A stretch of DNA of 64,000 nt. Origin: Dehalococcoidia bacterium (GTDB taxonomy: Bacteria; Chloroflexota; Dehalococcoidia; Lucifugimonadales; UBA3495). The notes beneath the pieces are model-generated. The model was given only the letters and a program-made list of their open reading frames with translations, did no database searches and was not told the DNA's origin. Of this stretch, positions 1 to 64,000 are shown one piece after another. The translations under genes and the position numbers were made by a program. The stretch is from NCBI GenBank assembly GCA_965237745.1, contig OZ250156.1, positions 1,953,426 through 2,017,425 of the forward strand, in the 5' to 3' direction. How positions within the stretch are numbered: position 1 is the stretch's first letter; every line of letters starts with the position of its first letter.

Positions 1-526
1 GCGCGTCATCCAGGCATTGAACCAGCGGCGGCAACACCAAGGGCAACCCAACCGTCGCTTCCTTATACCCGGGCGGTATGCCGAACGTAGCCCAACCCGC
101 CCTGGTTCCTGGCGGGGATGGGTCCGGCGTCACCTTGCTTAGGTCGGTTGGGTTTGTCAGCCCTACGTACACCCATCCGATGAGGGATGCGTCATCATCG
201 TCGCCGACCATCCCCGCTTCAAACAGGTTCCAGAGCGGCAACGGGCGAGCGGGCGAGCTAGAGGACGAGTAGGACGACCAGCCCATAAGCTCGGCGCGTG
301 CCTCGAAGGCCTCTTGAAGGATGCTCACTCTCGTGATGCTCGCGGGAGGGCCATCCCTCTCCCGCCGCTCCTGTTCCCTTTCGGACGCAATCAGGTCCGT
401 GGAAGGAAGTTGCCCGAATGCCTCAAGGATGAGAAATGGCGTCATTGATGTTCCGCTCCGTTCCTGTCTGTCCATACGCGCCGTTCTTGCCTGTTCGTAC
501 CGTTCGTGTCCATCCGTGGGCACCAT
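1..526 (-). CDS. hypothetical protein, partial (3' end beyond window edge)
   Basis: Own minus-strand translation: ATG at 526-524, open to position 1 (MVPTDGHERYEQART...SLIGWVYVGLTNPTDLSKV...). Absent from the ORF track because there is no stop in the window. No family recognised. Confidence 0.3.
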   Translation of the reverse strand, partial: MVPTDGHERYEQARTARMDRQERSGTSMTPFLILEAFGQLPSTDLIASEREQERRERDGPPASITRVSILQEAFEARAELMGWSSYSSSSSPARPLPLWNLFEAGMVGDDDDASLIGWVYVGLTNPTDLSKVTPDPSPPGTRAGWATFGIPPGYKEATVGLPLVLPPLVQCLDDA

Positions 527-1026
527 TGCTTCCAGCTTGAACCCGGCATATACCTAACACGAATACTGACTTGCAGACAGTCTCATCTGCCCGATTCTAC
601 CGGGTTTATGCTGCTGGTCGGCCCGGATACGCGGCCAAGTGGTCTATCTCGATAGCGCCAGAGCTATCGCGCCCAGGAAGGCAACGCCGACAGCAACCGT
701 CAGCATGGCTTCTCACCTGCTGATGGATTCTGGCCACTCGGCCACCGGGGTGATCTCCCGGTGGCCGAACTTTTGGTCCGGTATGATATTTCGCTGCTTC
801 TTGTGCGGGCCGGTCTGCGTTGGCCCTGATGTTCCCTGGCCTCAGTGCCTTACAAGTTGGGCCGACACTGGAAGTCAGCCGTCTTGATGACCGTGTTTGG
901 GAAATCGCGCTGGCCGACAAGATCAACGTCCGTGATGCTCCGATAGCGATAATACCTTGTGCCCTTGGTGCAAAGATACCGGGCGTTCACCCTGTCCCCG
1001 CTCCGCACGTTGTCGGCCCTGACAGT

Positions 1027-1450
1027 CTCCGTCTCAAGACAGACGAGGGCTGGACCGCTGCCCAAGTGGCCGCCACCCTAGACGTCTCGGAGCGTACCGT
1101 GTTCCGCACCAAGCAGCACTATGCCGAGGAGGGACTGGAGGAGGTGCTGCGGGGCCGCAACCAGAGCACCAGGCGCCGGAGCTGGACGACCGCGGCGAGG
1201 CCCACCTGGTAGCCTTGGCCTGCAGCCCGGCTCCCGAGGGCCACGACCACTTGATGCTGCGAGCGCTGGCGGGAAAGGAAGTTGAACTGAGACTGGTGGA
1301 ATCGCTGTCCCACGAGACGGTGCGCCTGCATCTGAAAAAAGCACCCTCAAGCCGTGGCAGAAGCAGCAATGGTGCATCCCCAAAGTAGGCGGGGAATTCG
1401 TGGCGGCAATGGAGGACGTGCTGGAGCTTTACGCCGAGCCCTTTGACTCC
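1027..1450 (+). pseudogene. IS630-family transposase fragment (HTH plus linker; at least two frameshifts; truncated at both ends)
   Basis: DEGWTAAQVAATLDVSERTVFRTKQHYAEEGLEEVL (HTH) in one frame. LDDRGEAHLVALACSPAPEGHDH...SLSHETVRLHLKK in a second frame. STLKPWQKQQWCIPKVGGEFVAAMEDVLELYAEPFDS in a third. Ends where an unrelated IS fragment abuts. Confidence 0.6.
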
Positions 1451-1473
1451 CGGAAGGATGGCGACATCCCGAA

Positions 1474-1704
1474 GGCGTCGTCGTCCCAAGGGGAGTCGGT
1501 GAGAAACCGCGGCATCGCCCGGGCCGATGCCGGAACCGCCTCCGACAGATTCTCTGCGTTGCGACGCTCCCAGGACTGCACCAGCAGGGCCTGGAGATAA
1601 TGCCAGCTCAGATCACGCGCCTCCCTGCGGCCAAAAACCGGGGCAAAGTGGGAGTGAAAATTCTGAAAAGCCTCGTGCACCCGCTCGAAAACCGCCGCAT
1701 CCAT
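1474..1704 (-). pseudogene. IS701-family transposase N-terminal fragment
   Basis: MDAAVFERVHEAFQNFHSHFAPVFGRREARDLSWHYLQALLVQSWERRNAENLSEAVPASARAMPRFLTDSPWDDDA matches the N-terminal layout of IS701/ISAzo13-type transposases. No DDE domain follows. Confidence 0.55.
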
Positions 1705-1854
1705 CTCTCTACCCCACCTGCCCAAACCTCCCCCAACCTGCTGGTGATCCTAGCATACCAACCGTCGTTGTAATATTAGGAGCCCGTCCGAGAAACACGG
1801 TTGGCGAGTTGCTGGGGGTATGATGGGGCGAACATGCGGCGAGGATAGGCGTTG

Positions 1855-1922
1855 ATGAGCAAGACCTTCCGTCCCTACGACCCGGAGCAGCAGTTGCTGC
1901 TGCCGGCGGCGCTGCAGGAATC
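1855..1922 (+). pseudogene. IS1182/IS5-like transposase N-terminal remnant (about 22 codons)
   Basis: MSKTFRPYDPEQQLLLPAALQE is the characteristic N-terminus (FRPYDP.Q.LLLP) of the DUF772-type transposase domain. The reading frame decays immediately after. Confidence 0.4.
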
Positions 1923-2136
1923 TCGCTCAAGATTGCCGGAGAGAGCATAGCTGGAACACTATCCCAGTCTCAACATCCGTATTCTCGCAGAACGCGTTTC
2001 TCCAGAGAACATGCGCCGACCCGGAACGGAGAGCACATTTCGGCATTCTGGAACTGCGAGCGACCGGGCGAGTTGACCGGGGCGAAGACCTGCAATTTCG
2101 CGGCCTCCTGGGCCACACCGCGGTTTGCTGTGACTT

Positions 2137-3085
<949 letters not shown>

Positions 3086-3105
<20 letters not shown>

Positions 3106-4087
3106 CCTGCATTTCCTCCTTCTGGCTCACCAGCCAGCACATTGCTTTCCAGTCTTCACCGGGGCTGCAAACGGGCGGCTCCTCTACCCTGCAGCGATCC
3201 ATTACCTGGGGGCAGCGTGGGTGGAAGTAACACCCTTGAGGCAGCGACGCCAAGTTGGGCGGATGCCCGGGGATTGCAAACAACGGTTCTTTGCTGCCAA
3301 TCTTAGGGATCGATCCCAAGAGGGCCTGGGTGTAGGGATGCTGGGGGTCGCGGAAGACTTCCCTCACGCTCCCCTGCTCCACGATCTGACCCGCGTACAT
3401 CACGGCCAGCTTGTCGCACATCTTGGCCACGATGCCCAAATTGTGGGTAACGAAGATCAGCCCGACCCCCATTTCCCGTTGGATATCTTTTAGAAGATTC
3501 AGGTACTGAGCCTGAATAGTCACATCAAGGTTGGTCGTGGGTTCATCAGCGATTATCAATCCTGGGCCACCGGCGAGGGCAATTGCCCCCACGATGCGCT
3601 GGCGCATACCGCCGCTCATCTGGTGCGGGTATTCCTTCATCCTCGTTTCGGGGGACGGGATACGCACAGACTGGAGCAGGCTCCTCACTCGCTCCCTCAA
3701 AGCACGGCCATGCAGGTCCTGATGATAGTACGCCGGTTCGCCCACCTGCGTTCGGATGCTGAACAGAGGGTTGAGCGAAGCCATAGGGTCCTGGAGAATC
3801 ATGGCAATGCGGCTGCCTCGAATGCGGCGCATCTCGCCGTTGGATTTCTTGGTGAGGTCGTCGCCTTCGAATTCGATGCTGCCCTCCACGATTCGACCAG
3901 CGGGCGGCAGAAGGCGGACCAAGGAGAGGCAGGTTGTGGTCTTGCCACACCCCGACTCGCCGACCAGACCCATGGTCTCGCCTGCTTCCAGCGTGAAATC
4001 AATGCCGTCCACGGCCTTCACCACACGCGTGCCGCGAAAGGTGAAGAAGTGGGTCTTCAGGCCCGACACTTTTAGCAAAGGAGGCAT
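3086..4087 (-). CDS. peptide/nickel-type ABC transporter ATP-binding protein (OppD/DppD-like)
   Basis: Walker A GESGCGKTT, signature MSGGMRQRIVGAIAL, Walker B LIIADEPTT, C-terminal GCYFHPRCPQV. 20-nt overlap with the downstream ATPase gene. Confidence 0.9.
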
Positions 4088-4105
4088 AGGTCGCTTCCTC
4101 TTTCC

Positions 4106-5011
4106 CTAGAGATTCCTCAACTGTGGGTCCAACTTGACGCGGAGCCAGTCGCCCATAACCTGGGTGGCCAGCACCACCAGCATGATGGCCAGGCCTGGGA
4201 AGACGGTCAGCCACCACCGGCCAGTCAGCAGCGTGGGCCTGGCCTCCGCCAACATCGAACCCCACGCTGGGGCCGGAGGCGGCACGCCGACTCCCAAGAA
4301 GCTCAGGGAGGCCTCGGCGATGATGACCACACCGATAGTCAGGCTGGCCAACACTATTGTGGTGTTCATCACGTTGGGTACGATGTGGCGAATCATTACT
4401 CTGAACTTGGTGGCGCCGGCCACCTCGGCCAGCTTCACATACTCCCGCTCCCGGAGGCTGAGCACCTCACCGCGGATAACCCTGGCGTATCGCGTCCAGA
4501 ACACCGCCCCCAGGATAATGACGATGTTCCACATACTTGGTCCCACGAGGGTTGCCAGGAATATGGCGAATATGAGCGAGGGGAGCGCCAGCCAAGCATC
4601 GGTGATACGCATTATTGTCGTGTCCACCCACCTCCCCATGTAGCCGGAAAGCACTCCCATCGCGGTGCCGATTGCTGCGGCGGCGAGGGTGCCCACAAGC
4701 CCCACAATGATGGAGACACGGCTCCCATGAACCAAGCGGCTGAACACGTCCCGCCCTTGGAAGTCAGTGCCCAGAATGGCCGTAGAGCTGCCCCCTTCCA
4801 ACCACATGGGCGGCGCAAAGAATGCGGGCTCGATATTTTCCACGGGCAGTTCCGGGTCATGGGGGGCTATGACGTTGGCGAAGATGGCCAAGATACCCAG
4901 GAGCGAAATGATCACGACCGCCAGCACGGGCATTTCGCGTACTGTCCGCAGCCCTGCTTTCACGCTCTGGATTCTGGGAATAGCCCTCCCCGGTACAGCT
5001 ACAGTTGCCAT
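4106..5011 (-). CDS. ABC transporter permease (DppC/OppC-like)
   Basis: Multi-TM protein with the conserved cytoplasmic loop region (YVKLAEVAGATKFRVMIRHIVPN). Operon context. Confidence 0.85.
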   Translation of the reverse strand: MATVAVPGRAIPRIQSVKAGLRTVREMPVLAVVIISLLGILAIFANVIAPHDPELPVENIEPAFFAPPMWLEGGSSTAILGTDFQGRDVFSRLVHGSRVSIIVGLVGTLAAAAIGTAMGVLSGYMGRWVDTTIMRITDAWLALPSLIFAIFLATLVGPSMWNIVIILGAVFWTRYARVIRGEVLSLREREYVKLAEVAGATKFRVMIRHIVPNVMNTTIVLASLTIGVVIIAEASLSFLGVGVPPPAPAWGSMLAEARPTLLTGRWWLTVFPGLAIMLVVLATQVMGDWLRVKLDPQLRNL

Positions 5012-5022
5012 AAGCGCTCATC

Positions 5023-5946
5023 CTACCGTGTGAGACGGATTCGAGGGTCAATGTAGGCGTACGCGATGTCCACCACGAAGTTCGCGATCACAATCAGGAT
5101 GCCGATCATAATGACGGCCCCCTGCACCAGAGGGAAGTCCCGCTGGAATATGCCGGCATAGAGCAGGCTTCCCACACCCGGCCAAGCGAAGATGACCTCG
5201 ATGACCACCGCGGTATTCAGCAGCAGTACAAGGTATATACCTGCCCAGGTCACCACGGGGATCAGGGCGTTCTTGAAGGCGTGTTTGCCGATGACGACAT
5301 AGTCCGGCATACCCTTCAGTCTTGCCAGCTTGATGTACTCGCTGCCGAGCACGTCCAGCATGCTGGAGCGGGTCAGGCGCATGAAGGAGGCGGCAAAGTA
5401 CCACCCCAACGCAATGCAGGGTAAGACCAAGTGGGAAAAGCCTCCCTTACCGGCCACCGGCAGCACGCTGAGGTACAACCCGAACACGATAAGAAGCACC
5501 AGCGCTAACCAGAAATTGGGAATTGCCAGCCCAAGCAGGGCGACTATCTTACCCAGGCTGTCCCACCATGTGTTGAGCTTGACCGCCGACAGGATGCCCA
5601 AGGGAATCCCGACTACCATGGCAAAAATGAGAGCGCCGGCGGCAAGCTGGAGGGATGCCGTAAACCGCTGGAAGTACAACTCACGCACAGGGCGGTTGAA
5701 CTGGAACGATTGCCCAATGTCTCCCTTGAACACGTTGCTCATAAAGGAGAAATACTGTTCGGGATAGGACTTGTCCAAGCCCCACTGGGCCCGCAGACGG
5801 GCCAGATCTTCCTCGCGGGCGCCAGGTTCGGAATACAGCCGCGCCGGGTCGCCCCCGGCAATCCTCACGAGGCTGAAGATGGTGACGCTGATTATCAGGA
5901 GGGTAATTATGCTGTAAAAGAAACGCCGTAAGATGAACTGTCGCAC
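5023..5946 (-). CDS. ABC transporter permease (DppB/OppB-like)
   Basis: N-terminus MRQFILRRFFYSIITLLII and loop YIKLARLKGMPDYVVIGKHAFKNALIPV are typical of this family. GTG start preceded by AAGGTGAGG. Confidence 0.85.
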   Translation of the reverse strand: MRQFILRRFFYSIITLLIISVTIFSLVRIAGGDPARLYSEPGAREEDLARLRAQWGLDKSYPEQYFSFMSNVFKGDIGQSFQFNRPVRELYFQRFTASLQLAAGALIFAMVVGIPLGILSAVKLNTWWDSLGKIVALLGLAIPNFWLALVLLIVFGLYLSVLPVAGKGGFSHLVLPCIALGWYFAASFMRLTRSSMLDVLGSEYIKLARLKGMPDYVVIGKHAFKNALIPVVTWAGIYLVLLLNTAVVIEVIFAWPGVGSLLYAGIFQRDFPLVQGAVIMIGILIVIANFVVDIAYAYIDPRIRLTR

Positions 5947-5959
5947 TTTACCTCACCTT

Positions 5960-5995
5960 TATGCCACCCGACTCTGGTATGCCACCCGACTCCGG
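5960..5995. repeat. 18-bp tandem duplication (2 copies) just upstream of the permease start
   Basis: tatgccacccgactctgg / tatgccacccgactccgg read directly at 5960-5977 and 5978-5995. Confidence 0.8.
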
Positions 5996-6068
5996 CGTGG
6001 TTGCGAAAAATCGTTGCCCTGACCTCGCTGTTCTTCCGGGCCTCACGGGCCCATCAAATCTCGAAGTC

Positions 6069-6518
6069 TCATTCCCGGTCGATGATGAGCTGGCGACCAA
6101 TGTCCCAACTCTCATCCATTACTCCCATCACCACGTTGGTCTCATAGGCCAAATTCACCACCACTCGGTGCGGCGTAATTATGTCCCTTGACTTAATCCC
6201 GGCGCGGTCTCCCACTCCGGGATGCCTGCTCTCGAAGTAGAAGGTGTATTCGTAGCATCCCGGGCAGAATTTGATGGCCCGGCTGGTTTCCAGCTTGAAG
6301 GTTTCTTCTATGCCGTCAAAACGGAAGGTAGGCGAATTTCGGACGAATTCCTCGGCTACCTGAATGCTGGCGGAACTGCCGACCGGCCCGGTGAGAGGAT
6401 AGTAGGCCGCGGCGGCCGCGCCACCCAAGACCAGCAGCACGGCCAGCAGCGGCATGTGCCGGAATCGCCGGTCGAACAATCGTATCCGACCGTAGACGTT
6501 TACCAGTTGCGCCCTCAA
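6069..6518 (-). CDS. hypothetical membrane-anchored protein embedded in the ABC operon
   Basis: 149-aa ORF with one N-terminal hydrophobic helix (PLLAVLLVLGGAAAAAYY) followed by a soluble domain containing CPGCYEY. No family recognised. Start may be the internal M at 6455. Confidence 0.5.
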   Translation of the reverse strand: MRAQLVNVYGRIRLFDRRFRHMPLLAVLLVLGGAAAAAYYPLTGPVGSSASIQVAEEFVRNSPTFRFDGIEETFKLETSRAIKFCPGCYEYTFYFESRHPGVGDRAGIKSRDIITPHRVVVNLAYETNVVMGVMDESWDIGRQLIIDRE

Positions 6519-6546
6519 CCCAATTCCTTCCTGTCGTGGTTCCGGC

Positions 6547-8298
6547 CTAATTGTCTACCACTTTCCAGTTCTCCCAGGGCGGACCATAGAACTCCATCTG
6601 GGGATTGGCGAAGATTTCCTTGCCTTCGCCCCACTGGTCGCGGTTGGCGATGCGCGGGCCGATGGCGTTGATAAAGCTGAACCAATAGATGGGAATTTTG
6701 TAGAATCCTGCGGACAGTTTATCTTGGGCGTCAGCCGCTAATCGTTCGCGCTCGTCAGGGTCAACCGACGCCTCGTATTGCGATATTACACCGTCGATTT
6801 CAGGGTCGCACATTCGGGAAGAGGCGGCCTCGCACCCGACATAGGCGTTGAAGCGGGCAACGAAAGCGCCGGTGGTTCCGGTGCCGATCAGCAGTATCTG
6901 AGTCTCCCCTCCCCATGCATCATTGCGCTCTTGGTAAGTATCTCCTTCCGCCAACCGGTCGAAGTAAGTGCCACGCTCCATGGTCTGCAACTTGGCGTTT
7001 ATGCCGATGCGACGGATCTGGCTTATAACCCTCTCACCCAGGCTGAAGTAGTTGGGAATGGGGCTGAGCCATTCAACGTCGAACCCATCCGGGTGACCGG
7101 CCTCGGCCATCAATTGCTTGGCCCTGTCCAAGTCCTCCTCAGGCGCTTCGAGGGGGGGCGCCAAAAGGATGTTGGGCGGAATCCAGTAGTTGGCGGGCTT
7201 GGCGTGTCCTCCGGTCTCCGCGTCGCTGATGGCCTGCCGGTCCAGGGCCAGGCCCACCGCTTCGCGCACCCGGGCATCGTTGAAGGGATTGTCAGGGTTG
7301 TGCATATGGGGGAATTCCAGCCAGAAAACGGAGGTGGTCAGCGTCGGAACCAAGAGCAGGTCGGGATTATCAACCACGCGCTCTATCAGCTCCCCCGCTA
7401 CGTTGTACATCACGTCCACGTCTCCGGCTTCGATGAGAGCCAGACGTGTGGTTGGTTCCTGCACCGACCGCATGGTGAATTCCTTCACATGCACCGGCCG
7501 GTGGTAGTCCTCAAAAGCCTCAAACCTCAGACTGTCGCCCGGTAGTTCTTCGAGCAACTTGAAGGGACCGGCGCCCACCGGCGCCTGGATAAATCCCTCA
7601 TTTCCGACTTCCTGATAATAATCCGCCGGCACGACAAATCCGGCGCCGGTGGAAAAAGTGCCGTAGAGCAACAGGAAGTCCAAGAAGGGCGCGTTGAAAT
7701 TGAAGCGGATGGTGCTGGGGTCAATGACGTCAACGCCCGCAGTGCTTGCTTGAAACACGTCTGCTTGGGCGCCACTGTAGTTCTCGAAGGTGAACTTCAC
7801 GTCCTCGGTCGTGACCGGCTCTCCGTTGTGGAATGAGGTACCGGGTCGCATCTGGAACGTGATGCTCGAGAAGTCCTCGGCCCACTCCCAACTCTCAGCC
7901 AGACTGGGCGTATTGAGAGCCTGGGGCATTATCTTCACCACTGCATCGTGCAGCGCGTAGGCGAAGTTGTAGGGAGTTGCCATCGCCGGGTTGTCCTGGG
8001 GGTCCAGCCAACTGGATGACAGGCCGGCGTGCCACGCAAGGCTCATCTCGCCTGAAGCAACCACGCTGGCCTGAGCCGGGGTCGGGGCGGAAGTTGGCGC
8101 GGCGGCAGGCGTGGGAGCCTGGGGATTGGTTGCGGTGACCGGTGCCGGAGCCTCAGTGGCGGCCGGCGCCGGGGCAGACGTGGCGGGGGCCTCCGGCGCA
8201 GTGGTGGCGGCTTCGCCACAACCGACGGCCGTTAAAAGAGCTAGCGCCAAGGCAGTAACCAGAAACAACGCAGGTTTTCGAAGCCGGCTCCATACCAT
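6547..8298 (-). CDS. ABC transporter substrate-binding lipoprotein, family 5 (peptide/nickel type)
   Basis: Signal peptide plus lipobox (LLTAVGCGEA), Ala/Pro/Thr-rich linker, then a family-5 SBP-like body. Start set at MVWSRLRK (8298) rather than the track start at 8355. Confidence 0.85.
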   Translation of the reverse strand: MVWSRLRKPALFLVTALALALLTAVGCGEAATTAPEAPATSAPAPAATEAPAPVTATNPQAPTPAAAPTSAPTPAQASVVASGEMSLAWHAGLSSSWLDPQDNPAMATPYNFAYALHDAVVKIMPQALNTPSLAESWEWAEDFSSITFQMRPGTSFHNGEPVTTEDVKFTFENYSGAQADVFQASTAGVDVIDPSTIRFNFNAPFLDFLLLYGTFSTGAGFVVPADYYQEVGNEGFIQAPVGAGPFKLLEELPGDSLRFEAFEDYHRPVHVKEFTMRSVQEPTTRLALIEAGDVDVMYNVAGELIERVVDNPDLLLVPTLTTSVFWLEFPHMHNPDNPFNDARVREAVGLALDRQAISDAETGGHAKPANYWIPPNILLAPPLEAPEEDLDRAKQLMAEAGHPDGFDVEWLSPIPNYFSLGERVISQIRRIGINAKLQTMERGTYFDRLAEGDTYQERNDAWGGETQILLIGTGTTGAFVARFNAYVGCEAASSRMCDPEIDGVISQYEASVDPDERERLAADAQDKLSAGFYKIPIYWFSFINAIGPRIANRDQWGEGKEIFANPQMEFYGPPWENWKVVDN

Positions 8299-8651
8299 GC
8301 TGGACCTCCAATGGGGTGGAGAATAACCGCAGGCGACACGAGAGCGAATCGACAATTGCCAACCCCCAATGACTGAGGAGACCAGATACAGCGCCGAGAA
8401 AAAATGGATGCTTCTTAGGTCTTGCCTGGTGGATGACCTGCCTCAAACATCTGGAGGGCGTGAGAGAGGGTCGAGTCTTGTCAATTTGACTGCCGTTCCC
8501 GGAATCTACGCGAGTCCGACGCGGCTCACTCCCGAACTCGGGCAAACCCGTACGGTGCCATTCCCTCGGTGATGTTCCAGATCCTTCCTGCGCCGGCCCG
8601 GCTGCCGTTCCATTGCGCCGGTCCGTGATTTTGGCTTAAAGTGGGGTCGCG

Positions 8652-9686
8652 ATGCAGACCGAGCGGTGGCAATTCGGTGATTGGGAAGATGCTCTGGAAT
8701 TCTATTTCCGGGAGGGTCTGACTGACGGGTTGCCTGTCGTTCCGCCCACTCCGGAACGGGTTCAGGCCCTGTTGGACTACTGCGGACTGGCCCCGGAGGA
8801 TATCTTGGGAACCGAGGGCATCCGGCACAAGCGGTTCCCCGCTGGGAAAGTGGCGGTCAGCGCGGTGATGGCCGGCTGCCTGCCGGAGCATTTCCCGGTG
8901 GTCGTGGCGGCGGTGTCCGCGGTCTGCGACCGCACCTACAACTTCCACGCCAGCAGCACGTCAACCAACGGGATCGCCAACCTTGTGCTGGTCAGCGGTC
9001 CCTACGCCTCCCGCATCGGCATGAATCAGGGGGTCAACCTCTTCGGCAACGGGAACCGGGCCAACGCCGCCATCGGCAGGGCCGTCAATCTGATCAAGGC
9101 CAACTTTTACGGCTCGATTTCTCAGGAAATGGACAAGAGCACTTTCGGACACTCCGGAAAGTACAGCTTTTGCTTCGCGGAGGACCTGGAAACGAGCCCT
9201 TGGCCCTCTCTGGCCGAAGTGAAGGGTTTTCGCCGGGACGCCAGTGTGGTCACAATGGTTGCCGCCAACGCTCCGTTGCAATTGGAAACCCACGGCGACC
9301 GGGACCCAGAGGGCTTCCTCACCGCAGCCGCCCACGCGATGTTGGGGTTCGGGCCAAGGCTATCGGAAGTTGTGCTGGTGATCAGCCAAGAGTTGATGGC
9401 ATACGTGGCGGCCTCCGGCTGGAACCGCTCCCAAGTGGCCGAATTCCTTGATGAAAAGACCAAGCGGCCTGCGGGCGAGTGGGATCTGTGGCGGCGCATT
9501 GACAGACTTCCGCCGGACGCGGACCGCGAATTGTTAATGGGTTGCGTTGCCGGCCCTGACCGGATAACCGTCGTCCCGGCGGGCGGCGACGCCGGGGAAT
9601 TCATGGCGCTCATTACGTCTTGGGGAAGCAGCCGTTCCGTAACCAAGGAAATAGCGGTACCCCGCCAGGAGGTGGACGACGCATGA
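8652..9686 (+). CDS. conserved hypothetical protein (partner of the UGSC selenoprotein gene)
   Basis: 344-aa ORF with coding-like composition (GLTDGLPVVPPTPERV...). Its TGA overlaps the downstream ATG (ATGA at 9683-9686). No family recognised. Confidence 0.6.
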   Translation: MQTERWQFGDWEDALEFYFREGLTDGLPVVPPTPERVQALLDYCGLAPEDILGTEGIRHKRFPAGKVAVSAVMAGCLPEHFPVVVAAVSAVCDRTYNFHASSTSTNGIANLVLVSGPYASRIGMNQGVNLFGNGNRANAAIGRAVNLIKANFYGSISQEMDKSTFGHSGKYSFCFAEDLETSPWPSLAEVKGFRRDASVVTMVAANAPLQLETHGDRDPEGFLTAAAHAMLGFGPRLSEVVLVISQELMAYVAASGWNRSQVAEFLDEKTKRPAGEWDLWRRIDRLPPDADRELLMGCVAGPDRITVVPAGGDAGEFMALITSWGSSRSVTKEIAVPRQEVDDA

Positions 9687-10213
9687 CAAGCATCTACACT
9701 CTCGACCCCAGGGACACGGCAGAGACGTCGCCGGCGGCGCTGGCCATTCGTCCGGCCAGCCTTGACGGCAAGACGCTTGGCCTGCTTTCCAACAACAAGC
9801 CCCACTCCGAGGAGTTGCTGCGGATGGTGGCCGGTATAGTCGGCCAGCGCTACTCTCTGGCGGAGGTTGTGGAATACAACAAGGGAGGCCACCAGTGGCC
9901 TGCCGATCGTTCCGCCCTGGAGGACCTTGCCCGCCGTTGCGATGTGATGATTCACGCCACCGCGGAATGAGGGTCCTGCACGTCGTGCAGTGTGCATGAC
10001 GCGATGGAGATGGAGCTGTTGGGAGTGGCCTCCACAGTACTGACGACTAGGCCCTTCGTCACCCAGGCCCGGGCAATGGCCCGACTGCGCGGCGACGCCG
10101 ACTACGGACTTGCCGTTATCGACCACCCGATCGTCACGCTGACCCCAGAGGAGTTGGCGGTCCGAGCCACAGTCGCCGCCCCACAGGCGATACGTCATTT
10201 GTTGGACAGGTAA
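9683..10213 (+). CDS. UGSC-family selenoprotein candidate (in-frame TGA at 9968-9970 read as Sec)
   Basis: Track ORFs 9620-9970 and 9992-10213 are in the same frame, separated only by the TGA and six sense codons. Read-through gives ...HATAE-U-GSCTSCSVHD...; the U-G-S-C motif matches the family name as I recall it. A hairpin lies directly 3' of the TGA. Confidence 0.65.
9973..10000 (+). promoter_or_regulatory. candidate bacterial SECIS hairpin
   Basis: gtcctgcac (9973-9981) pairs with gtgcatgac (9992-10000) with one mismatch and a 10-nt loop GUCGUGCAGU. An alternative perfect 6-bp stem is ctgcac/gtgcag (9976-9990). The structure starts 3 nt after the UGA. Confidence 0.45.
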
Positions 10214-10294
10214 CCCGGGGCAGGGACGCGTATTTTGTCAACGGCCATGTCCCTCGCTTGGTCGACAATGGTATCTGATGTTGATGCCTGTAGA

Positions 10295-10378
10295 GTTGAC
10301 GGGATTCGGGTGGACTGACGCTTCACCACCGGGGACGCCCGCATCAAGCTCAAGTCTCTCTACCCATCAATACAATAG
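10295..10378 (+). pseudogene. IS630-family transposase C-terminal remnant
   Basis: VDGIRVD*RFTTGDARIKLKSLYPSIQ* resembles the ...DW.FTT.DARIKLK.LYP C-terminal tail of IS630-type transposases. The expected W codon is TGA. Confidence 0.45.
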
Positions 10379-10513
10379 CGACCGGCTGCCAGTAGACCAA
10401 CTGCTTTGAAATGATGGATTAACATCCTCACCCCTCACATGGGGCCAAAACTGCTGAAGCAGCCTCGGGGAACAAGGATTGTTCCGGCTACTCATCATTT
10501 CAAAGATTTCGAA

Positions 10514-11664
10514 CTACAAAACTAAAGCCAAGGTGGGATGTGCATCTGGCTGGTGGTGGGAATCTGGATGGGGGTTACGCAGGAGCCCCTCTGCTCTTGA
10601 TTGCAGGACTGTACGGCACCGGCGTTTCACCTCTTCTTTCCATCCGGCCAGCGCGGCGAGGAAGTTCCCGACCCTCTCTTGCACCCGAGACTTGGTTCCC
10701 AGGCACAGGTTTCCGGTGGCTTCCTCTCTCGCCCAGCCCCAGACCGCCTCATCGGCGTTGAAGTCCGGACTGTAACCCGGCAGGTTCATCAGCCTCAGGG
10801 CCAAGCCCGGTGTCCGCAGATATTCACGCACCGCCTCCCCGCGGTGGGCCGGCGCGTTGTTCCAGATCACGCCCAGCGGCCCGGAGTGCCTCTGCCGCAA
10901 CCGCTCCAGGAAGGCAGCCGAGGTTCCGGGGTTGCTGTTGCCTTCCAGCTCCATCCACTCCACCTCCCCGGTCTCCAGACACACTGCCGAGTAATAGCTG
11001 GCCTTTTCGCCATAGCTCGGACTGGTCGAATCCACCAAAGCCTGCCCTCCCCGCAGCACCCACTTGCCCCGCAGTTCGGCATCGGCCCGGAAGTGCGCCT
11101 CGTCGGCAAAGAATATCTTCGCTCCCGTACGCCGCGCCTCGTCCGACAGGGTGGCGTACTCCGCCACGAAGGCCTCCCGCTTGGCCTCATCCGCCTTGAT
11201 CAAGCGCTTCTTGAGACGCCTCAGGACGAATCCCAAGCGGTGCAGATAGTTCAAACAACTGCTGCGGCTCAACTCGATGCCGAACCGTTCCGAGACGAAC
11301 TGCCGAACTCCCCTCCAATACCAGTTGGCCAGTTCGATGCCCGCCTGCTCCGGCAACTCCTGCACCGCTGCCTTCAACTCCGCCTGTTGCGTCTCGCCAA
11401 GGGCGGGGGGGGAACCCCGGTCTGCTCGAATATCAAGGCTGCAGGCCCTCCCTCGCCGAAGGCGGCCAGCCAACGGCCAATGGTGTGGGGATCCCGTTCC
11501 AACGCCTCCGCCGTGGACGAGGCGGTCCAGCCCTGTGCCAGCAGCAGCATGGCGTACCACCGCTCCCGTCCCCTGGGCGTTGGCGCCAGAATCGTCTGGC
11601 GGCGCAAGGCCTTGGCATCCATCTGCCATTGTTCCAGAAACTGGTCCATCTCCCTCACGCCCAT
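10514..11664 (-). CDS. IS630-family transposase (two frames joined by a -1 shift on a C8 run)
   Basis: Upstream frame: HTH region (WYAMLLLAQGWTASSTAEALERDPHTIGRWLAAFGEGGPAAL). Downstream frame: DDE region (FFADEAHF...IWNNAPAHR...LPGYSPDFNADEAVW). The frames meet at the G8/C8 run 11405-11412. The stop codon uses the flanking TA. Confidence 0.8.
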
Positions 11665-11758
11665 CACCAACCCCCCGCTATTCCCAAGACCAGCTAACCC
11701 AGTTCTCCCCACAAATTTACCTTATGACTCTGCGCTTTTCACCTTGGCTTTAGTTTAG
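10517..11758 (-). mobile_element. IS630-family insertion sequence, flanked by TA/TA
   Basis: Terminal inverted repeats aaactaaagccaaggtg (10519-10535) and caccttggctttagttt (11740-11756). TA at 10515-10516 and 11759-11760. Encodes an HTH + DDE transposase. Confidence 0.85.
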
Positions 11759-11760
11759 TA

Positions 11761-13160
11761 CTACAGTTGCAGATTAACGATGTAGAATATGCCATCACAT
11801 GATGATGAGGTGAGGTGGTGGCAGGGCACGGTGATGAGGTAGCGGAAGTGACGCGGTGGGCCGAGGGCATTGAGCAGGTGCACGAGTGCATCGGGGGAAG
11901 GTTCCGGCGGCCGGAGCCGCGCCGCCGGGTGCTGGACTATCTGCGGGGACTGCTCAGTCCGGTGGAACGCAAGAATGGCTGGCAACTGGCGGAGCAGGCG
12001 GGCGACGCCACTCCCGACGGGGTGCAGCGCCTGCTGTCCACCTACGTCTGGGACGCGGATCTGGTGCGCGACGATCTGACGGGTTACGTGGTGGAGCATC
12101 TGGCCGACGCTGAGGCAGTTCTGGTGGTGGACGAAACCGGCTTTCTTAAGAAGGGAGACAAGTCGGTTGGGGTGCAGCGTCAGTACAGCGGCACTGCGGG
12201 GCGGATCGAGAACTCTCAGATTGGGGTATTCTTGGCCTATGCCGCTTCCCGAGGGAGGACGCTGCTGGACCGGGAGTTGTACCTGCCCCAGGTCTGGGCG
12301 GAGGACTGGGAACGTCGGCGGGAGGCCGGGGTGCCTGAGGATGTTTCCTTTCGAACCAAGCCGCAACTGGCGCAGTTGATGCTGGAGCGGGCGGTGGAAT
12401 CGGGAGTCCCCTTCGGCTGGGTTGCCGGAGATGAGGTCTACGGCAATGACCGCAACCTGCGGCTGTGGCTGGAGCGTGAGGGGCTGTCCCATGTGCTGGC
12501 CATCAAACGCAGCGAGAAGCTGTGGGCATTGACGGAAAAGGGTCCTCGTCAGGTAAGAGCCGATCGGCTGGCATCGCAGGTTGAGGAAACTGGCTGGGTG
12601 CGGTGCAGCTCGGGCGACGGGGCCAAGGGGCCGAGGGTGTACGATTGGGCTACCGTGGAGCTAAGGCCCCTCAAAGAGCCTGGCAAGGGCTATTGGCTGC
12701 TGTTCCGACGCAGTCTGTCCGACCCCGGGGAACTGGCCTACTATGTCTGTTACGGCTTGGCGGGAACAGCCCTGAAGGAACTGGCAAGGGTCGCCGGGAC
12801 CCGTTGGGCCATTGAGGAATGCTTTGAGGAGGCCAAGGGACAGGTGGGACTGGACCAGTACGAGGTGCGGAGGTGGGATGGCTGGTACCGGCACATCACC
12901 CTGGCGATGCTGGCGCAGGCGTATTTGACCGTGATCAGGCAACAAGCGCTGGAACAGGGAGAAAAGGGGGGCACTACGGTCCCGATGAAGAGCTGATACC
13001 CTTGACGGTTCCGGAGCTGCGCCGGCTGCTCACCCGCCTGGTATGGACGGAAACCCAACCGCCTGATTCCATCCTGTACTGGTCGTGGTGGAGACGGCGC
13101 CACCAAGCCCGGGCCCAGCGTTGCCACTACAAACGCCGCCTGTCCAATCTGCGGCTGTAG
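11761..13160 (+). mobile_element. IS701-family insertion sequence
   Basis: Inverted repeats ctacagttgcagatt (11761-11775) and aatctgcggctgtag (13146-13160). TA on both flanks. The complementarity may extend 3-5 bp further out, so ends are +/-5 bp. Confidence 0.75.
11815..12996 (+). CDS. IS701-family DDE transposase
   Basis: 393-aa ORF: RFRRPEPRRRVLDYLRGLLSPVERKNGWQLAEQAG...LVVDETGFLKKG...VQRQYSGTAGRIENSQIGVFLAY...VAGDEVYG, typical of IS701/ISAzo13-like transposases. Confidence 0.85.
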   Translation: MVAGHGDEVAEVTRWAEGIEQVHECIGGRFRRPEPRRRVLDYLRGLLSPVERKNGWQLAEQAGDATPDGVQRLLSTYVWDADLVRDDLTGYVVEHLADAEAVLVVDETGFLKKGDKSVGVQRQYSGTAGRIENSQIGVFLAYAASRGRTLLDRELYLPQVWAEDWERRREAGVPEDVSFRTKPQLAQLMLERAVESGVPFGWVAGDEVYGNDRNLRLWLEREGLSHVLAIKRSEKLWALTEKGPRQVRADRLASQVEETGWVRCSSGDGAKGPRVYDWATVELRPLKEPGKGYWLLFRRSLSDPGELAYYVCYGLAGTALKELARVAGTRWAIEECFEEAKGQVGLDQYEVRRWDGWYRHITLAMLAQAYLTVIRQQALEQGEKGGTTVPMKS

Positions 13161-13191
13161 TACTAGGGAGTGTCGTCAAAATAATAACCTG

Positions 13192-14022
13192 ATGGTACAT
13201 TGCTGTGGAGAGTGTGAGGGAGTGGGGTTGGGGTATGACAGCAGCGCATCGAGGGCACGACCTTTCGGACAAGGTATGGAACGCTTGCAGCCTCTGTTGC
13301 CTGGAGGAGCAGGCCAAAGGGGTCGCCCGGCCAGGGACAATCGACTGTTTGTGAACGCGGTGTGTTGGATACTGCGGACTGGGGCGCCTTGGCGTGACCT
13401 GCCGCCGGACTACGGGGACTGGAAGAACACCCATCGCCGCTTCTGCCGCTGGCGGGACCGGGGCGAGTGGGCCAAGCTGCTGGAAGCGGTGCTGGATGAC
13501 CCGGATCTCGAATGGCTGATGATTGACGCCATCTACATCAAGGCCCATCCTCACAGTGCCGGCGCCCGGGGGGAGCCAAGCCATCGCCCGCACAAAAGGG
13601 GGCTGAACAGCAAGCTGCACCTGGCGGTGGACTCCCGGTGGACTCCGGTCCCGGTGGACTCCCGGTGGACTCCCGGTAAGGCTGGCGGTTACTGGAGGCC
13701 CGGTGGCCGATGCTCCTTGGCGTTGCCCCTGATCGAGGGTATAGCAGCGGAGTGTCTGTTGGCGGACAAAGCCTATGACACCAATGAAATCATAGCCACC
13801 GCCCGGGAATCGGGAATGAACCCGGTGATACCGCCCAAAAGCAACCGGAGGGAAAAGCGGGACTATGACCGGGCGCTGTACAAGTTGCGGCACTTGGTGG
13901 AGAACGGGTTCTTGGAATTCAAGCAGTGGCGCGGGGTGGCGACCCGTTACGCCAAAAGGACGGCATCATACTTGGCCGCCTGCCAACTCCGGGCAGTGAT
14001 GATCTGGAGCAAACTCTTTTGA
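13192..14022 (+). pseudogene. IS5-family transposase, probably defective
   Basis: Conserved blocks GRPARDNRLFVNAVCWILRTGAPWRDLP, LADKAYDTNEII and GFLEFKQWRGVATRYAKR. The expected N-terminal LSDKVW+ERLQPLLP is split between frames (apparent 1-nt loss near 13276). An 11-nt repeat expansion sits at 13627-13675. Confidence 0.7.
13627..13675 (+). repeat. tandem ~11-nt repeat (gtggactcccg, about 4 copies) inside the IS5 transposase gene
   Basis: gtggactcccg gtggactccg gtcccg gtggactcccg gtggactcccg read directly. Translates as VDSRWTPVPVDSRWTP, unlike the usual LHLAVDxxGxPV block. Confidence 0.8.
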
Positions 14023-14033
14023 CGACACTCCCT

Positions 14034-14698
14034 TACGTTCCCGGTCACGTCGACCGGCTCGCTGAAGGTGAAGGTGAAGGTGAACTCGATTTTGTCGTCC
14101 TGCCCATAGGTGTCGTTCGCCGCTGGGGTGGAACTCACTGCCACGTCGAGGGCCGCGGGCTGGCCCTCGACCTTGGCGTAGTGGTGATAGCCGCCGGTGT
14201 ATGTCTTTGAGGCGAGTACCTCGTGTTTGTATGTTTCACTGGCGTTGTCGCCAATCTAGGTTTCGATGGTGCTGCCGGTGAGCCCGGTGGCCCCATCGCT
14301 GTCGTCGATGGTGATCCCGTTCCAGTCGGTGTCCGTCTCCAGCACGGTGTAGACGAAGGTGAGTTTCGTTGTCTTCCAGAACTGGTGCTCCACCACGTTG
14401 GTCATGATGCGGGCTTGGCGGAAGTTGCCGTCGCCGCTTCCTATCCGGAAATCAACCTCCAAGACGTCGCTCACGATATGTACATTCTTATCGTAGGTCA
14501 CGTCTATGTGGATCTGTTCGCCCGCCGGTAGGCCAGGCCGTCGGTGGGCGGCCGGGGTGCCACGCTCTCGATTTCGGCCGGTTCGGTGGTGATGGCGCTG
14601 GCTGGTTCTGCGAGCATGAGAAATAGCGCGGCGACCCCGAGGGTTATCAATATGAGTGCTGTCAGACGGCGGGGAATTGCTGGTGCTGCTGTTTTCAT
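14034..14698 (-). pseudogene. secreted repeat-domain protein, disrupted (frameshift, nonsense codon, truncated by IS5)
   Basis: Signal peptide MKTAAPAIPRRLTALILITLGVAALFLMLAEPASA, then a TAG at 14504-14506 with the reading frame continuing 2 nt out of phase (GEQIHIDVTYDKNVHIV...). An in-frame TAG lies at 14256-14258. The frame runs straight into the IS5 right end at 14033. Confidence 0.65.
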
Positions 14699-15719
14699 GG
14701 TGTGCCTGTCCCTTGGTTCTGGGATTGGATTCCGGAAAATGCCAATGGCCGACAGTTTGCCGTTTGACCCGATTCCTTCCTCGCTTTGGTGCTGTCCTTC
14801 ACGTGCTGTTCAGCAGGTCGGCACCCTTGGGTCATTCTTCGCGGTCCATACAATCCGCGCTGAAAGCTGCAACAGGTGCCTGTTCGCCAGTTTGGAAACC
14901 TGGGACTAACAAAGACCTGCGGCGGGTTAATCTCTATTCGCCATCCACAGGGTGATGTGGCCCCGTTTTCCTGATGTCGGCACCGGCGGTAATGCAAATG
15001 GTATGGCGCTATCGGAAGACTGGACCGAATTCGCACCAGAGCTGGGTGAATGCGTCCGTGTATCCGGCACGGTATGTGATGCCCTCACCTGAAGGTTGCA
15101 GTTGCTGTCACCTATACGCCAATGTTCTCAGCCGAATGGAACGGCGAGGTCAAGAGGAGAAGCGTGCTGGTGGTGCCTGCAACATCTGTGTGGTCAGAGA
15201 GGTTCACAACGCCGTTGTGGCCGGGTCCCGTTATTCAAAACGGACCATCCACTGCGATGAATTTACATAATTGCCCATTGGAGGATTGTTGCGTGAAGAT
15301 TGGCATGTACGGCCCCTGTTTGCATTGATGAATCTTCACATCTACAACTCCTCACTGGCTGCTGCTAACTCAATGGTACTATAACCGCACTGCCAATACC
15401 ACCGCCGCATAACTGAAGCCGGCAGTACCCATTCAATCCCACATTGTCAGATATTCAATAAGCCAAGCTTGGATACTACCTTTGTGTAATGAAATGGTGT
15501 GAAGAGACTATGTTGTGGGAGGTGGGTGGGTTCAGGGTGCAGGAAAAATTCGCTGTTCGGTTAGACGCCGGGGTGAAGGGGCGGGTCAGGCAGATGATAA
15601 GAGCTGGCAGTCAGTCATACCAGAAATGGCAGTTGCTGAAAAACAAGTCTCAGGGGACTGTGAACGGAACTGACTGTCACTCGTGAAAATCATCCTGCCA
15701 TTTCAAACGCGACTGACTA

Positions 15720-16098
15720 TTGAGTCCCAACAACCGCATCACCGGTGGCCGAGTCATCAGCTCCAAAACGAAGCCGAGCGCAAACCGCCCGGCTGAGGCA
15801 TTGCGCTTGGCCGCCCATGGGCTACACCGCTCCGGCAGCGCGTCGGGCGCCCTCCTCCGCCGTAAAAAGGCGCAACTGGGCGCGCCCAAGACCATCACAG
15901 CTACCGGCCAAAAATTGGCCAGAATCGTCTATACCAAGTTGCGGTACGGCCAGGACTACGTGGACGCCGGCGCTGAATATTATGAGACAGTACCTTTAGA
16001 GAGCGTTACAGGCTGCCAAGCGGCGGGCGGCACAATTGGGCTGTCAATTGATCCCTGCAACACACGACCAACCCTCCCCAGAGGTCGCCGTAGCGTGA
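15720..16098 (+). pseudogene. IS110-family transposase 3' fragment (orphan, degenerate)
   Basis: SPNNRITGGRVISSKTKPSANRPAEALRLAAHGLHRSGSASGALLRRKKAQLGAPKTITATGQKLARIVYTKLRYGQDYVDAGAEYYE parallels residues of the intact copy at 36562-38007. The last ~35 codons need a frameshift and contain a stop. No 5' half is present. Confidence 0.75.
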
Positions 16099-16178
16099 CC
16101 ACTCCAGTTGGTGGATAGTCCAAGCAAGGAACTGGCCGGAACTTAAAATACCATAGGCCTCTACTGCTGATGTACGAA

Positions 16179-16215
16179 AGGAGAGGCCCCGGAACATCCC
16201 GGGGCCCCTCCTTTT
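16179..16215. terminator. GC-rich hairpin, possible bidirectional terminator
   Basis: aggagaggccccgg / ccggggcccctcct stem (one mismatch), 6-nt loop, followed by tttt on the plus strand. Lies about 45 nt downstream of the minus-strand amidohydrolase stop. Confidence 0.55.
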
Positions 16216-16257
16216 GAGGTCCGTCGAAAGCTCAGGGCTTGCGCCCTAGACTGGTAA

Positions 16258-18279
16258 CTATCCCCGCCCGTTCCGCAGTAGGCGGCCGGGGTAGGCGCCG
16301 GTGGGTTCGCCGTCCTGGAACGTCACCTCGCCGTTGACCATGGTGTAGCGGTAGCCATTTGCCTTCTGGATGCGGCGCCACTCGCCGCCGGGCAGGTCTT
16401 CCGCCACCTCGCTGGGCAGTACCTCCAGCTTTTCGAGGTCGTATATGACCACGTCAGCCGGGGAGCCCTCGCGCAACGCACCACGGTCCTGGAAGCCGCC
16501 GAAGTGGGCGGGCAGGAAGGACAGCTTGTAGTGAGCGTCCTCCAGCGTGATGACCTTCTCGTCGCGCACCAGCCAGGTGAGCATGTCCGTCGGGTAGATG
16601 CCCGCGGTCAGGAACTTGACGTGGGCGCCACCGTCGGACACACCAGCCACGATATGGTTGGAGTCCAGCACCTCTGCGGTGTACTGGGCTTGGTCGCGGC
16701 CCTGGGTGTCGGCGTAGAACTCGGTGGCCAGATCGTCCTCGACGCACATGTCCAGCAGCGCGTCAATGACGTGCTTACCCTGCTCGTCGGCTATCTGCTG
16801 TACCGTCAGACCGGCCTGCGGGCTGGAGGCCTCGGTTTCGTCGGGGGCCAGCGCAATCATGCGGCCGTCAACGACGTTGGCCACGAAGGACTTCATTCGC
16901 AGGTCAGGGTTGGTGATGCAGCGTCCGCCGTCGTGCTCGTACTCGTAGGCGTGGGTGTCGCAGACAAAGGCGTCGCCCTCGTCGCCGATAGTGCCGCCCT
17001 GGTGCGGGCAGACCACCGACAGCAGCTTGAAGCCATCACGGGTGTTGACCAAGAAGTAGTCGGCCCCGGCGACGTTGACCTTGGCGGGCATCCGGGTGAA
17101 GTCGGACTCGGCGCCTATGTCAATCTTGACCTTGCGGGTCATCACTTGCAGGCTGCCTACCGAGCCTTGAATCACCAAAGTGGGGCGGGTGCCCGAGTCC
17201 CACTCTTCCTTCAGCTTACGGCGCATCTCCGGGTCCTGCATCTTGGCCTTACGAGTGGCCTTGTCGCCCAAGGTGACCTCGCGCCACATCGGGGTGTCGT
17301 CAAACAGGTTCCAGTCCTCAAAGGTCAGCTCGAAGCCGCCGCGGCGAGTGGCGCCCTGACCGTAAACGCGCAGGCCACGCTCGGCGCAACTCTCCAGCCA
17401 GCGGATGCGCTCGCGGTGCTGCTCGGGGTGGATGGCGTTGGGGGCGACGGCCTGGTAGAGCACCGGGCGACCTGAAACTTCAGCCACACGCTCGAAGAAA
17501 TTGCGCGTCTCCTCACCCAAGGGGCGGCCATCTTCTCCCGTTTCCTGGTAGGCCAGCTCAATGAAGCCCTCGTCGCGGTCTCGGAGCACCTGCGCGAAGG
17601 AGAGTACCTCATGCTCCGACAGCAGGTCGGTAATCATCGGGGTGCCGTCGTAGTCGCGTTGTACGGAGGTTTCGCCGAGAACCTGGGCCGACCAGCCGCA
17701 GGCGCCGTGGTCCATGGCCTCGTGAATCAACCGCACCATTTCCTGCAGTTCGGCCTCGGTCGGGCGGCGGGTCTTGGCCTCGTCCCAGCCCATCACCCAA
17801 GCGTATAGGGGGGTCAGCGGGACGTAGGTCAGGCAGTTGATGCCCTTGGGTGTGTTCTCAAGGCTGTCGATGAAGTCCGGGAAAGTGACCCAGTCCCAGG
17901 GCATGCCCGCCTTCATGGCGTCGTAGGGGATGGCCTCGTTGCGGGTCATGCTGAGCATTGAGCGGTCCTGGTCCTCCACGCGGGAGGGTGCAAAGCCGAA
18001 GCCGCAGTTACCCAGGGCCACGGAGGTTACGCCGTGCCAGCCGGACAGGGTGCAGTAGGGGTCCCAGAAAATCTGGGCGTCGTAGTGGGTGTGCAGGTCG
18101 ATGAAGCCGGGGGCTACTATAAGGCCCTTGGCGTCGATTTCCCGGTCCGCGTCGCCGCCATTCAGCCCGCCAATCTTTGCGATGCGCCCGTCTTTGATGG
18201 CCACGTCGCTGATGTAGCGGGGCGCGCGCGTCCCGTCGACAATTGTGCCGCCTCTGATGATGATGTCGTAGGTTGCCAT
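16258..18279 (-). CDS. D-aminoacylase-family amidohydrolase with an inserted Rieske-like segment
   Basis: N-terminus YDIIIRGGTIVDGT...APGFIDLHTHYD...GNCGFGFAP and C-terminus GVSDGGAHVKF...DRGALREGSPADVVIYD are typical of N-acyl-D-amino-acid deacylases. Internal CPHQGGTIGDEGDAFVCDTH...GGRC. Start set at MATYD (18279) with a GGAGAAGGG RBS. Confidence 0.8.
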   Translation of the reverse strand: MATYDIIIRGGTIVDGTRAPRYISDVAIKDGRIAKIGGLNGGDADREIDAKGLIVAPGFIDLHTHYDAQIFWDPYCTLSGWHGVTSVALGNCGFGFAPSRVEDQDRSMLSMTRNEAIPYDAMKAGMPWDWVTFPDFIDSLENTPKGINCLTYVPLTPLYAWVMGWDEAKTRRPTEAELQEMVRLIHEAMDHGACGWSAQVLGETSVQRDYDGTPMITDLLSEHEVLSFAQVLRDRDEGFIELAYQETGEDGRPLGEETRNFFERVAEVSGRPVLYQAVAPNAIHPEQHRERIRWLESCAERGLRVYGQGATRRGGFELTFEDWNLFDDTPMWREVTLGDKATRKAKMQDPEMRRKLKEEWDSGTRPTLVIQGSVGSLQVMTRKVKIDIGAESDFTRMPAKVNVAGADYFLVNTRDGFKLLSVVCPHQGGTIGDEGDAFVCDTHAYEYEHDGGRCITNPDLRMKSFVANVVDGRMIALAPDETEASSPQAGLTVQQIADEQGKHVIDALLDMCVEDDLATEFYADTQGRDQAQYTAEVLDSNHIVAGVSDGGAHVKFLTAGIYPTDMLTWLVRDEKVITLEDAHYKLSFLPAHFGGFQDRGALREGSPADVVIYDLEKLEVLPSEVAEDLPGGEWRRIQKANGYRYTMVNGEVTFQDGEPTGAYPGRLLRNGRG

Positions 18280-18452
18280 GAACCCTTCTCCTCGAGATTG
18301 AATGAATAGGGAGGGGGTGGGGTATCCAGAAGGTCTACCCAGAATTTTAGGTATTACCATTCACGCTGTCAAACAGCAGAAATTCTAGTTGTATACGGTG
18401 TAATTACTCCTGAAATGTAACGAATATCGTTACTAATCTCTCGTAATAATAC

Positions 18453-18483
18453 ATGATGCCGCTTATTCAATAAGCGGCATCAT
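18453..18483 (-). terminator. perfect 13-bp hairpin downstream of the Rrf2 gene
   Basis: atgatgccgctta ttcaa taagcggcatcat. On the minus strand it is followed by an A/T-rich tract (tattatta). Confidence 0.55.
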
Positions 18484-18501
18484 TTAGACGCGAGATGTAA
18501 A

Positions 18502-18930
18502 TTAAGAGACGGTGGCGGCGAGGCTGAGCTGGCGGTCAGCCAAGTCGGCCAGCGTGATGTTGCTGAGCAGGTCCAGTATGGCTTCCTCTACGGACTTCCA
18601 GACCTCCTGCTGGGCGCAGGAGTCGGAAAGCACGCAGTCGTCGGGGTTGATGAGGCAGTCGAGGGGAGAACTGTTGGCGTCGAGCTTGGACATCACCATA
18701 CTCAGGTTAATGTCGCGAGGAGGCATGGCGAGGGAGTGGCCGCCCCGGGGCCCCCGGCGGCTGGAGACAAAGCCAAACTTGTTGAGGGATGCCATCAACT
18801 GGTCGAGATATGCCTCAGGGATGCCCTGCTTTGCCGCGATTTCCGCGGTCTGAACCGGGCCGTCTCCATAACGAAGGGCCAGTTCAACGAGGGCCCGCAC
18901 CCCATAGTCGACGCGCATGGGGATTTTCAT
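18502..18930 (-). CDS. Rrf2-family transcriptional regulator with a 3-Cys cluster motif
   Basis: MKIPMRVDYGVRALVELA...AEIAAKQGIPEAYLDQLMASLNKFGFVSSRRGPRGG wHTH. CLINPDDCVLSDSC matches the CX7CX5C spacing of Fe-S-binding Rrf2 members. Confidence 0.85.
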   Translation of the reverse strand: MKIPMRVDYGVRALVELALRYGDGPVQTAEIAAKQGIPEAYLDQLMASLNKFGFVSSRRGPRGGHSLAMPPRDINLSMVMSKLDANSSPLDCLINPDDCVLSDSCAQQEVWKSVEEAILDLLSNITLADLADRQLSLAATVS

Positions 18931-19055
18931 CTCGCCGCTCCTCAGGGGTCGGTTGGTGGATAAGTATACACCAGGCAGCTATCGATTCCAAACGGTGTGC
19001 GGGCTAATACATGAAAACAGTTAATGCTTACAGCAACAGACTATTCCGGTGTCCG

Positions 19056-19466
19056 TCATTCGTCCCCAATAATCAGGAAGGTGCCGAGACCCTGGGCGAT
19101 GAGGCGCCCGCTGTCAGCGGTAACGTCGATTTCCCCCACCACCAGGCGGCCGCTGTTGCTCGCCACCCTGGCGGTGGCAGTGAGGTAGCCGGAGGTCGTG
19201 CTTTCCAGGAAATTGACCTTCAACTCAATGGTGGTAGTTCGCTGCCCCGGTTTCAGCAGGGACCGTACGGCGCGGAAAAAGGCAGTGTCGACCAGCACGG
19301 CAATCAGCCCGCCGTGGACCTGTCCGGCAGCTTGCAGATGATGGGGCTGCACGGAAAGTGACACACTGCCCACCCCACCCTTCGACAACCCGACCTCGAT
19401 GCCGACGAATCGCAGAAAAGGCGATTCATCATCGTAGGGCAAATCTGTTCCCTGATTGTTGGCCAC
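19056..19466 (-). CDS. PaaI-family (hotdog fold) thioesterase
   Basis: FLRFVGIEV...LQAAGQVHGGLIAVLVDTAFFRAV...TTIELKVNFL...GEIDVTADSGRLIAQGLGTF. Start reassigned to the GTG at 19466 with a GGAGG RBS; the longer track ORF overlaps the divergent gene. Confidence 0.75.
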   Translation of the reverse strand: MANNQGTDLPYDDESPFLRFVGIEVGLSKGGVGSVSLSVQPHHLQAAGQVHGGLIAVLVDTAFFRAVRSLLKPGQRTTTIELKVNFLESTTSGYLTATARVASNSGRLVVGEIDVTADSGRLIAQGLGTFLIIGDE

Positions 19467-19551
19467 CTCTGCCTCCGGTTGCGCCGGGCTCCCGGCGGGT
19501 TTCAGATATAATAGCTGGGGAAGTTTAATGTCCGGGCTGATGATTTGACCA

Positions 19552-19947
19552 ATGTTTAAAGGGATTTTTGTAGGGCTGGCGGTGGTGCTGGTGCTGGCCG
19601 TGATTCCCATCGTGCACTTTGTCGGGATTCCCGCCGGGCCGTTCATTGCCGGGTATTTCGGCATCAATGCGGCCAGGGACTATTCGGGCACTCCAGGGCG
19701 GAAGGCGCTGACCTATGGTACCTGGCTGGGAGTGATGGTCGGAGCAATCACGGTTGTAGCCGCGACAATTGTTACAGTGGTCGCAGACTTCGCATATCCG
19801 CTCCTGCTTTGGGGGGGCGTGGTTGTGGTGACCTTTTACTACGGCAGCATGTCCGCCCTGGGGGCCTGGTATTGTGAGCTGAGGACCGTCGAACGAGCGA
19901 GGGCGGCCATACCGACAGGGGCAACGGCAGGCGGCCCGCGCCGTTAG
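19552..19947 (+). CDS. small integral membrane protein (about 4 TM), hypothetical
   Basis: Hydrophobic segments FVGLAVVLVLAVIPIV, GPFIAGYFGI, WLGVMVGAITVVAATIVTVV and LLLWGGVVVVTFYYG. No family recognised. Confidence 0.5.
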   Translation: MFKGIFVGLAVVLVLAVIPIVHFVGIPAGPFIAGYFGINAARDYSGTPGRKALTYGTWLGVMVGAITVVAATIVTVVADFAYPLLLWGGVVVVTFYYGSMSALGAWYCELRTVERARAAIPTGATAGGPRR

Positions 19948-19955
19948 GCTGGCAG

Positions 19956-20846
19956 ATGGCTGACGTAGTCCGCCTGCTGCGTCCCCTGCAGTGGGTCAAG
20001 AACGGGCTGGTTTTCCTGCCTTTCCTTTTCGCCATAGATATTGCTTGGTCAGTCGACGCGACAGGTGATATTCCGGCATTGTTGGGTCGGCTCGCCGCTG
20101 TGTTTCTTGCCTTCTGCTCTCTTTCCAGCGGCGTTTATGTTTTGAACGACCTGATGGATCGTCACGCGGACCGCCTTCACCTCAGGAAACGCCACCGGCC
20201 CATTGCGTCAGGCAGGGTGGGAACTCTTGCAGCTGTGGCGTTAATGGGCGTACTCACCGCCATCGGCCTGGCCGTCGCTTGGTACGCCGGAATGGCATTG
20301 ATGCTGGTTTGCGCGCTCTACATTGCCATCAATGTGGCCTATTGCTTGGGCGGCAAGAACATCGTGCTGTTGGACGTCTTCGCCGTGTCGAGCGGGTACG
20401 TCATACGGGCCGTTTCAGGGGCTTTGGCCATCGACGTCGACCCGTCGCCTTGGCTCTACACCACCACTGGGGCCGGGGCGCTGTTCATCGTGCTGGGCCG
20501 ACGCTACGCCGAGGTGCGGCTGGCAGGCGAGGACGCCGGACGGCAGCGGCCGGTGCTGGCCCGATATTCGGAACCCTTCATTTCGCAGCTGCTCACCATC
20601 TCTGCAACGGCCGCGCTCCTCAGTTATACTTTGTACACGATCGAGGCGGAAAATCTGCCCGACAACAACGCCATGCTGTTCACCCTGCCGCTGGTGGCAT
20701 TGGGACTGTTTCGCTACCTGTATTTGCTGAATCACAGCAGCGAAGCCGAGGCTCCTGAGCAGCTGATGGTGCGCGACCTGCCTCTGCTGGCGACGGTTGT
20801 CGCTTGGTTGGCAGTGTCTGCGGCAGTATTGCTGCTGTATGGGTGA
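19956..20846 (+). CDS. UbiA-family prenyltransferase, decaprenyl-phosphate phosphoribosyltransferase-like
   Basis: LRPLQWVKNGLVF, YVLNDLMDRHADRLH and KRHRPIASG motifs; multi-TM. Confidence 0.8.
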   Translation: MADVVRLLRPLQWVKNGLVFLPFLFAIDIAWSVDATGDIPALLGRLAAVFLAFCSLSSGVYVLNDLMDRHADRLHLRKRHRPIASGRVGTLAAVALMGVLTAIGLAVAWYAGMALMLVCALYIAINVAYCLGGKNIVLLDVFAVSSGYVIRAVSGALAIDVDPSPWLYTTTGAGALFIVLGRRYAEVRLAGEDAGRQRPVLARYSEPFISQLLTISATAALLSYTLYTIEAENLPDNNAMLFTLPLVALGLFRYLYLLNHSSEAEAPEQLMVRDLPLLATVVAWLAVSAAVLLLYG

Positions 20847-20932
20847 TTGCCGCCCTCAACTACCCACGGACTTGATACGCCTCTGAGCAATCATACGGGC
20901 CGGTAAGGATAACCGCCCGGACAGGAGTCCCT

Positions 20933-22054
20933 ATGCAAGCACAGGATGCACCGGCCCATCCGTCGGCGCGCACCTCAATGGCACCGGTGGTCGCTGTAGT
21001 GTCGACCACGCCCGAGACGGTGCGGGATGATATAGCCCGCGCCATGGAGCTCGCTGAGGCCGACGAGTTTCTGAACCCGGGAAACCGCACGCTGCTGAAG
21101 GTCAACATATCATGGCAGCACTGGTACCCTGGATGCTCGTCCACTCCTTGGCAGATAGAGGGAGTCGCCAACGCTCTCAGGGCTATGGGCCATGCCGATT
21201 TGGTGGCGGCCCACAACGGCACAGTGGTAGTGGATTCCTATGAGGGCGAGGAGAATAACAAGCACAAAGCGGCCCAGGACCGGGCGAACCTGCCCGCCAT
21301 CCACTTGGACAGCCCTCCCAACCGCTGGATTGACTACAAGCCTCGCGCCGAAATGCTGGCCTTGGACGACATATTCCCCGAGGGGATCCAGATTCCTGAG
21401 TGTTTTCCAGGGACAAACATAGTCCATCTGCCCACGATGAAGACCCATGTGTTCACCACGATGACCGGGGCGATGAAGAATGCATTCGGGGGCCTGCTCC
21501 ATCGCAAGAGGCACTGGACGCATTCAGTCATCCACGAAACGCTGGTGGACCTGCTGGCGATCCAACAGGAGATTCACCCCGGCCTGTTCGCGGTGATGGA
21601 CGGCACCTTCGCCGGAGATGGTCCTGGCCCCCGGGCCATGCGCTGGCACGTCAAGAACCGCATCCTAGCCAGTGCCGACCAAGTGGCCATCGACGCTGTG
21701 GCTGCCAAGATGATGGGCTTCGATCCAATGAGCATACCCTTCATAAGGCTGGCGCACGAACGCGGCCTGGGATGCGGCGAGGTCGCGGACATCGAGGTCC
21801 GGGGCGAGGACATCAGCGGGGTTAACTGGCAGTTCTCGGGCGTCGAAAACACCTTTGCCAGCCGAGGGCAGAAGCTCATCTATTGGGGGCCGCTCAAGCC
21901 TCTGGAGAATATGCTGCTGCGCAGTCCCATCGTCGGCTGGGCTTTCCTGGCTTCCAACCTGTATCACAACGGCTACTGGCTCAAGACCAAGGGCCGACGC
22001 CGCATCGTAGCAGCCCTCAAAACCGAATGGGGCCGCCTGTTCCAGTCTTACTAG
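20933..22054 (+). CDS. DUF362 domain-containing protein
   Basis: LLKVNISW..., HLPTMKTHVFTTMTGAMKNAFG, FAVMDGTFAGDGPGP, ILASADQVAIDAVAAKMMGFDP. Start possibly at MAPVV (20978). Confidence 0.75.
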   Translation: MQAQDAPAHPSARTSMAPVVAVVSTTPETVRDDIARAMELAEADEFLNPGNRTLLKVNISWQHWYPGCSSTPWQIEGVANALRAMGHADLVAAHNGTVVVDSYEGEENNKHKAAQDRANLPAIHLDSPPNRWIDYKPRAEMLALDDIFPEGIQIPECFPGTNIVHLPTMKTHVFTTMTGAMKNAFGGLLHRKRHWTHSVIHETLVDLLAIQQEIHPGLFAVMDGTFAGDGPGPRAMRWHVKNRILASADQVAIDAVAAKMMGFDPMSIPFIRLAHERGLGCGEVADIEVRGEDISGVNWQFSGVENTFASRGQKLIYWGPLKPLENMLLRSPIVGWAFLASNLYHNGYWLKTKGRRRIVAALKTEWGRLFQSY

Positions 22055-22074
22055 GGCCGGACGGAGGGGACGAA

Positions 22075-23391
22075 ATGCCGATTAGCAAATTCCGAATCAC
22101 CAACGCCGGGCCATTCGACGACATCACTTTCGAGTTCGATGAGCAGGTCAACGTCTTCGTCGGCCCAAACAACTCCGGCAAGTCCACTGCTCTGCTGGCG
22201 TTGGCGACAGCCTCCGTGCATCCGTTCCAGTTTCCGTGGAAGCTGTTTAACAAGTCGCCTTTTGAAGCTAAATGCGAGATAACGGTACATTGTGGTAATC
22301 AAGAAACTCAAACCGAATTGTACTTAGCTCAACCAGTCGTGGACTATCAAAGATCAATTGAGTTCCTAAGTGCAATAGGATTTTCGACTTTCATCCCATC
22401 TATTCGCAGAAGCACAGAATATAGGGCGGAAATTCCTGAAGTCGAGTCTATGGCACAGTTGATAGCCCAGATATTTTCCTCGTCTGAAGCTCAAGAATTC
22501 ACAAATCTCAATGAATTTCAGAAAAGGTCGTTGATCACCCAAACCGACGCTAATCTAGTGAGCGACGAGTCGATCATCCAGAGGATGGTTGAGCTTGACT
22601 TCCTTGCTTACTTCCGGAGACGACCGCAGATAAAAGATTCCATTGAATTGATAGCCAGTATCGCCTCTGAAATCACTGAGGGGTATCCAATCGAATTTCT
22701 GGGTATTGGGGGAGAAGCTAAAAGTAGGTTCCCGGAATTTCGCACCCCTGATGGGAGGCTCCCTCTAAATACGCTGAGCCAAGGAACGCAATCAATCATC
22801 CAATGGCTTGCACACTTGGTGTTTGGCTACGCTCAATATAATGACTACCCGGAAGACTTGGCGGAGAAGCCTGGCATCCTTATCGTGGACGAAATTGACG
22901 CTCACCTGCACCCGTCCTGGCAGAGGCGGATTATCCCGGCGCTGACCGACAACTTCCCCAACCTGCAAATCTTCTGCTCCACTCACTCCCCTCTGATGCT
23001 GTCGGGGCTGAAAGAGGGTCAAGTGCAGTTGCTCAAACGGGGAGAGGACGGCAAGGTAGAGGCTTCCACGAACCACTGGGACATGGTGGGGTGGTCGGCG
23101 GAGGAAATTTTGAGGAGCGTTCTGGGGGTGCCGGATACGATGGATCTGACCACTGCCTCCGAGATGGACCGTATGGGAGAGTTGAGCATTAAGGAAACGC
23201 TTACTGAAGCGGAGAAAGCTGAGTTGGAGAAGCTTCAGCAGAAGGTGGTCGAAGCACTAGGAAGCGGCCCTGCATCCTCCAAGGCGGAGTTAGCTCTACG
23301 CCACATCAAACAAATCTACTCGGAAGCCCTTTCGGAATCCCCAGGAAAACCTCGGCCAAGAGTAAGAAGAAAAGAAAGCGGGTCTGCTTAA
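22075..23391 (+). CDS. ABC/SMC-like AAA ATPase (AAA_15/AAA_21 type; PtuA-like)
   Basis: Walker A VGPNNSGKSTALLAL, signature-like LSQGTQS, Walker B/H-loop ILIVDEIDAHLHPSWQ, THSPLML. Start at MPISKF (22075) with a GGAGGGGA RBS, not the track start at 21883. Confidence 0.8.
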   Translation: MPISKFRITNAGPFDDITFEFDEQVNVFVGPNNSGKSTALLALATASVHPFQFPWKLFNKSPFEAKCEITVHCGNQETQTELYLAQPVVDYQRSIEFLSAIGFSTFIPSIRRSTEYRAEIPEVESMAQLIAQIFSSSEAQEFTNLNEFQKRSLITQTDANLVSDESIIQRMVELDFLAYFRRRPQIKDSIELIASIASEITEGYPIEFLGIGGEAKSRFPEFRTPDGRLPLNTLSQGTQSIIQWLAHLVFGYAQYNDYPEDLAEKPGILIVDEIDAHLHPSWQRRIIPALTDNFPNLQIFCSTHSPLMLSGLKEGQVQLLKRGEDGKVEASTNHWDMVGWSAEEILRSVLGVPDTMDLTTASEMDRMGELSIKETLTEAEKAELEKLQQKVVEALGSGPASSKAELALRHIKQIYSEALSESPGKPRPRVRRKESGSA

Positions 23392-23394
23392 ACA

Positions 23395-24041
23395 ATGCAC
23401 TGGGTTGATCGAGGGCCTGAACCGGCTGGATTGAGAACCATACATTTACAATTCAGTCAGGGTTGGGTAGACCATTATCAGCACGGCATCGGAAACAGAC
23501 CATCAGACACGAGATGGCGCGACTTTCACAATGTCTTGAGTCTGACATTTTCTCTATTATGCGCCTACTGTGAAGAAATAACCGAGGGTGAAGTGGACCA
23601 CTTTAAGCCAATTAGCAAGTTTCCGAACTTGGTTTACGAATGGTCTAATTGGATATTCGCGTGTCATTACTGTAACCTTAGCAAGTCAAACAAATGGCCA
23701 CTGAGTGGCTATGTTAGCCCATGCGAAGAAGACATATCAGAGCGCCCGGAGAATTTTTCGCTTTCAATATGGAAACAGAGCAATTAGAACCAAAGGCGAA
23801 TATCTCTGAAAATAAACGAGAAAAAGCGAATCAGATGATACGGGACTTAAAGCTCAATGCTCCTCATCATCTCCGGAAGCGAATAGACAGGCTGTATCTT
23901 GTTAGACTTAACTTAGACAACTTAACCCAAGATTCCGAAGAAGAACAGGAATATATGGACAGAATAGTTAACCGTAACTCTGAATTGTCCAGCATCACAC
24001 GGGTGTTGCTCGCGGAACTTGGCTTTACTATAGACGACTAA
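23395..24041 (+). CDS. HNH nuclease (TIGR02646/PtuB-like), reading frame split at a T5 run
   Basis: LCAYCEEITEGEVDHFKPISKF...WSNWIFACHYCNLSKSNKWP is a complete HNH signature. The C-terminal part (FFAFNMETEQLEP...MIRDLKLNAP.HLRKRI) continues in the -1 frame after ttttt at 23754-23758. Confidence 0.7.
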
Positions 24042-24089
24042 CCGGCAATTCCAACGCACCTCACTCACAATAACAACAAGGATAACTGA

Positions 24090-25166
24090 ATGGACATCGC
24101 TATCATTGGCCTGCCTCTCAGCGGCAAGACAAGTACTTTCAACGCACTCACCGCCGGACATGGGGCGGCCACTGGGGGGGGAAGCACAGGCCCAGTGCAG
24201 GTCGGCGTGGTCAAGGTCACCGATAGCCGGCTCCCGGTTCTGGAAAAGATGTACCTCCCCAGGAAGGTGGTCTATGCCGAGATGAAGTTCTGGGACCTGC
24301 CTCCCGCTGACCGCGTGCAACGCGGCCAGACACTGGCCGGGCGGCATCGCAACATCCTGCAGGGGGCCGGGTCCCTGCTGCTGGTGGTGCGGGCCTTCGA
24401 CGATGAGTTGCAGGGAGTTGCTGATCCCGCCGGAGATCTGGCTGCCATGCTGAACGAGCTGGCCCTGGCTGATCTGGAAACTCTGGAGCGCGTCGAGACC
24501 CGGTTGTCCGACTCTCTCAAGAAGTCCAAACCAGCCGAGCGACCGGCCCTGGTGCCCCAGGCCAACGCAGTCCACAAGTGCCGCGAAGCGCTGGAAGCAG
24601 GAGTCCGGGTGCGGCAACAGGAGCTGACGGCCTCGGAGCGGTCGGCCATTGTTGACTATCAGCTGCTGACCGATAAGCCGGTCATCGTCGCTTTCAACAC
24701 TGACGAATCCGGCAAGGCCCCGGACTTGGAGTCCTTGGACCTTTCACCGGAAATGACCGGCGGGCTGGGGGCGGTCCAGCTATGCGCGAGGCTGGAGGAG
24801 GACTTGGCACTAATGACGGAGGACGAAGCTGAAGAGTTCCGCGACGCCCTGGGACTGAGCGAGTCGGTCATCCAACGAGTCAAGCAGGTCTGCTATGACA
24901 CGGTGGGCCTTGTCTCGTTCCTGACAGTGGGCGATGATGAGGTGCGGGCCTGGCCAGTGCTCGACGGCATTCCGGCACTGGATGCTGCAGGAACGATACA
25001 CACAGATTTCACACGGGGGTTCATACGCGCCGAGGTTATACACTTCGACGACCTGGTGCGATGCGGCAGCGTGGCGCAGGGTCGCAAGGAGGGTGTGCTG
25101 CGCTCCGAAGGCAAGACCTACGGGGTGAAGGATGGCGACGTAATCAATTTCCTGATTAACGTCTAG
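24090..25166 (+). CDS. ychF: redox-regulated ribosome-binding ATPase YchF
   Basis: G1 IIGLPLSGKTSTFNAL. C-terminal DUF933/TGS-like RAWPVLDGIPALDAAGTIHTDFTRGFIRAEV...EGKTYGVKDGDVINF. Confidence 0.85.
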   Translation: MDIAIIGLPLSGKTSTFNALTAGHGAATGGGSTGPVQVGVVKVTDSRLPVLEKMYLPRKVVYAEMKFWDLPPADRVQRGQTLAGRHRNILQGAGSLLLVVRAFDDELQGVADPAGDLAAMLNELALADLETLERVETRLSDSLKKSKPAERPALVPQANAVHKCREALEAGVRVRQQELTASERSAIVDYQLLTDKPVIVAFNTDESGKAPDLESLDLSPEMTGGLGAVQLCARLEEDLALMTEDEAEEFRDALGLSESVIQRVKQVCYDTVGLVSFLTVGDDEVRAWPVLDGIPALDAAGTIHTDFTRGFIRAEVIHFDDLVRCGSVAQGRKEGVLRSEGKTYGVKDGDVINFLINV

Positions 25167-25518
25167 CTCTCAGGGGGCGGGCGAAGCTTAGTTCGTGTCC
25201 GTCTGGGTCGTCGATGTGGAAGTATCGCTCGCCCCACGGCGCGTCGGCGGGCTTGGTGGAAGGAGTGAGGCCGAAGCTGGTAAGCCGATTGTAGTGGGCA
25301 TCCACGTCGTCGACGTAAAAGATAAGCCGGCCCCACCAGGCGGGTCTCTCATCGCTGAGCATGAGGTTGATGTAGCTTCCACCCACCTGGAAGCTGGAGA
25401 ACGATGTCCCTTCGCCTCCATAAAGCAACTCAAGTCCCACATGGTCGCGGTAAAACACCACCGACCGTGCCATGTCCGTTACGGCCAACGTGACCGCGCT
25501 GATTGTTTCCACACCCAT
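25156..25518 (-). CDS. VOC-family (glyoxalase/bleomycin-resistance fold) protein
   Basis: ISAVTLAVTDMARSVVFYRDHVGLEL...YFHIDDPDGHELSF. Only the C-terminal 120 codons of the track ORF look coding. Confidence 0.7.
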   Translation of the reverse strand: MGVETISAVTLAVTDMARSVVFYRDHVGLELLYGGEGTSFSSFQVGGSYINLMLSDERPAWWGRLIFYVDDVDAHYNRLTSFGLTPSTKPADAPWGERYFHIDDPDGHELSFARPLRARR

Positions 25519-25544
25519 TCCCGCTCTCCGTACCTTGGCCGAAG

Positions 25545-26267
25545 TCAGCCGCCACGCCTGCGGCGAGGCCGCGACAACCCTGGATAGGTTCCTTCTGTCA
25601 GCACCCAGGTCAGCCTGCTCTTCAACGCTTCCACTTCCGGCGGTTCCAACACGCCCAGCAGCTCTTGAAGCCTGGTGGGCATACTGTTCTGCGGCCCGCT
25701 GAGCCTGGCTCTTAATTCGGTCAGTGAGCTCAACAGGGCATCGGGAATTGGCTCGCCGCCGAAATCCCAAATCACCGTGCGGATCTTGACGTCGGAATGG
25801 AACGTGAGGCCGTGGTCGATGCTCCACAGCTTGCCGTCTTCGCCGATGATGAGGTGATTGGGTTTTCGGTCGGTGCTGTTGGCCACGAGGTCAAAGCAGC
25901 AGACGACGCGCAACTGATCGGCATAGTCTCCGCCCAGCGTGTAGTAGTTCTCTTTGGGGTCGTGGTCAATGAACTGCTGCACCGACCCTATACCATAGGG
26001 CCCGTCGCGGATGATGGTGAATGGAACAAGGTCCCAGCCCAGAATGTCGCTCAGCAGGTACGCGGCATATTCCCGCTTGTACAGGGTGCCGTTGGGGAAG
26101 TCCCACAGCGGCGCCTCACCGTCGCGAGGTTTGTATATGCCCAGCGTCTCTTCACCGTCCAAGGCGACTTTGACCACGAAGGTGTAGTTGGACCCCAAAC
26201 GAGTCAATTGGCAGGACAGGATTTCGCCGTGCTGCAGCAATTGTTGGGCTTTCGTGTCGGAGGTCAA
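25545..26267 (-). CDS. SCO1664-family protein (PI3/4-kinase-like fold)
   Basis: GSNYTFVV...GIYKPRDGEAPLWDFP.GTLYKREYAAYLLSD..GW.LVP...NSTDRKPNHLI...WSIDHGLTFH. Adjacent to its usual DUF3090 partner. Confidence 0.75.
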   Translation of the reverse strand: MTSDTKAQQLLQHGEILSCQLTRLGSNYTFVVKVALDGEETLGIYKPRDGEAPLWDFPNGTLYKREYAAYLLSDILGWDLVPFTIIRDGPYGIGSVQQFIDHDPKENYYTLGGDYADQLRVVCCFDLVANSTDRKPNHLIIGEDGKLWSIDHGLTFHSDVKIRTVIWDFGGEPIPDALLSSLTELRARLSGPQNSMPTRLQELLGVLEPPEVEALKSRLTWVLTEGTYPGLSRPRRRRGG

Positions 26268-26297
26268 GCGGCGATGTCCGGTAAGGGGAGTTGGCCG

Positions 26298-26834
26298 CTA
26301 GCCGGCTTCGAGGACGGTGTGCCCGTTCGCCCTTGGGCAGACGTGGCCATCGGGGTTGATGGGTTGCCCGCACAGGAAGCAGGTGGGACGCCCAGCAGCG
26401 CAGATACGGAGCGACTCCTCGGCAAGTTGGCTTGCCTGGTCTAGCGTAATCCAGAAACTGACTGATTCGGCCTCTGCTTCCGGGCGCTCCTCATCAGTCT
26501 CCCTCTCGTGGGCCTGCAAGTAGAAGGAATTGGTCTCGCGGTCATGGCTCAGGAACATCTGACCGGCTTTGAAGTCAAGGGAGGTCTCGCCCCCGGACCA
26601 AGCCGATTCCTGGGGCTTACTGTTACGGGCCTTTTCCTCAGCTGACAAACCGGCGACGTAGTCCCGGAGGTAAACGCCCAACTGGAGCAATTGCTCCTTT
26701 TCCAGCCAAAGTGAGCAGACTGCCGACCCTGAGTTTATGTCCAGCTTGAACGTTCGCTGTCCTGGTTGACCGAAAGTTACCGGCTCGACCCGCGAGAGCG
26801 CCCCGAGCGGGTATTTCACCTGCTTCTCTTCCAT
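26298..26834 (-). CDS. DUF3090 domain-containing protein
   Basis: VTFGQPGQRTFKLDI...LWLEKEQLLQLG..., C-terminal CFLCGQPINPDGHVCPRANGH. Start set at MEEKQ. Confidence 0.75.
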   Translation of the reverse strand: MEEKQVKYPLGALSRVEPVTFGQPGQRTFKLDINSGSAVCSLWLEKEQLLQLGVYLRDYVAGLSAEEKARNSKPQESAWSGGETSLDFKAGQMFLSHDRETNSFYLQAHERETDEERPEAEAESVSFWITLDQASQLAEESLRICAAGRPTCFLCGQPINPDGHVCPRANGHTVLEAG

Positions 26835-26948
26835 AGGCCTATGATAGTAGCCTGCGCCCCTCGGTGGCAAGCGGGTATTCTGATTCAACGGGCAAGACGT
26901 CCCGCTTCGTCTTGCGCAGGCCAGGTCGCCCTGCCTCTACGTCGTTCT

Positions 26949-28478
26949 TCAGCTTCTCGCTGCCCGGGCCCGGTACTGGAGGGCTTCGGCCAAGTGGGAC
27001 ACGCCGATAATATCTGCGGCGTCCAGGTCGGCGATGGTCCGGGAAACCTTGAGCACTCGATGAAACGCCCGCGCCGACAGAGTCAGCCGCTGTGCGGCGG
27101 TCTGGAGCAGGCTGCTGGCGCCATCCTCCATCTTGCAGTGTTCCCAGACCTCGGCGGGACCCATTTCCGAATTGCAGAGAAATCCGTTGTCCCTGAATCG
27201 CTCCCGCTGCAACTCGCGGGCCAACTCCACACGCTGGCGAGGGCCGCTGGAAGCCTCACCGGAGCTGCTTTCCAGCAGCTTCTCGTATTCCACCGGAGGC
27301 ACCTCGGCGAACACGTCCACCCGGTCCATGAGCGGCCCGCTGATTTTCTTCTGGTAACGGGCCACGGTCGAGGGGCTGCAACTGCACTCCTTCACCGGAT
27401 GGCTGTGAAATCCACAGGGGCAGGGGTTCATTGCTGCGACCATCATGAAGCTCGCCGGGTAAGTGACTGAGCCGCTTACCCGGCTGATGGTGACGACCTT
27501 GTCCTCCAAGGGCTGGCGCAGGGACTCCAAGGCCGCATGGTTGAACTCCGGCAATTCGTCAAGGAACAGAACTCCGCGATGGCTCAGCGTGATCTCGCCG
27601 GGCCGCAACGAGCGGCCCCCTCCCACCAGACCGGCGTTGGATATGGTGTAGTGAGGGGACCTGAAAGGCCGTTGCAGCATCAGGGGGTTCTCGCTCTGCA
27701 ACGCGCCATGAACACTGTATATCTTGGTGACCTCCAGGGCCTCCTGCGGGACCATGCGCGGAAGTATGGACGGCAGGCAGCGGGCCAGCAGGGTCTTGCC
27801 GCTGCCCGGCGGTCCGCTGAACAGCAGGTTATGAAAGCCGGCGGCAGCCACTTCGAGGGCCCTCTTGGCGTGCTCCTGACCCTTGATGTGGGCCAGGTCC
27901 ATCTGCACCTGAGAGCAGGGGAGGGCAGCGCATTGGGACCAGCCATCGCCCGCCATTGGTTCTAGCAGGGCCTCCCCTCGCAGGTGCCGCGCGAGGGTGT
28001 CAAGGTTGGGTGTCGGATACACCGTGATGTCCTCGACGAGCGAGGCTTCTTCAGCGTCCACGGACGGCACGAATACCGACTCAAAGCCTTGGTCGCGGGC
28101 CGCGGACACCATGGTGAGGATTCCGTTGGTATGACGCAGGCTCCCGTCCAAGGACAGTTCGCCAAGGAAAACAGATTTAGCAGGGGCTGACTCCAACTGG
28201 CCCGAACTCAGCAGGATACCGATGGCGATGGGCAGGTCGTAAGCAGGGCCCTCTTTCTTCAGGTCGGCGGGGGCGAGGTTGACGGTGATGCGGCGCATGG
28301 GGAACTCGCAACCGCTGTTGCGCAGGGCCGCTCGGACCCTCTCCTTGGCTTCCTGCACCGCCGTGTCGGGCAGGCCCACCATGTTGAACTTGGGCACGCC
28401 AGGAGAGAGGTCCACCTCGACGCGAATGATGTGGCCCTCCAGTCCGACCATAGCGCAGGAATTGGTGCAAGCTAACAC
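26949..28478 (-). CDS. YifB/ComM-family Mg-chelatase-like AAA ATPase
   Basis: N-terminal Lon-protease-like region (GLPDTAVQEAKERVRAAL), AAA core GPPGSGKTLLA, VLFLDELPEF, C-terminal SARAFHRVLKVSRTIADL. Confidence 0.9.
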   Translation of the reverse strand: MLACTNSCAMVGLEGHIIRVEVDLSPGVPKFNMVGLPDTAVQEAKERVRAALRNSGCEFPMRRITVNLAPADLKKEGPAYDLPIAIGILLSSGQLESAPAKSVFLGELSLDGSLRHTNGILTMVSAARDQGFESVFVPSVDAEEASLVEDITVYPTPNLDTLARHLRGEALLEPMAGDGWSQCAALPCSQVQMDLAHIKGQEHAKRALEVAAAGFHNLLFSGPPGSGKTLLARCLPSILPRMVPQEALEVTKIYSVHGALQSENPLMLQRPFRSPHYTISNAGLVGGGRSLRPGEITLSHRGVLFLDELPEFNHAALESLRQPLEDKVVTISRVSGSVTYPASFMMVAAMNPCPCGFHSHPVKECSCSPSTVARYQKKISGPLMDRVDVFAEVPPVEYEKLLESSSGEASSGPRQRVELARELQRERFRDNGFLCNSEMGPAEVWEHCKMEDGASSLLQTAAQRLTLSARAFHRVLKVSRTIADLDAADIIGVSHLAEALQYRARAARS

Positions 28479-29348
28479 TGTGCCCTCCTATCTTCCTCGC
28501 CGGCCCCGCTGTTGTTCCTGAACGGCCCATTGCCGGATCTGGCGCGCGGTCAGTCGAGTTGCAGGTTTGTCCAATACTCGGTTATGGAAACATTAGTTCG
28601 GAATACCGGGCGGCGCAAGTGGCAAATGTCATCAATTTTCGGCGCTGCCAGGTCAACTCTCCGGTAGATACGCGGCTCAGCGGGTCCCATTTGCGGTGGG
28701 AGCTTCGACGCAACGCTGGAGCAGACCGGGAGGGGACTTGAACTCTTCGTTCGACTCTTTTGTTGGTCAACGGATATGGGGCGCTGGCATTTCGCCCAAC
28801 TGCACTCTTCTTTGAGAGACGGGAGTTAGATTCGAGTTACCAAAAAACTTGATATTCCCACCATTTCCCACCATTTCCAATCATTTTGCGAAATTCGTTG
28901 TACGGCTGGATTGGAGTAACTCACCTGAAACCTTTGCAGTTTGGGTACCAGGGCAATCGCATCTCAAAGCCTGGATTGACCTCTGGACCAAGGGTGGCAC
29001 TTGGGTTGTGGTTTCAGGGAATCGAGCGCTATCCGTACCTTAGCGTTTCCCGTCCGTGGAGGCTCTGGATTACCGCTTCCGCGGTAATGACGGGGAATTG
29101 TCCGGTGATTCCTCATTGACTCGAGCCTGCATCCGTTAAAACGCGATTGCTCTGGTTGGCCTACCACATGGAAGCTCGAGTAGTACATGAATCATGAATA
29201 TGGTAGGGACGTGTCATGGGGCTTGGCAAGGAGCAAGTGTCAGCAATCTTTGCAGTTGAAGGCCTTTCCGAGAGGAGTGGGTGGCCCCGAGAGCAGGGCC
29301 ACATGGGACGGGGTCGCCGGATGGGCTAAATGGGAACGCCGCCGGGAA

Positions 29349-30167
29349 TCAGGCAGGCGAAACGCTGACCCGCATCAGGTCGTGGGCGGTGCTGATGGGC
29401 CCGGTGTAGTGGTGCGCGGCGTCTTGGAGGAGAGGGTCCTGGTTCTCGTGGAAGGCGTTGTCTATGTGAGTGATGATCAGTTGCTTCACCGATGCTTGGT
29501 CCGCGACGCGGGCGGCGTCGCCTGAGGTGGAATGGAGGCGACCGGCTGCCATGGCGTGGACTTCATCGGTGGCCAGCGCCTCGTGAATCAGCAGGTCGGC
29601 GCCCTGAGCGGCTTCCGCCAAGCTCCTGCTGTACTTGGTATCGCCGGAGAATACCACCGACACGCCGCCAGACTCGATTCGCCAGCCGACCGAGCCGGGG
29701 ATATGGTCGACGTCAAAGGACCAGGCTACAGTGTTGGGCCCGAGTTCGAGCCTGTGGCCCCGGGGGACTTCCTGCCAGCGCATGACCTGCCTGCCGCCGT
29801 GGATGTGGGCGGCGCCATCGCGAATGTCGGGAACTTTGCCAGCCACCGCTGCTTTTCGCAGCCCCTCCAGCGCCGAGGAACTGCCATATATGGAGAGGGG
29901 GTTTTCGTCGCGAGTCTCATGGGAGCGGCGGCCCTGTACGAACATCAGGCCCGACAGGTGGTCCTGGTGGTCGTGGGACAGCAATACATGGTCGTATTCC
30001 AAGGCCTTGATGCCGGATATTTCGCCGTTGCGCAGGGCCGAATTGCCGGAGCTGCCGTCCAGCAGCAGCGTAGTACCGTCGGGGCAGCGTAGGGCGATGG
30101 CGGTGTGGGCACGGGTGACCGAGAGTCCGGCTCCGGTGCCCAGAAAGATTATCTCCAAGTTATTCAT
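29349..30167 (-). CDS. MBL-fold metallo-hydrolase (paralog 2)
   Basis: HDHQDH metal motif, GTGAG N-terminus, VVFSGDTKYS, ADLLIHEA. ATGA overlap with the upstream paralog. Confidence 0.8.
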   Translation of the reverse strand: MNNLEIIFLGTGAGLSVTRAHTAIALRCPDGTTLLLDGSSGNSALRNGEISGIKALEYDHVLLSHDHQDHLSGLMFVQGRRSHETRDENPLSIYGSSSALEGLRKAAVAGKVPDIRDGAAHIHGGRQVMRWQEVPRGHRLELGPNTVAWSFDVDHIPGSVGWRIESGGVSVVFSGDTKYSRSLAEAAQGADLLIHEALATDEVHAMAAGRLHSTSGDAARVADQASVKQLIITHIDNAFHENQDPLLQDAAHHYTGPISTAHDLMRVSVSPA

Positions 30168-30970
30168 CCCAGCGTAATCTGCATACAGTCGTGGGCCATG
30201 GTGATGGGGCCGGCGTAGAACTGGGCGGCCTCCACGCCGAGGGGCTCCGGGTTGGCGTGGTAGGCATCGGTGAGGTGGGTCAGGACCATGCTGGCGACCC
30301 TGGCCTCGGCGGCGGCCTGTCCCGCCTCACCGCCGGTGCAGTGGCCGGCGCTGCTGGCCAAGACGGAATCGGCAACGCAGAAGGCCTCGTGTATCAGCAG
30401 GTCAGCACCTTCCGCTGCCTTCACAACCTCTGGGCTATAGCGGGTGTCGCCGGAAAAGACCACCGACTTGCCGTCGCACTCCACACGCCAGCCCGAGGCC
30501 CCCGTGATGTGGTCGGCCTCGAAATGCCAGGCTGTGGTCCTTGGCCCCAGTTCAATCACGCGACCGTGGTCGGCGGGCTTCCAGTGCAGCAGCTCGCGGC
30601 CCTCATAGTTGCGTCCGAAGTCGCCGGAGATGTCCCGGATATTCAGGCGGGTGGTTATGGAGTGCCGCTTCAATCCCTCCAGCGTTTCGTAGGAGGCGTG
30701 CACCCTGATTGGTCCGAGGTTGGCTCCGGACAACGCGCGGTCGAACTGGATGAAGTCTATGCCGCCCATGTGGTCGGGGTGGTCGTGGGACAGCAGGACA
30801 TCGTCGAATTCGCGCAGGTTTATGCCCACCGCCGCGGCGTGGCGGAGCGCAGAGTTGCCGGAACTGGTGTCGAGCAGCAGCTTCGTGCCGTCGGGGCACT
30901 CAAGGGCCATGCCGGTATGCGCCCGCAGGGTCGAGCTACCGGCGCCCGTGCCTAGAAAGGTTATTTTCAT
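30164..30970 (-). CDS. MBL-fold metallo-hydrolase (paralog 1)
   Basis: HDHPDH, VVFSGDTRYS, ADLLIHEA. Clearly paralogous to 29349-30167. Confidence 0.8.
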   Translation of the reverse strand: MKITFLGTGAGSSTLRAHTGMALECPDGTKLLLDTSSGNSALRHAAAVGINLREFDDVLLSHDHPDHMGGIDFIQFDRALSGANLGPIRVHASYETLEGLKRHSITTRLNIRDISGDFGRNYEGRELLHWKPADHGRVIELGPRTTAWHFEADHITGASGWRVECDGKSVVFSGDTRYSPEVVKAAEGADLLIHEAFCVADSVLASSAGHCTGGEAGQAAAEARVASMVLTHLTDAYHANPEPLGVEAAQFYAGPITMAHDCMQITLG

Positions 30971-30975
30971 AATGG

Positions 30976-32043
30976 CTAGTTCTGATGCCCGTCGGGGTGG
31001 GCCTGCTCGCGGAGGAGGCTCAGGGCGCGGAGTACCGGCGCCTCGGTGAAGCTGAACAGCACGGCAGGCTCGGTGTCGGAGGCGTTGGCGTGTTCATGGT
31101 AGTTCCAGCCGGGGACGCAGAAGACGTCCTTGTCCTCCCACTCGATGGCTTGGCCGTTGACCACTGAGCGGCCTTGGCCCTGCACGACGTGGTAGATGGC
31201 CCCGGCGGTATGGCGGTGGGCCTTGGTGGCCTCGCCGGGACGCAGCATCTGTATCTGGCAGGCGATGGTGGGCATCACCGGGCCGCCGGTGTTGGGATTG
31301 GTGTATTCCATGATCACGCCATCGAAGGGACTGCCGTCCACGTCGGGGGCGAGGCGCTGCAGCGTTTCCCAGGTCTGCTGCCAAGGGTAGTGCAGCAGAG
31401 GCGAGTGGGCCGCGCCGCCGGTCTCCCACGTCGGGCGCAGAGTGCCGGCGCCGTAGCGGGTCAGCGACGAGTCGGTGGGCTCGGTGATTGGCTGGACGTC
31501 CTCGGGGTATGGCTCGTAGTAGACCGCCTCCAGCATGTGAACGAGGGGAATGTCCAAGCCGTCCAGCCAGATGATGGGGTCGCCGGTGTCGTTGGCGTGG
31601 TCGTGCCAAGTCCAGTTGGGCGTCAGCACCAAGTCGCCGGGGAACATGGGAATGCGGTCGCCATTGACGGTGGTGGAGCCGCCCTGGCTGTCAATGATGA
31701 AGCGCAGGGCCGCCGGAGTGTGCCGGTGGGCGCGAGCGGCCTCGCCGGGCATGACGATCTGGAGTCCGGCGAACATGGAGTTGGTGGTGGCCATTCGATT
31801 CAGGCCAGGGTTGAGTAGCATCAGCACCCGGCGTTCGGCGTCGGCGGTGCCGATGAGGTCGCCAGCCCGCAGCGCCTGCGGCAGCAGGTCTCGCCAGCGC
31901 CACAGGAAGGGCTGGGCCCTGCTCTTGGGCTCGGCCACCAGCGCTTCCTCCTGCACCAACCACAGGGGCGAGGTGCTGAAGCCGCGCAGGTCTTCGTAAA
32001 AGCGGTCCAGTGTCTCCGCCGTAGCTCCGGAACTGGATAGCAT
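30976..32043 (-). CDS. bicupin ring-cleavage dioxygenase (gentisate 1,2-dioxygenase family)
   Basis: Two cupin modules: PGEAARAHRHTPAALRFII...NWTWHDHAN and PGEATKAHRHTAGAIYHVV...GWNYHEHAN. Start set at MLSSSG (32043). Confidence 0.75.
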   Translation of the reverse strand: MLSSSGATAETLDRFYEDLRGFSTSPLWLVQEEALVAEPKSRAQPFLWRWRDLLPQALRAGDLIGTADAERRVLMLLNPGLNRMATTNSMFAGLQIVMPGEAARAHRHTPAALRFIIDSQGGSTTVNGDRIPMFPGDLVLTPNWTWHDHANDTGDPIIWLDGLDIPLVHMLEAVYYEPYPEDVQPITEPTDSSLTRYGAGTLRPTWETGGAAHSPLLHYPWQQTWETLQRLAPDVDGSPFDGVIMEYTNPNTGGPVMPTIACQIQMLRPGEATKAHRHTAGAIYHVVQGQGRSVVNGQAIEWEDKDVFCVPGWNYHEHANASDTEPAVLFSFTEAPVLRALSLLREQAHPDGHQN

Positions 32044-32083
32044 GGCTGCCTCCGGTGAATCTGGTTTGCCGGCTGGAGGTGGG

Positions 32084-32734
32084 TCAGGGAGTGCCGCGCT
32101 GGTCCTGCCAAGCGGCCAGACGGGACTCCAAGGCCCGCTGACGGAGGGCAATGGTCAGGTCGCCGCGGGTGCGTTCCAGCACGGCGCGCATGGCGTCGGT
32201 GGTGTGGCGCAGGCCGCCGGTCACCGCCTCGGGGAAGTCCACCGTTACGAGGACGCCGTAGATTTCGTCCATCACTTCCATGAGCTCCTCGCAGCGATCC
32301 ACGTTATCCCTGCGGAGGGAGTCGAGGATGAAGCGCCGGAGCTCGCCGATGACCTCAGCCATGCCGTTGAGGTAGGCGGATGGATCAATGCCCAGCTCGT
32401 GGGCGGCGGGAATGTCGCTGCCCGAGATCACGGCCAGGGTGATGTTGGCCTCAGTGAACTCCTTGCGGGCGTCGTTCATGAAGCCCGCGTTGTAGATCAG
32501 CGGGTTGTCGGAGCGGATGTGCTCGGAGTCCTGCAGGCGTCCCTCGGCCGACTTGATCAGCCGTCGCGCTTCGTCAAAGTCGGAACGGTGGACGGCGCGG
32601 ATGGCGTTGGCCGACGAGCGAATGACCTCCCGGGATACCGACAGCGCCTCCTCGCGGTCTTTGTTGCGGCTGGTGAGTTGGTCGATGGCGCGGTTGCCGA
32701 TGTCGGTCAGGTCGTCGCTGTACCTGGAAGGCAT
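32084..32734 (-). CDS. translin-family protein
   Basis: All-helical 216-aa protein. YLNGMAEVIGELRRFILDSLRRDNVDRCEELMEVMDEIYGVL matches the conserved translin core pattern (YL.G..D..GEL.R). Confidence 0.6.
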   Translation of the reverse strand: MPSRYSDDLTDIGNRAIDQLTSRNKDREEALSVSREVIRSSANAIRAVHRSDFDEARRLIKSAEGRLQDSEHIRSDNPLIYNAGFMNDARKEFTEANITLAVISGSDIPAAHELGIDPSAYLNGMAEVIGELRRFILDSLRRDNVDRCEELMEVMDEIYGVLVTVDFPEAVTGGLRHTTDAMRAVLERTRGDLTIALRQRALESRLAAWQDQRGTP

Positions 32735-33708
32735 CAGATTCGCCCTCCAGCCGCCTCGATGGCCGCGGTCATTGCGGCGGCGGCCGCCTCCGGCTCCTCC
32801 GCCGATGCCACGGCGGCGGTGACGCAGATGGCGTCGGCCCCCGCCTCCACCACCGGCGTTACGTTTGCGAGGTTGATGCCGCCGATGGCGACCAAGGGAG
32901 TGCTACCGGTGAAGGCCTTGGCTTCGCGCACACGGCCGGGCCCCTGGGGGTTGCGGGCGACGCCCTTGCTGGTGGTAGCGTAGATGGCACCGAAGGCCAC
33001 ATGGTCGGCGCCCATTTCTTGGGACTCCACCAGCTGCTCGAACTCACGATTGGAGCGGCCAAGGACTTGGTGCGGAGCCAGGATCTGCCGTGCTTGGGCC
33101 ACCGGCAGGTCGGTCTGTCCCACGTGGACCCCTCCCGAGCCGACCGCAGCAGCGACGTCGACATGGTCGTTGATGATCAACAACGCGCTATTGCGCTGGC
33201 ACAGGTCCTGCAGGGCCTGCGCCAAGGGCAGAGACTCGCCCTTGTCTCGCAGCTTGTCCCTCAGTTGCAGCATCCGCGCCCCGCCGTTGACGGCAGCGAC
33301 AGCGATGTCAAAGGGATCGCGTCCGCCGGTGACCTGCGGGTCGATGATAACGTAGAGTCCGCGCACCTGGTCGGCTTTCTCCCGGCGAATGGCTGCGCCA
33401 ACCTGCGCCGAAAGCTCATCAAGCGCGTGGCGGACGCGCCCGGCAATTTCCCACGGCAATGGGCTGGAGGCTTCGTTGGCTTCGAGCTGCAAAAGCAGGA
33501 GTTGAGAAGTAGCGATCAGGGCAAGGGTCTGCTCTCCGGTCTGAGGAGGCGGGTTCTCGGCCTCGTCAATGGCCAATGGGGACGGCAGCGAGGGCAGCAG
33601 GTCCGACAGTCCCCGCTGGGCCACCGTAGATGCAGCGGGCGCCGCGGCGGCCAGAGCGCCCAGGCAGTGATGAATCATTGAGTAGTTGCTGTGTCCGGTG
33701 TTGCTCAC
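32734..33708 (-). CDS. thiE: thiamine-phosphate synthase with a ~110-aa N-terminal extension
   Basis: GLYVIIDP...GARMLQLRDK...LIINDHVDVAAAVGSGGVHVGQTDLP...GADHVAFGAIYATTSK...PLVAIGGIN. GTG start overlaps the FmdB stop (GTGA). Confidence 0.8.
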   Translation of the reverse strand: MSNTGHSNYSMIHHCLGALAAAAPAASTVAQRGLSDLLPSLPSPLAIDEAENPPPQTGEQTLALIATSQLLLLQLEANEASSPLPWEIAGRVRHALDELSAQVGAAIRREKADQVRGLYVIIDPQVTGGRDPFDIAVAAVNGGARMLQLRDKLRDKGESLPLAQALQDLCQRNSALLIINDHVDVAAAVGSGGVHVGQTDLPVAQARQILAPHQVLGRSNREFEQLVESQEMGADHVAFGAIYATTSKGVARNPQGPGRVREAKAFTGSTPLVAIGGINLANVTPVVEAGADAICVTAAVASAEEPEAAAAAMTAAIEAAGGRI

Positions 33709-34046
33709 AGGTCAAGCCCCTTGGGAGTCTCGCCCTGCCGGGCGGAGTCAATGTTGTCCCGGACCGACTGGGGCATATCCACTCCGAATTTATCGAAAGC
33801 GGCTTCCACGTTGCGGCCTATGTTGCGGGGGTCTTGGTAGTACTCCGGCGAGCGGTGCTCGCTGCCGGGCGCGAACTGCTCGTGCACAGAGGACACAGTC
33901 TTGCCCATGGCGAACGAGGACATGCGCCGCGACATCTCGCCGCTGCCGCAGTGGGAGCAAATCGCCGTGACCTCGCTGCCGATGGAGCGGACGAAGAACG
34001 ACGACACCCGGCCACAGTCCTGGCACCTGTATTCGTAGATAGGCAT
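33705..34046 (-). CDS. FmdB-family zinc-ribbon protein
   Basis: MPIYEYRCQDCG...CSHCGS (CxxC...CxxC) N-terminal ribbon. Confidence 0.8.
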   Translation of the reverse strand: MPIYEYRCQDCGRVSSFFVRSIGSEVTAICSHCGSGEMSRRMSSFAMGKTVSSVHEQFAPGSEHRSPEYYQDPRNIGRNVEAAFDKFGVDMPQSVRDNIDSARQGETPKGLDL

Positions 34047-34127
34047 AACCCCTCCGAACTCTCGCCCCCGGTGGACCCTGGAAACTACCTCTTCCCCCGG
34101 GAGTGGGTTGGGGTGAAGGGCAGAGAA

Positions 34128-34442
34128 TCAGCTGTCCTTGATTTCCCGCCGCATCCGGTCGAAATCCGGTGTTGACTGGCCGCCCATTTCCCGCTTGATG
34201 CGTCCCATGTGCTGGTCGATGCTGGCAGGGCTGTTTTCGTCGACATCGCGCGACGTCTCTCCGCTGGGCACCCAGTTGAGGCTGTCGCCCCACGATGCCC
34301 GAAAGGAGAATGCCGACATGAGGCGCTCCAAGTCCGCGCCGCCGCACTCGGGACATTCCAGGGCATTGGTCGGCGACCAGCTGTAGACCAGCTTGGAACT
34401 GATCGCATTGCAGCCGCCGCAACGATACTCATAGATAGGCAT
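34128..34442 (-). CDS. FmdB-family zinc-ribbon protein (paralog)
   Basis: MPIYEYRCGGCN...CPECGG. Confidence 0.8.
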   Translation of the reverse strand: MPIYEYRCGGCNAISSKLVYSWSPTNALECPECGGADLERLMSAFSFRASWGDSLNWVPSGETSRDVDENSPASIDQHMGRIKREMGGQSTPDFDRMRREIKDS

Positions 34443-34938
34443 AACAAACGCATTTTAGCACGGAGGCCAGTGTGACGCAGGGAACGGCACATCAGTCCGC
34501 CAGCCCGAAATCGTGCGGTTCGTCGAATCCGACGATCTGATAGCATGACGCGGGGCACGGAGTTTTCCAGCGAGGTGCGGCGGCTTGGATACACAGCCCA
34601 CAGGCATAATGGAACTGATAGCCAATGCCCAGTGGCGTGAGGCAGTAACGTATCGGGAAACATGGCCCCACGAGTACGTGGTAATCCAGAGGGATGGGCA
34701 AACCAGCACCTCTTTGATAGCATCCGCTCGATTTTCAAGACATTTGTGGCACAACGAAGCCGTTTCTGATGTCAATCGCCCGGTGCCGCTGGTCACGAAC
34801 TAAGCCCGAATTTTGCATGGGGCACAGGAGAGTTGCTGGGGGGTGATTGTGAGTTACCTGTGTTGTCAACTGCATGGATGGCTCTAGGAAAAACCTCAGT
34901 CAGATTGAGGTGCGCGGTGCCCTCAGGACGAAGATCCG

Positions 34939-36090
34939 ATGCATAACCAGACCGGAAACCGCCGGAAGATTATCGCTATTGCCCTAATCTCGGCGATCGG
35001 GATCGCCATCGTCGCGCTTCTAATCGTATTGGCGTTAGGGTACTCGACCAGTCCAGATGAAGGTGGCTCCGCTTCGGAGAGCGCGAGGAAGCTGGATTCC
35101 ATATCCAACCGACTGGACACGCTGGAAGGTAGGGTGAACTCGCTGGCCACCGAGGCGGCAGTTACGAAACCGCCGCCGCCCACTTCCGCCAGACAGCCAA
35201 CGCCAACAACAAGGCCTACAAACACGCCATCTGCCAAGGCGAATGATCCCACACCCAATCCGATAGCAACGGCCACTCCGCTGCCGGCAATCATTACTAC
35301 CGGACCGGGCATCTGCAGGCGCAGCCCGAAGCTCCAAAACATACTTATCGATCAATTGAACCTTGCATCCTGCCAACTTATAACCGAGCATGAACTCTTC
35401 CGAGTCATTGAGTTGCCCGACATGCGATTCGAGAATTCGCCACAGCCTGGAGACTTCGCCGGACTGGTTAACGTCAAGGAGCTTCGCATCGAACTTCGGA
35501 ACGGCTCGGACCTCCCAGCGGACACTTTCCATGGCCTTGAGGGGCTAGAAATCCTGAGGGTGGAACTGCGTGGCACAGAGGAATACGACGGCATAATTGA
35601 GCCGGGGGCATTTCGGGGCCTGAGTAGCATCCTAACCTTGAAGCTTAGTTGGAACAAGAGAACTGACGAACGGGTCAGCATTCCGCCGTTCGACCACCTG
35701 GAAACCTTGGAAAAGCTGTACATCAGCATCCCGGAGCACCTCTTCGCCCCTACCGAAGAACATTTCCAGAACCTGCCGCAACTTAGGAACTTCTCGATGA
35801 GAATGGCAAGCAGGCAGGGCGGAGTTCCAAGATCCCTCCGCCTCACTCAGGAGATTTTCAAGAATAACGGAAAGCTCGAAGAGGTAGAGATACGTGTGGA
35901 CAGTGCCCACAATGCGGTCTATGCGGACAAGGATACATTCCTGCAGCTAGACGCACTGAAATCACTGACCGTGAGCATTTCGAGCGACATCGAACTTTCC
36001 CTCTCACCCAACTCGCCGCTCCTGAAGGACATACTAAATGGCAATCAGTCCCCACAGGGCTACACCGTCATCCCGCCGGGAGCCAACTGA
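34939..36090 (+). CDS. membrane-anchored leucine-rich-repeat (LRR) protein
   Basis: N-terminal TM (IIAIALISAIGIAIVALLIVLAL), a Pro/Thr-rich linker, then repeated LxxLxLxxN-like units (FAGLVNVKELRIELRN, FHGLEGLEILRVEL, FRGLSSILTLKLSWN, LETLEKLYISI, FQNLPQLRNFSM). Visibly AT-richer than the backbone. Confidence 0.65.
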   Translation: MHNQTGNRRKIIAIALISAIGIAIVALLIVLALGYSTSPDEGGSASESARKLDSISNRLDTLEGRVNSLATEAAVTKPPPPTSARQPTPTTRPTNTPSAKANDPTPNPIATATPLPAIITTGPGICRRSPKLQNILIDQLNLASCQLITEHELFRVIELPDMRFENSPQPGDFAGLVNVKELRIELRNGSDLPADTFHGLEGLEILRVELRGTEEYDGIIEPGAFRGLSSILTLKLSWNKRTDERVSIPPFDHLETLEKLYISIPEHLFAPTEEHFQNLPQLRNFSMRMASRQGGVPRSLRLTQEIFKNNGKLEEVEIRVDSAHNAVYADKDTFLQLDALKSLTVSISSDIELSLSPNSPLLKDILNGNQSPQGYTVIPPGAN

Positions 36091-36204
36091 ACGAGTGGAC
36101 ATGCTGTGCACAAAAAATTGAATTTGAACAATTTTGACCAAATCTCGAACAAAAATTTTGTGCAAAGCATAACTATGCCCGCTTTAGGGCCGTGCAACAG
36201 GGAC

Positions 36205-36355
36205 TAAACTAAAGCCAAGGTGAAATGTACATATCGCCAAACCGCACTGTCGGGGGCCACCCATTTGGGGCCTAAAGGTGATGTGAGGTGCCGTGGAATC
36301 CTCTCGGTCGTCTTCAAAACCCCCGAAATGCACATCCCACCTTGGTATTGGTTTA
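36205..36355. mobile_element. MITE (~150 bp) derived from the IS630 element at 10517-11758
   Basis: Left end aaactaaagccaaggtgaaa (36206-36225) equals the reverse complement of the IS630 right end (20/20). Right end atgcacatcccaccttgg (36328-36345) equals the reverse complement of the IS630 left end. TA on both flanks. No ORF. Confidence 0.75.
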
Positions 36356-36561
36356 ACTGGCGTGGCTGTTGGGGAGGTGTAAGATTCAGGCGTGGCGAGT
36401 CGCCGGACCAAGGCCGACAGGGCATTGGTGCCTAGCGCCCGGTGCAAAGCATGGTCCGGGAGCCTTACGGCTGCATCATTGGTGACGCCTCCAGCGGGAC
36501 GTTCCCGTTCGATAGATTGTGCGCTTTCAGTGGCTCCCTCCGGCGGCGCGCCTATGCAGCA

Positions 36562-38007
36562 ATGAGGGGCCGGATGATGAATGAGAGCAGGGGAAGTGAA
36601 AACCCGGGAGCGAAGAAGGGTAGAGGAGCACAGCGCCTGCCGGCAGAGTTGTCCCGGGTAAACCTGAACGCCGCCGGTATCGACGTGGGCGCCAGCAGCC
36701 ATTTCGTGGCGGTGCCCGAGGACCGCTGGGAACAGCCGGTGCGCGAATTTGAGGCCTTCACGGCTGAGTTGTACCGCCTGGCCGACTGGCTTGCGGAGTG
36801 CGGGGTGGAGACCGTGGCGATGGAGTCCACCGGGGTTTACTGGATACCCCTGTTCGGGGTGCTGGAGGAGCGGGGATTTGAGGTGATGCTGGTGGACCCC
36901 AGCCGCATCAAGAACGTGCCCGGGCGCAAGACGGACGTGCAGGACTGTCAGTGGCTGCAGCAGTTGCACACCTACGGGCTGCTGTCGGGAAGCTTCCGTC
37001 CGGAGGGTGAGATACGTTGCCTGCGCAGCTACCTGCGGCAGCGGGCCATGCTGGTAGAGTACGCCTCCCATCACATCCAGCACATGCAGAAGGCGCTGAC
37101 CCAGATGAACGTCAAGCTGCAGCACGTCATCAGCAACATCACGGGCAAGACCGGCATGAAGATCATTGAAGCCATAGTGCGGGGCGAAAGGGATCCGTGG
37201 AAACTGGCCGCGCTGCGCGATCCCAGGACCAGGGCCGACGAGGCGACCATCGCCAAGTCGCTGCAGGGACACTGGCGGGAGGAACACATCTTTGAACTGA
37301 CCCAGGCCCTGGAACTGTACCGGACCTATCAGGACAAGATCGCCCAGTGCGACCGGGAGATTGAAAGGCAATTGGAGCGGTTTGAGGACCGCAGCGATGG
37401 CGAACCTCCTGCTGGGGATGGCGGCAAGCCCAGCCAGGGGAACGCGCCCCGCTTCGACCTTCGGAGCCACCTGCATCGGATGACGGGAGTGGATCTTACC
37501 CGCATTGACGGAGTGGACGCTTTCACCGCACTGAAAGTGGTCGGCGAAATCGGCACGGACATGACCCGGTGGCCCAGCGCCAAGCACTTCGCCTCGTGGC
37601 TGGGGCTCAGCCCCAACAACCGTATCACGGGCGGGAAGGTGATCAGCTCCCGGACCAAGGCCAACGCCAACCGGGCGGCGGCGGCATTGCGGCTGGCGGC
37701 CAACGCGCTGCATCGCTCGGACAGTGCCCTGGGAGCTTTCCTGCGCCGGAAGAAGGCCCAGTTGGGATCTCCCAAGGCCATCACGGCCACGGCGCACAAG
37801 CTGGCCAGGATCATCTACTCCATGCTGCGCTACGGGCAGGGATATGTGGATGCCGGAGCCCAATACTACGAGAGTCAGTACCGCGAAAGGGCCCTCCGGG
37901 CCGCCAAGCAGAGAGCGGCGCAACTGGGCTACCGGCTGGTGCCGGTCGCAGATGCTCATGACCTCAACCCTGTCCCGTCCACGACCACGGCGGCTACCGC
38001 AGCGTGA
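36562..38007 (+). CDS. IS110-family DEDD transposase/recombinase
   Basis: AAGIDVGASSHFVAV, VAMESTGVYWIPL, C-terminal LTRIDGVDAFTALKVVGEIG...FASWLGLSPNNRITGGKV...AANALHRS. Start could be 36562, 36574 or 36577. The antisense 591-aa ORF is rejected. Confidence 0.85.
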   Translation: MRGRMMNESRGSENPGAKKGRGAQRLPAELSRVNLNAAGIDVGASSHFVAVPEDRWEQPVREFEAFTAELYRLADWLAECGVETVAMESTGVYWIPLFGVLEERGFEVMLVDPSRIKNVPGRKTDVQDCQWLQQLHTYGLLSGSFRPEGEIRCLRSYLRQRAMLVEYASHHIQHMQKALTQMNVKLQHVISNITGKTGMKIIEAIVRGERDPWKLAALRDPRTRADEATIAKSLQGHWREEHIFELTQALELYRTYQDKIAQCDREIERQLERFEDRSDGEPPAGDGGKPSQGNAPRFDLRSHLHRMTGVDLTRIDGVDAFTALKVVGEIGTDMTRWPSAKHFASWLGLSPNNRITGGKVISSRTKANANRAAAALRLAANALHRSDSALGAFLRRKKAQLGSPKAITATAHKLARIIYSMLRYGQGYVDAGAQYYESQYRERALRAAKQRAAQLGYRLVPVADAHDLNPVPSTTTAATAA

Positions 38008-38013
38008 CGGTAC

Positions 38014-38226
38014 TTGTTAGTCGATAGCCTCCGTCGAGATTCACGCCGTCAGGATTGGCAAAGACTGGGCAGTTGGTGGTACTCATACGTGGGCTTGGCT
38101 GTGGACGGTACGATGGACGACCCACCGGAAAGACTCGACGAAATCCGGGCGTGGATGCTGGAAACCCTGCCCAAGTTCAGGGATGTGTTCAACCCGCGGT
38201 TGGAGAAAATCCTTGCCGAACTGTAA
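38014..38226 (+). pseudogene. possible 3' remnant of a gene cut by the IS110/MITE island
   Basis: The 70-codon ORF starts directly after the IS110 stop. Only its last ~40 codons (DDPPERLDEIRAWMLETLPKFRDVFNPRLEKILAEL) look protein-like. No family recognised. Confidence 0.25.
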
Positions 38227-38301
38227 GGGGCGTAAGCCGGACGCTTCTACCTGCTAATGTATAATGCGGCCACCGTAGCCCGCCGCTGCCGAGGTGCCGC
38301 A

Positions 38302-41061
38302 ATGACTATGTCCATGCCTCTCTTTCCACAAGAGCGCCAGCCGCTGCTGATGATCATGGACGGCCACGCCATGGTGCATCGCTCCTTCCGGGCCATCTCC
38401 ACCCAGCGCAACCTGACCAGCAGCGCCACGGGGGAGGACACCACCGGCGTATACGGGTTCGCCAACGTGTTCCTGCGCGCCCTGCAGGAATGGAACCCGG
38501 CCTACTGCGCCATTGCATTTGACACCTCTGCGCCCACCTTCCGCCACCTGCAGTTCGAGGAATACAAGGCCCAGCGTCCGCCGACTCCGCCTGAGCTGCG
38601 CCCGCAGTTCGACCGGGTGAAGCAGCTTATGACAGCCTTCGGCGTTCCTGTTTTTGAGCTTGAGGGATGGGAAGCGGACGACGTTATCGGCACCCTGACG
38701 CGGCAGGCGGAGGAGGCAGGCGTCGATTCGGTGATACTGACCGGGGACCGCGATACCTTCCAGCTCATTACCCCTCATGTGCGGGTTGATCTGGCCTCCA
38801 GCATCCAGGACCGGCGCGTATACGACGAGGCCGAGCTTGCGGAACGCTACTCTGGCCTGACCGCCGCCCAGCAGCCTGACTTCAAGGCGCTGGTGGGCGA
38901 TACGTCCGACAACATACCCGGCGTCCCCAGGGTGGGTGAGAAGCGGGCTGCCGGCCTATTGGGGGAGTATGGGACCCTGGAAGGCATTTACCAGAATATC
39001 GACACCGTGAAGCCCCCCAGTGTTAAAGCTGCGCTGTCAGAGAACGAAGATCGTGCCTACGAGAACCGACGCCTGATGACCATCGACAGGCAGGCTCCGG
39101 TTTCGCTGGACCTGGACCAGTGTCGCTTTTGGAATTACGACCGGCGAGACGTGGTGGGCCTTCTGACCGAGCTTGAGTTCTTCAGCGTCGTGTCCCGCGT
39201 TCCCAGCCCTGACGGTGCCGACGCAGTTGAAGCAGGAGCCGACAGAGAGCCGAGTGTGGCGACCGAATACACGGTGGTGCAAAGCTTCGAGCAGTTGGAC
39301 TCGATGATTGCAGCCATCGAGGAAACGGGCGCCTTTGCCTTCGACACTGAAACAACTGATTTGGACGCCATGCGGGCCCAGCTTGTCGGGCTCAGTTTTT
39401 CCACTGCGCCCGGGCGGGCTTGGTACGTGCCGGTCGGACACCGCGAGGGAGCGCAGTTGCCTCTGGAGTCGGTCCTAGCTGCGGTGCGACCGCTGTTCGA
39501 GTCGCCGGACATCGCCAAGTGCGCCCACAACGCGAACTACGACATGACCGTGCTGGCAAACCACGGAGTCAGATTCGCCAACGTGGACTTCGACACCATG
39601 ATTGGCGCCCACCTGCTGGGCAAGAGCTACAACCAGCTGGGCCTGAAAGACCTGTCGCTGAACGAACTGGGCCACGAGATGACGCCCATCACCGATCTCA
39701 TAGGCCGGGGGCGAAAGCAGGTGACCTTTGATCATGTCGAGATTGCCGACGCCGCAGACTACGCGGCCGCCGACGCCGACATCACCCTCCGGCTGCGCGA
39801 GGTGTTTGAGCCCCAGTTGGACCGGCAGGAGTTGCGCGGCCTGATGGACGACACTGAGCTGGCCCTGCTGCCGGTCTTGGTGAGGATGCAGCGCCACGGC
39901 ATCAGGATGGACGCGGGCGTTCTGCACGAGATGTCCGCCGATATGTTCCGGCAGATGGGAGAGATCGAGTCCGGCATATACGGCTCCGTCGGACACCAGG
40001 TAAACCTCAACTCTCCGGCACAGCTGAGTGATCTGCTGTTCAAGGAGTTGGGGCTGCCGCACACCAAGCGCACCAAGACCGGTCACTACTCCACCGACGC
40101 CAATTCGCTGGAGTCGCTGAAGGGCATACACCCGGTGGTGGACCAGATTCTTGAGTACCGGCAGGTGGCCAAGCTCAAGTCCACCTATGTTGATGCCCTG
40201 CCGGAAATGGTCAATCCACAGACGGGCCGGGTGCATACCAGCTACAACCAGACCGGCTCGGCCACCGGCCGCGTCTCGAGCAGCGACCCCAACCTGCAGA
40301 ACATTCCCATACGGACCGAAACAGGCCGACAGGTGCGCCGTGCCTTCGTGGCTGAGGGCGCGCCGGACTGGCAACTGTTCTCGGCAGACTACTCGCAGAT
40401 TGAGCTGCGAGTGCTGGCCCATATGTCCCAGGACTCTGAGCTTCTGGACGCCTTCCGGCGAGGCGAGGATATCCACTCAGCCACCGCCTCGCTGATGTTC
40501 GAGGTGCCGCTGAACGAGGTGGACTCGGACATGCGGCGAATCGCCAAGGTGCTCAACTTCGGTGTTATCTACGGCCTTTCACCCCACGGCATAATGCAGC
40601 AGACGGGCTTCAGCCGGGAGCAGGGGAAGGAGTTCATTGACACCTATTTCGCCAAGTACCCGGGAATCAGCGAGTATTTGGAGTCGATCAAGGCTCAGGC
40701 CCGCGCCGATCAGTACGTGGAAACACTGATGGGCCGCCGTCGCTACCTGCCCGAGATCAACAGCTCCAATTTCAACACGCGCGGCGCCGCAGAGCGCATG
40801 GCAATCAACATGCCCATCCAAGGCACTGCGGCGGACATAATGAAGCTGGCCATGGTGCGTGTCCAGCGCCGCCTCGACGCCGAAGAAATGCGAACCAAGA
40901 TGCTGCTGCAGGTGCATGACGAGCTGGTCTTCGAGACCCCGCAAGAGGAGATGGACGCCCTCAAAGACTTGGTGTTCGACGAGATGCCCGCCGCCATGGA
41001 TTTGGACGTCACCCTGAAGGTCGACGCCAAGTGGGCCGACAACTGGGGGGATATGGAGTAG
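38302..41061 (+). CDS. polA: DNA polymerase I
   Basis: 5'-nuclease (LLMIMDGHAMVHRSF, GDRDTFQL), 3'-5' exo-like (AFDTETT) and polymerase motifs (DYSQIELRVLAH, RRIAKVLNFGVIYG, QVHDELVFE). Confidence 0.95.
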   Translation: MTMSMPLFPQERQPLLMIMDGHAMVHRSFRAISTQRNLTSSATGEDTTGVYGFANVFLRALQEWNPAYCAIAFDTSAPTFRHLQFEEYKAQRPPTPPELRPQFDRVKQLMTAFGVPVFELEGWEADDVIGTLTRQAEEAGVDSVILTGDRDTFQLITPHVRVDLASSIQDRRVYDEAELAERYSGLTAAQQPDFKALVGDTSDNIPGVPRVGEKRAAGLLGEYGTLEGIYQNIDTVKPPSVKAALSENEDRAYENRRLMTIDRQAPVSLDLDQCRFWNYDRRDVVGLLTELEFFSVVSRVPSPDGADAVEAGADREPSVATEYTVVQSFEQLDSMIAAIEETGAFAFDTETTDLDAMRAQLVGLSFSTAPGRAWYVPVGHREGAQLPLESVLAAVRPLFESPDIAKCAHNANYDMTVLANHGVRFANVDFDTMIGAHLLGKSYNQLGLKDLSLNELGHEMTPITDLIGRGRKQVTFDHVEIADAADYAAADADITLRLREVFEPQLDRQELRGLMDDTELALLPVLVRMQRHGIRMDAGVLHEMSADMFRQMGEIESGIYGSVGHQVNLNSPAQLSDLLFKELGLPHTKRTKTGHYSTDANSLESLKGIHPVVDQILEYRQVAKLKSTYVDALPEMVNPQTGRVHTSYNQTGSATGRVSSSDPNLQNIPIRTETGRQVRRAFVAEGAPDWQLFSADYSQIELRVLAHMSQDSELLDAFRRGEDIHSATASLMFEVPLNEVDSDMRRIAKVLNFGVIYGLSPHGIMQQTGFSREQGKEFIDTYFAKYPGISEYLESIKAQARADQYVETLMGRRRYLPEINSSNFNTRGAAERMAINMPIQGTAADIMKLAMVRVQRRLDAEEMRTKMLLQVHDELVFETPQEEMDALKDLVFDEMPAAMDLDVTLKVDAKWADNWGDME

Positions 41062-41104
41062 GTGGCGGGAGTAGGGGGTTGGTAAAGCCGAGGGGAGTGA
41101 TAGA

Positions 41105-41461
41105 GTGGGATTGACCGAAGTGCAAGCCACAATAATCGGAAGCCAAGAGACGAGAGAGTACACCTTTGTGGTCGATACGGGCGCCACTTACTTGGGGCTG
41201 CCAGATGAGGAAATTGAGTCCCTCGGACTCCAACCGAGCACAGGAATCATAAGAGTAGTGACCGTGACGGGCGTCGTAGCACTGAATTCCTACTTTGCCG
41301 TCGGTGAACTAAATGGCGAGCGATTTGGAGCCATGCTGATTCCTACGGCTGAACCACTGCTTGGGTACGAACTGCTGCAGAACTTGAGGTACAAGGTTAA
41401 TCCGGTAAGCCACGAAATCGAGAAGGTTTCAGACGACGAAAGGCACCCTCCATTTCTCTAG
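41105..41461 (+). CDS. retropepsin-like (clan AA) aspartic protease, copy 1
   Basis: 118 aa; active-site-like FVVDTGATYLGLP; small single-domain size typical of prokaryotic retropepsin homologues. Confidence 0.65.
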   Translation: MGLTEVQATIIGSQETREYTFVVDTGATYLGLPDEEIESLGLQPSTGIIRVVTVTGVVALNSYFAVGELNGERFGAMLIPTAEPLLGYELLQNLRYKVNPVSHEIEKVSDDERHPPFL

Positions 41462-41497
41462 GCGATGAGCGTAGAACGGAATTCAAGGAGCATCTAA

Positions 41498-41857
41498 ATG
41501 GGAGTGGCCGTCGTGCAGGCCAAGGTCTTTGGTGAACTGGAGACCCGTGAGTACAGTTTCTTGGTTGATACCGGGGCCACTTTCCTCGCCCTTCCTAAGG
41601 AAGAAATCGAATCCTTGGGCCTGAGGAGGGCTAGAGGCACTGTCAGACTGATGAGCGCCACAGGAATGGTGAATGTTGAGACCTACTTCGCCGAAGGAGA
41701 GCTTATGGGGCAAGAGTTCGGCGCAATTTTGGTGCCCTCAGCTACCCCACTACTTGGGTACGAACTGCTGCAGAACTTGAGATTCAAAGTAAATCCGGTC
41801 ACGCACGAAATCGAGAAGGTTTCAGACGACGAAAGGCATCCTCCATTTCTCTTGTAA
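41498..41857 (+). CDS. retropepsin-like (clan AA) aspartic protease, copy 2
   Basis: 119 aa; FLVDTGATFLALP. The 3' ~108 nt are nearly identical to copy 1. Confidence 0.65.
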   Translation: MGVAVVQAKVFGELETREYSFLVDTGATFLALPKEEIESLGLRRARGTVRLMSATGMVNVETYFAEGELMGQEFGAILVPSATPLLGYELLQNLRFKVNPVTHEIEKVSDDERHPPFLL

Positions 41858-41870
41858 GTGAGTACACCTC

Positions 41871-42746
41871 ATGGAACTAATCCGCAGCCTGATCTTCGTT
41901 CCGGGGAACCGGGAAAATATGCTGGAGCGGGCCCGCTCCTTTGACGCCGACATCATCATGGTGGACTTGGAGGACTCGGTGCCTCCCGGCGAGAAGGCCA
42001 CCGCCCGCGAAATGGCCCGCGAGTGGGTGCCCGCCCTGCAAAATGAGGGAAAGCGGGTCATGGTGCGTGTCAACTCGCTGGACACTGGACTGACTCGTGC
42101 GGAGTTGGAGGCGGTGGTTTCTCCATCTCTCCATGGCATCAGCTTGGGCAAGGTGGAGTCGGTGCGGGATATTCGCACCGTTGACAGCCTGCTCTCTCCG
42201 CTGGAAGCGTCTGCTGGGCTGGAAATCGGGTCGCTGCGCATAATCCCGTGGATTGAGACGGCCAAGGCGTTGTGGGACGCCCGCGCCATCGCCGAGTCGT
42301 CGCGTCGAGTGGTTGCGATCGCCTTTGGCGCAGAGGACTTCACCAACGATATGGGTATCGAGCGGAGCGACATGGGCAAAGAGGTCAGAGTCCCCAGGGC
42401 CATGGTCCCGATTGCAGCCAGGGCCGGCGAAGTCGGTGCTCTCGACTCGCCCTTCGTCCGCTTCCGGAATCCCGATGCCTTGAAGAAAGACGCCCGCAGG
42501 GCGCGACGAATGGGCTACACTGGCAAATTCGCTATCCATCCGGCCCAGCTTGAGACCATCAATGAAACATTCAGCCCCTCGGCCGAGGAAGTGGAATACG
42601 CTCGCCGGGTGGTCGAAGCGTGGGATGCTGCGGAAGCGTCAGGACGAGGTTCGTTGGCTCTGGACGGCAGGATGGTCGATGTGCCGGTGGTCAAGCGCGC
42701 TCAGAACCTGCTGGCCTTGGCGGAGGCCATCGGTCTGAGCGGTTAG
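41871..42746 (+). CDS. HpcH/HpaI aldolase / citrate-lyase beta-subunit-like (CitE-family) CoA-ester lyase
   Basis: RSLIFVPGNRENMLERA..DADIIMVDLEDSV, FGAEDFTNDMG, FAIHPAQL. Confidence 0.8.
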   Translation: MELIRSLIFVPGNRENMLERARSFDADIIMVDLEDSVPPGEKATAREMAREWVPALQNEGKRVMVRVNSLDTGLTRAELEAVVSPSLHGISLGKVESVRDIRTVDSLLSPLEASAGLEIGSLRIIPWIETAKALWDARAIAESSRRVVAIAFGAEDFTNDMGIERSDMGKEVRVPRAMVPIAARAGEVGALDSPFVRFRNPDALKKDARRARRMGYTGKFAIHPAQLETINETFSPSAEEVEYARRVVEAWDAAEASGRGSLALDGRMVDVPVVKRAQNLLALAEAIGLSG

Positions 42747-42764
42747 CAGCGGGACGGTGGCGTC

Positions 42765-43139
42765 ATGCCTGATCGAATCCTGCTGGAAGGGATGCAGTTC
42801 TACGGCTATCACGGCGTGAACCCGGAGGAACGCGTACTGGGACAGCGATACGTCGTAGACTTGACGGCCGACTTGGACCTGAGGCGCGCCGGGGCCTCAG
42901 ACCGGCTGGAGGACACGGTCAGTTACTCTCACATCTACCGAACGGTAAGGTCGGTGATGGAGGGAGAACCGCGCAACCTGTTGGAGTCGGCGGCCCAAGC
43001 CATCGCCGACCGGGTGCTGGCCGAGTTTCAGGTCGACTCCGTGTCGGTTACGGTCAAGAAACCCAACCCGCCGGTGCGCGGTTCGTCTATCGAGTTGGCC
43101 GCGGTGCAGATTCACCGGACCCGCTCGCCGCAAAAATGA
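42765..43139 (+). CDS. folB: dihydroneopterin aldolase
   Basis: ILLEGMQFYGYHGVNPEERVLGQRYVVDL...DRLEDTVSYSHIY...VSVTVKKPNPPV. Confidence 0.85.
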   Translation: MPDRILLEGMQFYGYHGVNPEERVLGQRYVVDLTADLDLRRAGASDRLEDTVSYSHIYRTVRSVMEGEPRNLLESAAQAIADRVLAEFQVDSVSVTVKKPNPPVRGSSIELAAVQIHRTRSPQK

Positions 43140-43212
43140 GGGGTGTTCCAAAGGCCCAGCCGTTCGTGCCGAGTTGGTAACAGAATGGCCGGTCAGAAGG
43201 AGGGGAGAAATC

Positions 43213-43788
43213 ATGAGAGTTCACGACTACCATGACGGCAACCGCCAATTGCAGGATCGCTTCAATACGCGCAGGCTGGCCGACCGGCTCAAGGATAGAG
43301 TCACGGAAACAATCGGAGTTGAAGCCAAGGCCATCATAGAAGAGGCCAGAATGTTCTTTCTCGCGACCTGCGATGATCGCGGGTTGCCCACCTGCTCATA
43401 CAAGGGGGGCGATCCCGGCTTCGTGCGGGTTGTGGACGACAGGACGCTGGCCTTCCCCAACTACGACGGCAATGGCAAGTACCAGTCGATGGGCAACCTG
43501 CTGCGCAACCCAAACGTAGGCCTGCTGTTCGTGGACTTTGAGGGAAGCCAGCGCCTGCGGATTCAGGGGGTTGCCAGAATAGAGGACGATGACGAACTGC
43601 TGGCTGAATACGCCGAGGCCCAGTTTATTGTGCGCGTGGAGGTGACAGAGGCCTACAAGAACTGCCCGCGCTACGTCCACAAATACCGATTCGTGGAGCA
43701 GTCCGAGTACGTCCCCCACCTGGACCGTGAGACTCCGCAGCCTGCTTGGAAAAGCAGCGAAGAATTGAAGGACGCCCTCCCTCGTTAG
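43213..43788 (+). CDS. pyridoxamine 5'-phosphate oxidase-family (split-barrel) protein
   Basis: MFFLATCDDRGLPTCSYKGG.PGFVRVVDDRTLAFPNYDGNGKYQSMGNL..NPNVGLLFVDF. AGGAGGGGA RBS before the ATG at 43213. Confidence 0.7.
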   Translation: MRVHDYHDGNRQLQDRFNTRRLADRLKDRVTETIGVEAKAIIEEARMFFLATCDDRGLPTCSYKGGDPGFVRVVDDRTLAFPNYDGNGKYQSMGNLLRNPNVGLLFVDFEGSQRLRIQGVARIEDDDELLAEYAEAQFIVRVEVTEAYKNCPRYVHKYRFVEQSEYVPHLDRETPQPAWKSSEELKDALPR

Positions 43789-43848
43789 GAAAGTCAGGAA
43801 TGATCGACTACATACGGGGATTCCACGCCGCCTGTCAGTCCGCTCCGG

Positions 43849-44250
43849 CTATTTCTTTAGCGAAGGCGGTGGCTCGGTAAACTCTTCACCGGCTGCGGCT
43901 GCGACCTCCCGTCGGCGGTTCCAAGCCTCCCATTCCCGCTGGGTGGTCTCTTGGCCTTCCTCCCGGCCTTTCTCAATTCCTGCATTGTAGCGCTTCTTCA
44001 GATACCGCTCTGAAATCAACACGATTGCCTCCGTCCGGACCAGGCTTTCGCCTGCGATTGCGATGACCGACGCACCTACTCCCCTGGTGATGGACAGGAT
44101 GGACTCAGGCCAAGTATCGCCGGAAACCTGAGCTATTTCGTACCATACCACCAAGCCAATCAGTGCGACTAGTTGTATGCTGAACAGGAACAGGTACAGC
44201 GAGGCCCAGTCTTCGGGTACGCTCCAGATGGCCGTGCGGCGGTCTCGCAT
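43849..44250 (-). CDS. hypothetical membrane protein
   Basis: 133-aa ORF with two hydrophobic helices and a charged C-terminal tail. No family recognised. Confidence 0.4.
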   Translation of the reverse strand: MRDRRTAIWSVPEDWASLYLFLFSIQLVALIGLVVWYEIAQVSGDTWPESILSITRGVGASVIAIAGESLVRTEAIVLISERYLKKRYNAGIEKGREEGQETTQREWEAWNRRREVAAAAGEEFTEPPPSLKK

Positions 44251-44276
44251 TCTGAAGTTCTCGCGCCGGGATGCGT

Positions 44277-44858
44277 CTAACTGTCCCGTCCGGCCTCGCT
44301 GAAGGGCTCGCGCGCGAAGATTCGCTGCACCATTGGCTCGAAGAACTCCAATGGCAGAGACTGGTAGTCAGGGTCAAAGGACGATTGGTCCCAGAGATGG
44401 CAGAAGTCCACGGTGTCCTGGTACCACTGGTGGTCCCGGTAGGCGTCGCGGGCATTGCGGTCGCCGCCCGTATGGTGAGCGTAGTAGTAGCTCTGGAACA
44501 GCCCGTGGTGGCGCACGATCCAGTGGGTTTTTTCCGAGACATAAGGGCGCAGCACGGCGGCGGCCATCTCGCTGTGGTTGTACGGCGACAGCAGGTCGCC
44601 CACGTCGTGCAGCAGGGCCGCAACGACCATCTCCTCGTCGGCGCTGTCCCGGTAGGCGCGGGTGGCACTTTGAAGCGAGTGTTCCAGCCGGTCAACCTTG
44701 TAGCCCGAAAGGGAACCAGCCAGTCCCCTGAGCTGCGCCAGGACGCGGTCTGCGGTGCCGTCGGCGAGCTTGGTCTCAAGCCGCTCCAATAGTTCGTAGT
44801 CCTCGCGGGTGCCCTCGGCCATGCTGGTAAAGGCCACAGTTTCGTTTGCGTCGGGCAT
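44277..44858 (-). CDS. HD-domain protein (PhnZ/MIOX-like)
   Basis: VVAALLHDVGD, HSEMAA, IVRHHGLFQSYYYAHHTG. Start set at MPDANE (44858). Confidence 0.6.
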   Translation of the reverse strand: MPDANETVAFTSMAEGTREDYELLERLETKLADGTADRVLAQLRGLAGSLSGYKVDRLEHSLQSATRAYRDSADEEMVVAALLHDVGDLLSPYNHSEMAAAVLRPYVSEKTHWIVRHHGLFQSYYYAHHTGGDRNARDAYRDHQWYQDTVDFCHLWDQSSFDPDYQSLPLEFFEPMVQRIFAREPFSEAGRDS

Positions 44859-44964
44859 AAGGCAGCTCCGGTTTTCCGGCTGTTGGATTGAAAATTGTGG
44901 TGTAGTATTTGTCCTGATTTTAACATCCCGGCGTTCGGTCCGGGTTGAATCGGGAGGCGGCCGG

Positions 44965-45852
44965 ATGTCTGATCGAAAGAGGCTGGACGGGCAGGTTGCC
45001 CTTATTACCGGGGGAGGGCGCGGCATCGGTCGGGCTATCGCGCTGGCCTATGCCGCGGAGGGGGCGTGGCTGGCGCTCTCGGCCCGCACCGCTGCGGAAC
45101 TCGAGGAAACAGCGCGGGCCGTGTCGGAGCGTTTCGGCAGCGAGGTCATCACCGCCGTCGCCGATGTGTCAGACCACGGTCAGGTTGATCGCGCCATTGC
45201 GCGCGCGCTGGAGCATTACGGAGCCATAGACGTGCTGGTCAACAACGCTGGCAACATCGGGCCGGTGGGCAAGGTGTGGGACAATGACCCCGAGGAATGG
45301 GCCCGCACCATAGCAGTGCACCTGATGGGCGTGTTCTACGGCTGTAGTGCAGTTCTTCCCTCGATGCTGGAAAGGGGCCGTGGCCGCATCGTCAATATGT
45401 CCGGCGTCGGCGGCCCCAATATGTCGGCCTATGACGCCGCCAAGATTGGCATCGTCAACCTGACGGAAAACCTGGCTCTGGAACTGGCGGAAACGCCGAT
45501 AACCGTCAATGCCATCAGCCCAGGCTCTATCCACACTCGTATGTGGGAGGAAACGCGGGACTTGGCGCTGGCCATCGGCGATATGGCGACCTACGAACGG
45601 GGCGTACAGGTAACCTCAGGTGAAGGGGCGTCCATAGAGCGGGCAGCTGAGCTGGCGGTATTTCTGGGCAGTGACGATTGCGGCAGCATGTCAGGACGAC
45701 TCATCCGGGCATTTTCTGACAAATTCGAGGAATTGCCGGACCGGATGGACGAAATTATGGCGTCGGAGGCCTATCTGCTCCGCCGGGTGGATCCGGAGCG
45801 GCCTTTCCCCACCTCTCAGTCATACCCCGACCTGCCCATAACCGGACCGTAG
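44965..45852 (+). CDS. SDR-family oxidoreductase
   Basis: VALITGGGRGIGRAIAL, NNAG, YDAAKIG catalytic YxxxK. GGGAGG RBS before 44965. Confidence 0.85.
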   Translation: MSDRKRLDGQVALITGGGRGIGRAIALAYAAEGAWLALSARTAAELEETARAVSERFGSEVITAVADVSDHGQVDRAIARALEHYGAIDVLVNNAGNIGPVGKVWDNDPEEWARTIAVHLMGVFYGCSAVLPSMLERGRGRIVNMSGVGGPNMSAYDAAKIGIVNLTENLALELAETPITVNAISPGSIHTRMWEETRDLALAIGDMATYERGVQVTSGEGASIERAAELAVFLGSDDCGSMSGRLIRAFSDKFEELPDRMDEIMASEAYLLRRVDPERPFPTSQSYPDLPITGP

Positions 45853-45976
45853 GATTGCGCAAACGACATCGGGATGCGACGCCGGCTAAATTCGGCTTGT
45901 GAGGGCGGCTGCCGTGTTGTAGTATCTGGCCCATCGGTTTCCGTCTGCATACTAATTCAAGGATTGGGGGTTAGCC

Positions 45977-47149
45977 GTGGCTTCTAACGGGTCTGCTTCG
46001 AGGGACATCGCCATCGTGGGGGTTGCCGAGTCGGACGTCATGGGCAACGTGCCCGGCAAGTCGTCGTTGCAGCACCACGCTGAGGCGGCACACAACGCTC
46101 TGGACGACGCCGGTCTAAAGATGAGCGACATCGACGGAGTCCTTACCGCCGGCTTTTCCACGCTGGCTACAGCAGAATACCTCGGCATCGAGCCAGTGTT
46201 CACCGACAACACCTCCGTCGGTGGGTCCTCCTTTATCATCCATGTGGCCCACGCCATCGCTGCCATCCGGGCCGGCTACTGCGAGACGGCGCTGATCACC
46301 CACGGGCAGGCCGGGCGCTCAACTCGCGTGCGCGTCCCCGCTGACGGCAATTTGCCGGCGGCGCAGTACGAGGCTCCCTACGGCATAATCGGCGCGCCCA
46401 TCAACTATTCCTTGGCCTGCACGCGCTACATGCACGATTACGGCGAGGACCGCACCCGGCAGGCAATGGCGGAGGTCGCGGTTGCGACACGCAAATGGGC
46501 CAACCTGAACCCCGTGGCCCAGATGCACGACACGCCCATGAGCTTCGACGACTATCACAACTCGCGCTGGGTCTCGTGGCCCTTCCACCTGTTGGACTGC
46601 TGCTTGGTCACCGACAGCGGCGCGGCGGTCATCGTAACCACGGCGGAGCGGGCGGCCAGCTGCCGCAAGCAGCCGGTGTGGGTGCTGGGTGGCGGAGAGT
46701 CCCACGACCACAATATCATCAGCCAGATGCCGTCCTACACCATCACGCCGGCCAGGGAGTCGGGGCCCAGGGCAATGGCCCGCGCCGGACTGACCCACGA
46801 CGATCTTGACTTGGCGATGATCTACGATTCCTTCACGTACACCGTAATGGTGACTCTCGAGTCGCTGGGCTTCTGCGGTCGCGGAGAGGCGGCCGACTTC
46901 GTGGCCAATCAGCGCACCGCTCCGGGCGGCGACTTCCCGCTCAACACCAGCGGCGGCGGTCTTTCTTACACCCACCCAGGGATGTACGGCATCTTCCTGC
47001 TGGTGGAGGCGGTGCGGCAATTGCGGGGTGAGTGCGGCGAACGGCAGGTGATGAGCAAACGTTCACCGGGCGAGGCGGCCAAGACCACCATCGTCAACGG
47101 CACCGGCGGTTCCCTTTCCTCCACCGGCACTGTTTTGCTGGCGACCTGA
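45977..47149 (+). CDS. thiolase-family protein (SCP-x / lipid-transfer type)
   Basis: IAIVGVAESD..., LLDCCLVTDSGAAVIV, GGLSYTHPGMYGIF. Confidence 0.75.
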   Translation: MASNGSASRDIAIVGVAESDVMGNVPGKSSLQHHAEAAHNALDDAGLKMSDIDGVLTAGFSTLATAEYLGIEPVFTDNTSVGGSSFIIHVAHAIAAIRAGYCETALITHGQAGRSTRVRVPADGNLPAAQYEAPYGIIGAPINYSLACTRYMHDYGEDRTRQAMAEVAVATRKWANLNPVAQMHDTPMSFDDYHNSRWVSWPFHLLDCCLVTDSGAAVIVTTAERAASCRKQPVWVLGGGESHDHNIISQMPSYTITPARESGPRAMARAGLTHDDLDLAMIYDSFTYTVMVTLESLGFCGRGEAADFVANQRTAPGGDFPLNTSGGGLSYTHPGMYGIFLLVEAVRQLRGECGERQVMSKRSPGEAAKTTIVNGTGGSLSSTGTVLLAT

Positions 47150-47183
47150 GTACGCTGCAGGGAGAACATCTGCCCTGAGATGG

Positions 47184-47213
47184 AAACGCCTCGGCTGTTG
47201 CCGGGGCGTTTTT
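47184..47213 (+). terminator. rho-independent terminator after the thiolase gene
   Basis: aaacgcctcgg ctgttg ccggggcgttt stem (one mismatch) followed by a T run (ttttt). Confidence 0.65.
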
Positions 47214-47379
47214 CGTGGGAGGGCGGAGTTGGCAGAGGCCAATTTTGGCCAAATCCCGGATCGCGTACCGTAGCAGAGGTCGAGGATAGGTATGCTAGTA
47301 TCACTCCAAGTACTGGACAAGCATCGACCCACTGATGACTTGTTCATCTGTTTTACGCTACGGCGAAAGGATACGCACT

Positions 47380-48306
47380 ATGGATCTTACTGTGTCTTCT
47401 TTTCTTCAGCATCTCCTCGTGGAAAAGGGTTTCTCTCAGAACACCTGCTCGGCCTACCGCAACGATTTGTCCCAATTCCTAGAGTTTCTTCACCTGAATG
47501 GCGTCGGTACGGTCGGCGAGAATGGGTCCAGCACCTGCGACTGGTCCGCAGTGGATATCGATATGCTGAACCACTACACTACCGACCTGAAGGAACGCAA
47601 GGGATACCGCAACGCCACCGCGGCTCGCAAGGTTGCCTCGATCAAGTCTTTTTTCGGATTTATGTCGGAAAACGGCATCATCACCGAGGATCCAACCGAG
47701 TCTCTCGGAACGCCCAAAGTCGGCAGGTCGCTGCCCAAATACCTCACCGAGGAAGAGGTCGGCAGGCTGCTGGATGAGGGCTACAAGCCAGGCACCAACG
47801 AGGGGCAACGCGATGCGGTCATGATGGAGCTCCTCTATGCCACGGGACTACGGGTCGGCGAACTGGTGTCTCTGAACACGGGGGACGTGAATGCCGAGGA
47901 GGCCTATGTACGCTGCTTGGGCAAAGGCTCTAAAGAACGCATAGTGCACCTCTACCCGAAGGCGCTGCAGGAACTCAAGAATTATATGAGAACCTCGCGT
48001 CCGATCCTGCTGGGGAAGCGCAAGGACGAACAGGCCCTGTTCGTCAATCACCGCGGCGAGCGGTTGACCAGGCAGTGGGTCTGGTCGGTCCTGAAGACCT
48101 ATGCGCAATCTGCCGGCATTCAGTCCAGCATCACCCCCCACACCCTGCGACACAGCTTTGCCACTCACCTGTTGCAGAATGGCGCCTCCCTGCGCCACGT
48201 ACAGGAACTGCTGGGACACTCCAGCATTTCGACTACCCAGGTCTACACCCACCTCACCAGTCCGTATATGCGCGAGGAATACGAAAAGAGCCACCCCAGA
48301 GCGTAG
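47380..48306 (+). CDS. xerD: site-specific tyrosine recombinase XerD/XerC
   Basis: FLQHLLVEKGFSQNTCSAYRNDLSQFLEFL; catalytic ATGLRVGELVSL, HTLRHSFATHLLQNGASLRHVQELLGHSSISTTQVYTH. The XerD versus XerC choice is tentative. Confidence 0.8.
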   Translation: MDLTVSSFLQHLLVEKGFSQNTCSAYRNDLSQFLEFLHLNGVGTVGENGSSTCDWSAVDIDMLNHYTTDLKERKGYRNATAARKVASIKSFFGFMSENGIITEDPTESLGTPKVGRSLPKYLTEEEVGRLLDEGYKPGTNEGQRDAVMMELLYATGLRVGELVSLNTGDVNAEEAYVRCLGKGSKERIVHLYPKALQELKNYMRTSRPILLGKRKDEQALFVNHRGERLTRQWVWSVLKTYAQSAGIQSSITPHTLRHSFATHLLQNGASLRHVQELLGHSSISTTQVYTHLTSPYMREEYEKSHPRA

Positions 48307-48330
48307 CGCCGATCTTTTCAGTTGGACCTG

Positions 48331-48373
48331 AAACTGCGAAGCCCCGCCGTCGGAGGGCGGGGCTTCGCAGTTT
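48331..48373 (+). terminator. strong 18-bp hairpin after the xerD-like gene
   Basis: aaactgcgaagccccgcc gtcggag ggcggggcttcgcagttt. Perfect stem ending in ttt. Confidence 0.7.
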
Positions 48374-48573
48374 GCTCACCAGCCGGCCATTATTTTCCTA
48401 GGCCGGACACGTGAATGAGACATGCTGATTTCCCAAATTCCGTCTCAATATCACACTGCCTTTTCCTCAGAATTGCTGATATAGTAAAGGTCAAAACACT
48501 GAATAATGAGCCGGACGACCCTGCTGTGCGCAGGAGCGTCCGGCGTCCGCAACCTCTCGGGAGGTGCATTACC

Positions 48574-48948
48574 ATGGCAGGTAAAGCCCGCCGGGCAGCT
48601 GCCCGACAAGGTGAACTAGGCCGTCGAAGAAAGAAGGGACGAGGTCCCAGCGGAGCCCCCGCCATTGGGGGCCGCCCCGATGAGCAGGGGCCTCTGAATA
48701 GCATCGGGGGGGCGCTGGCAATGGAAGCCGCTGGTGTGGCTACCACTGCGGCCAGCTTTGAAGAACAGGAACAGACCGCCCCTGTTGTCGCGCCGGCCCC
48801 GCAGCCGGCGATGCAATCTCGTGGCCGTGGCCGACAGCGAGGTGAGCGCCCCGCAGCCTACAACTATGTCGGAACCGAGTTGCGTCGTATAGCAGCCCTG
48901 GCCACCGTGGTCCTGGCGGCCTTGGTGGTGATTTCCTTCGTCGTCTGA
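48574..48948 (+). CDS. hypothetical basic protein with a C-terminal TM anchor
   Basis: MAGKARRAAARQGELGRRRKKGRG...; C-terminal IAALATVVLAALVVISFVV. GGGAGG RBS before 48574. Confidence 0.45.
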   Translation: MAGKARRAAARQGELGRRRKKGRGPSGAPAIGGRPDEQGPLNSIGGALAMEAAGVATTAASFEEQEQTAPVVAPAPQPAMQSRGRGRQRGERPAAYNYVGTELRRIAALATVVLAALVVISFVV

Positions 48949-48974
48949 AATTCCGAACCCAGCGCTGGCTGAAT

Positions 48975-50837
48975 ATGTCTCTCCCTCTAGTTGAGCAACG
49001 GCTACAGGCAACCCCTGAACGACCCGGTGTTTACCTGATGAAGGATGCCCGGGCTACCGTTCTGTATGTCGGCAAGGCCAGCGTGTTGCGAAACCGCCTC
49101 CGCTCCTACTTCGGGTCGCCGTCCAATCAGCCCAACAAGACGCGGCGCATGATGGGCCACGTCCACGACTTCGAGTACATCGTCACCGACTCGGAGGCCG
49201 AGGCGCTGATTCTGGAGAATACGCTGATCAAGCGTTACAAGCCCCGCTACAACGCCCGGCTCAAAGATGACAAAACCTATCCCTTCCTGAAGATCGACCT
49301 GAACGAAGAATTCCCGCGCGTCTACATTACGCGACGAGTGTCAAAGGACGGGGCCCGGTACTTCGGTCCCTTCGCCACCGCCAATACTGTCCGCAAGTCC
49401 ATGGACCTGGTGAAGCGGCTCTTCCCCTACCGTTCCTGCACCAAGACCATAACCGGGACGGACCCCCGTCCCTGCCTGGAGTATTACATCAACCGGTGCG
49501 TGGCTCCGTGCACCGGGTTCGCCAGCCGTGAGGAATACGCCAAGGTCATTGAGCAGGTCATCATGTTCATGGAGGGCGATACCGATTCGGTTACGCGCGA
49601 TTTGGAAGAGAACATGGTCTTGGCTGCAGAGCGGCTGGAGTTCGAGCGGGCGGCGGTGTTGCGCGACCGCATCAAGGCTGTGGAGCGGGTGGTCGAGGAG
49701 CGTCGAATCAAAGTCGATTCCAATCCTGTTTCCGACATGGACGTCATAGCCGTCGCCCAAGGCTCCACGGAGGCTTGGGTAGAGGTATTTTTCATCCGGA
49801 AAGGGAAGCTCATCGGCCGCGAGCATTTCTTCATGGAGGGGGCCCAGGACGATACGCCAGGCGTGGTTATTGGCCAGTTCATAAAACAGTTCTACGGCTC
49901 CGCCCAGACTATTCCCCCACGCATCGTCACTCAGCATCCGTTGGAAGACCAGGGACTGGTGACCGAATGGCTACGCGGCCTGCGCGGAAGGGCGGTTCAC
50001 CTGGTGTGGCCTCAACGGGGAATGCACAAGCAGCTGGTGGAAACCGTGGCCGACAATGCCCGCCAGGGACTGGCCCAGCACCGCATCAAGTGGCTGGATA
50101 ACCGGGACATTATCCAGCAGGCAATGTCGGAGCTTGAGGAGGAACTCTCCCTGCCGCTGCCACTGCGCCGGATGGAGTGTTACGACATCTCGCATATCCA
50201 AGGTAGCAATTCAGTCGGCAGCATGGTGGTGTTCGAGGAAGGGTTACCCAAGCGCTCCCAGTACCGTCGCTTCAAGGTCAAGACGGTGGAGGGCGTGGAC
50301 GACTTCGAGAGCATGCGAGAGGTGCTGCGCCGCCGCTTCAAGCGTATGGCCGCCGCACGAAACACGACGGAAGGCGGAGATTCAGAGGCAGCGGCCGACA
50401 CGGGATGGGCCGCGGTTCCGGATCTCGTATTGATCGACGGTGGCAAAGGGCAGCTGTCGGCGGCTCTGGAGGTTATGCTGGAACTGGGTTTGGACGATAT
50501 TCCTCTGGCATCCTTGGCCAAGGAAAACGAATGGCTTTTCGTTCCCCACACCCCCGAGCCGATTATCCTCCCGCGCGACTCGCAGGCGCTTTACTTGGTG
50601 CAGCGGATCAGGGATGAGGCCCATCGTTTCGCCATCACCTACCACCGCAACCTTCGCAGCAAGGGCAGCCTCGGTTCGCCCATCGATCTGGTCACCGGCA
50701 TCGGGCCAAAACGAAAACGTATGCTGATGCGGCGCTTTGGCTCTCTAAAGGGCATAAAAGAGGCCGCGGTCGATGAGATCGCAGCAGTCCCCGGCATGAC
50801 CCGTTCCCTGGCAATACGCATCAAGCAGACCATCTAG
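48975..50837 (+). CDS. uvrC: excinuclease ABC subunit C
   Basis: GIY-YIG N-terminus (PGVYLMKD...VLYVGKA...NRLRSYF), UVR domain (LEFERAAVLRDRIKAV), C-terminal (HhH)2. Confidence 0.95.
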   Translation: MSLPLVEQRLQATPERPGVYLMKDARATVLYVGKASVLRNRLRSYFGSPSNQPNKTRRMMGHVHDFEYIVTDSEAEALILENTLIKRYKPRYNARLKDDKTYPFLKIDLNEEFPRVYITRRVSKDGARYFGPFATANTVRKSMDLVKRLFPYRSCTKTITGTDPRPCLEYYINRCVAPCTGFASREEYAKVIEQVIMFMEGDTDSVTRDLEENMVLAAERLEFERAAVLRDRIKAVERVVEERRIKVDSNPVSDMDVIAVAQGSTEAWVEVFFIRKGKLIGREHFFMEGAQDDTPGVVIGQFIKQFYGSAQTIPPRIVTQHPLEDQGLVTEWLRGLRGRAVHLVWPQRGMHKQLVETVADNARQGLAQHRIKWLDNRDIIQQAMSELEEELSLPLPLRRMECYDISHIQGSNSVGSMVVFEEGLPKRSQYRRFKVKTVEGVDDFESMREVLRRRFKRMAAARNTTEGGDSEAAADTGWAAVPDLVLIDGGKGQLSAALEVMLELGLDDIPLASLAKENEWLFVPHTPEPIILPRDSQALYLVQRIRDEAHRFAITYHRNLRSKGSLGSPIDLVTGIGPKRKRMLMRRFGSLKGIKEAAVDEIAAVPGMTRSLAIRIKQTI

Positions 50838-50902
50838 CCGGTCGCCCAATTCGGGTACACCTCTTGGAGCGCCCGTCCGCCGGTGCTGCTCTTGTCTCGC
50901 CC

Positions 50903-50922
50903 GTGAAATCGCGCGATTTCAC
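50903..50922. promoter_or_regulatory. perfect 20-bp palindrome (operator or hairpin) in an AT-rich intergenic region
   Basis: gtgaaatcgc|gcgatttcac read directly. Lies 66 nt after the uvrC stop and about 300 nt upstream of the next gene. Confidence 0.35.
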
Positions 50923-51228
50923 ATAAAGTGGAAATTTGTAATTGCACTGCATTATGTCTTGACTATTGGCCCGTGGGTAGCATATACCGTATGTAACGAT
51001 GTTGCAGGCGCTGCCGGGCTACGGGCAGGGCTATCGCATTTGGGAATTTCGAGGCTTTCATTTGGGATCTCAGGTGATTTTCAGCGGTATCTTCCGCTGC
51101 AATCCTCTTGACATCCGTTGATGACGAGGTCTTATACCTCAAAATTGGCGATGAGCAGCAGCAGCAGGTTGCCCTTAAAATGGCCGCCAGAATTTCAAAT
51201 GCGATAGGCCTGGGGCTACGGGTAAGTT

Positions 51229-51897
51229 ATGGTCAAATTATCCATTACACTGCCCAACAACACCATGATAACCCTTGAGTGTGAAGAGACCGGCTTGGTA
51301 CACGAAGTGCTTGGTCTAGTGATGCGGGACACAAATCCGGATGCCCGGTCGGTGGATCTTGGAACAGCTGTTTATGCTGGTGAGGATGACGCAGGGATGG
51401 AAAAAAGTACTAGTGCACCTGATACTCATGACGTGCAAACGCCCGCAACCGGCCAGCGACGGGCTAACGATGTGGCCCCGCCTCAGGCGTCCGAAATGGC
51501 CTCGCATGCGCCCAACGGGATCGCGTCCAATGGTGACAGCGCAGTACCGGCAGGTACCTTTGCTGAGTTGGGAGATGATATATTGGATCTTGGCCGTTAC
51601 TCTCAGCAGGCTCAGGACGACTTCACGGCCTTTTGCCAGGCCATTAGCCCGACGGGCGATATGCGCCGGGTGGTGGTGGCCGCGGAGGGTGCTAACCGGT
51701 TCTTCGGCCTGGAAGGAATCACTGCAGACGAGCTGGGTGACCTTTTCGATCTGATCGGTTGGAGACGGGCAAACAGCTTTACCCAAACTATACGCAACGC
51801 GGCTCGCGCCAAATTCCGTTGGCTGGAGCGCATTCCCGGCCGCTCCGGCCGTTACGCCGCCACAGACCTGGGCCGCGCCACAACCCTCTCTGGCTAG
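51229..51897 (+). CDS. hypothetical protein
   Basis: 222-aa ORF: small N-terminal domain, acidic low-complexity middle, C-terminal domain (RRVVVAAEGANRFFGLEGITADELGDLFDLIGWRRANSFTQTIRNAARAKFRWLERI). No family recognised. Confidence 0.5.
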   Translation: MVKLSITLPNNTMITLECEETGLVHEVLGLVMRDTNPDARSVDLGTAVYAGEDDAGMEKSTSAPDTHDVQTPATGQRRANDVAPPQASEMASHAPNGIASNGDSAVPAGTFAELGDDILDLGRYSQQAQDDFTAFCQAISPTGDMRRVVVAAEGANRFFGLEGITADELGDLFDLIGWRRANSFTQTIRNAARAKFRWLERIPGRSGRYAATDLGRATTLSG

Positions 51898-51919
51898 GAC
51901 CTGAAGTTTTAGGAACTCA

Positions 51920-52735
51920 TTGATGCTTCGAAACACGCAATTTGGCATGTCCGGTCCCTCCGCTCAGGCCACGTCCTCCCGCTCCGGGTTTGAGATCCTC
52001 GCCACCGCTCCCCGCGTCGCCTTGGCGGTTACGCCCCACCCCGACGACTGCGAGGGTGGTTGTGGCGGGGCTTTGGCCAAGTGGGTCAAGGAGTTCGGCA
52101 CGGAAGCCGTGGTGGTGATGTGCACCAATGGCAACAAGGGTACGTCAGAGCGGGACCTGAGCCCCCAGCGGCTGGCGGCTATCAGGGAAGAGGAACAGCT
52201 CGCGGCGTCAGAGATCATCGGGGCCAAGGACGTGGTGTTTCTGCGATACCCGGATGGCGGACTGGAGGACACCATGCTATTCCGAAGCCAGGTGGTCCGG
52301 GAGATTCGCCGCCACCGGCCCGACGTCATCCTGTGCATTGACCCCTATCGCAGCACCAGTCACACTCACCGCGACCACCGGATGAGCGGTAGAGTGGCCA
52401 TGGACGCGGCCTTCACCTACGCTTGGAGCTACCAGCATTTTCGGGAGCAGATCACCGACGAGGGCCTGCAGCCGCATCTAGTGGAGCAGGCTTACATGTG
52501 GGGCAGCGAGTCACCCGACGTCTTCGTAGAGATTGGCGACTACCTGGAAGCCAAGACGCTGTCTCTGGAGGCTCACGCCAGCCAGATGTCGCCGGTCACC
52601 ACCGAGGAGCGTCTGTCGCGCATCAGCAATAACGCAACTCGTTACCAAGAATTGACCGGCTTGGAATACACCGAGGGTTTCCGCCGGGTCCAATTCGGCC
52701 TTGGCAGCATTGAGTGGCAGTTCCTGTATTCCTGA
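51920..52735 (+). CDS. PIG-L/LmbE-family deacetylase
   Basis: VALAVTPHPDDCEGGCGGALAKW, MCTNGNKGT, HRDHR. Start uncertain (51920 or 51947). Confidence 0.8.
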   Translation: MMLRNTQFGMSGPSAQATSSRSGFEILATAPRVALAVTPHPDDCEGGCGGALAKWVKEFGTEAVVVMCTNGNKGTSERDLSPQRLAAIREEEQLAASEIIGAKDVVFLRYPDGGLEDTMLFRSQVVREIRRHRPDVILCIDPYRSTSHTHRDHRMSGRVAMDAAFTYAWSYQHFREQITDEGLQPHLVEQAYMWGSESPDVFVEIGDYLEAKTLSLEAHASQMSPVTTEERLSRISNNATRYQELTGLEYTEGFRRVQFGLGSIEWQFLYS

Positions 52736-52736
52736 C

Positions 52737-53633
52737 TCAGGCGCCTTGATTCAGGTGTTCCACAGCCCGGCGGTGACTTGCCAGCAGGCTTGGCACGCGA
52801 GTCGGATCGGTTCGCCCCCACCCGCATTCGCTAGCCACGCCGAACGCGGACACGAACACTCGCGCCGCAGTTATTCGAGCCACGTCTCCTTCCGCGTCGT
52901 CATGATGGATCAGTCCCAAGATGGCGCTGGCGCTGTCCGGCAATTCCAGTCCCTCCAATGGACGGAAGTAATCGCGGTCGGTGCGGTCTTTAGGCACGGG
53001 CAGATGAATGAAGTCCAGTCTTCGCCGCAGGCGGGACGCCAGGCCGTTGCTGATCTCGGCAAGAATTCCAGTATCCTCCGGCATCACAAGATGCTCGTCG
53101 GCGGGGGAGCCGTAGCAAAGGTGATAGCCCAGGTCGACTGACTCAGGCACCCTCTCCCCCAGCCGCGCAAGCTGGTCGAAAACCTGATCCTTATAGTCGT
53201 CGGGGCGATAGGAGAAGTAGTCCTCAAAGAGCAGCACTTCCTGGCAAACGTCCCATTGTATGGAAAGCTGCCCGTGGGGGATCGCTTCCAAGATTCCGTC
53301 CAGCGCCTCAGCCAGGGATCGCTCGTAAACCGGCAGATAAGCATCGCGGGATGCAGTGCTGACGTACATATACCCGGTGGCCATCGGGGTGGGCAGAGAT
53401 ACCTGAAACAGGACGTCCGGCCCGATAATTCCTTCGTCGCGCAACCGTGAAAAGGTGGCGTAGGAGGCCGTCGCCGCCTCGGTATAGCCCGTCGAGAATT
53501 GCACGGCGTTTGGGTCCACCGAGGGCTTGAACCGAACGAAGGGCGATTCTCTAAGGAGCACTCCGTCCCACTGGTAGACCGCGAACAGGCCTGCCTCCGG
53601 GTCGATTTCTAAATCGGGGTGATTGAGGAGCAT
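52737..53633 (-). CDS. hypothetical protein (possibly MetE/UROD-like TIM-barrel superfamily)
   Basis: 298-aa ORF with good coding character (LGYHLCYGSP...FIHLPVPKDR...). Family assignment is only an impression. Confidence 0.45.
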   Translation of the reverse strand: MLLNHPDLEIDPEAGLFAVYQWDGVLLRESPFVRFKPSVDPNAVQFSTGYTEAATASYATFSRLRDEGIIGPDVLFQVSLPTPMATGYMYVSTASRDAYLPVYERSLAEALDGILEAIPHGQLSIQWDVCQEVLLFEDYFSYRPDDYKDQVFDQLARLGERVPESVDLGYHLCYGSPADEHLVMPEDTGILAEISNGLASRLRRRLDFIHLPVPKDRTDRDYFRPLEGLELPDSASAILGLIHHDDAEGDVARITAARVFVSAFGVASECGWGRTDPTRVPSLLASHRRAVEHLNQGA

Positions 53634-53798
53634 TTCGCGCTGGAACTAGATCCATCGGATGCGCTCCCCGGTCTCGCCGTCGGGAATCCGCCGCAGGTGG
53701 GAACCCAACACGCCGCAGACGGCGCGAAAAACAGTTTCCGAGTCTACCAGGGGCACTGAACCCACCAGATGGGCGAAGCTGGCGCTGGCAGACATAAT

Positions 53799-54818
53799 TC
53801 ACAGCTCCCGAAAATTGCGGATAATCTTACGAAGGTCAGTCTCGCTGGGTGGCTGCTCGGAATATAACGTAAAGCTGGCTTCGTCCACCAACCCCCCGTA
53901 GCGACGGACGAACTCACCGGCAATTTCGTCATATTCGCCGGATACAGCGAAGGCGGCCAACATCTCGTCGCTGACCAGCTCGCCCATTTCGGCCCACTCG
54001 CCGCGCAGAGACATCTCGTGCAGCCGCAGACCGATTTCCTCGAATCCGTGAGCAGCCAGCACGGAATGATAGGTCCGAGTGGAGGCGTAGAAGGCGATGC
54101 GGCGGCGCACCTCGGCCTGGGCTGCCCGCAGCGACGCCCGGTTGGGGCCGGTGATCAGGAACCCTCCGCCGCTGACGACGACCCTGCCGACATCGCGGCC
54201 CGACCGTTCTGCTCCCCGGGCGAGCGCAGGTCTAACCACATCCCGGACGTATTCCGGCGAGGTCAGGCTGTGCAGCATAAGCCCATCGGCCACCTCTCCG
54301 GCCACTTGGCAATTGTAGGCGTTGACCGCCGCAGTGAAAATCGGCGGCGGCGGGAATTCGCCCGGGCCGGGGCTGAAGAAGGGAGTCATAAGCGTGAACT
54401 GGTAGTGCTTGCCTTGGAAGTTCAGCCGTTCGCCCGTCTCCCAAGCGGACCAGATGGCCTTCAACGCCTGCACGTACTCCCGCAGACGAGGTCCAGGGGA
54501 GTTCCAGGACGTGGAGAAGCGCCGCTCGATATGCCCCTTTACTTGGGTGCCCAGCCCCAGCCGGAAGCGGCCTTGGGACAGGTCCTGCATGTCGCGGGCG
54601 GTGTAGGCGGAAATCATCGGCGACCGCGGGAACGCGATGGCTACGCTGGTCTGCAGCAACGCTCGTGTGGTGGATGTGGCGGCCAGAGTCAGCGGCAGGA
54701 AGGAGTCGTGCGCAGTTTCGTTCTTTGACAGCGCGTTATAGCCGATGGATTCGGCCCACGCTGCCTCAGCCGGAATCGAGGCCAAGGATTTTGACGCCAG
54801 TCGGTGTGTAACTCTCAT
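53799..54818 (-). CDS. LLM-class (luciferase-like) F420-dependent oxidoreductase
   Basis: AESIGYNALSKNETAHDSFLPL, FRLGLGTQVKGHIERRF, LNFQGKHYQF. Confidence 0.75.
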   Translation of the reverse strand: MRVTHRLASKSLASIPAEAAWAESIGYNALSKNETAHDSFLPLTLAATSTTRALLQTSVAIAFPRSPMISAYTARDMQDLSQGRFRLGLGTQVKGHIERRFSTSWNSPGPRLREYVQALKAIWSAWETGERLNFQGKHYQFTLMTPFFSPGPGEFPPPPIFTAAVNAYNCQVAGEVADGLMLHSLTSPEYVRDVVRPALARGAERSGRDVGRVVVSGGGFLITGPNRASLRAAQAEVRRRIAFYASTRTYHSVLAAHGFEEIGLRLHEMSLRGEWAEMGELVSDEMLAAFAVSGEYDEIAGEFVRRYGGLVDEASFTLYSEQPPSETDLRKIIRNFREL

Positions 54819-54876
54819 GGTTTTATCTCAAACAAGCTAAAGCGATATGCGTGAGGGCTGTCCGCGATGGGTCTTC

Positions 54877-55239
54877 TCATGGCCTTTCGGATGACAGGCC
54901 GGCATAAATTTCGTCCGTCTTTGCCGCCATTACGAAGTCGTTCCGGTGCAGATTTCGAATCTTGTGAGTCCACCACGAAACCCGCACGTTCCCCCATTCG
55001 GTTGTCAGGCGGGGATGATGGCCTTCCTCCTCCGCCAGTTCTCCCACACGGTTGGTGAAATTCAGCGCCTGCGCGAAATCGCGAAACCGGAATGCGCGGT
55101 CGAGTTTCGGAATGCTGTCCCCGTCGATCAGTTCCCAATCCGGAGTCTGCGGAAGCAGAGCGGCGATTTCATCCTGCGACACGCTGGGGGAATCTCGACG
55201 GCAGGCCGTACACCGTTCGCGGGCGAGCGTAGTCATCAT
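54877..55239 (-). CDS. 4a-hydroxytetrahydrobiopterin dehydratase (PCD/DCoH)
   Basis: FRFRDFAQALNFTNRVGELAEEEGHHPRLTTEWGNVRVSWWTH. Confidence 0.85.
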   Translation of the reverse strand: MMTTLARERCTACRRDSPSVSQDEIAALLPQTPDWELIDGDSIPKLDRAFRFRDFAQALNFTNRVGELAEEEGHHPRLTTEWGNVRVSWWTHKIRNLHRNDFVMAAKTDEIYAGLSSERP

Positions 55240-55282
55240 GGAACCTCGTGTTTGGGAATCAAGCTGACTGCTCAAAGCGTAG

Positions 55283-55870
55283 TCAGCCGAGGAAAATGTC
55301 GGCCAAGGCGATACTGAACCCCTCCAGAACGGTCGAGGTGATGCTCTCCCCTTCGCCGAATACGCCTGTAACTTTTAACTCCCCATCGTCGAACAACAGA
55401 ATTGCGACGGTGGCTGCCTCCGGGTCCACCAGCCAATACTCCTTGACCCCGTGGCGTGCGTACAATTCGCGCTTGGTCGTCCAGTCCTGGCGTGCGGTGG
55501 TTGATGGCGAGCGGATTTCCACCACCAGATCGGGAGCGCCCTGAACGTTGTCGGCAGTGATGATGTGCAGACGTTTCTTGGAGACGAACAGCAGGTCCGG
55601 CCGAACTGTGTCCGCATCCGATAGCACCACATCGAAGTCGGAATAGACTCTCCCCAAGTCCTCTTCATCTGCGAAGAAAAACATTCGGGAGCCCAATCTC
55701 ATCTGGTTCCTCTGATGGGCTTCTTTTGCTGACGGCGCCATAGTCAACGCTTCACTTATCAACTCTCCGTCTATCAGTTCCCAACGCTCGCCTTCAGGAG
55801 TCTTGGCGTAGTCTTCGTAAGTGAGTTTCCGCTTGGGCTTTTGCGTAACCAACTTGACCTCCGTGCCCAT
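55283..55870 (-). CDS. Uma2-family (DUF820) restriction-endonuclease-fold protein
   Basis: YEDYAKTPEGERWELIDGEL, RPDLLFV, APDLVVEIRSPST, KRELYARHGVKEYWLVDP. Confidence 0.85.
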   Translation of the reverse strand: MGTEVKLVTQKPKRKLTYEDYAKTPEGERWELIDGELISEALTMAPSAKEAHQRNQMRLGSRMFFFADEEDLGRVYSDFDVVLSDADTVRPDLLFVSKKRLHIITADNVQGAPDLVVEIRSPSTTARQDWTTKRELYARHGVKEYWLVDPEAATVAILLFDDGELKVTGVFGEGESITSTVLEGFSIALADIFLG

Positions 55871-55985
55871 CTCTGGGACAAAGGGTGTCGAATGCTGCCA
55901 CCTTGGTATGGGGCCATCCCACTGACACAGAAAAATCGGGCTGCCTGACCACTGCCGTTACGCCGAAAGCATACCACAGCGGCCC

Positions 55986-57380
55986 TTGAGCCTCGAATCG
56001 GGCCGCGCTATAGTTGATTGCAGTATGACTGACTTTTCTGCTTACACCGTCTCCATCCACTATGACCGGCGCCTGTACCGCCAGGACATCGCCGGGTCGG
56101 CGGCCCATGCGCGAATGCTGGCCAGGCAGGGCATCATTCGCGAGGACGACGCTGTGGCCATCGTGGATGGACTGGCGCAAATCCGTCAGGAAATCGAGGA
56201 CGGTGATTTCCCTTGGGACCCCGCCCTTGAAGATCTGCACATGAACATCGAGCGGCGGCTGCACCAGGTGATCGGAGCTGCGGCTGGCCGGCTGCATACG
56301 GGCCGTTCGCGCAACGACCAGATAGCGCTTGATATGCGGCTGTACACCCGTGAGGTTGTCGAGGAGGCCATTGCCGGGCTGCGTGAGGTCCAGCGGGCTT
56401 TGCTGGAACTGGCGAGGCGGTATCAGCAGGTGGTAATGCCCGGCTATACTCACCTGCAGCGGGCCCAGCCGGTGCTCTTCGCCCATCACATGCTGGCCTA
56501 CTTCGAGATGTTCCAGCGCGACATCGGGAGGCTGGAGGACTGTCGCCGCCGGGCCGATGTACTGCCCTTGGGCAGCGGCGCGCTGGCCGGGGTGCCCTAC
56601 CCCACCGACCGGGAATTCCTAGCTCGCGAATTGGGATTTTCCGGTATCAGCGCAAATAGCATGGATGCAGTGTCGGACCGCGACTTTGTGGTGGAATACA
56701 TGGCCGCCGCCGCCCTCGGCATGATGCACTTCTCCCGGATTTCCGAGGAACTGATTTTGTGGTCCAGCGGCGAGTTTGGGTTCGTGCGCCTGGCCGATGA
56801 ATTCACCACAGGCAGCAGCATCATGCCGCAGAAACGCAATCCAGATTTTGCCGAGTTGGCCCGAGGCAAGACCGGGCGGGTATACGGCGACTTGATGGGG
56901 CTACTGACCACGCTGAAAGGATTGCCGCTCACCTACAACCGCGACCTTCAGGAGGATAAGGAAGGCTTTTTTGATACCGTGGACACTTGGCAAACAACCG
57001 TTGAGGTGTTTGCAGCCATGCTTCCCGGCCTGAAGCTTCAGACCGAAAGGGTGCAGTCGCTGGCAGGTGAAAGCGGTATGCTCGCCACCGATTTGGCGGA
57101 CTACCTCGTGGGCAAGGGGGTGCCGTTCCGGGAGGCTCACGGCATCATGCGGGAATTGTGTCGGCACTGCGACGACCGGGGCGTCGCGCTGCAGGAATTG
57201 CCCCTGGACGATTACCAGAGGTTTTCCCCTCTTTTTGAGAATGACGTATACGGGATTACCGCAGAGGCCTCGGCTGCGGCCCGAGACATTCCCGGTGGCA
57301 CCGCCCCGAACCGGGTGGCCGAGGCGCTGGCGCGGGCAAACCGGATTCTGGAGGAATCAAAAATTGGAGCAACAGGCTAA
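55986..57380 (+). CDS. argH: argininosuccinate lyase
   Basis: HTGRSRNDQIALDMRLY, GYTHLQRAQP, GSSIMPQKRNPD. TTG start; the N-terminal LESGRA is a diverged LWGGRF motif. Confidence 0.9.
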   Translation: MSLESGRAIVDCSMTDFSAYTVSIHYDRRLYRQDIAGSAAHARMLARQGIIREDDAVAIVDGLAQIRQEIEDGDFPWDPALEDLHMNIERRLHQVIGAAAGRLHTGRSRNDQIALDMRLYTREVVEEAIAGLREVQRALLELARRYQQVVMPGYTHLQRAQPVLFAHHMLAYFEMFQRDIGRLEDCRRRADVLPLGSGALAGVPYPTDREFLARELGFSGISANSMDAVSDRDFVVEYMAAAALGMMHFSRISEELILWSSGEFGFVRLADEFTTGSSIMPQKRNPDFAELARGKTGRVYGDLMGLLTTLKGLPLTYNRDLQEDKEGFFDTVDTWQTTVEVFAAMLPGLKLQTERVQSLAGESGMLATDLADYLVGKGVPFREAHGIMRELCRHCDDRGVALQELPLDDYQRFSPLFENDVYGITAEASAAARDIPGGTAPNRVAEALARANRILEESKIGATG

Positions 57381-58056
57381 CGAAGCCAGGGTTCTAATTG
57401 CGCCATCGATGCTTTCTGCCGACTTCGGGCGGCTGGCCGAGCAAGTGCAGGCAGCCACCGAGGCCGGCGCCGACCTCATCCACGTCGACGTGATGGACGG
57501 CGTGTTTGTGCCTAACATTTCCTTTGGCGAAGTGGTGGTGGATGCTATCCGCGCGGCCACCCATCTGCCTCTGAACATACACCTGATGATTCGGGAGCCG
57601 GACGCTCTTCTGCCGACGTTCATCAAGTCGGAAACCGATCAGATACTGGTCCACGCCGAGGCCTGCCAGCACCTTCATCGTACAGTCTCCATCGTGAAGG
57701 AACAGGGGAATCAGGTGGGAGTGGCCATTAACCCCGGTACGCCAGTGGCAGCGGTGGAAGAGGTCTTACCATTGCTGGACATTGTGATGGTGATGTCGGT
57801 GAACCCGGGATTCGCCGGCCAGTCGTTCATCCCGGAGACTGTGGGCAAAATTCGCCGGCTGCGGGGCATCATTGACGGGGCCGAACTTGCCGCCCAAGTG
57901 GAGGTCGATGGTGGAATCAAGGCGGACAGGACGGCTCAGGAATCGGTGAGGGCCGGGGCAACCATCCTGGTGGCGGGCAGCGCCATCTTCAATGACCGGG
58001 AAACGGTGCCGGAGGCGATGCGGGGAATGCGCGGATGCCTGGCGGGGCTGGTTTAG
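57364..58056 (+). CDS. rpe: ribulose-phosphate 3-epimerase
   Basis: IAPSMLSADFGRL...HVDVMDGVFVPNISFG...MSVNPGFAGQSFI...VDGGI. Start reassigned to the TTG at 57364 (GGAGGAA RBS); the upstream part of the track ORF overlaps argH. Confidence 0.9.
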   Translation: MEQQANEARVLIAPSMLSADFGRLAEQVQAATEAGADLIHVDVMDGVFVPNISFGEVVVDAIRAATHLPLNIHLMIREPDALLPTFIKSETDQILVHAEACQHLHRTVSIVKEQGNQVGVAINPGTPVAAVEEVLPLLDIVMVMSVNPGFAGQSFIPETVGKIRRLRGIIDGAELAAQVEVDGGIKADRTAQESVRAGATILVAGSAIFNDRETVPEAMRGMRGCLAGLV

Positions 58057-58280
58057 CGGCCCAGAAGCTCGATAAATTGGGAAATAGTGAGACCGGCTTT
58101 CCTAATCTCTCGCGCTAAGGTGTTTTTCGAAACCTCACGGTGATTGGGTATAGAAAGGGTCGGAACCGCCCCTACTTTTTTCAGAATCAAGTGGCTGCCT
58201 CTTTGTCGTACGAACTGCCATCCATCCCGCTCGAATGCTTGAACGGCCTCTCGACCGGATACCGCCGGAATGCGCGCCAC
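58053..58280 (-). CDS. hicA: HicA-family mRNA-interferase toxin
   Basis: VSGREAVQAFERDGWQFVRQRGSHLILKK..., LSIPNHREVSKNTLAREIRKAGLT. GTG start 1 nt after the hicB stop. Confidence 0.7.
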   Translation of the reverse strand: MARIPAVSGREAVQAFERDGWQFVRQRGSHLILKKVGAVPTLSIPNHREVSKNTLAREIRKAGLTISQFIELLGR

Positions 58281-58281
58281 C

Positions 58282-58614
58282 TTACACCTGAACTGTCGCT
58301 GGTACGTTAACCTCTGCGAATTCAACAATCAAAGGTAACCCGATTTCCGCGCGGAATTCTAGTATCTCGCGCACTTCGTCCGCCAACAAGACTGGGGTTT
58401 CTTCCAGCACAAATTCCAAGTCAGGCTCTTCCACGCTGCGTTCGTCAATCACCTCAAGCACGGCTTGAATAGCATCTACTATCATTACCAACGCTTCGTC
58501 CCGAGTTTCTCCCTGACTAGAACACCCAGGCAGCGCCGGACAATGGATAGCATAGCCACCGGTTTCTTCTTGCTCCAATATCACTATGAATTTCTGCGAG
58601 CCTTCTTCCATCAT
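58282..58614 (-). CDS. hicB: HicB-family antitoxin (UPF0150-type N-terminal domain)
   Basis: FIVILEQEETGGYAIHCPALPGCSSQGETRDEALVMIVDAIQ. Start set at MMEEG (58614). Confidence 0.7.
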   Translation of the reverse strand: MMEEGSQKFIVILEQEETGGYAIHCPALPGCSSQGETRDEALVMIVDAIQAVLEVIDERSVEEPDLEFVLEETPVLLADEVREILEFRAEIGLPLIVEFAEVNVPATVQV

Positions 58615-58712
58615 TACCGCCAATAATCGGACATTGGAATGAAACCTAAACAGGCAACCATGGCAGATGCGGTGGCCGCAGCTAAACAACGACGAACGGC
58701 GAGGAAGTAGTG

Positions 58713-58922
58713 CTACTTGAGCGCGGCGAAGGCTTTGCGGACCTTGGGGGACTTGTGGAGGGAGCGCAGGCAGCGGCTGCAAATCTTGACCGTTACCGGC
58801 GTGCCGTCGCGGTCGAGGGTCTGCTTATGAACATTGGCCTTGAAGCGAGTCTTGGTGTGCCGGTTGGAGTGGCTGACGTTGTTGCCGCTCATCCCGGATT
58901 TCAGACAAATCTGGCAACGCAT
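58713..58922 (-). CDS. rpmB: 50S ribosomal protein L28
   Basis: MRCQICLKSGMSGNNVSHSNRHTKTRFKANV... matches the L28 N-terminal consensus. Confidence 0.9.
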   Translation of the reverse strand: MRCQICLKSGMSGNNVSHSNRHTKTRFKANVHKQTLDRDGTPVTVKICSRCLRSLHKSPKVRKAFAALK

Positions 58923-59167
58923 ATCGGTATATCTCTCTTTGCTCTGGCCAGACGCCCGCCCGGCCCGCAGTGCGATTTCTTTATGGATATTTCAGATTAG
59001 CATACGGCTATCGTCGATTTCAAGGACGTATTGGAGCGCGGTTAGCGGGCTGATCCCCCATATTCTCGCAGGCCGGTCGACCACGGCATCAGTTCGGCTT
59101 CTGGGGCGTGGTAAAATGAACATTAGTATTAAATTAAAACGATGTGTTCTCACTTCCCAGAGGGGCC

Positions 59168-59737
59168 ATGCCGAGCAACTTCTGGATGATTGTCAACAAC
59201 GAGAGGAATTTTCGGATTACCCAGGGTATGGGATTCTCGGTGATGGGCCTTAAATCCCAACACCGGCGCAAGGTGCAGCGCATATCCGAAGGCGACCGCA
59301 TCCTGATGTTTCTCACTCACATACGCCGGTTCGTCGCCACGGCCACGGCCACCTCCGACTACTTCGAGGCTGAGGACGGCATCTGGGAGAGGGAGGGCAA
59401 GGCTGGGTTTCCTTACCGCGTCAACATTCGCCCCGAAATCTTGTTGCGTGACGAACAGTTTATGGATGCCAACCAGATTGCGCCGAGGCTGGAATACGTC
59501 AAGCGCTGGGCGCCCGAGGACTGGCATCTGGCCTTTCAGGGAAACCTGCACCTGCTGCCGAAAAGTGACTTTCTCCTCATCGAGGAGGAGATGAAGAAGC
59601 TACACTTCGGAAAGGACTACCAACCCACTCCAGTAACTCCCGTCCGAACCCAGCAACGCCGCCGCCGTTCCGGGCCCCGGCCGGGCCAGTCATCTCGACC
59701 TGCCTCTGCGCCTGCCCAGAAATCACCCTCCCCCTGA
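59168..59737 (+). CDS. EVE (PUA-like) domain protein with a basic disordered tail
   Basis: NFWMIVNNERNFRITQGMGFSVMG...GDRILMFLTHIRRFVATATATSDYF. C-terminal RTQQRRRRSGPRPG. Family call is moderate. Confidence 0.5.
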   Translation: MPSNFWMIVNNERNFRITQGMGFSVMGLKSQHRRKVQRISEGDRILMFLTHIRRFVATATATSDYFEAEDGIWEREGKAGFPYRVNIRPEILLRDEQFMDANQIAPRLEYVKRWAPEDWHLAFQGNLHLLPKSDFLLIEEEMKKLHFGKDYQPTPVTPVRTQQRRRRSGPRPGQSSRPASAPAQKSPSP

Positions 59738-60877
59738 ATGGGCTTGCGCCCAGCTGATTTCCTCCAGCACGGAGGGGTCTGACTCGGCTCCTGCAGCTGC
59801 GGCCAGGGTATCAGTCGCCGGTTGGCCCCCGATGCGCCCCAGGGCCCATGCCGCGTGTCCTCGCACCAATGGCTCGGGATGGTGCAGGGCCATGGATAAC
59901 GCGGGTACTGCCATCGCATTTCCCAAGTTTCCGAGGGCCACGCAGGCGTTTCGCTGCATACCGACTCGCTTGGCCCGCATGATGGAAGTGCCAGCGAAAC
60001 GCGAGCGAAAGCCTTCCTCCGACATTTCCAACAGATCTACCAGGTCCAGGAGCGCCCCCCCTTGCCCGGCGGCTGTTATCGGCTGGATTGCTGCCTGGGC
60101 CTTGCGGTTGACCGGGCACACATCCTGGCAGATGTCGCAGCCGAAAACCCAATCCTGCATCAGAGGACGGAGTTCACGGGGGATTGGCCCCCGGTTCTCG
60201 ATGGTCAGGTAGGAAATGCAGCGCGCGTTGTCCACCACGTATGGCGCCACGATGGCTCCCGTGGGGCAGTCCTCGATGCAGCGGACGCAGGTGCCGCACG
60301 ACTTTTTCAGCGGTGCGTCCGGTTCCAGGTCCAGATCTGTAATCACCTGGCCCAGGAATACCCAGGACCCAAACTCCGGGGTCAGGATGTTGGTATTCTT
60401 GCCGAACCAGCCGATGCCGGCGCGGTTGGCGGCGGCCCGGTCCAGCATCGGCCCGTCGTCCACGTACCAGCGGGCGCCCACCGTCGAGCCCATGTCCTGC
60501 TCCAGTTCGCGCACGAAATCCCGCATCCGACGCTTCATTGCCCGGTGGTAGTCGCGCACCCAAGCATACCGCGCCACCCGGCCCACGCCCGTTTGTCCTG
60601 AGCTTGTCGAAGGACTCGGCTCGTCCGGCTCGTCATTCCCCAGATAGCTCAGCCCCAGGCATATCACCGACCGGGCCCCGGGCAGCAACTCCGCCGGACT
60701 CGTCCCCCGCATCACCCGCGATTCGGTATACCACGGCAACCCGTCCATCCGCCCCTCCCGGATGCGTTCCAACGCGGCGGCGCGGTCGGCGGCGAAATCG
60801 TCGGGCCCGGTGATGCCCACGAGGTCAAACCCGCAGGCACGGGCGCGAGCGATGACGGCGGCTTTGAGGTCTTGCAT
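59723..60877 (-). CDS. queG: tRNA epoxyqueuosine(34) reductase
   Basis: Two ferredoxin-type clusters (CGTCVRCIEDCPTGA, GCDICQDVCPVN), SYLTIE motif, C-terminal HEAT-like repeats. Start set at MQDLK (60877). Confidence 0.85.
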   Translation of the reverse strand: MQDLKAAVIARARACGFDLVGITGPDDFAADRAAALERIREGRMDGLPWYTESRVMRGTSPAELLPGARSVICLGLSYLGNDEPDEPSPSTSSGQTGVGRVARYAWVRDYHRAMKRRMRDFVRELEQDMGSTVGARWYVDDGPMLDRAAANRAGIGWFGKNTNILTPEFGSWVFLGQVITDLDLEPDAPLKKSCGTCVRCIEDCPTGAIVAPYVVDNARCISYLTIENRGPIPRELRPLMQDWVFGCDICQDVCPVNRKAQAAIQPITAAGQGGALLDLVDLLEMSEEGFRSRFAGTSIMRAKRVGMQRNACVALGNLGNAMAVPALSMALHHPEPLVRGHAAWALGRIGGQPATDTLAAAAGAESDPSVLEEISWAQAHSGGG

Positions 60878-61096
60878 GATGCCCTGATAATAACGTGAAT
60901 AGGCACAGTTCAGCCAATCAAGAGTTCGAAGGCCGGGCCTGCCGCTATACCACTGGAACAGCGACAATGAGGCCCCCCGTTTTCGCGATGGCCAGCTCTG
61001 CTCTACGGGGATCTCATTGTGATGATCAAGTGCCTATCCACTGGCGTCCGAGGCGAGACAGGCGATTTCGACCGAGAACTGCTGGCAACCGGCTTC

Positions 61097-61933
61097 CTAG
61101 ACGGCTACCGCAGACTCTCTCTGGCTTACCTCCCCCGCGAATCGGGTCAGCAGACCGGACAGACGGGCCGGCACCTCTACGTTGGGGGAGTGGCCGATGC
61201 CGTGGAATATGTGCAGGTGGCGGTTATCCGGCGGCAAGGCCAAGTATTCGGCCACGATGTTATCCACCCCCACGGTGGTATCGGTGTCTCCGCCAACGAC
61301 CATGGTGGGGACTCTGATTTCTCCCAGCCGATCCCGCAAACGTAGAGCAGCCATGGACCGGCGGCCTCCAATCGCGCGTTCGATGGGGTTGCGGAGGATG
61401 ATGCTCCTCACTTCCTCGATAAAATCCGGGGTAATGTGAGGCGCTTGGAAGCCCATATCCCCTTGAGTCAGGCCGCCCTCCGCGAATGAGGCGCGGAGAG
61501 CATCTTCCCAGTCGCCGGGCAGCACACGACCGTTGAGCGGGGCCGAGTTCAGCAGCACCAGCGCCCGCAGCATATCCTGGTGGGCCATTGCGAACTGGGT
61601 AACCGTTGCGCCGCCCATTGAGTGTCCCACCAAGATGAAGTCGTCCAGTCCCAGGGCCGACACGGCGTTGTGGAGGTCAACGGCGTAGGACTGCACGGTG
61701 TAGCCGTCCTCCGAGTCTGCGCGCCCCGATTCTCCTGCCCCGCGATTGTTGAAGGCCAAGATGCGGTATCGGGCCGAACCGTCCTGTCGCTCTCGGGCCA
61801 AGTGGTCTATGGTGTAGCGCCACAGCACGGCCGAAGAGGCGTATCCATGCACCAGCACTATCGTCTCGGGACCGTCTCCCTCCTCGAAGTATTGCAACTT
61901 GACCGAACCCGCCTGGACGAACTTGGACTCCAT
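61097..61933 (-). CDS. alpha/beta-fold hydrolase
   Basis: IVLVHGYASS, nucleophile elbow GHSMGG, C-terminal GHSPNVE. Confidence 0.8.
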   Translation of the reverse strand: MESKFVQAGSVKLQYFEEGDGPETIVLVHGYASSAVLWRYTIDHLARERQDGSARYRILAFNNRGAGESGRADSEDGYTVQSYAVDLHNAVSALGLDDFILVGHSMGGATVTQFAMAHQDMLRALVLLNSAPLNGRVLPGDWEDALRASFAEGGLTQGDMGFQAPHITPDFIEEVRSIILRNPIERAIGGRRSMAALRLRDRLGEIRVPTMVVGGDTDTTVGVDNIVAEYLALPPDNRHLHIFHGIGHSPNVEVPARLSGLLTRFAGEVSQRESAVAV

Positions 61934-62196
61934 CGTAGGCGCCTCCTTTTACGCAGCGTGACCGCAAAGGTAATTCAACGTAATTTGCGGGTATCCTACC
62001 ATGGCCGCCGCTGCCCTGTGCTCATTGGATGTCTCAGGAGTACCGGGCAGCAAGGGTGCTGGGCAGTTTGAAGTCCAGAATTTTCCTGGCTGTATGAGGC
62101 GGGCGCTCTGCCGCTTCGGAAAACCAAGACCCCATTGTTTCGAATTACCGGCGCCACTATCATAGCTTCCGTTCAGGACGAAATGCGGGAGGCGAT

Positions 62197-63111
62197 ATGG
62201 CCCAGTATTCATTCCGACTTCCCAACGCCGACTACCTTGGTTTCCCAGCGACGACACAGGCCATCATCGAAACCGCATGCAAGGCCGAGGAATTGGGATT
62301 TGACGCACTTTTCGTCAACGACCACGTTATCGTTGATGACTCTCCCCGCAGCAATCCTTGGCGAAACGTGTACGACCCATTGATGGTCCTCTCGTACGTG
62401 GCGGCTCGAACTTCCACGATACGCCTGGGCACCTCGGTGCTCATCATGCCGTACCGCAATCCCATAGTCACCGCGAAGATGGTCGCAACCCTCGACCAGA
62501 TGTCCGGGGGCAGGGCCATTGCGGGGATCGGCTCAGGATGGAACCAAGAGGAGTTTGACGCGCTGGGCGTGCCGTTTGGACAACGCGGTGGCCGCACGAA
62601 TGAATATCTGCGCCTTTGGAAGGCGTGCTGGAAGCCCGGCTCCACCACCTTCCACGGCCGCTATTTCTCCTTCGAGAACATGCACATCAACCCCAAGCCG
62701 CTGCAGCAGCCTCACCCGCCCATCTGGATTGGCGGCTCAAGCGAGGCTTCGCTGCGCCGAGCCGCCAGGTACGCCGAGGTATGGCAGCCCACGCCCACGC
62801 CATTGGCGGACCTGATTAGCAACCAGGGGTACCTGAGGCAGGTGTGCACCGAGATGGAAAAGGAAGTGCCCCGCACTCGAATGAGCTTTCGGGTCAACCT
62901 CAGCAACATCACGGGAAGCTCCAGTGACTCCAGCGACAGGCCAACCGGCCAGGGTACTCCGGAACAGGTGGCGTCGGACATGAAGCGTTACCGCCAAGAA
63001 GCCGGTCTGGATGAATTCCAGATAAACTTCAGTGGCTGCGGCAGCCTGCAACAACTGCTTGATTCCATGGATACACTGGCCCAGGAAGTGATCCCAAAGG
63101 TCGACGAGTAG
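62197..63111 (+). CDS. LLM-class F420-dependent oxidoreductase
   Basis: AEELGFDALFVNDHV, RLGTSVLIMPYRNP, GRAIAGIGSGWNQEEF, PPIWIGGSS. Confidence 0.8.
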   Translation: MAQYSFRLPNADYLGFPATTQAIIETACKAEELGFDALFVNDHVIVDDSPRSNPWRNVYDPLMVLSYVAARTSTIRLGTSVLIMPYRNPIVTAKMVATLDQMSGGRAIAGIGSGWNQEEFDALGVPFGQRGGRTNEYLRLWKACWKPGSTTFHGRYFSFENMHINPKPLQQPHPPIWIGGSSEASLRRAARYAEVWQPTPTPLADLISNQGYLRQVCTEMEKEVPRTRMSFRVNLSNITGSSSDSSDRPTGQGTPEQVASDMKRYRQEAGLDEFQINFSGCGSLQQLLDSMDTLAQEVIPKVDE

Positions 63112-63145
63112 CAGGTCTCCTGACGTCGACAAAGTGAACGTCTCT

Positions 63146-64000
63146 ATGGATTTTCCAGTAAACCGGCAGCGAAAACACCAGGTCCTCATGGAGGCGGTGA
63201 AGAGTGTGCGCGCTACCCTGGAGGCTGGCACGCAGGAGGGGGAGGAGACAGCCACCCTGCCCAGGGCGTCAGTGGACGCACTCTATAAATCTGGGCTGCT
63301 ACGCCTCAAGTTGCCCCATGTCCTTGGAGGGGCAGAGGCAGACTTGGTGACCCAGTTGGACGTGTTGGAGGCTGTCAGCGAGATTGATCCCTCAGCAGGC
63401 TGGTGCCTGATGATTGGCGCTGCCAGCCTTGGAGGGGTCGGAGCTTTTCTGCCGGATGAGGCCATAGACGAAATTTTCTCCGGGGGCATCCCGCCCAAGA
63501 CTTCGGGTGTCTTCGCCCCCTTCGGCACTGCAGTACCCACGGACGGGGGCTACCTGCTCAGCGGGCAATGGTCCTTCGCCAGCGGCATCCGGCATTCGCA
63601 ATGGATTTCCGCCGGCGCCAGGGTGGTAACCGAGGAACCCGGCTATCCGGTGCAGGTTAGGGCCACCATGCGTACGTCGGACGTCAACATTCACGACAAC
63701 TGGCAGGTTATGGGTCTTCGCGGTACAGGGAGCTGCGACTTTACGGCAAAAGACCTGTTCGTGCCGGAAAATTTTGTTTACGACGTGTCTCAAACCGAGC
63801 CCCTGCGGGGCGGCGGGCTGTACCGCTTGGGAAGGCCGGGATTCGTGACCAACGAACACGCTGCATTCGCGCTCGGCGTCGGTCGCCGCGCACTCGACTG
63901 TGTCCTGGAGGTGGGGCAGACCAAGACCCGCGGCTATGTCTCGGTCAATCCGCTGGCCCAGCGTCCCGTGTTTCAGCGGATGCTCAGCGAGTGCGACCTC
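63146..64000 (+). CDS. acyl-CoA dehydrogenase-fold flavoprotein (type-2 ACAD / two-component monooxygenase-like), partial
   Basis: Own translation: MDFPVNRQRKHQVLMEAVKSV...GWCLMIGAAS...GGYLLSGQWSFASG...NWQVMGLRGTGSCDF.... Open to the window edge; absent from the ORF track. Confidence 0.7.
   Translation, partial: MDFPVNRQRKHQVLMEAVKSVRATLEAGTQEGEETATLPRASVDALYKSGLLRLKLPHVLGGAEADLVTQLDVLEAVSEIDPSAGWCLMIGAASLGGVGAFLPDEAIDEIFSGGIPPKTSGVFAPFGTAVPTDGGYLLSGQWSFASGIRHSQWISAGARVVTEEPGYPVQVRATMRTSDVNIHDNWQVMGLRGTGSCDFTAKDLFVPENFVYDVSQTEPLRGGGLYRLGRPGFVTNEHAAFALGVGRRALDCVLEVGQTKTRGYVSVNPLAQRPVFQRMLSECDL

Follow-up and report, generated by a model that had tools for sequence, protein, structure and literature searches.

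An in-frame UGA very probably read as selenocysteine in a UGSC-family gene encoded beside a conserved partner gene

Positions 9683–10213 of the window (the whole 64-kb stretch of DNA analysed) very probably represent a single gene on the forward strand that encodes a 176-residue selenoprotein of the UGSC family. The in-frame TGA at 9968–9970 (+ strand) is almost certainly the codon for selenocysteine (Sec96). The gene starts with ATG at 9683–9685, ends with TAA at 10211–10213, and is interrupted only by this TGA, which is followed by about 80 in-frame codons. Read-through yields a product of 95 + U + 80 = 176 amino acids, ...MIHATAE-U-GSCTSCSVHDAM..., and translation reproduced the 176-residue protein with an E-U-G-S-C motif that an earlier note on this DNA had proposed. 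The same note correctly placed the open reading frames 9620–9970 and 9992–10213 in one frame; the codons between the TGA and GTG 9992, however, number seven (GGG TCC TGC ACG TCG TGC AGT), not six. The coding sequence is supported by its translation, by matches to PF24696 and NF041046, and by 3-periodicity.

A Shine-Dalgarno-like AGGAGG was located by sequence inspection at 9667–9672 (+ strand), 10 nt 5' of ATG 9683 and within the end of the preceding partner gene. Together with the N-termini of homologous proteins, which begin M-(4–5 aa)-SIYTLDPRD, it supports ATG 9683 as the start codon. This ATG overlaps the TGA stop of the partner gene as ATGA. The codons at 9968–9988 (+ strand) encode the motif U-G-S-C-T-S-C, that is, UxxC in the family at large and UxxCxxC in the subfamily of the window; C/U, G, and C are invariant in the alignment. 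TGA serves as the ordinary stop codon of 9 of the 23 Pfam-supported open reading frames in the window, in favour of site-specific recoding. The search for further in-frame TGA candidates within the 64-kb window revealed none that was convincing.

The read-through protein matched the Pfam family PF24696 (UGSC) with 155.9 bits at a gathering score of 25, and its residues 7–173 corresponded to positions 3–170 of the 172-position profile. NF041046 was the top NCBIfam match (112.5 bits when C stands in for Sec, E = 1.6e-32; 105 bits with X), under the cutoff of 125 bits. Two other Dehalococcoidia-type members scored 112–113 bits, also below this cutoff, which was passed by members from Actinomycetota (154.9) and Methylomirabilia (160.6) and by the Cys homologue P0001 (134.5). 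The cutoff appears to be tuned to clades other than Dehalococcoidia. All 150 matches listed in the representative search were UGSC-type. The name 'UGSC family (seleno)protein', which the earlier note had given, proved to be correct. UGSC-containing proteins are a known selenoprotein family (Zhang et al., 2007, PMC1976440; Zhang & Gladyshev, 2008, PMC2398784) with recognized Sec/Cys pairs (PMC2398784, PMC13188914). The window gene is an ordinary member of this family, whose function is unknown.

The TGA codon was retained at 79 of 80 resolved homologous sites (window counted), which span Chloroflexota, Betaproteobacteria, Actinomycetota, Methylomirabilota, and other lineages; the one exception was TGC in a haloarchaeal MAG. 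All 19 full-length homologues carry D-C-G-[SA]-C, with C, G, and C invariant and the first Cys aligned to the TGA column, as expected of Cys-containing counterparts. Nucleotide diversity at codon positions 1, 2, and 3 was 0.164, 0.098, and 0.471 downstream of the UGA and 0.223, 0.151, and 0.451 upstream of it, while a flat value of about 0.70 was obtained after the real stop codon. Mean amino-acid identity was 0.84 downstream versus 0.79 upstream. Codons +1 to +7, all located before the first possible restart at GTG 9992, displayed synonymous changes only (including TCN to AGC for Ser), with the exception of S/A/T at +5. The nearly universal TGA and the coding signature of the downstream frame place the feature beyond chance. 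More than 100 database proteins of 98–99 aa end with ...HATAE. These are gene-caller truncations; the DNA continues in frame beyond the TGA. In one public record, the UGSC gene was called as two pieces of 99 and 69 aa, both matching PF24696, which bears out the earlier note's prediction for standard gene callers.

The comparative data support a putative SECIS-like hairpin at 9981–10001 (+ strand), with the stem 9981–9989/9993–10001, the core 9984–9998, and a GUG loop at 9990–9992. It begins 10 nt past the UGA, and its loop lies approximately 19–22 nt past this codon. Synonymous-site entropy reached the minimum of the whole gene at codons +5 to +10 (0.18 versus a mean of 1.14), and the TGC, AGT, and GTG codons within the hairpin each showed no variation among all 59 sequences. 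Covariation across three subfamilies was 0.298 versus 0.095 in shuffles, with none of the 500 shuffles as high; this signal comprises few independent events, which fall between three clades. Both bases had changed in five of the pairs, among them C-G to G-C at 21–27 and U-A to A-U at 16–32 (counted from the U of UGA). An uninterrupted stem of at least six base pairs around a 3-nt loop could be formed at 78 of 79 TGA sites. The hairpin was predicted as an MFE structure; its folding energy was no better than that of shuffles (z = -0.31 and z = -0.74), so that the hairpin is not establishable from the window alone. Rfam scans, both at gathering thresholds and at E <= 10, detected neither SECIS nor any other family.

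The survey for selenocysteine machinery in the 64-kb window revealed no tRNA and no tblastn match to E. coli SelA, SelB, or SelD, and no tRNA-Sec was detected when the window and 60 related loci were scanned for tRNAs. The flanks of related loci likewise yielded no clear selA, selB, or selD; absence of selA, selB, selD, and tRNA-Sec is what is expected for 64 kb of a genome. One of the related loci (L059) contained a SelA-like open reading frame that matched SelA and Aminotran_5 about equally.

Several other explanations were weighed. The locus might comprise two small genes, one for a 95-residue protein ending at TGA 9970 and one for a protein of 73 residues with its restart at GTG 9992, as the two open reading frames, the public 99 + 69 aa records, and the numerous 98–99 aa entries would have it. 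This is extremely improbable: the seven codons ahead of GTG 9992 are conserved as amino acids under synonymous variation, GTG 9992 itself lies inside the conserved hairpin, the full-length Cys homologues and the fusion proteins are single chains, and the Cys/Sec column would be lost. A single substitution suffices to turn TGC or TGT into TGA, and three transposase genes lie directly downstream, which would suit a Cys-type UGSC gene hit by a nonsense mutation, i.e., a pseudogene, or a sequencing error. Such an origin is vanishingly improbable and is effectively refuted by the comparative data, given that many phyla share TGA in the same column and that coding constraint is intact downstream, where identity even exceeds that upstream.

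Read-through of the UGA could also occur without selenocysteine, for example if the hairpin stimulated near-cognate insertion of Cys or Trp in a host devoid of Sec machinery, none of which was found in the window. We regard this as highly improbable for a family recognized as selenoproteins with Sec/Cys pairs (PMC2398784, PMC13188914), in which the catalytic UxxC position coincides with the UGA column and the hairpin, with G23-U24 in its apical loop as in fdhF, has a SelB-type geometry. A further alternative concerns only the identity of the SECIS. Three TGCA palindromes occur near the TGA, so several mutually exclusive hairpins are possible. Two of them had been put forward in the earlier note and are indeed present in the sequence: 9973–10000, with a 10-nt loop and nine stem positions, of which one is a C.U mismatch, and 9976–9990, CUGCAC-GUC-GUGCAG. 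In a 38-nt fragment, the MFE structure is a variant of the longer hairpin. Their role as SECIS elements is nonetheless very unlikely. Their pairings break across subfamilies (pairs 10–22 and 11–21 are lost in 7–11 of 29 sequences), their covariation does not exceed that of shuffles (391 of 500 and 422–429 of 500 as high), and the invariant AGT and GTG codons are left unexplained. The preferred reading combines a UGSC selenoprotein gene with the hairpin at 9981–10001.

The AlphaFold2 model of P0001 (pLDDT 86) is composed of five beta-alpha units arranged in parallel; beta3 ends at the Cys, and the motif lies at the N-terminus of a helix. Foldseek related this model to generic alpha/beta domains (TM <= 0.53), with no thioredoxin among the matches listed. 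No meaningful match emerged from PDB sequence searches with the window protein, the partner protein, and the UGSC profile.

Selenoprotein B models (GrdB, GrdF, GrdH, and PrdB; TIGR01917, TIGR01918, and TIGR04483) were also compared with the family. Weak matches to GrdB TIGR01917 were displayed by 16 of 20 full-length UGSC members (best E = 1.7e-5) and matches to PrdB by 11 of 20, always around the Sec site. In the per-protein tables, the scores of these UGSC relatives were at most 18.5 bits versus cutoffs of 65–800. The window protein had no GrdB or PrdB match at E <= 0.1 and no PF07355 match at E <= 10. Ungapped mapping placed the UGSC Cys near position 347 of the GrdB profile and near position 149 of the PrdB profile; Sec151 is the selenocysteine of PrdB in C. 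difficile (PMC11229817).

The partner gene (8652–9686, + strand), identified as an open reading frame, encodes a 344-aa member of a large unnamed family. More than 6700 homologues were found, all of them named 'hypothetical', and no exact copy of the partner protein is on record in assemblies. The window protein of this family matched nothing in Pfam, NCBIfam, or, by sequence, the PDB, and neither it nor eight divergent homologues matched any Pfam or NCBIfam model, including those of GrdE/PrdA. A Foldseek search with the partner model gave TM values of about 0.25 to class I fumarate hydratase, Toblerone-fold, and PrpD-like structures, which were taken as no match. The conserved residues are T105, N138, R143, C174, and E177; Cys174 is replaced by Val in one fusion protein.

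The partner adjoins the UGSC gene in 79 of 80 loci, with the gene order going either way. Fusions of the two were detected as natural proteins (P0293, P0356, and P0421) and in five loci (L061, L071, L073, L078, and L080); the fusion proteins are contiguous and Cys-type. The published 'UGSC/Unknown_1 fusion' (Zhang & Gladyshev, 2008) probably corresponds to these proteins. Apparent long 'fusions' in three other loci (L069, L076, and L081) were rejected, because the partner occupies another reading frame at these loci and the long open reading frames upstream are an artefact of high GC content. Synteny with the closest relatives was confined to 8563–10308, and no third neighbour conserved across clades was found. 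Genes for a luciferase-like monooxygenase and a GFO/IDH/MocA protein recurred nearby almost only within Dehalococcoidia. Three transposase genes directly follow the UGSC gene.

By analogy with the bacterial mechanism, SelB carrying Sec-tRNA(Sec) would bind the mRNA hairpin 9981–10001 just 3' of the UGA. The UGSC gene and its partner make up a two-gene cassette, with the partner as the first cistron and UGSC as the second; the ATGA overlap and the AGGAGG inside the first gene suggest that the two are translated together. The two proteins may further act as one enzyme, with Sec96 and Cys99 (UxxC), at a helix N-terminus of a flavodoxin-like alpha/beta domain, as the presumed redox or nucleophilic centre and the partner as the provider of the substrate site. 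We consider this two-subunit part of the explanation plausible, with somewhat less than an even chance of being true. More tentative still, and rather doubtful, is the reading of the pair as a two-subunit (sometimes single-chain) Sec-dependent enzyme in which UGSC is a stripped-down relative of the Sec module of glycine/proline reductase 'protein B'. In that case Sec96 would attack the substrate held by the partner, and the resulting Se-S bond with Cys99 would be reduced.

Although UGSC has figured since 2008 in lists of the most abundant selenoproteins of aquatic environments, no function is known for it. Its genes are split or truncated by standard callers, which accounts for the truncated entries already in public databases, and the Dehalococcoidia subfamily scores slightly below the NCBIfam cutoff by which its annotation would be rescued. 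The near-obligate pairing and occasional fusion with the partner family, the weak link to GrdB/PrdB, and a defined SECIS candidate give rise to a testable functional hypothesis. If true, the two-subunit reading with its relationship to protein B would assign a role to one of the most abundant families of aquatic selenoproteins and add a new family of catalytic subunits.

The window gene resembles the published UGSC family in its U-G-S-C motif, the existence of Sec/Cys pairs, the truncated annotations, and the unknown function. Its Dehalococcoidia subfamily, however, scores only 112–113 bits on NF041046, whereas members from Actinomycetota and Methylomirabilia reach 155–161. A thioredoxin-like fold was suggested for UGSC (PMC2398784), while the P0001 model points to a flavodoxin/Rossmann-like beta-alpha domain.

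The hairpin of the window shares several features with the SECIS element of E. coli fdhF. Both are located within the coding sequence and start about 10 nt after the UGA, both have G23-U24 in the apical loop (GGUC at 22–25 in fdhF; GUG at 23–25, counted from the U of UGA, in the window), and in both the upper stem is rich in G, C, and A. The window hairpin differs from fdhF in that its predicted fold has a 3-nt loop, a perfect stem of 6–9 bp, and no bulged U, and in that its binding by SelB is presumed.

Selenoprotein B offers a looser analogy. It is larger (about 240 aa in PrdB and about 435 aa in GrdB versus 176 aa in UGSC), and its partner is of the pyruvoyl-proenzyme GrdE/PrdA type, to which the UGSC partner bears no similarity. 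UGSC occurs largely in aerobic lineages from marine, soil, or sponge habitats rather than in Stickland fermenters. The Sec motif of GrdB is UxxCxxC (PMC13188914), the same arrangement as U-G-S-C-T-S-C in the window protein. Like GrdB and PrdB, UGSC is encoded beside a larger partner subunit, and each presumably acts together with its partner.

The locus at 9683–10213 on the forward strand is strongly supported as a single gene. Its coding sequence begins with ATG at 9683–9685, contains an in-frame TGA at 9968–9970 and ends with TAA at 10211–10213. The mechanically called ORFs 9620–9970 and 9992–10213 share this frame, and, as the earlier note had proposed, reading through the TGA gives one product of 176 aa containing ...MIHATAE-U-GSCTSCSVHDAM...; between the TGA and the GTG at 9992 there are seven sense codons, where that note counted six. 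Translation likely starts at ATG 9683, since a Shine-Dalgarno-like AGGAGG (9667–9672, forward strand) is located 10 nt 5' of it, the start codon and the stop codon (TGA) of the preceding gene overlap as ATGA, and homologues start four or five residues ahead of the common SIYTLDPRD stretch.

With Cys substituted for Sec, the protein matched the Pfam model PF24696, 'UGSC family', with 155.9 bits (gathering score 25), and the NCBIfam model NF041046, 'UGSC family (seleno)protein', with 112.5 bits (E = 1.6e-32; cutoff 125 bits), the family named in the earlier note. Two other Dehalococcoidia-type members score 112–113 bits with NF041046 and members from Actinomycetota and Methylomirabilia 155–161 bits; judging from these scores, the shortfall appears to be an effect of model tuning and not the mark of a different family. 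UGSC-containing proteins are among the most abundant selenoprotein families in the Global Ocean Sampling data, where 255 Sec forms and 21 Cys forms were counted and the motif is UxxC (PMC2398784).

The protein search retrieved more than 100 'proteins' of 98–99 aa, every one ending in ...HATAE, and two full-length 179-aa proteins with CGSC. Together with those from a second search, all 19 full-length homologues possess Cys within D-C-G-[SA]-C at the Sec column, which is the alignment of Cys to the TGA that the earlier note had proposed to look for. The locus scan, limited to one genome per species, yielded 80 loci. The majority belonged to Dehalococcoidia MAGs; the other hosts were Betaproteobacteria, Actinomycetota, Methylomirabilia/Rokubacteria, one Chitinophaga MAG, and one haloarchaeon. 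TGA occupies the Sec column in 79 of 80 resolved sites (window counted in; loci L001 and L029 are one and the same contig). The sole TGC (Cys) occurs at position 6847 of the locus from a Haloarculaceae MAG (L068), the only archaeon in the set. Beyond the resolved sites, locus L066 has an in-frame stop codon of unread base identity at ~1020–1045, followed by G-S-Y-T-T-C; read as U-G-S-Y-T-T-C, this variant has Tyr in place of the usual +3 Cys, and the +6 Cys alone is left.

The TGA might also reflect a pseudogene, a sequencing error, or two genes split at the TGA with a restart at GTG 9992. Nucleotide diversity at codon positions 1, 2, and 3 in 59 distinct Dehalococcoidia sequences was 0.223, 0.151, and 0.451 upstream of the TGA, 0.164, 0.098, and 0.471 downstream of it, and ~0.70 at each position past the true stop. 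The seven codons ahead of any possible restart display synonymous variation, including a change of Ser TCN to AGC in two loci. TGA also terminates 9 of the 23 Pfam-supported ORFs in the window, the upstream gene among them, so that recoding is site-specific. Together, these data exclude all three alternatives. A conserved, site-specific UGA at the catalytic UxxC position is thus strongly supported. The selenoprotein call of the earlier note was correct, as indicated by TGA conservation, Cys homologues, and family models.

Synonymous constraint and covariation reveal a SECIS-like hairpin on the forward strand (stem 9981–9989 with 9993–10001; loop GUG 9990–9992). Along the gene, third-position entropy is lowest over codons +5 to +10 counted from the UGA (0.18 vs. 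a gene mean of 1.14), and all 59 sequences keep the codons TGC, AGT, and GTG unchanged despite the six-fold degeneracy of Ser and four-fold degeneracy of Val. Numbered from the U of UGA, columns 14–22 pair with 26–34 around loop 23–25. This register is kept across three subfamilies with different peptides (CSVHD, WCSHV, and WMVHD), with compensatory changes at pairs 21–27 (C-G to G-C), 16–32 (U-A to A-U), and 22–26 (A-U to U-G); five pairs in total are changed on both sides. Within the main subfamily, pair 18–30 occurs as G-C, G-U, and A-U. The covariation score, which reflects few independent events, between clades, was 0.298, compared with 0.095 for shuffled data, and none of the 500 shuffles reached it; with the 3' partners slid, the score did not exceed 0.074. 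In 78 of the 79 TGA sites, an uninterrupted run of six or more base pairs encloses a loop of 3 nt, which is GUG in 67, GUA in 8, and UGG in 4. Folding energy of the region was no better than that of shuffles in two tests (z = –0.31 and –0.74); the region contains three TGCA palindromes, which allow several mutually exclusive pairings. The two hairpins suggested previously (9973–10000 and 9976–9990) can both be drawn but lack compensatory or covariation support of the kind seen at 9981–10001. In E. coli, SelB contacts G23 and U24. The E. coli fdhF element, folded likewise, has the apical loop GGUC at nucleotides 22–25, and its G23-U24 dinucleotide is as far from the UGA as that of the window hairpin. 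SelB-type geometry of the conserved hairpin is thus strongly supported; by analogy, SelB would bind it, and Sec would be inserted at the UGA by SelB and tRNA-Sec.

Within the window, which covers 64 kb of a ~4 Mb genome and is hence uninformative in this respect, no tRNA genes were found, and tblastn with E. coli SelA, SelB, and SelD gave no match. No tRNA-Sec was found in the flanks of 60 related loci. A PLP enzyme encoded ~3.5 kb downstream of UGSC in locus L059 (13479–14780, reverse strand) was rejected as evidence of Sec machinery, given its nearly equal scores for SelA (44.6 bits) and Aminotran_5 (44.3 bits).

The gene directly upstream (8652–9686, forward strand) encodes a 344-aa partner protein without matches in Pfam, NCBIfam, or PDB sequences; eight divergent homologues likewise had none in Pfam/NCBIfam. 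More than 6700 database relatives are all named 'hypothetical'. Of the 80 loci, 79 have the partner gene next to UGSC; it precedes UGSC in the majority and follows it in the types from Betaproteobacteria and in some of those from SAR202. In five loci (L061, L071, L073, L078, and L080), the ORF past the TGA continues through the partner domain, and Cys-type representatives include contiguous fusions of 500–660 aa with UGSC N-terminal and the partner C-terminal; three of these match the window partner (P0293, E = 4e-42; P0356, E = 1e-49; P0421, E = 3e-37). An operon of the two genes, fused in some lineages, is therefore strongly supported, and the ATGA overlap would couple their translation. Nucleotide synteny with the closest relatives (88–90% identity) is limited to this cassette (8563–10308), and no third gene conserved across clades was found beside it. 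Residues invariant across 16 divergent partners include T105, N138, G142-R143-A144, C174, and E177; the C174 position is Val in one fusion protein. The AlphaFold2 model of the partner is confident (pLDDT 82, pTM 0.84) and found no convincing neighbour among PDB structures (best TM ~0.25).

Synteny ends at ~10308, ahead of three transposase genes directly downstream of UGSC within 10514–14022: IS630-like DDE_3 with HTH (10514–11629, reverse strand; possibly frameshifted with 11374–11712), DDE_5 (11815–12996), and IS4/5-type (13192–14022). Divergent from the cassette is an Opp/Dpp-type peptide ABC transporter operon (2137–8355, reverse strand) encoding a family-5 solute-binding protein, two permeases, and two ATPases with oligo_HPY domains; conservation of this operon beside UGSC does not extend to other loci. 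Elsewhere in the window, an unusual architecture of amidohydrolase (Amidohydro_3/1) together with Rieske [2Fe-2S] domains is encoded by a 700-aa ORF (16258–18360, reverse strand). An AAA_21/AAA_15 (AbiEii/OLD-like) ATPase ORF (21883–23391), in a low-GC patch (22001–24000; 0.49 vs. ~0.60 elsewhere), is possibly a defence gene acquired by horizontal transfer. Two tandem small ORFs in one frame (~33710–34454, reverse strand) are separated by TGA 34130 and look, by eye, FmdB-type zinc-ribbon-like. A selenoprotein was rejected here, as they appear to be two genes each starting with MPIYEYRC..C; the 210-aa ORF 33790–34422 had no Pfam match. An IS110-family transposase gene (DEDD_Tnp_IS110 and Transposase_20; 36442–38007) is located just upstream of polA (38257–41061).

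The UGSC fold was modelled on P0001, a Cys homologue 50% identical to the window protein. The model (pLDDT 86) comprises five beta-alpha units, with the Cys equivalent of Sec96 at the end of strand 3, a helix N-terminus. The matches listed by Foldseek are all generic domains of flavodoxin/Rossmann-like type (TM ≤ 0.53), so that this model does not appear to support the thioredoxin-like fold that had been suggested in 2008. Some Cys-type members (P0270, P0272, and P0274–P0276; 284–296 aa) carry a C-terminal extension of ~100 aa with CxxC, and 2 of 20 scanned members matched NifU weakly.

As a new member of a curated selenoprotein family, the gene is ordinary. Less ordinary are its nameless, near-obligate partner family and the kinship that UGSC may have with selenoprotein B; through these, the so far unknown function of UGSC (PMC1976440, PMC13188914) becomes testable. 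The two proteins may form a heteromeric enzyme, in which Sec96 and Cys99 would act on a partner-bound substrate. UGSC members show weak but recurrent NCBIfam matches to selenoprotein B of glycine, sarcosine, betaine, and D-proline reductases, always over the Sec region: among 20 full-length proteins, 16 matched GrdB (best E = 1.7e-5), 14 GrdF, 11 PrdB, and 10 TIGR01918. All scores are far under the cutoffs, and the window protein itself had no match to these models; the matches are thus a hint of remote homology and not a sign of membership. In an ungapped mapping, the UGSC Cys corresponds to approximately position 347 in the profile for GrdB and approximately 149 in that for PrdB; the selenocysteine of C. 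difficile PrdB is Sec151 (PMC11229817). The UxxCxxC of GrdB (PMC13188914) is shared by the window protein, and, by analogy with PrdA/PrdB (PMC11229817), Sec96/Cys99 could be re-reduced by a thiol system.

Follow-up and report, generated by a model that had tools for sequence, protein, structure and literature searches.

Gene content of the interval between DUF362 and ychF

The window analysed here is the whole 64 kb stretch of DNA from an uncultured Dehalococcoidia bacterium. Within it, the gap between a DUF362-family gene (20933–22054, + strand; Pfam DUF362, E = 1.3e-21) and a ychF-like GTPase gene (24090–25166, + strand; Pfam YchF-GTPase_C, E = 5.8e-31) is wholly occupied by two adjacent and co-oriented genes, ptuA and ptuB, with spacers of only 20 and 48 nt to the left and right flank, respectively. 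A Shine-Dalgarno-like GGAGG can be read from the sequence at 22063–22067 (+), 7 nt ahead of the ptuA start codon. Scanning the surroundings of ptuAB for promoters and terminators returned nothing on the + strand, and we infer expression of the pair solely from the tightly packed, co-directional gene array.

The first gene, ptuA, runs from an ATG at 22075 to a stop at 23389–23391 (+) and is an intact frame of 438 codons for an ABC/SMC-like ATPase. More than 20 PtuA models of PADLOC match the protein (best E = 1.1e-45), as do Pfam AAA_21 (1.6e-23; 84.6 bits, cut-off 27) and AAA_15 (4.4e-21; 76.4 bits, cut-off 32.1), and its top sequence match in the PDB is the stand-alone E. coli PtuA (8ee4_A, 3.8e-25). 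Searching the PDB with Foldseek using an AF2 model of the protein (mean pLDDT 75.4, pTM 0.71) retrieved solved PtuA chains in 50 of the 50 matches listed, with E-values of 3e-20 to 6e-15. Exact-sequence look-ups of PtuA and of the proteins P0066 and P0044 gave no record.

All nucleotide-binding motifs named in the earlier note could be located. Walker A (GPNNSGKST, aa 30–38 with K36; 22162–22188, +), the ABC signature (LSQG, aa 234–237; 22774–22785, +) and Walker B with the D-loop (ILIVDEID, aa 268–275 with D272, E273 and D275; 22876–22899, +) are each at least 97% conserved among 116 homologues, and the signature is invariant in an alignment of 56 sequences. The H-loop had been assigned to an AHLHP stretch and has to be moved, as the true histidine is the invariant H304 of THSP (22984–22986, +). 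PtuA keeps all conserved residues. The long variable insert that had been noticed between the ATPase halves is borne out. Its hypervariable part (aa 61–160; 22255–22554, +), a candidate specificity surface, has a column entropy of 2.1–3.0 bits, compared to 0.3–0.7 bits in the ATPase core, and is also the stretch of ptuA with the lowest GC3 (0.447 for gene nt 181–750). At the other end of the protein, three helices predicted in the AF2 model (358–372, 378–395 and 401–420) make up a C-terminal extension (aa 358–420; 23146–23334, +), the expected docking site for PtuB given the role of the corresponding extension in solved complexes (PMC12819146).

The second gene, ptuB, starts with an ATG at 23395, after a spacer of three bases past the ptuA stop, and as sequenced is divided between two frames, 23395–23787 and 23721–24041, the second of them in the -1 frame. 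Its 5' part (23395–23787, +; 130 aa) carries an HNH domain that is native up to about residue 120–121 and is followed by out-of-frame residues and a stop; it matches PADLOC PtuB (2.5e-17, profile positions 2–124 of 216) and Pfam HNH (2.4e-8; 34.5 bits, cut-off 21.4). The 3' part (23759–24041, +, within the listed ORF from the ATG at 23721) encodes a helical C-terminal domain predicted to dock on PtuA, and matches the C-terminal portion of the PtuB profiles, namely PADLOC PDLC00324 (positions 110–197 of 209), HNH_I-A (108–188 of 198) and NCBIfam PtuB (124–201 of 218). TIGR02646 stays under its cut-off for each fragment taken separately. The HNH/zinc motif (23560–23676, +) comprises C56-x2-C59, D68-H69, N85 and C93-N94 and is invariant in eight PtuB alleles; C56, C59 and C93 are the predicted zinc ligands, and H69, N85 and N94 are in place. 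PtuB also matches the Ec78 PtuB chain in the PDB (4.9e-7), with H69 aligned to Ec78 H57, a residue whose exchange for alanine abolishes toxicity (PMC12819146). The complete HNH signature claimed in the earlier note is present, but the gene that carries it is not a single ORF as sequenced, which the claim left unsaid; the mention of a "repaired operon" among the suggested checks implies that the break had been seen.

The break in ptuB

The two frames of ptuB meet at a run of five T (23754–23758, +), the site of a one-base deletion that shifts the frame and leads to a stop nine codons on. The near-identical contig L001 has six T at this position and contigs L088 and L089 have TTTCTT; the gene is in frame in every relative, with an intact ORF of 214–215 aa in 8 of 8 contigs spanning the whole gene. 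With one T added back, the frame is open over 215 aa and its product departs from L001 PtuB at a single residue (1 of 215). A real deletion would mean a very recent lesion and an inactive copy of the system, whereas a sequencing error in the homopolymer would leave the system intact.

Whether this copy is a relic concerns its state and not the identity of the locus, and we give somewhat less than an even chance to a real deletion after which the truncated HNH protein could not dock on PtuA and the copy would no longer defend its host. Consistent with such a loss, five T stand here against six T or TTTCTT in every relative, with the premature stop nine codons downstream, and the frameshift would part the HNH domain from the C-terminal domain, the very portion that is gripped by the PtuA extensions in solved complexes (PMC12819146). 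Against it, a single-base homopolymer indel is a typical assembly error, ptuA is intact with its conserved residues all kept, and apart from the indel just four substitutions, 3 synonymous and 1 non-synonymous, separate ptuB from the L001 gene, so that there is no further decay. We consider it very improbable that the split gene is functional by design and is bridged by slippage at the T run, either of the ribosome in the -1 direction or during transcription. As read from the sequence, tRNA-Phe slipping by -1 in the P site on TTTTT would give the exact wild-type ...ENFFAFNM..., but five T are short for efficient slippage and would permit a trace leak at most, a canonical X XXY YYZ heptamer and an obvious stimulator are absent, and L088 and L089 lack the homopolymer. 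Programmed frameshifting as a designed feature was rejected because all relatives have one uninterrupted ptuB ORF.

Assignment to stand-alone Septu

The profile, structure and gene-order evidence points to a stand-alone (type I) Septu anti-phage system consisting of ptuA and ptuB, a reading to which we assign a probability of about 0.88. The Septu-like nature proposed in the earlier note is upheld by defence HMMs for both proteins, by PDB sequence matches and by the fold matches of PtuA, and the question it had posed, canonical Septu or a divergent module, would be settled in favour of canonical stand-alone Septu. The class itself is already known; the locus adds one further Septu, in an uncultured Chloroflexota lineage. 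The absence of a reverse transcriptase, methylase or third gene had been noted before and holds: neither a reverse transcriptase nor an ncRNA nor a third gene was found at the locus, nor a methylase or extra gene beside ptuAB, and an Rfam scan of the whole 64 kb window yielded zero families at the gathering threshold. Together with the short spacers and a PtuA that lacks the retron-type N-terminal extension, the empty Rfam scan indicates the stand-alone type.

Three other identities have to be weighed against this assignment. A role of ptuAB as effectors of a type I-A retron (like Ec78/Eco7 or Ec83/Eco4), under the control of a reverse transcriptase and msDNA, could be argued from the PADLOC matches to ATPase_I-A (3e-38) and HNH_I-A, from the retron PtuA and PtuB models being the best NCBIfam matches and from the matches of PtuB to retron PtuB chains in the PDB. 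These NCBIfam equivalog models, however, were built on retron Ec78 and are matched far under their cut-offs (130 against 500 bits for PtuA, 28 against 150 bits for PtuB), the PADLOC PtuA models outscore the retron ATPase model, and DUF362 and ychF lie too close to accommodate a reverse transcriptase or ncRNA. Furthermore, the alignment of the 438-aa PtuA begins at residue 2 in stand-alone E. coli PtuA but only near residue 73 in the retron-type PtuA of 550 aa, and the protein lacks the roughly 65-residue N-terminal extension that in retron PtuA binds reverse transcriptase and ncRNA (PMC12819146). We give this identity almost no weight. Another ABC-ATPase and nuclease module, such as PARIS, Gabija or OLD, MADS, an AbiEii-like toxin system or an ATPase paired with a type IV restriction enzyme, is very improbable as well. 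Weaker matches to AriA (5e-24), mREase_IV (7e-9), MADS3 (1e-8) and TIGR04435 (2e-12), the "AbiEii" label carried by Pfam AAA_21, and OLD and AriA chains among the weak PDB matches would speak for it, yet these matches are at least 20 orders of magnitude weaker than those to PtuA and are confined to the shared ABC core. The partner, moreover, is a PtuB-family HNH protein and not a TOPRIM domain, which neither Pfam nor PADLOC matched in either protein, and the locus has no methylase or extra gene.

The weak SMC_N and RecF matches, and the synteny and purifying selection seen in at least eight related contigs, would agree with a housekeeping role, in which an SMC/RecF-like repair ATPase and an accessory nuclease are conserved at this locus for the needs of the cell. 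Such a role is hardly compatible with the remaining observations: the next relatives lack the pair at this junction, the codon composition of the pair is foreign, segments of it are hypervariable and have been recombined between contigs with near-identical flanks, a homologous pair lies elsewhere in another genome, and the best matches by a wide margin are to defence-specific HMMs; we regard it as scarcely credible. The earlier note had held that universal conservation at this locus with host-like composition would point to housekeeping. Conservation at the locus is indeed found in the close clade, but the composition departs from that of the host, the next relatives lack the pair and its sequence is hypervariable, a combination that fits defence rather than housekeeping.

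The stand-alone Septu assignment can also be examined against known systems, although the characterised E. coli proteins share no more than about 18–21% overall identity with those studied here. The structures of stand-alone E. coli Septu (PDB 8EE4, 8EE7, 8EEA, 8SUX) are reportedly those of Li et al. 2024, according to papers quoting that work. As far as that system is described there, it too is an operon of two genes, the ABC ATPase preceding the HNH nuclease; its PtuA has three helices in the C-terminal extension and the C-terminal domain of its PtuB is helical, as predicted here. Its PtuA (465 aa, compared to 438 here) likewise lacks an N-terminal extension and matches the fold of our model with a TM of 0.5–0.65; it differs in the insert between the ATPase halves, which is unrelated in sequence, and in the signature motif (LSDGL in E. 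coli, LSQGT here), and the ptuB frameshift is a feature of the present genome. Septu Ec-B88 is the same two-gene system and cleaves tRNA-Tyr in its variable loop upon T6 infection; its essential residues, the Walker A lysine and Walker B aspartate of PtuA and the HNH histidine and asparagine of PtuB, have counterparts in K36, D272, H69 and N85 (PMC13096335). The PtuAB effectors of type I-A retrons (Ec78/Eco7, Ec83/Eco4) share a homologous ATPase core and HNH nuclease, but those systems carry a reverse transcriptase, ncRNA, msDNA and the PtuA N-terminal extension, none of which is present here, so that the mode of control would differ. Gabija GajA, OLD and PARIS AriAB resemble PtuA in their ABC ATPase core and share the principle of a nuclease held back or guided by an ATPase. 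Instead of an HNH protein they use a TOPRIM domain, which may be fused or separate, and their sequence similarity to PtuA is confined to the region of Walker B (E = 1e-4 to 2e-5).

Acquisition, recombination and proposed mechanism

The AT-richness and acquisition suggested in the earlier note are both corroborated, with the qualification that the acquisition is not recent. GC content is about 0.61 in the flanks and drops to 0.40–0.51 within 22200–24000, and GC3 is 0.58 in ptuA (z = -4.1) and 0.47 in ptuB (z = -6.8), compared to 0.756 +/- 0.043 in 34 host genes. The genome-collection scan gave only two loci, and the breadth of the comparison comes from a metagenome scan with DUF362. In ten of its loci (L008–L013, L015–L018), which are more distant relatives with DUF362 78–88% identical, DUF362 is followed by ychF 21–152 nt downstream with no insert; in an eleventh, L014, the sequence ends inside ychF. 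A homologous ptuAB pair, 49% identical, lies in an unrelated context of another genome. The foreign composition and the empty junctions in relatives support the acquisition of ptuAB by an ancestor of a Dehalococcoidia clade, through insertion at the DUF362–ychF junction. Judged from these sequences the insertion is old, not recent, as at least eight related contigs retain the pair at this position and it evolves under purifying selection (dN/dS 0.13–0.21), the same junction being occupied in L001, L002/L003, L004, L088, L089, L090 and L091. A repeat search showed no flanking direct or inverted repeats marking a transposon, integron or att site, and plasmid and phage collections contained only distant relatives (<40% identity over the Walker B region) and no donor element.

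PADLOC and Pfam searches of unannotated ORFs (13–16 kb and elsewhere in the window) did not reveal a second defence system nearby, and the ptuAB locus is thus not a defence island. The position downstream of DUF362 was also considered as a general defence hotspot, which was not supported, L005 excepted. Among 44 downstream neighbours in distant relatives, a few match the PADLOC models mad3, AriA or PD-T4-6; by Pfam, the ATPase matches are ordinary ABC-F and ABC-transporter ATPases and hence cross-hits, and the PD-T4-6 matches are presumably kinases.

Of the 295 differences from L001, 143 lie inside 1.2 kb of ptuA (binomial P = 9e-72), where dS is 0.32 compared to 0.025 in the flanks. Divergence from contigs with near-identical flanks begins at about 21979–21997, which places the left edge of the polymorphic tract in the last 60–75 nt of the DUF362 gene (from about 21979), and high identity returns at about 24060. 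Contigs whose flanks are 97–100% identical carry mosaic alleles, the modular pattern being visible in L088 and L090: despite such flanks, the hypervariable part of the PtuA insert (aa 61–160) is only 42–59% identical to those of L088 and L090, and the break from L090 begins at about 23109 and extends to 24060. The identities of the PtuA C-terminal extension and PtuB track each other, tail and PtuB being swapped together. On this sequence comparison, ptuAB is reshuffled by recombination among strains, and two units may be exchanged independently, the PtuA insert (about 21980–22900) and the PtuA C-terminal extension with PtuB (about 23110–24060). The homology arms would be the 3' end of DUF362, the conserved ATPase core and the 5' end of ychF, and integrase or repeats would not be involved. 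Locus L005, in which two cassettes are stacked with a fossil DUF362 end between them, suggests that cassettes move between genomes along with a piece of DUF362. It is, in our estimation, slightly under an even bet that Septu has become fixed in the chromosome at this junction in the clade and persists there as a polymorphism of recombining modules.

The 6:2 oligomer, the ATP-inhibited nuclease and phage protection are established for the E. coli and Bacillus systems alone. At the present locus, PtuA is an ABC-type ATPase carrying the complete set of nucleotide-binding motifs, with a variable insert separating its halves and three predicted helices in its C-terminal extension, and PtuB is an HNH nuclease with a helical C-terminal domain. 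By analogy with the E. coli work, as far as it is described (6 PtuA : 2 PtuB in E. coli Septu), PtuA would oligomerise, paired C-terminal extensions would clamp the C-terminal domain of PtuB, and ATP binding would keep the nuclease quiet. Upon infection, a phage protein cue and falling ATP would release or activate PtuB, and the infected cell would be arrested and phage production blocked. As the nuclease substrate, DNA or tRNA, varies among the Septu and retron PtuAB systems studied, none is assignable to this PtuB.

To our knowledge, defence systems have hardly been studied in this Chloroflexota lineage, and we know of no phages that infect it. Database gene calls shorten or split PtuB in several low-GC inserts, and automated defence finders may therefore undercount such loci; with ptuB split as sequenced, a caller requiring an intact PtuB could miss the present one. 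We are likewise aware of no defined determinant of Septu phage specificity, and the alleles described here, natural "domain swaps" of stand-alone Septu in near-identical backgrounds, yield hypotheses on this point. They point to a part of PtuA that varies freely, the insert, and to parts that change together, the C-terminal extension and PtuB, in agreement with the solved interface. If phage pressure drives the exchange, the insert would be the specificity determinant of stand-alone Septu, and the C-terminal extension with PtuB would be a co-evolving interface cassette.

Septu pair between DUF362 and ychF

Two conserved housekeeping genes, one of the DUF362 family (20933-22054) and the other coding for a ychF-type GTPase (24090-25166), enclose an ATPase gene followed by an HNH nuclease gene, which take up the gap and leave spacers of 20 and 48 nt. 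The ATPase gene, ptuA (plus strand; ATG at 22075, stop at 23389-23391), is a 438-aa ORF beginning 20 nt after the preceding gene's stop, with a GGAGG read from the sequence 7 nt 5' of its start on the same strand. Its product contains a Walker A motif (GPNNSGKST, aa 30-38), an ABC signature (LSQG, aa 234-237), Walker B with D-loop (ILIVDEID, aa 268-275) and the H-loop histidine H304. These nucleotide-binding motifs are each at least 97% conserved across 116 homologues, and PtuA departs from the homologues' 90% consensus at only four positions, every one conservatively. Three bases past the ptuA stop begins the 5' ORF of ptuB (23395-23787, plus strand, 130 codons), which encodes the HNH residues C56-x2-C59, D68-H69, N85 and C93-N94; the remainder of the gene lies in the -1 frame (listed ORF 23721-24041, plus strand). 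The coordinates and motifs that the earlier note had assigned to both ORFs are thus correct, but its HNH gene is interrupted as sequenced.

More than 20 PADLOC PtuA models match the ATPase (best 1.1e-45), and its Pfam AAA_21 and AAA_15 scores are far over the cut-offs. The 5' HNH ORF matches PtuB models (profile positions 2-124 of 216, 2.5e-17) and Pfam HNH, and the -1-frame ORF matches the C-terminal parts of PtuB models (e.g. positions 110-197 of 209). The NCBIfam PtuA and PtuB equivalogs, which are based on retron Ec78, are the top NCBIfam matches, yet score far under their cut-offs. Of the solved structures, stand-alone Septu PtuA from E. coli (8ee4, 3.8e-25) matches our PtuA best in sequence, and all 50 of the fold matches listed for the AlphaFold model of our PtuA (56 homologues in the input alignment; pLDDT 75.4, pTM 0.71) are PtuA chains (E 3e-20 to 6e-15). 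The PADLOC and Pfam matches place the two proteins in defence-type ATPase and HNH families, and together with the 8ee4 and fold matches of PtuA they bear out the Septu/PtuAB-like reading.

The earlier note had seen no third gene and left the choice between canonical Septu and a divergent module open. No third gene stands beside ptuAB at the locus, and no Rfam family matches across the 64 kb window. Retron-type PtuA has an N-terminal extension that binds reverse transcriptase and ncRNA (PMC12819146); in the 550-aa retron proteins the segment aligning to the PtuA N-terminus begins at about residue 73, whereas our 438-aa PtuA lacks the extension and shares its N-terminal start with 8ee4 (residue 2 aligned to residue 2). 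We conclude that the locus is canonical stand-alone Septu, a known kind of system, and is not retron-linked.

The interruption of ptuB

Compared with L001, a related contig whose flanks share ~99% identity with the window, ptuB here has four substitutions and lacks one T in the run at 23754-23758 (T5 in the window, T6 in L001). With one T put back, the gene reads as a 215-aa ORF whose product departs from L001 PtuB at a single residue of the 215. This repaired PtuB matches Ec78 PtuB (4.9e-7), with H69 aligned to H57, whose mutation to alanine abolishes toxicity (PMC12819146). The frameshift separates the HNH domain from a helical domain at the C-terminus, which in solved complexes is held in the clamp of two PtuA C-terminal extensions (PMC12819146); if the deletion is real, the nuclease should no longer be coupled to PtuA.

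All eight relative contigs that span the complete gene encode an intact PtuB (L001, L002, L004/L006, L088, L089, L090, L091 and, in another context, L007; the L003 contig ends inside ptuB). A split by design, with the two ORFs joined by programmed frameshifting, is unlikely: relatives carry ptuB as one single ORF, and the homopolymer is wholly absent from L088 and L089. Since the deletion is an isolated homopolymer indel in a gene that shows no further decay, we take it to be a very recent lesion or else an error of assembly. Database PtuB calls at L002:9327-9974 and L091:6318-6962 are only 85 and 84 aa long, where the intact ORFs are 215 and 214 aa; gene callers seem to choose wrong starts in low-GC ptuAB inserts, and such calls could conceal Septu from automated finders.

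Insertion at the DUF362|ychF junction

We infer that ptuAB is an insertion at this junction, because of its low GC and GC3, insert-free relatives and a 49% identical PtuAB pair in an unrelated neighbourhood of another genome. GC drops from ~0.61 outside to 0.40-0.51 within ptuAB, confirming the AT-rich stretch from which acquisition had been suggested, and GC3 is 0.583 in ptuA and 0.468 in ptuB versus 0.756 +/- 0.043 in 34 host genes. Searching metagenome contigs with the DUF362 protein, we recovered 80 loci, none of them with a PtuA gene downstream of DUF362. At ten (L008-L013, L015-L018; 78-88% identical to the window in DUF362 and 58-67% in YchF), ychF follows DUF362 directly after 21-152 nt with no insert; the contig of an eleventh, L014, ends inside ychF. 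A search of the insertion edges for repeats, an integrase or att-like features found none, and sequenced plasmids and phages yielded no close ptuAB relatives.

The pair is absent from these ten relatives, yet retained in a closer set: the order DUF362-ptuA-ptuB-ychF recurs in L001, L088, L089 and L090 (flanks 97-100% identical to the window) and in L002/L003, L004/L006 and L091 (YchF ~83-85% identical where measured), L004 being titled a Dehalococcoidia MAG. The insertion is not recent and is maintained. Comparing the window with L002 and L004, dN is 0.03-0.11 in flanking genes, 0.13-0.28 in PtuA and 0.31-0.36 in PtuB, and dN/dS is 0.03-0.09 in flanking genes, 0.13-0.21 in PtuA and, for PtuB, 0.18 against L004 (dS is saturated against L002); ptuAB proteins therefore evolve more quickly while still constrained.

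The Dehalococcoidia MAG L005 is more distant (DUF362 74% identical) and carries two different PtuAB pairs in tandem after DUF362 (L005:6822-12375). Between the pairs lies a fossil DUF362 C-terminus of 26 residues (~10181-10261; tblastn match 10172-10258), which suggests that a cassette brought part of DUF362 along and was inserted by recombination ahead of the resident one. The insert-free spacer L009:3264-3333 holds a second in-frame 'GELFQSY*', a copy of the DUF362 end left perhaps by a small duplication or by an insert that was later lost. As single cases, both fossils are taken as hints only.

Elsewhere in the window, a HicA toxin gene (58053-58328, minus strand; Pfam 5.9e-14) overlaps a HicB-like antitoxin gene (58282-58782, minus strand; 6.9e-8); GC is ~0.52 across 58053-58782 versus 0.60 in the whole window, and this module, too, was probably acquired. 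Just past polA (38257-41061) come two small ORFs in tandem that carry retropepsin-like Asp_protease_2 domains (41105-41857, plus strand; GC 0.52-0.53). Between a comM-like gene and two tandem metallo-beta-lactamase-fold genes (29349-30970, minus strand) lie 870 nt (28479-29348) with no convincing ORF, GC down to ~0.50 and no Rfam match; the equivalent spacer is only ~260 nt in L002. One of the two genes weakly matches Anti-Pycsar Apyc1 (21.7 bits, under the cut-off of 50), probably through shared fold only. In L006, which is the same contig as L004, two DndB-like genes that the window lacks stand between DUF3090 and comM (L006:11004-13308). Synteny with L001 is lost at about 15599; window 13030-15600 holds five or six small ORFs without Pfam or PADLOC matches, where L001:1-1529 has DDE transposase fragments as well as a patatin gene.

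Mosaic alleles and proposed mode of action

Beyond the earlier note, the comparisons add the frameshift caveat, the insert-free sites as clear evidence for insertion and a modular mosaic among contigs with near-identical flanks. Of the 295 differences between the window and L001 over 14 kb, 143 lie inside 22000-23200 (P = 9e-72), and dS is 0.32 in ptuA versus 0.025 in the flanks and ptuB. L088 and L089, from two separate samples and 99-100% identical over their common sequence, share 97-100% identity with the window in the flanks and from ~22960 on, but only 42-58% across 22230-22620. L090 is 97-100% identical in the flanks and 97-99% in the ATPase core (22919-23100), but 45-62% in the insert and ~60% from 23109 to 24060, a stretch comprising the PtuA C-terminal extension and all of ptuB in which it resembles the L004 allele. 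The polymorphic tract is bounded by the last 60-75 nt of DUF362 (~21979) and by a point just past the ptuB stop (~24060). GC3 varies by block (first 180 nt of ptuA 0.78, insert 0.45, 3' part 0.66, ptuB 0.47), a pattern that recurs in other ptuAB alleles. At the 5' end of DUF362 (20933-21152) the window is only 68-76% identical to L090, versus 98-100% in the rest of that gene; a further recombination tract seems to lie there, at the junction of UbiA and DUF362.

The PtuA C-terminal extension and PtuB switch alleles jointly, as a binding interface would predict. In our model the extension is predicted to form three helices (aa 358-420), which fits the published interface, a nine-helix bundle of two extensions and three PtuB helices (PMC12819146).

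In E. coli Septu, the complex of PtuA and PtuB has a 6:2 stoichiometry (PMC12819146), and its nuclease is inhibited upon ATP binding and activated by infection, leading to DNA nicking and/or tRNA-Tyr variable loop cleavage and then growth arrest; the Walker A/B residues are essential, as are the HNH His and Asn (PMC13096335), and all are found in the window proteins. By analogy, the window Septu would most likely work in the same way, as an ATP-inhibited, infection-triggered nuclease that brings about growth arrest. The variable insert between the two ATPase halves of PtuA, hypervariable at aa 61-160, is, by its variability, a candidate surface for sensing or discriminating phage cues.
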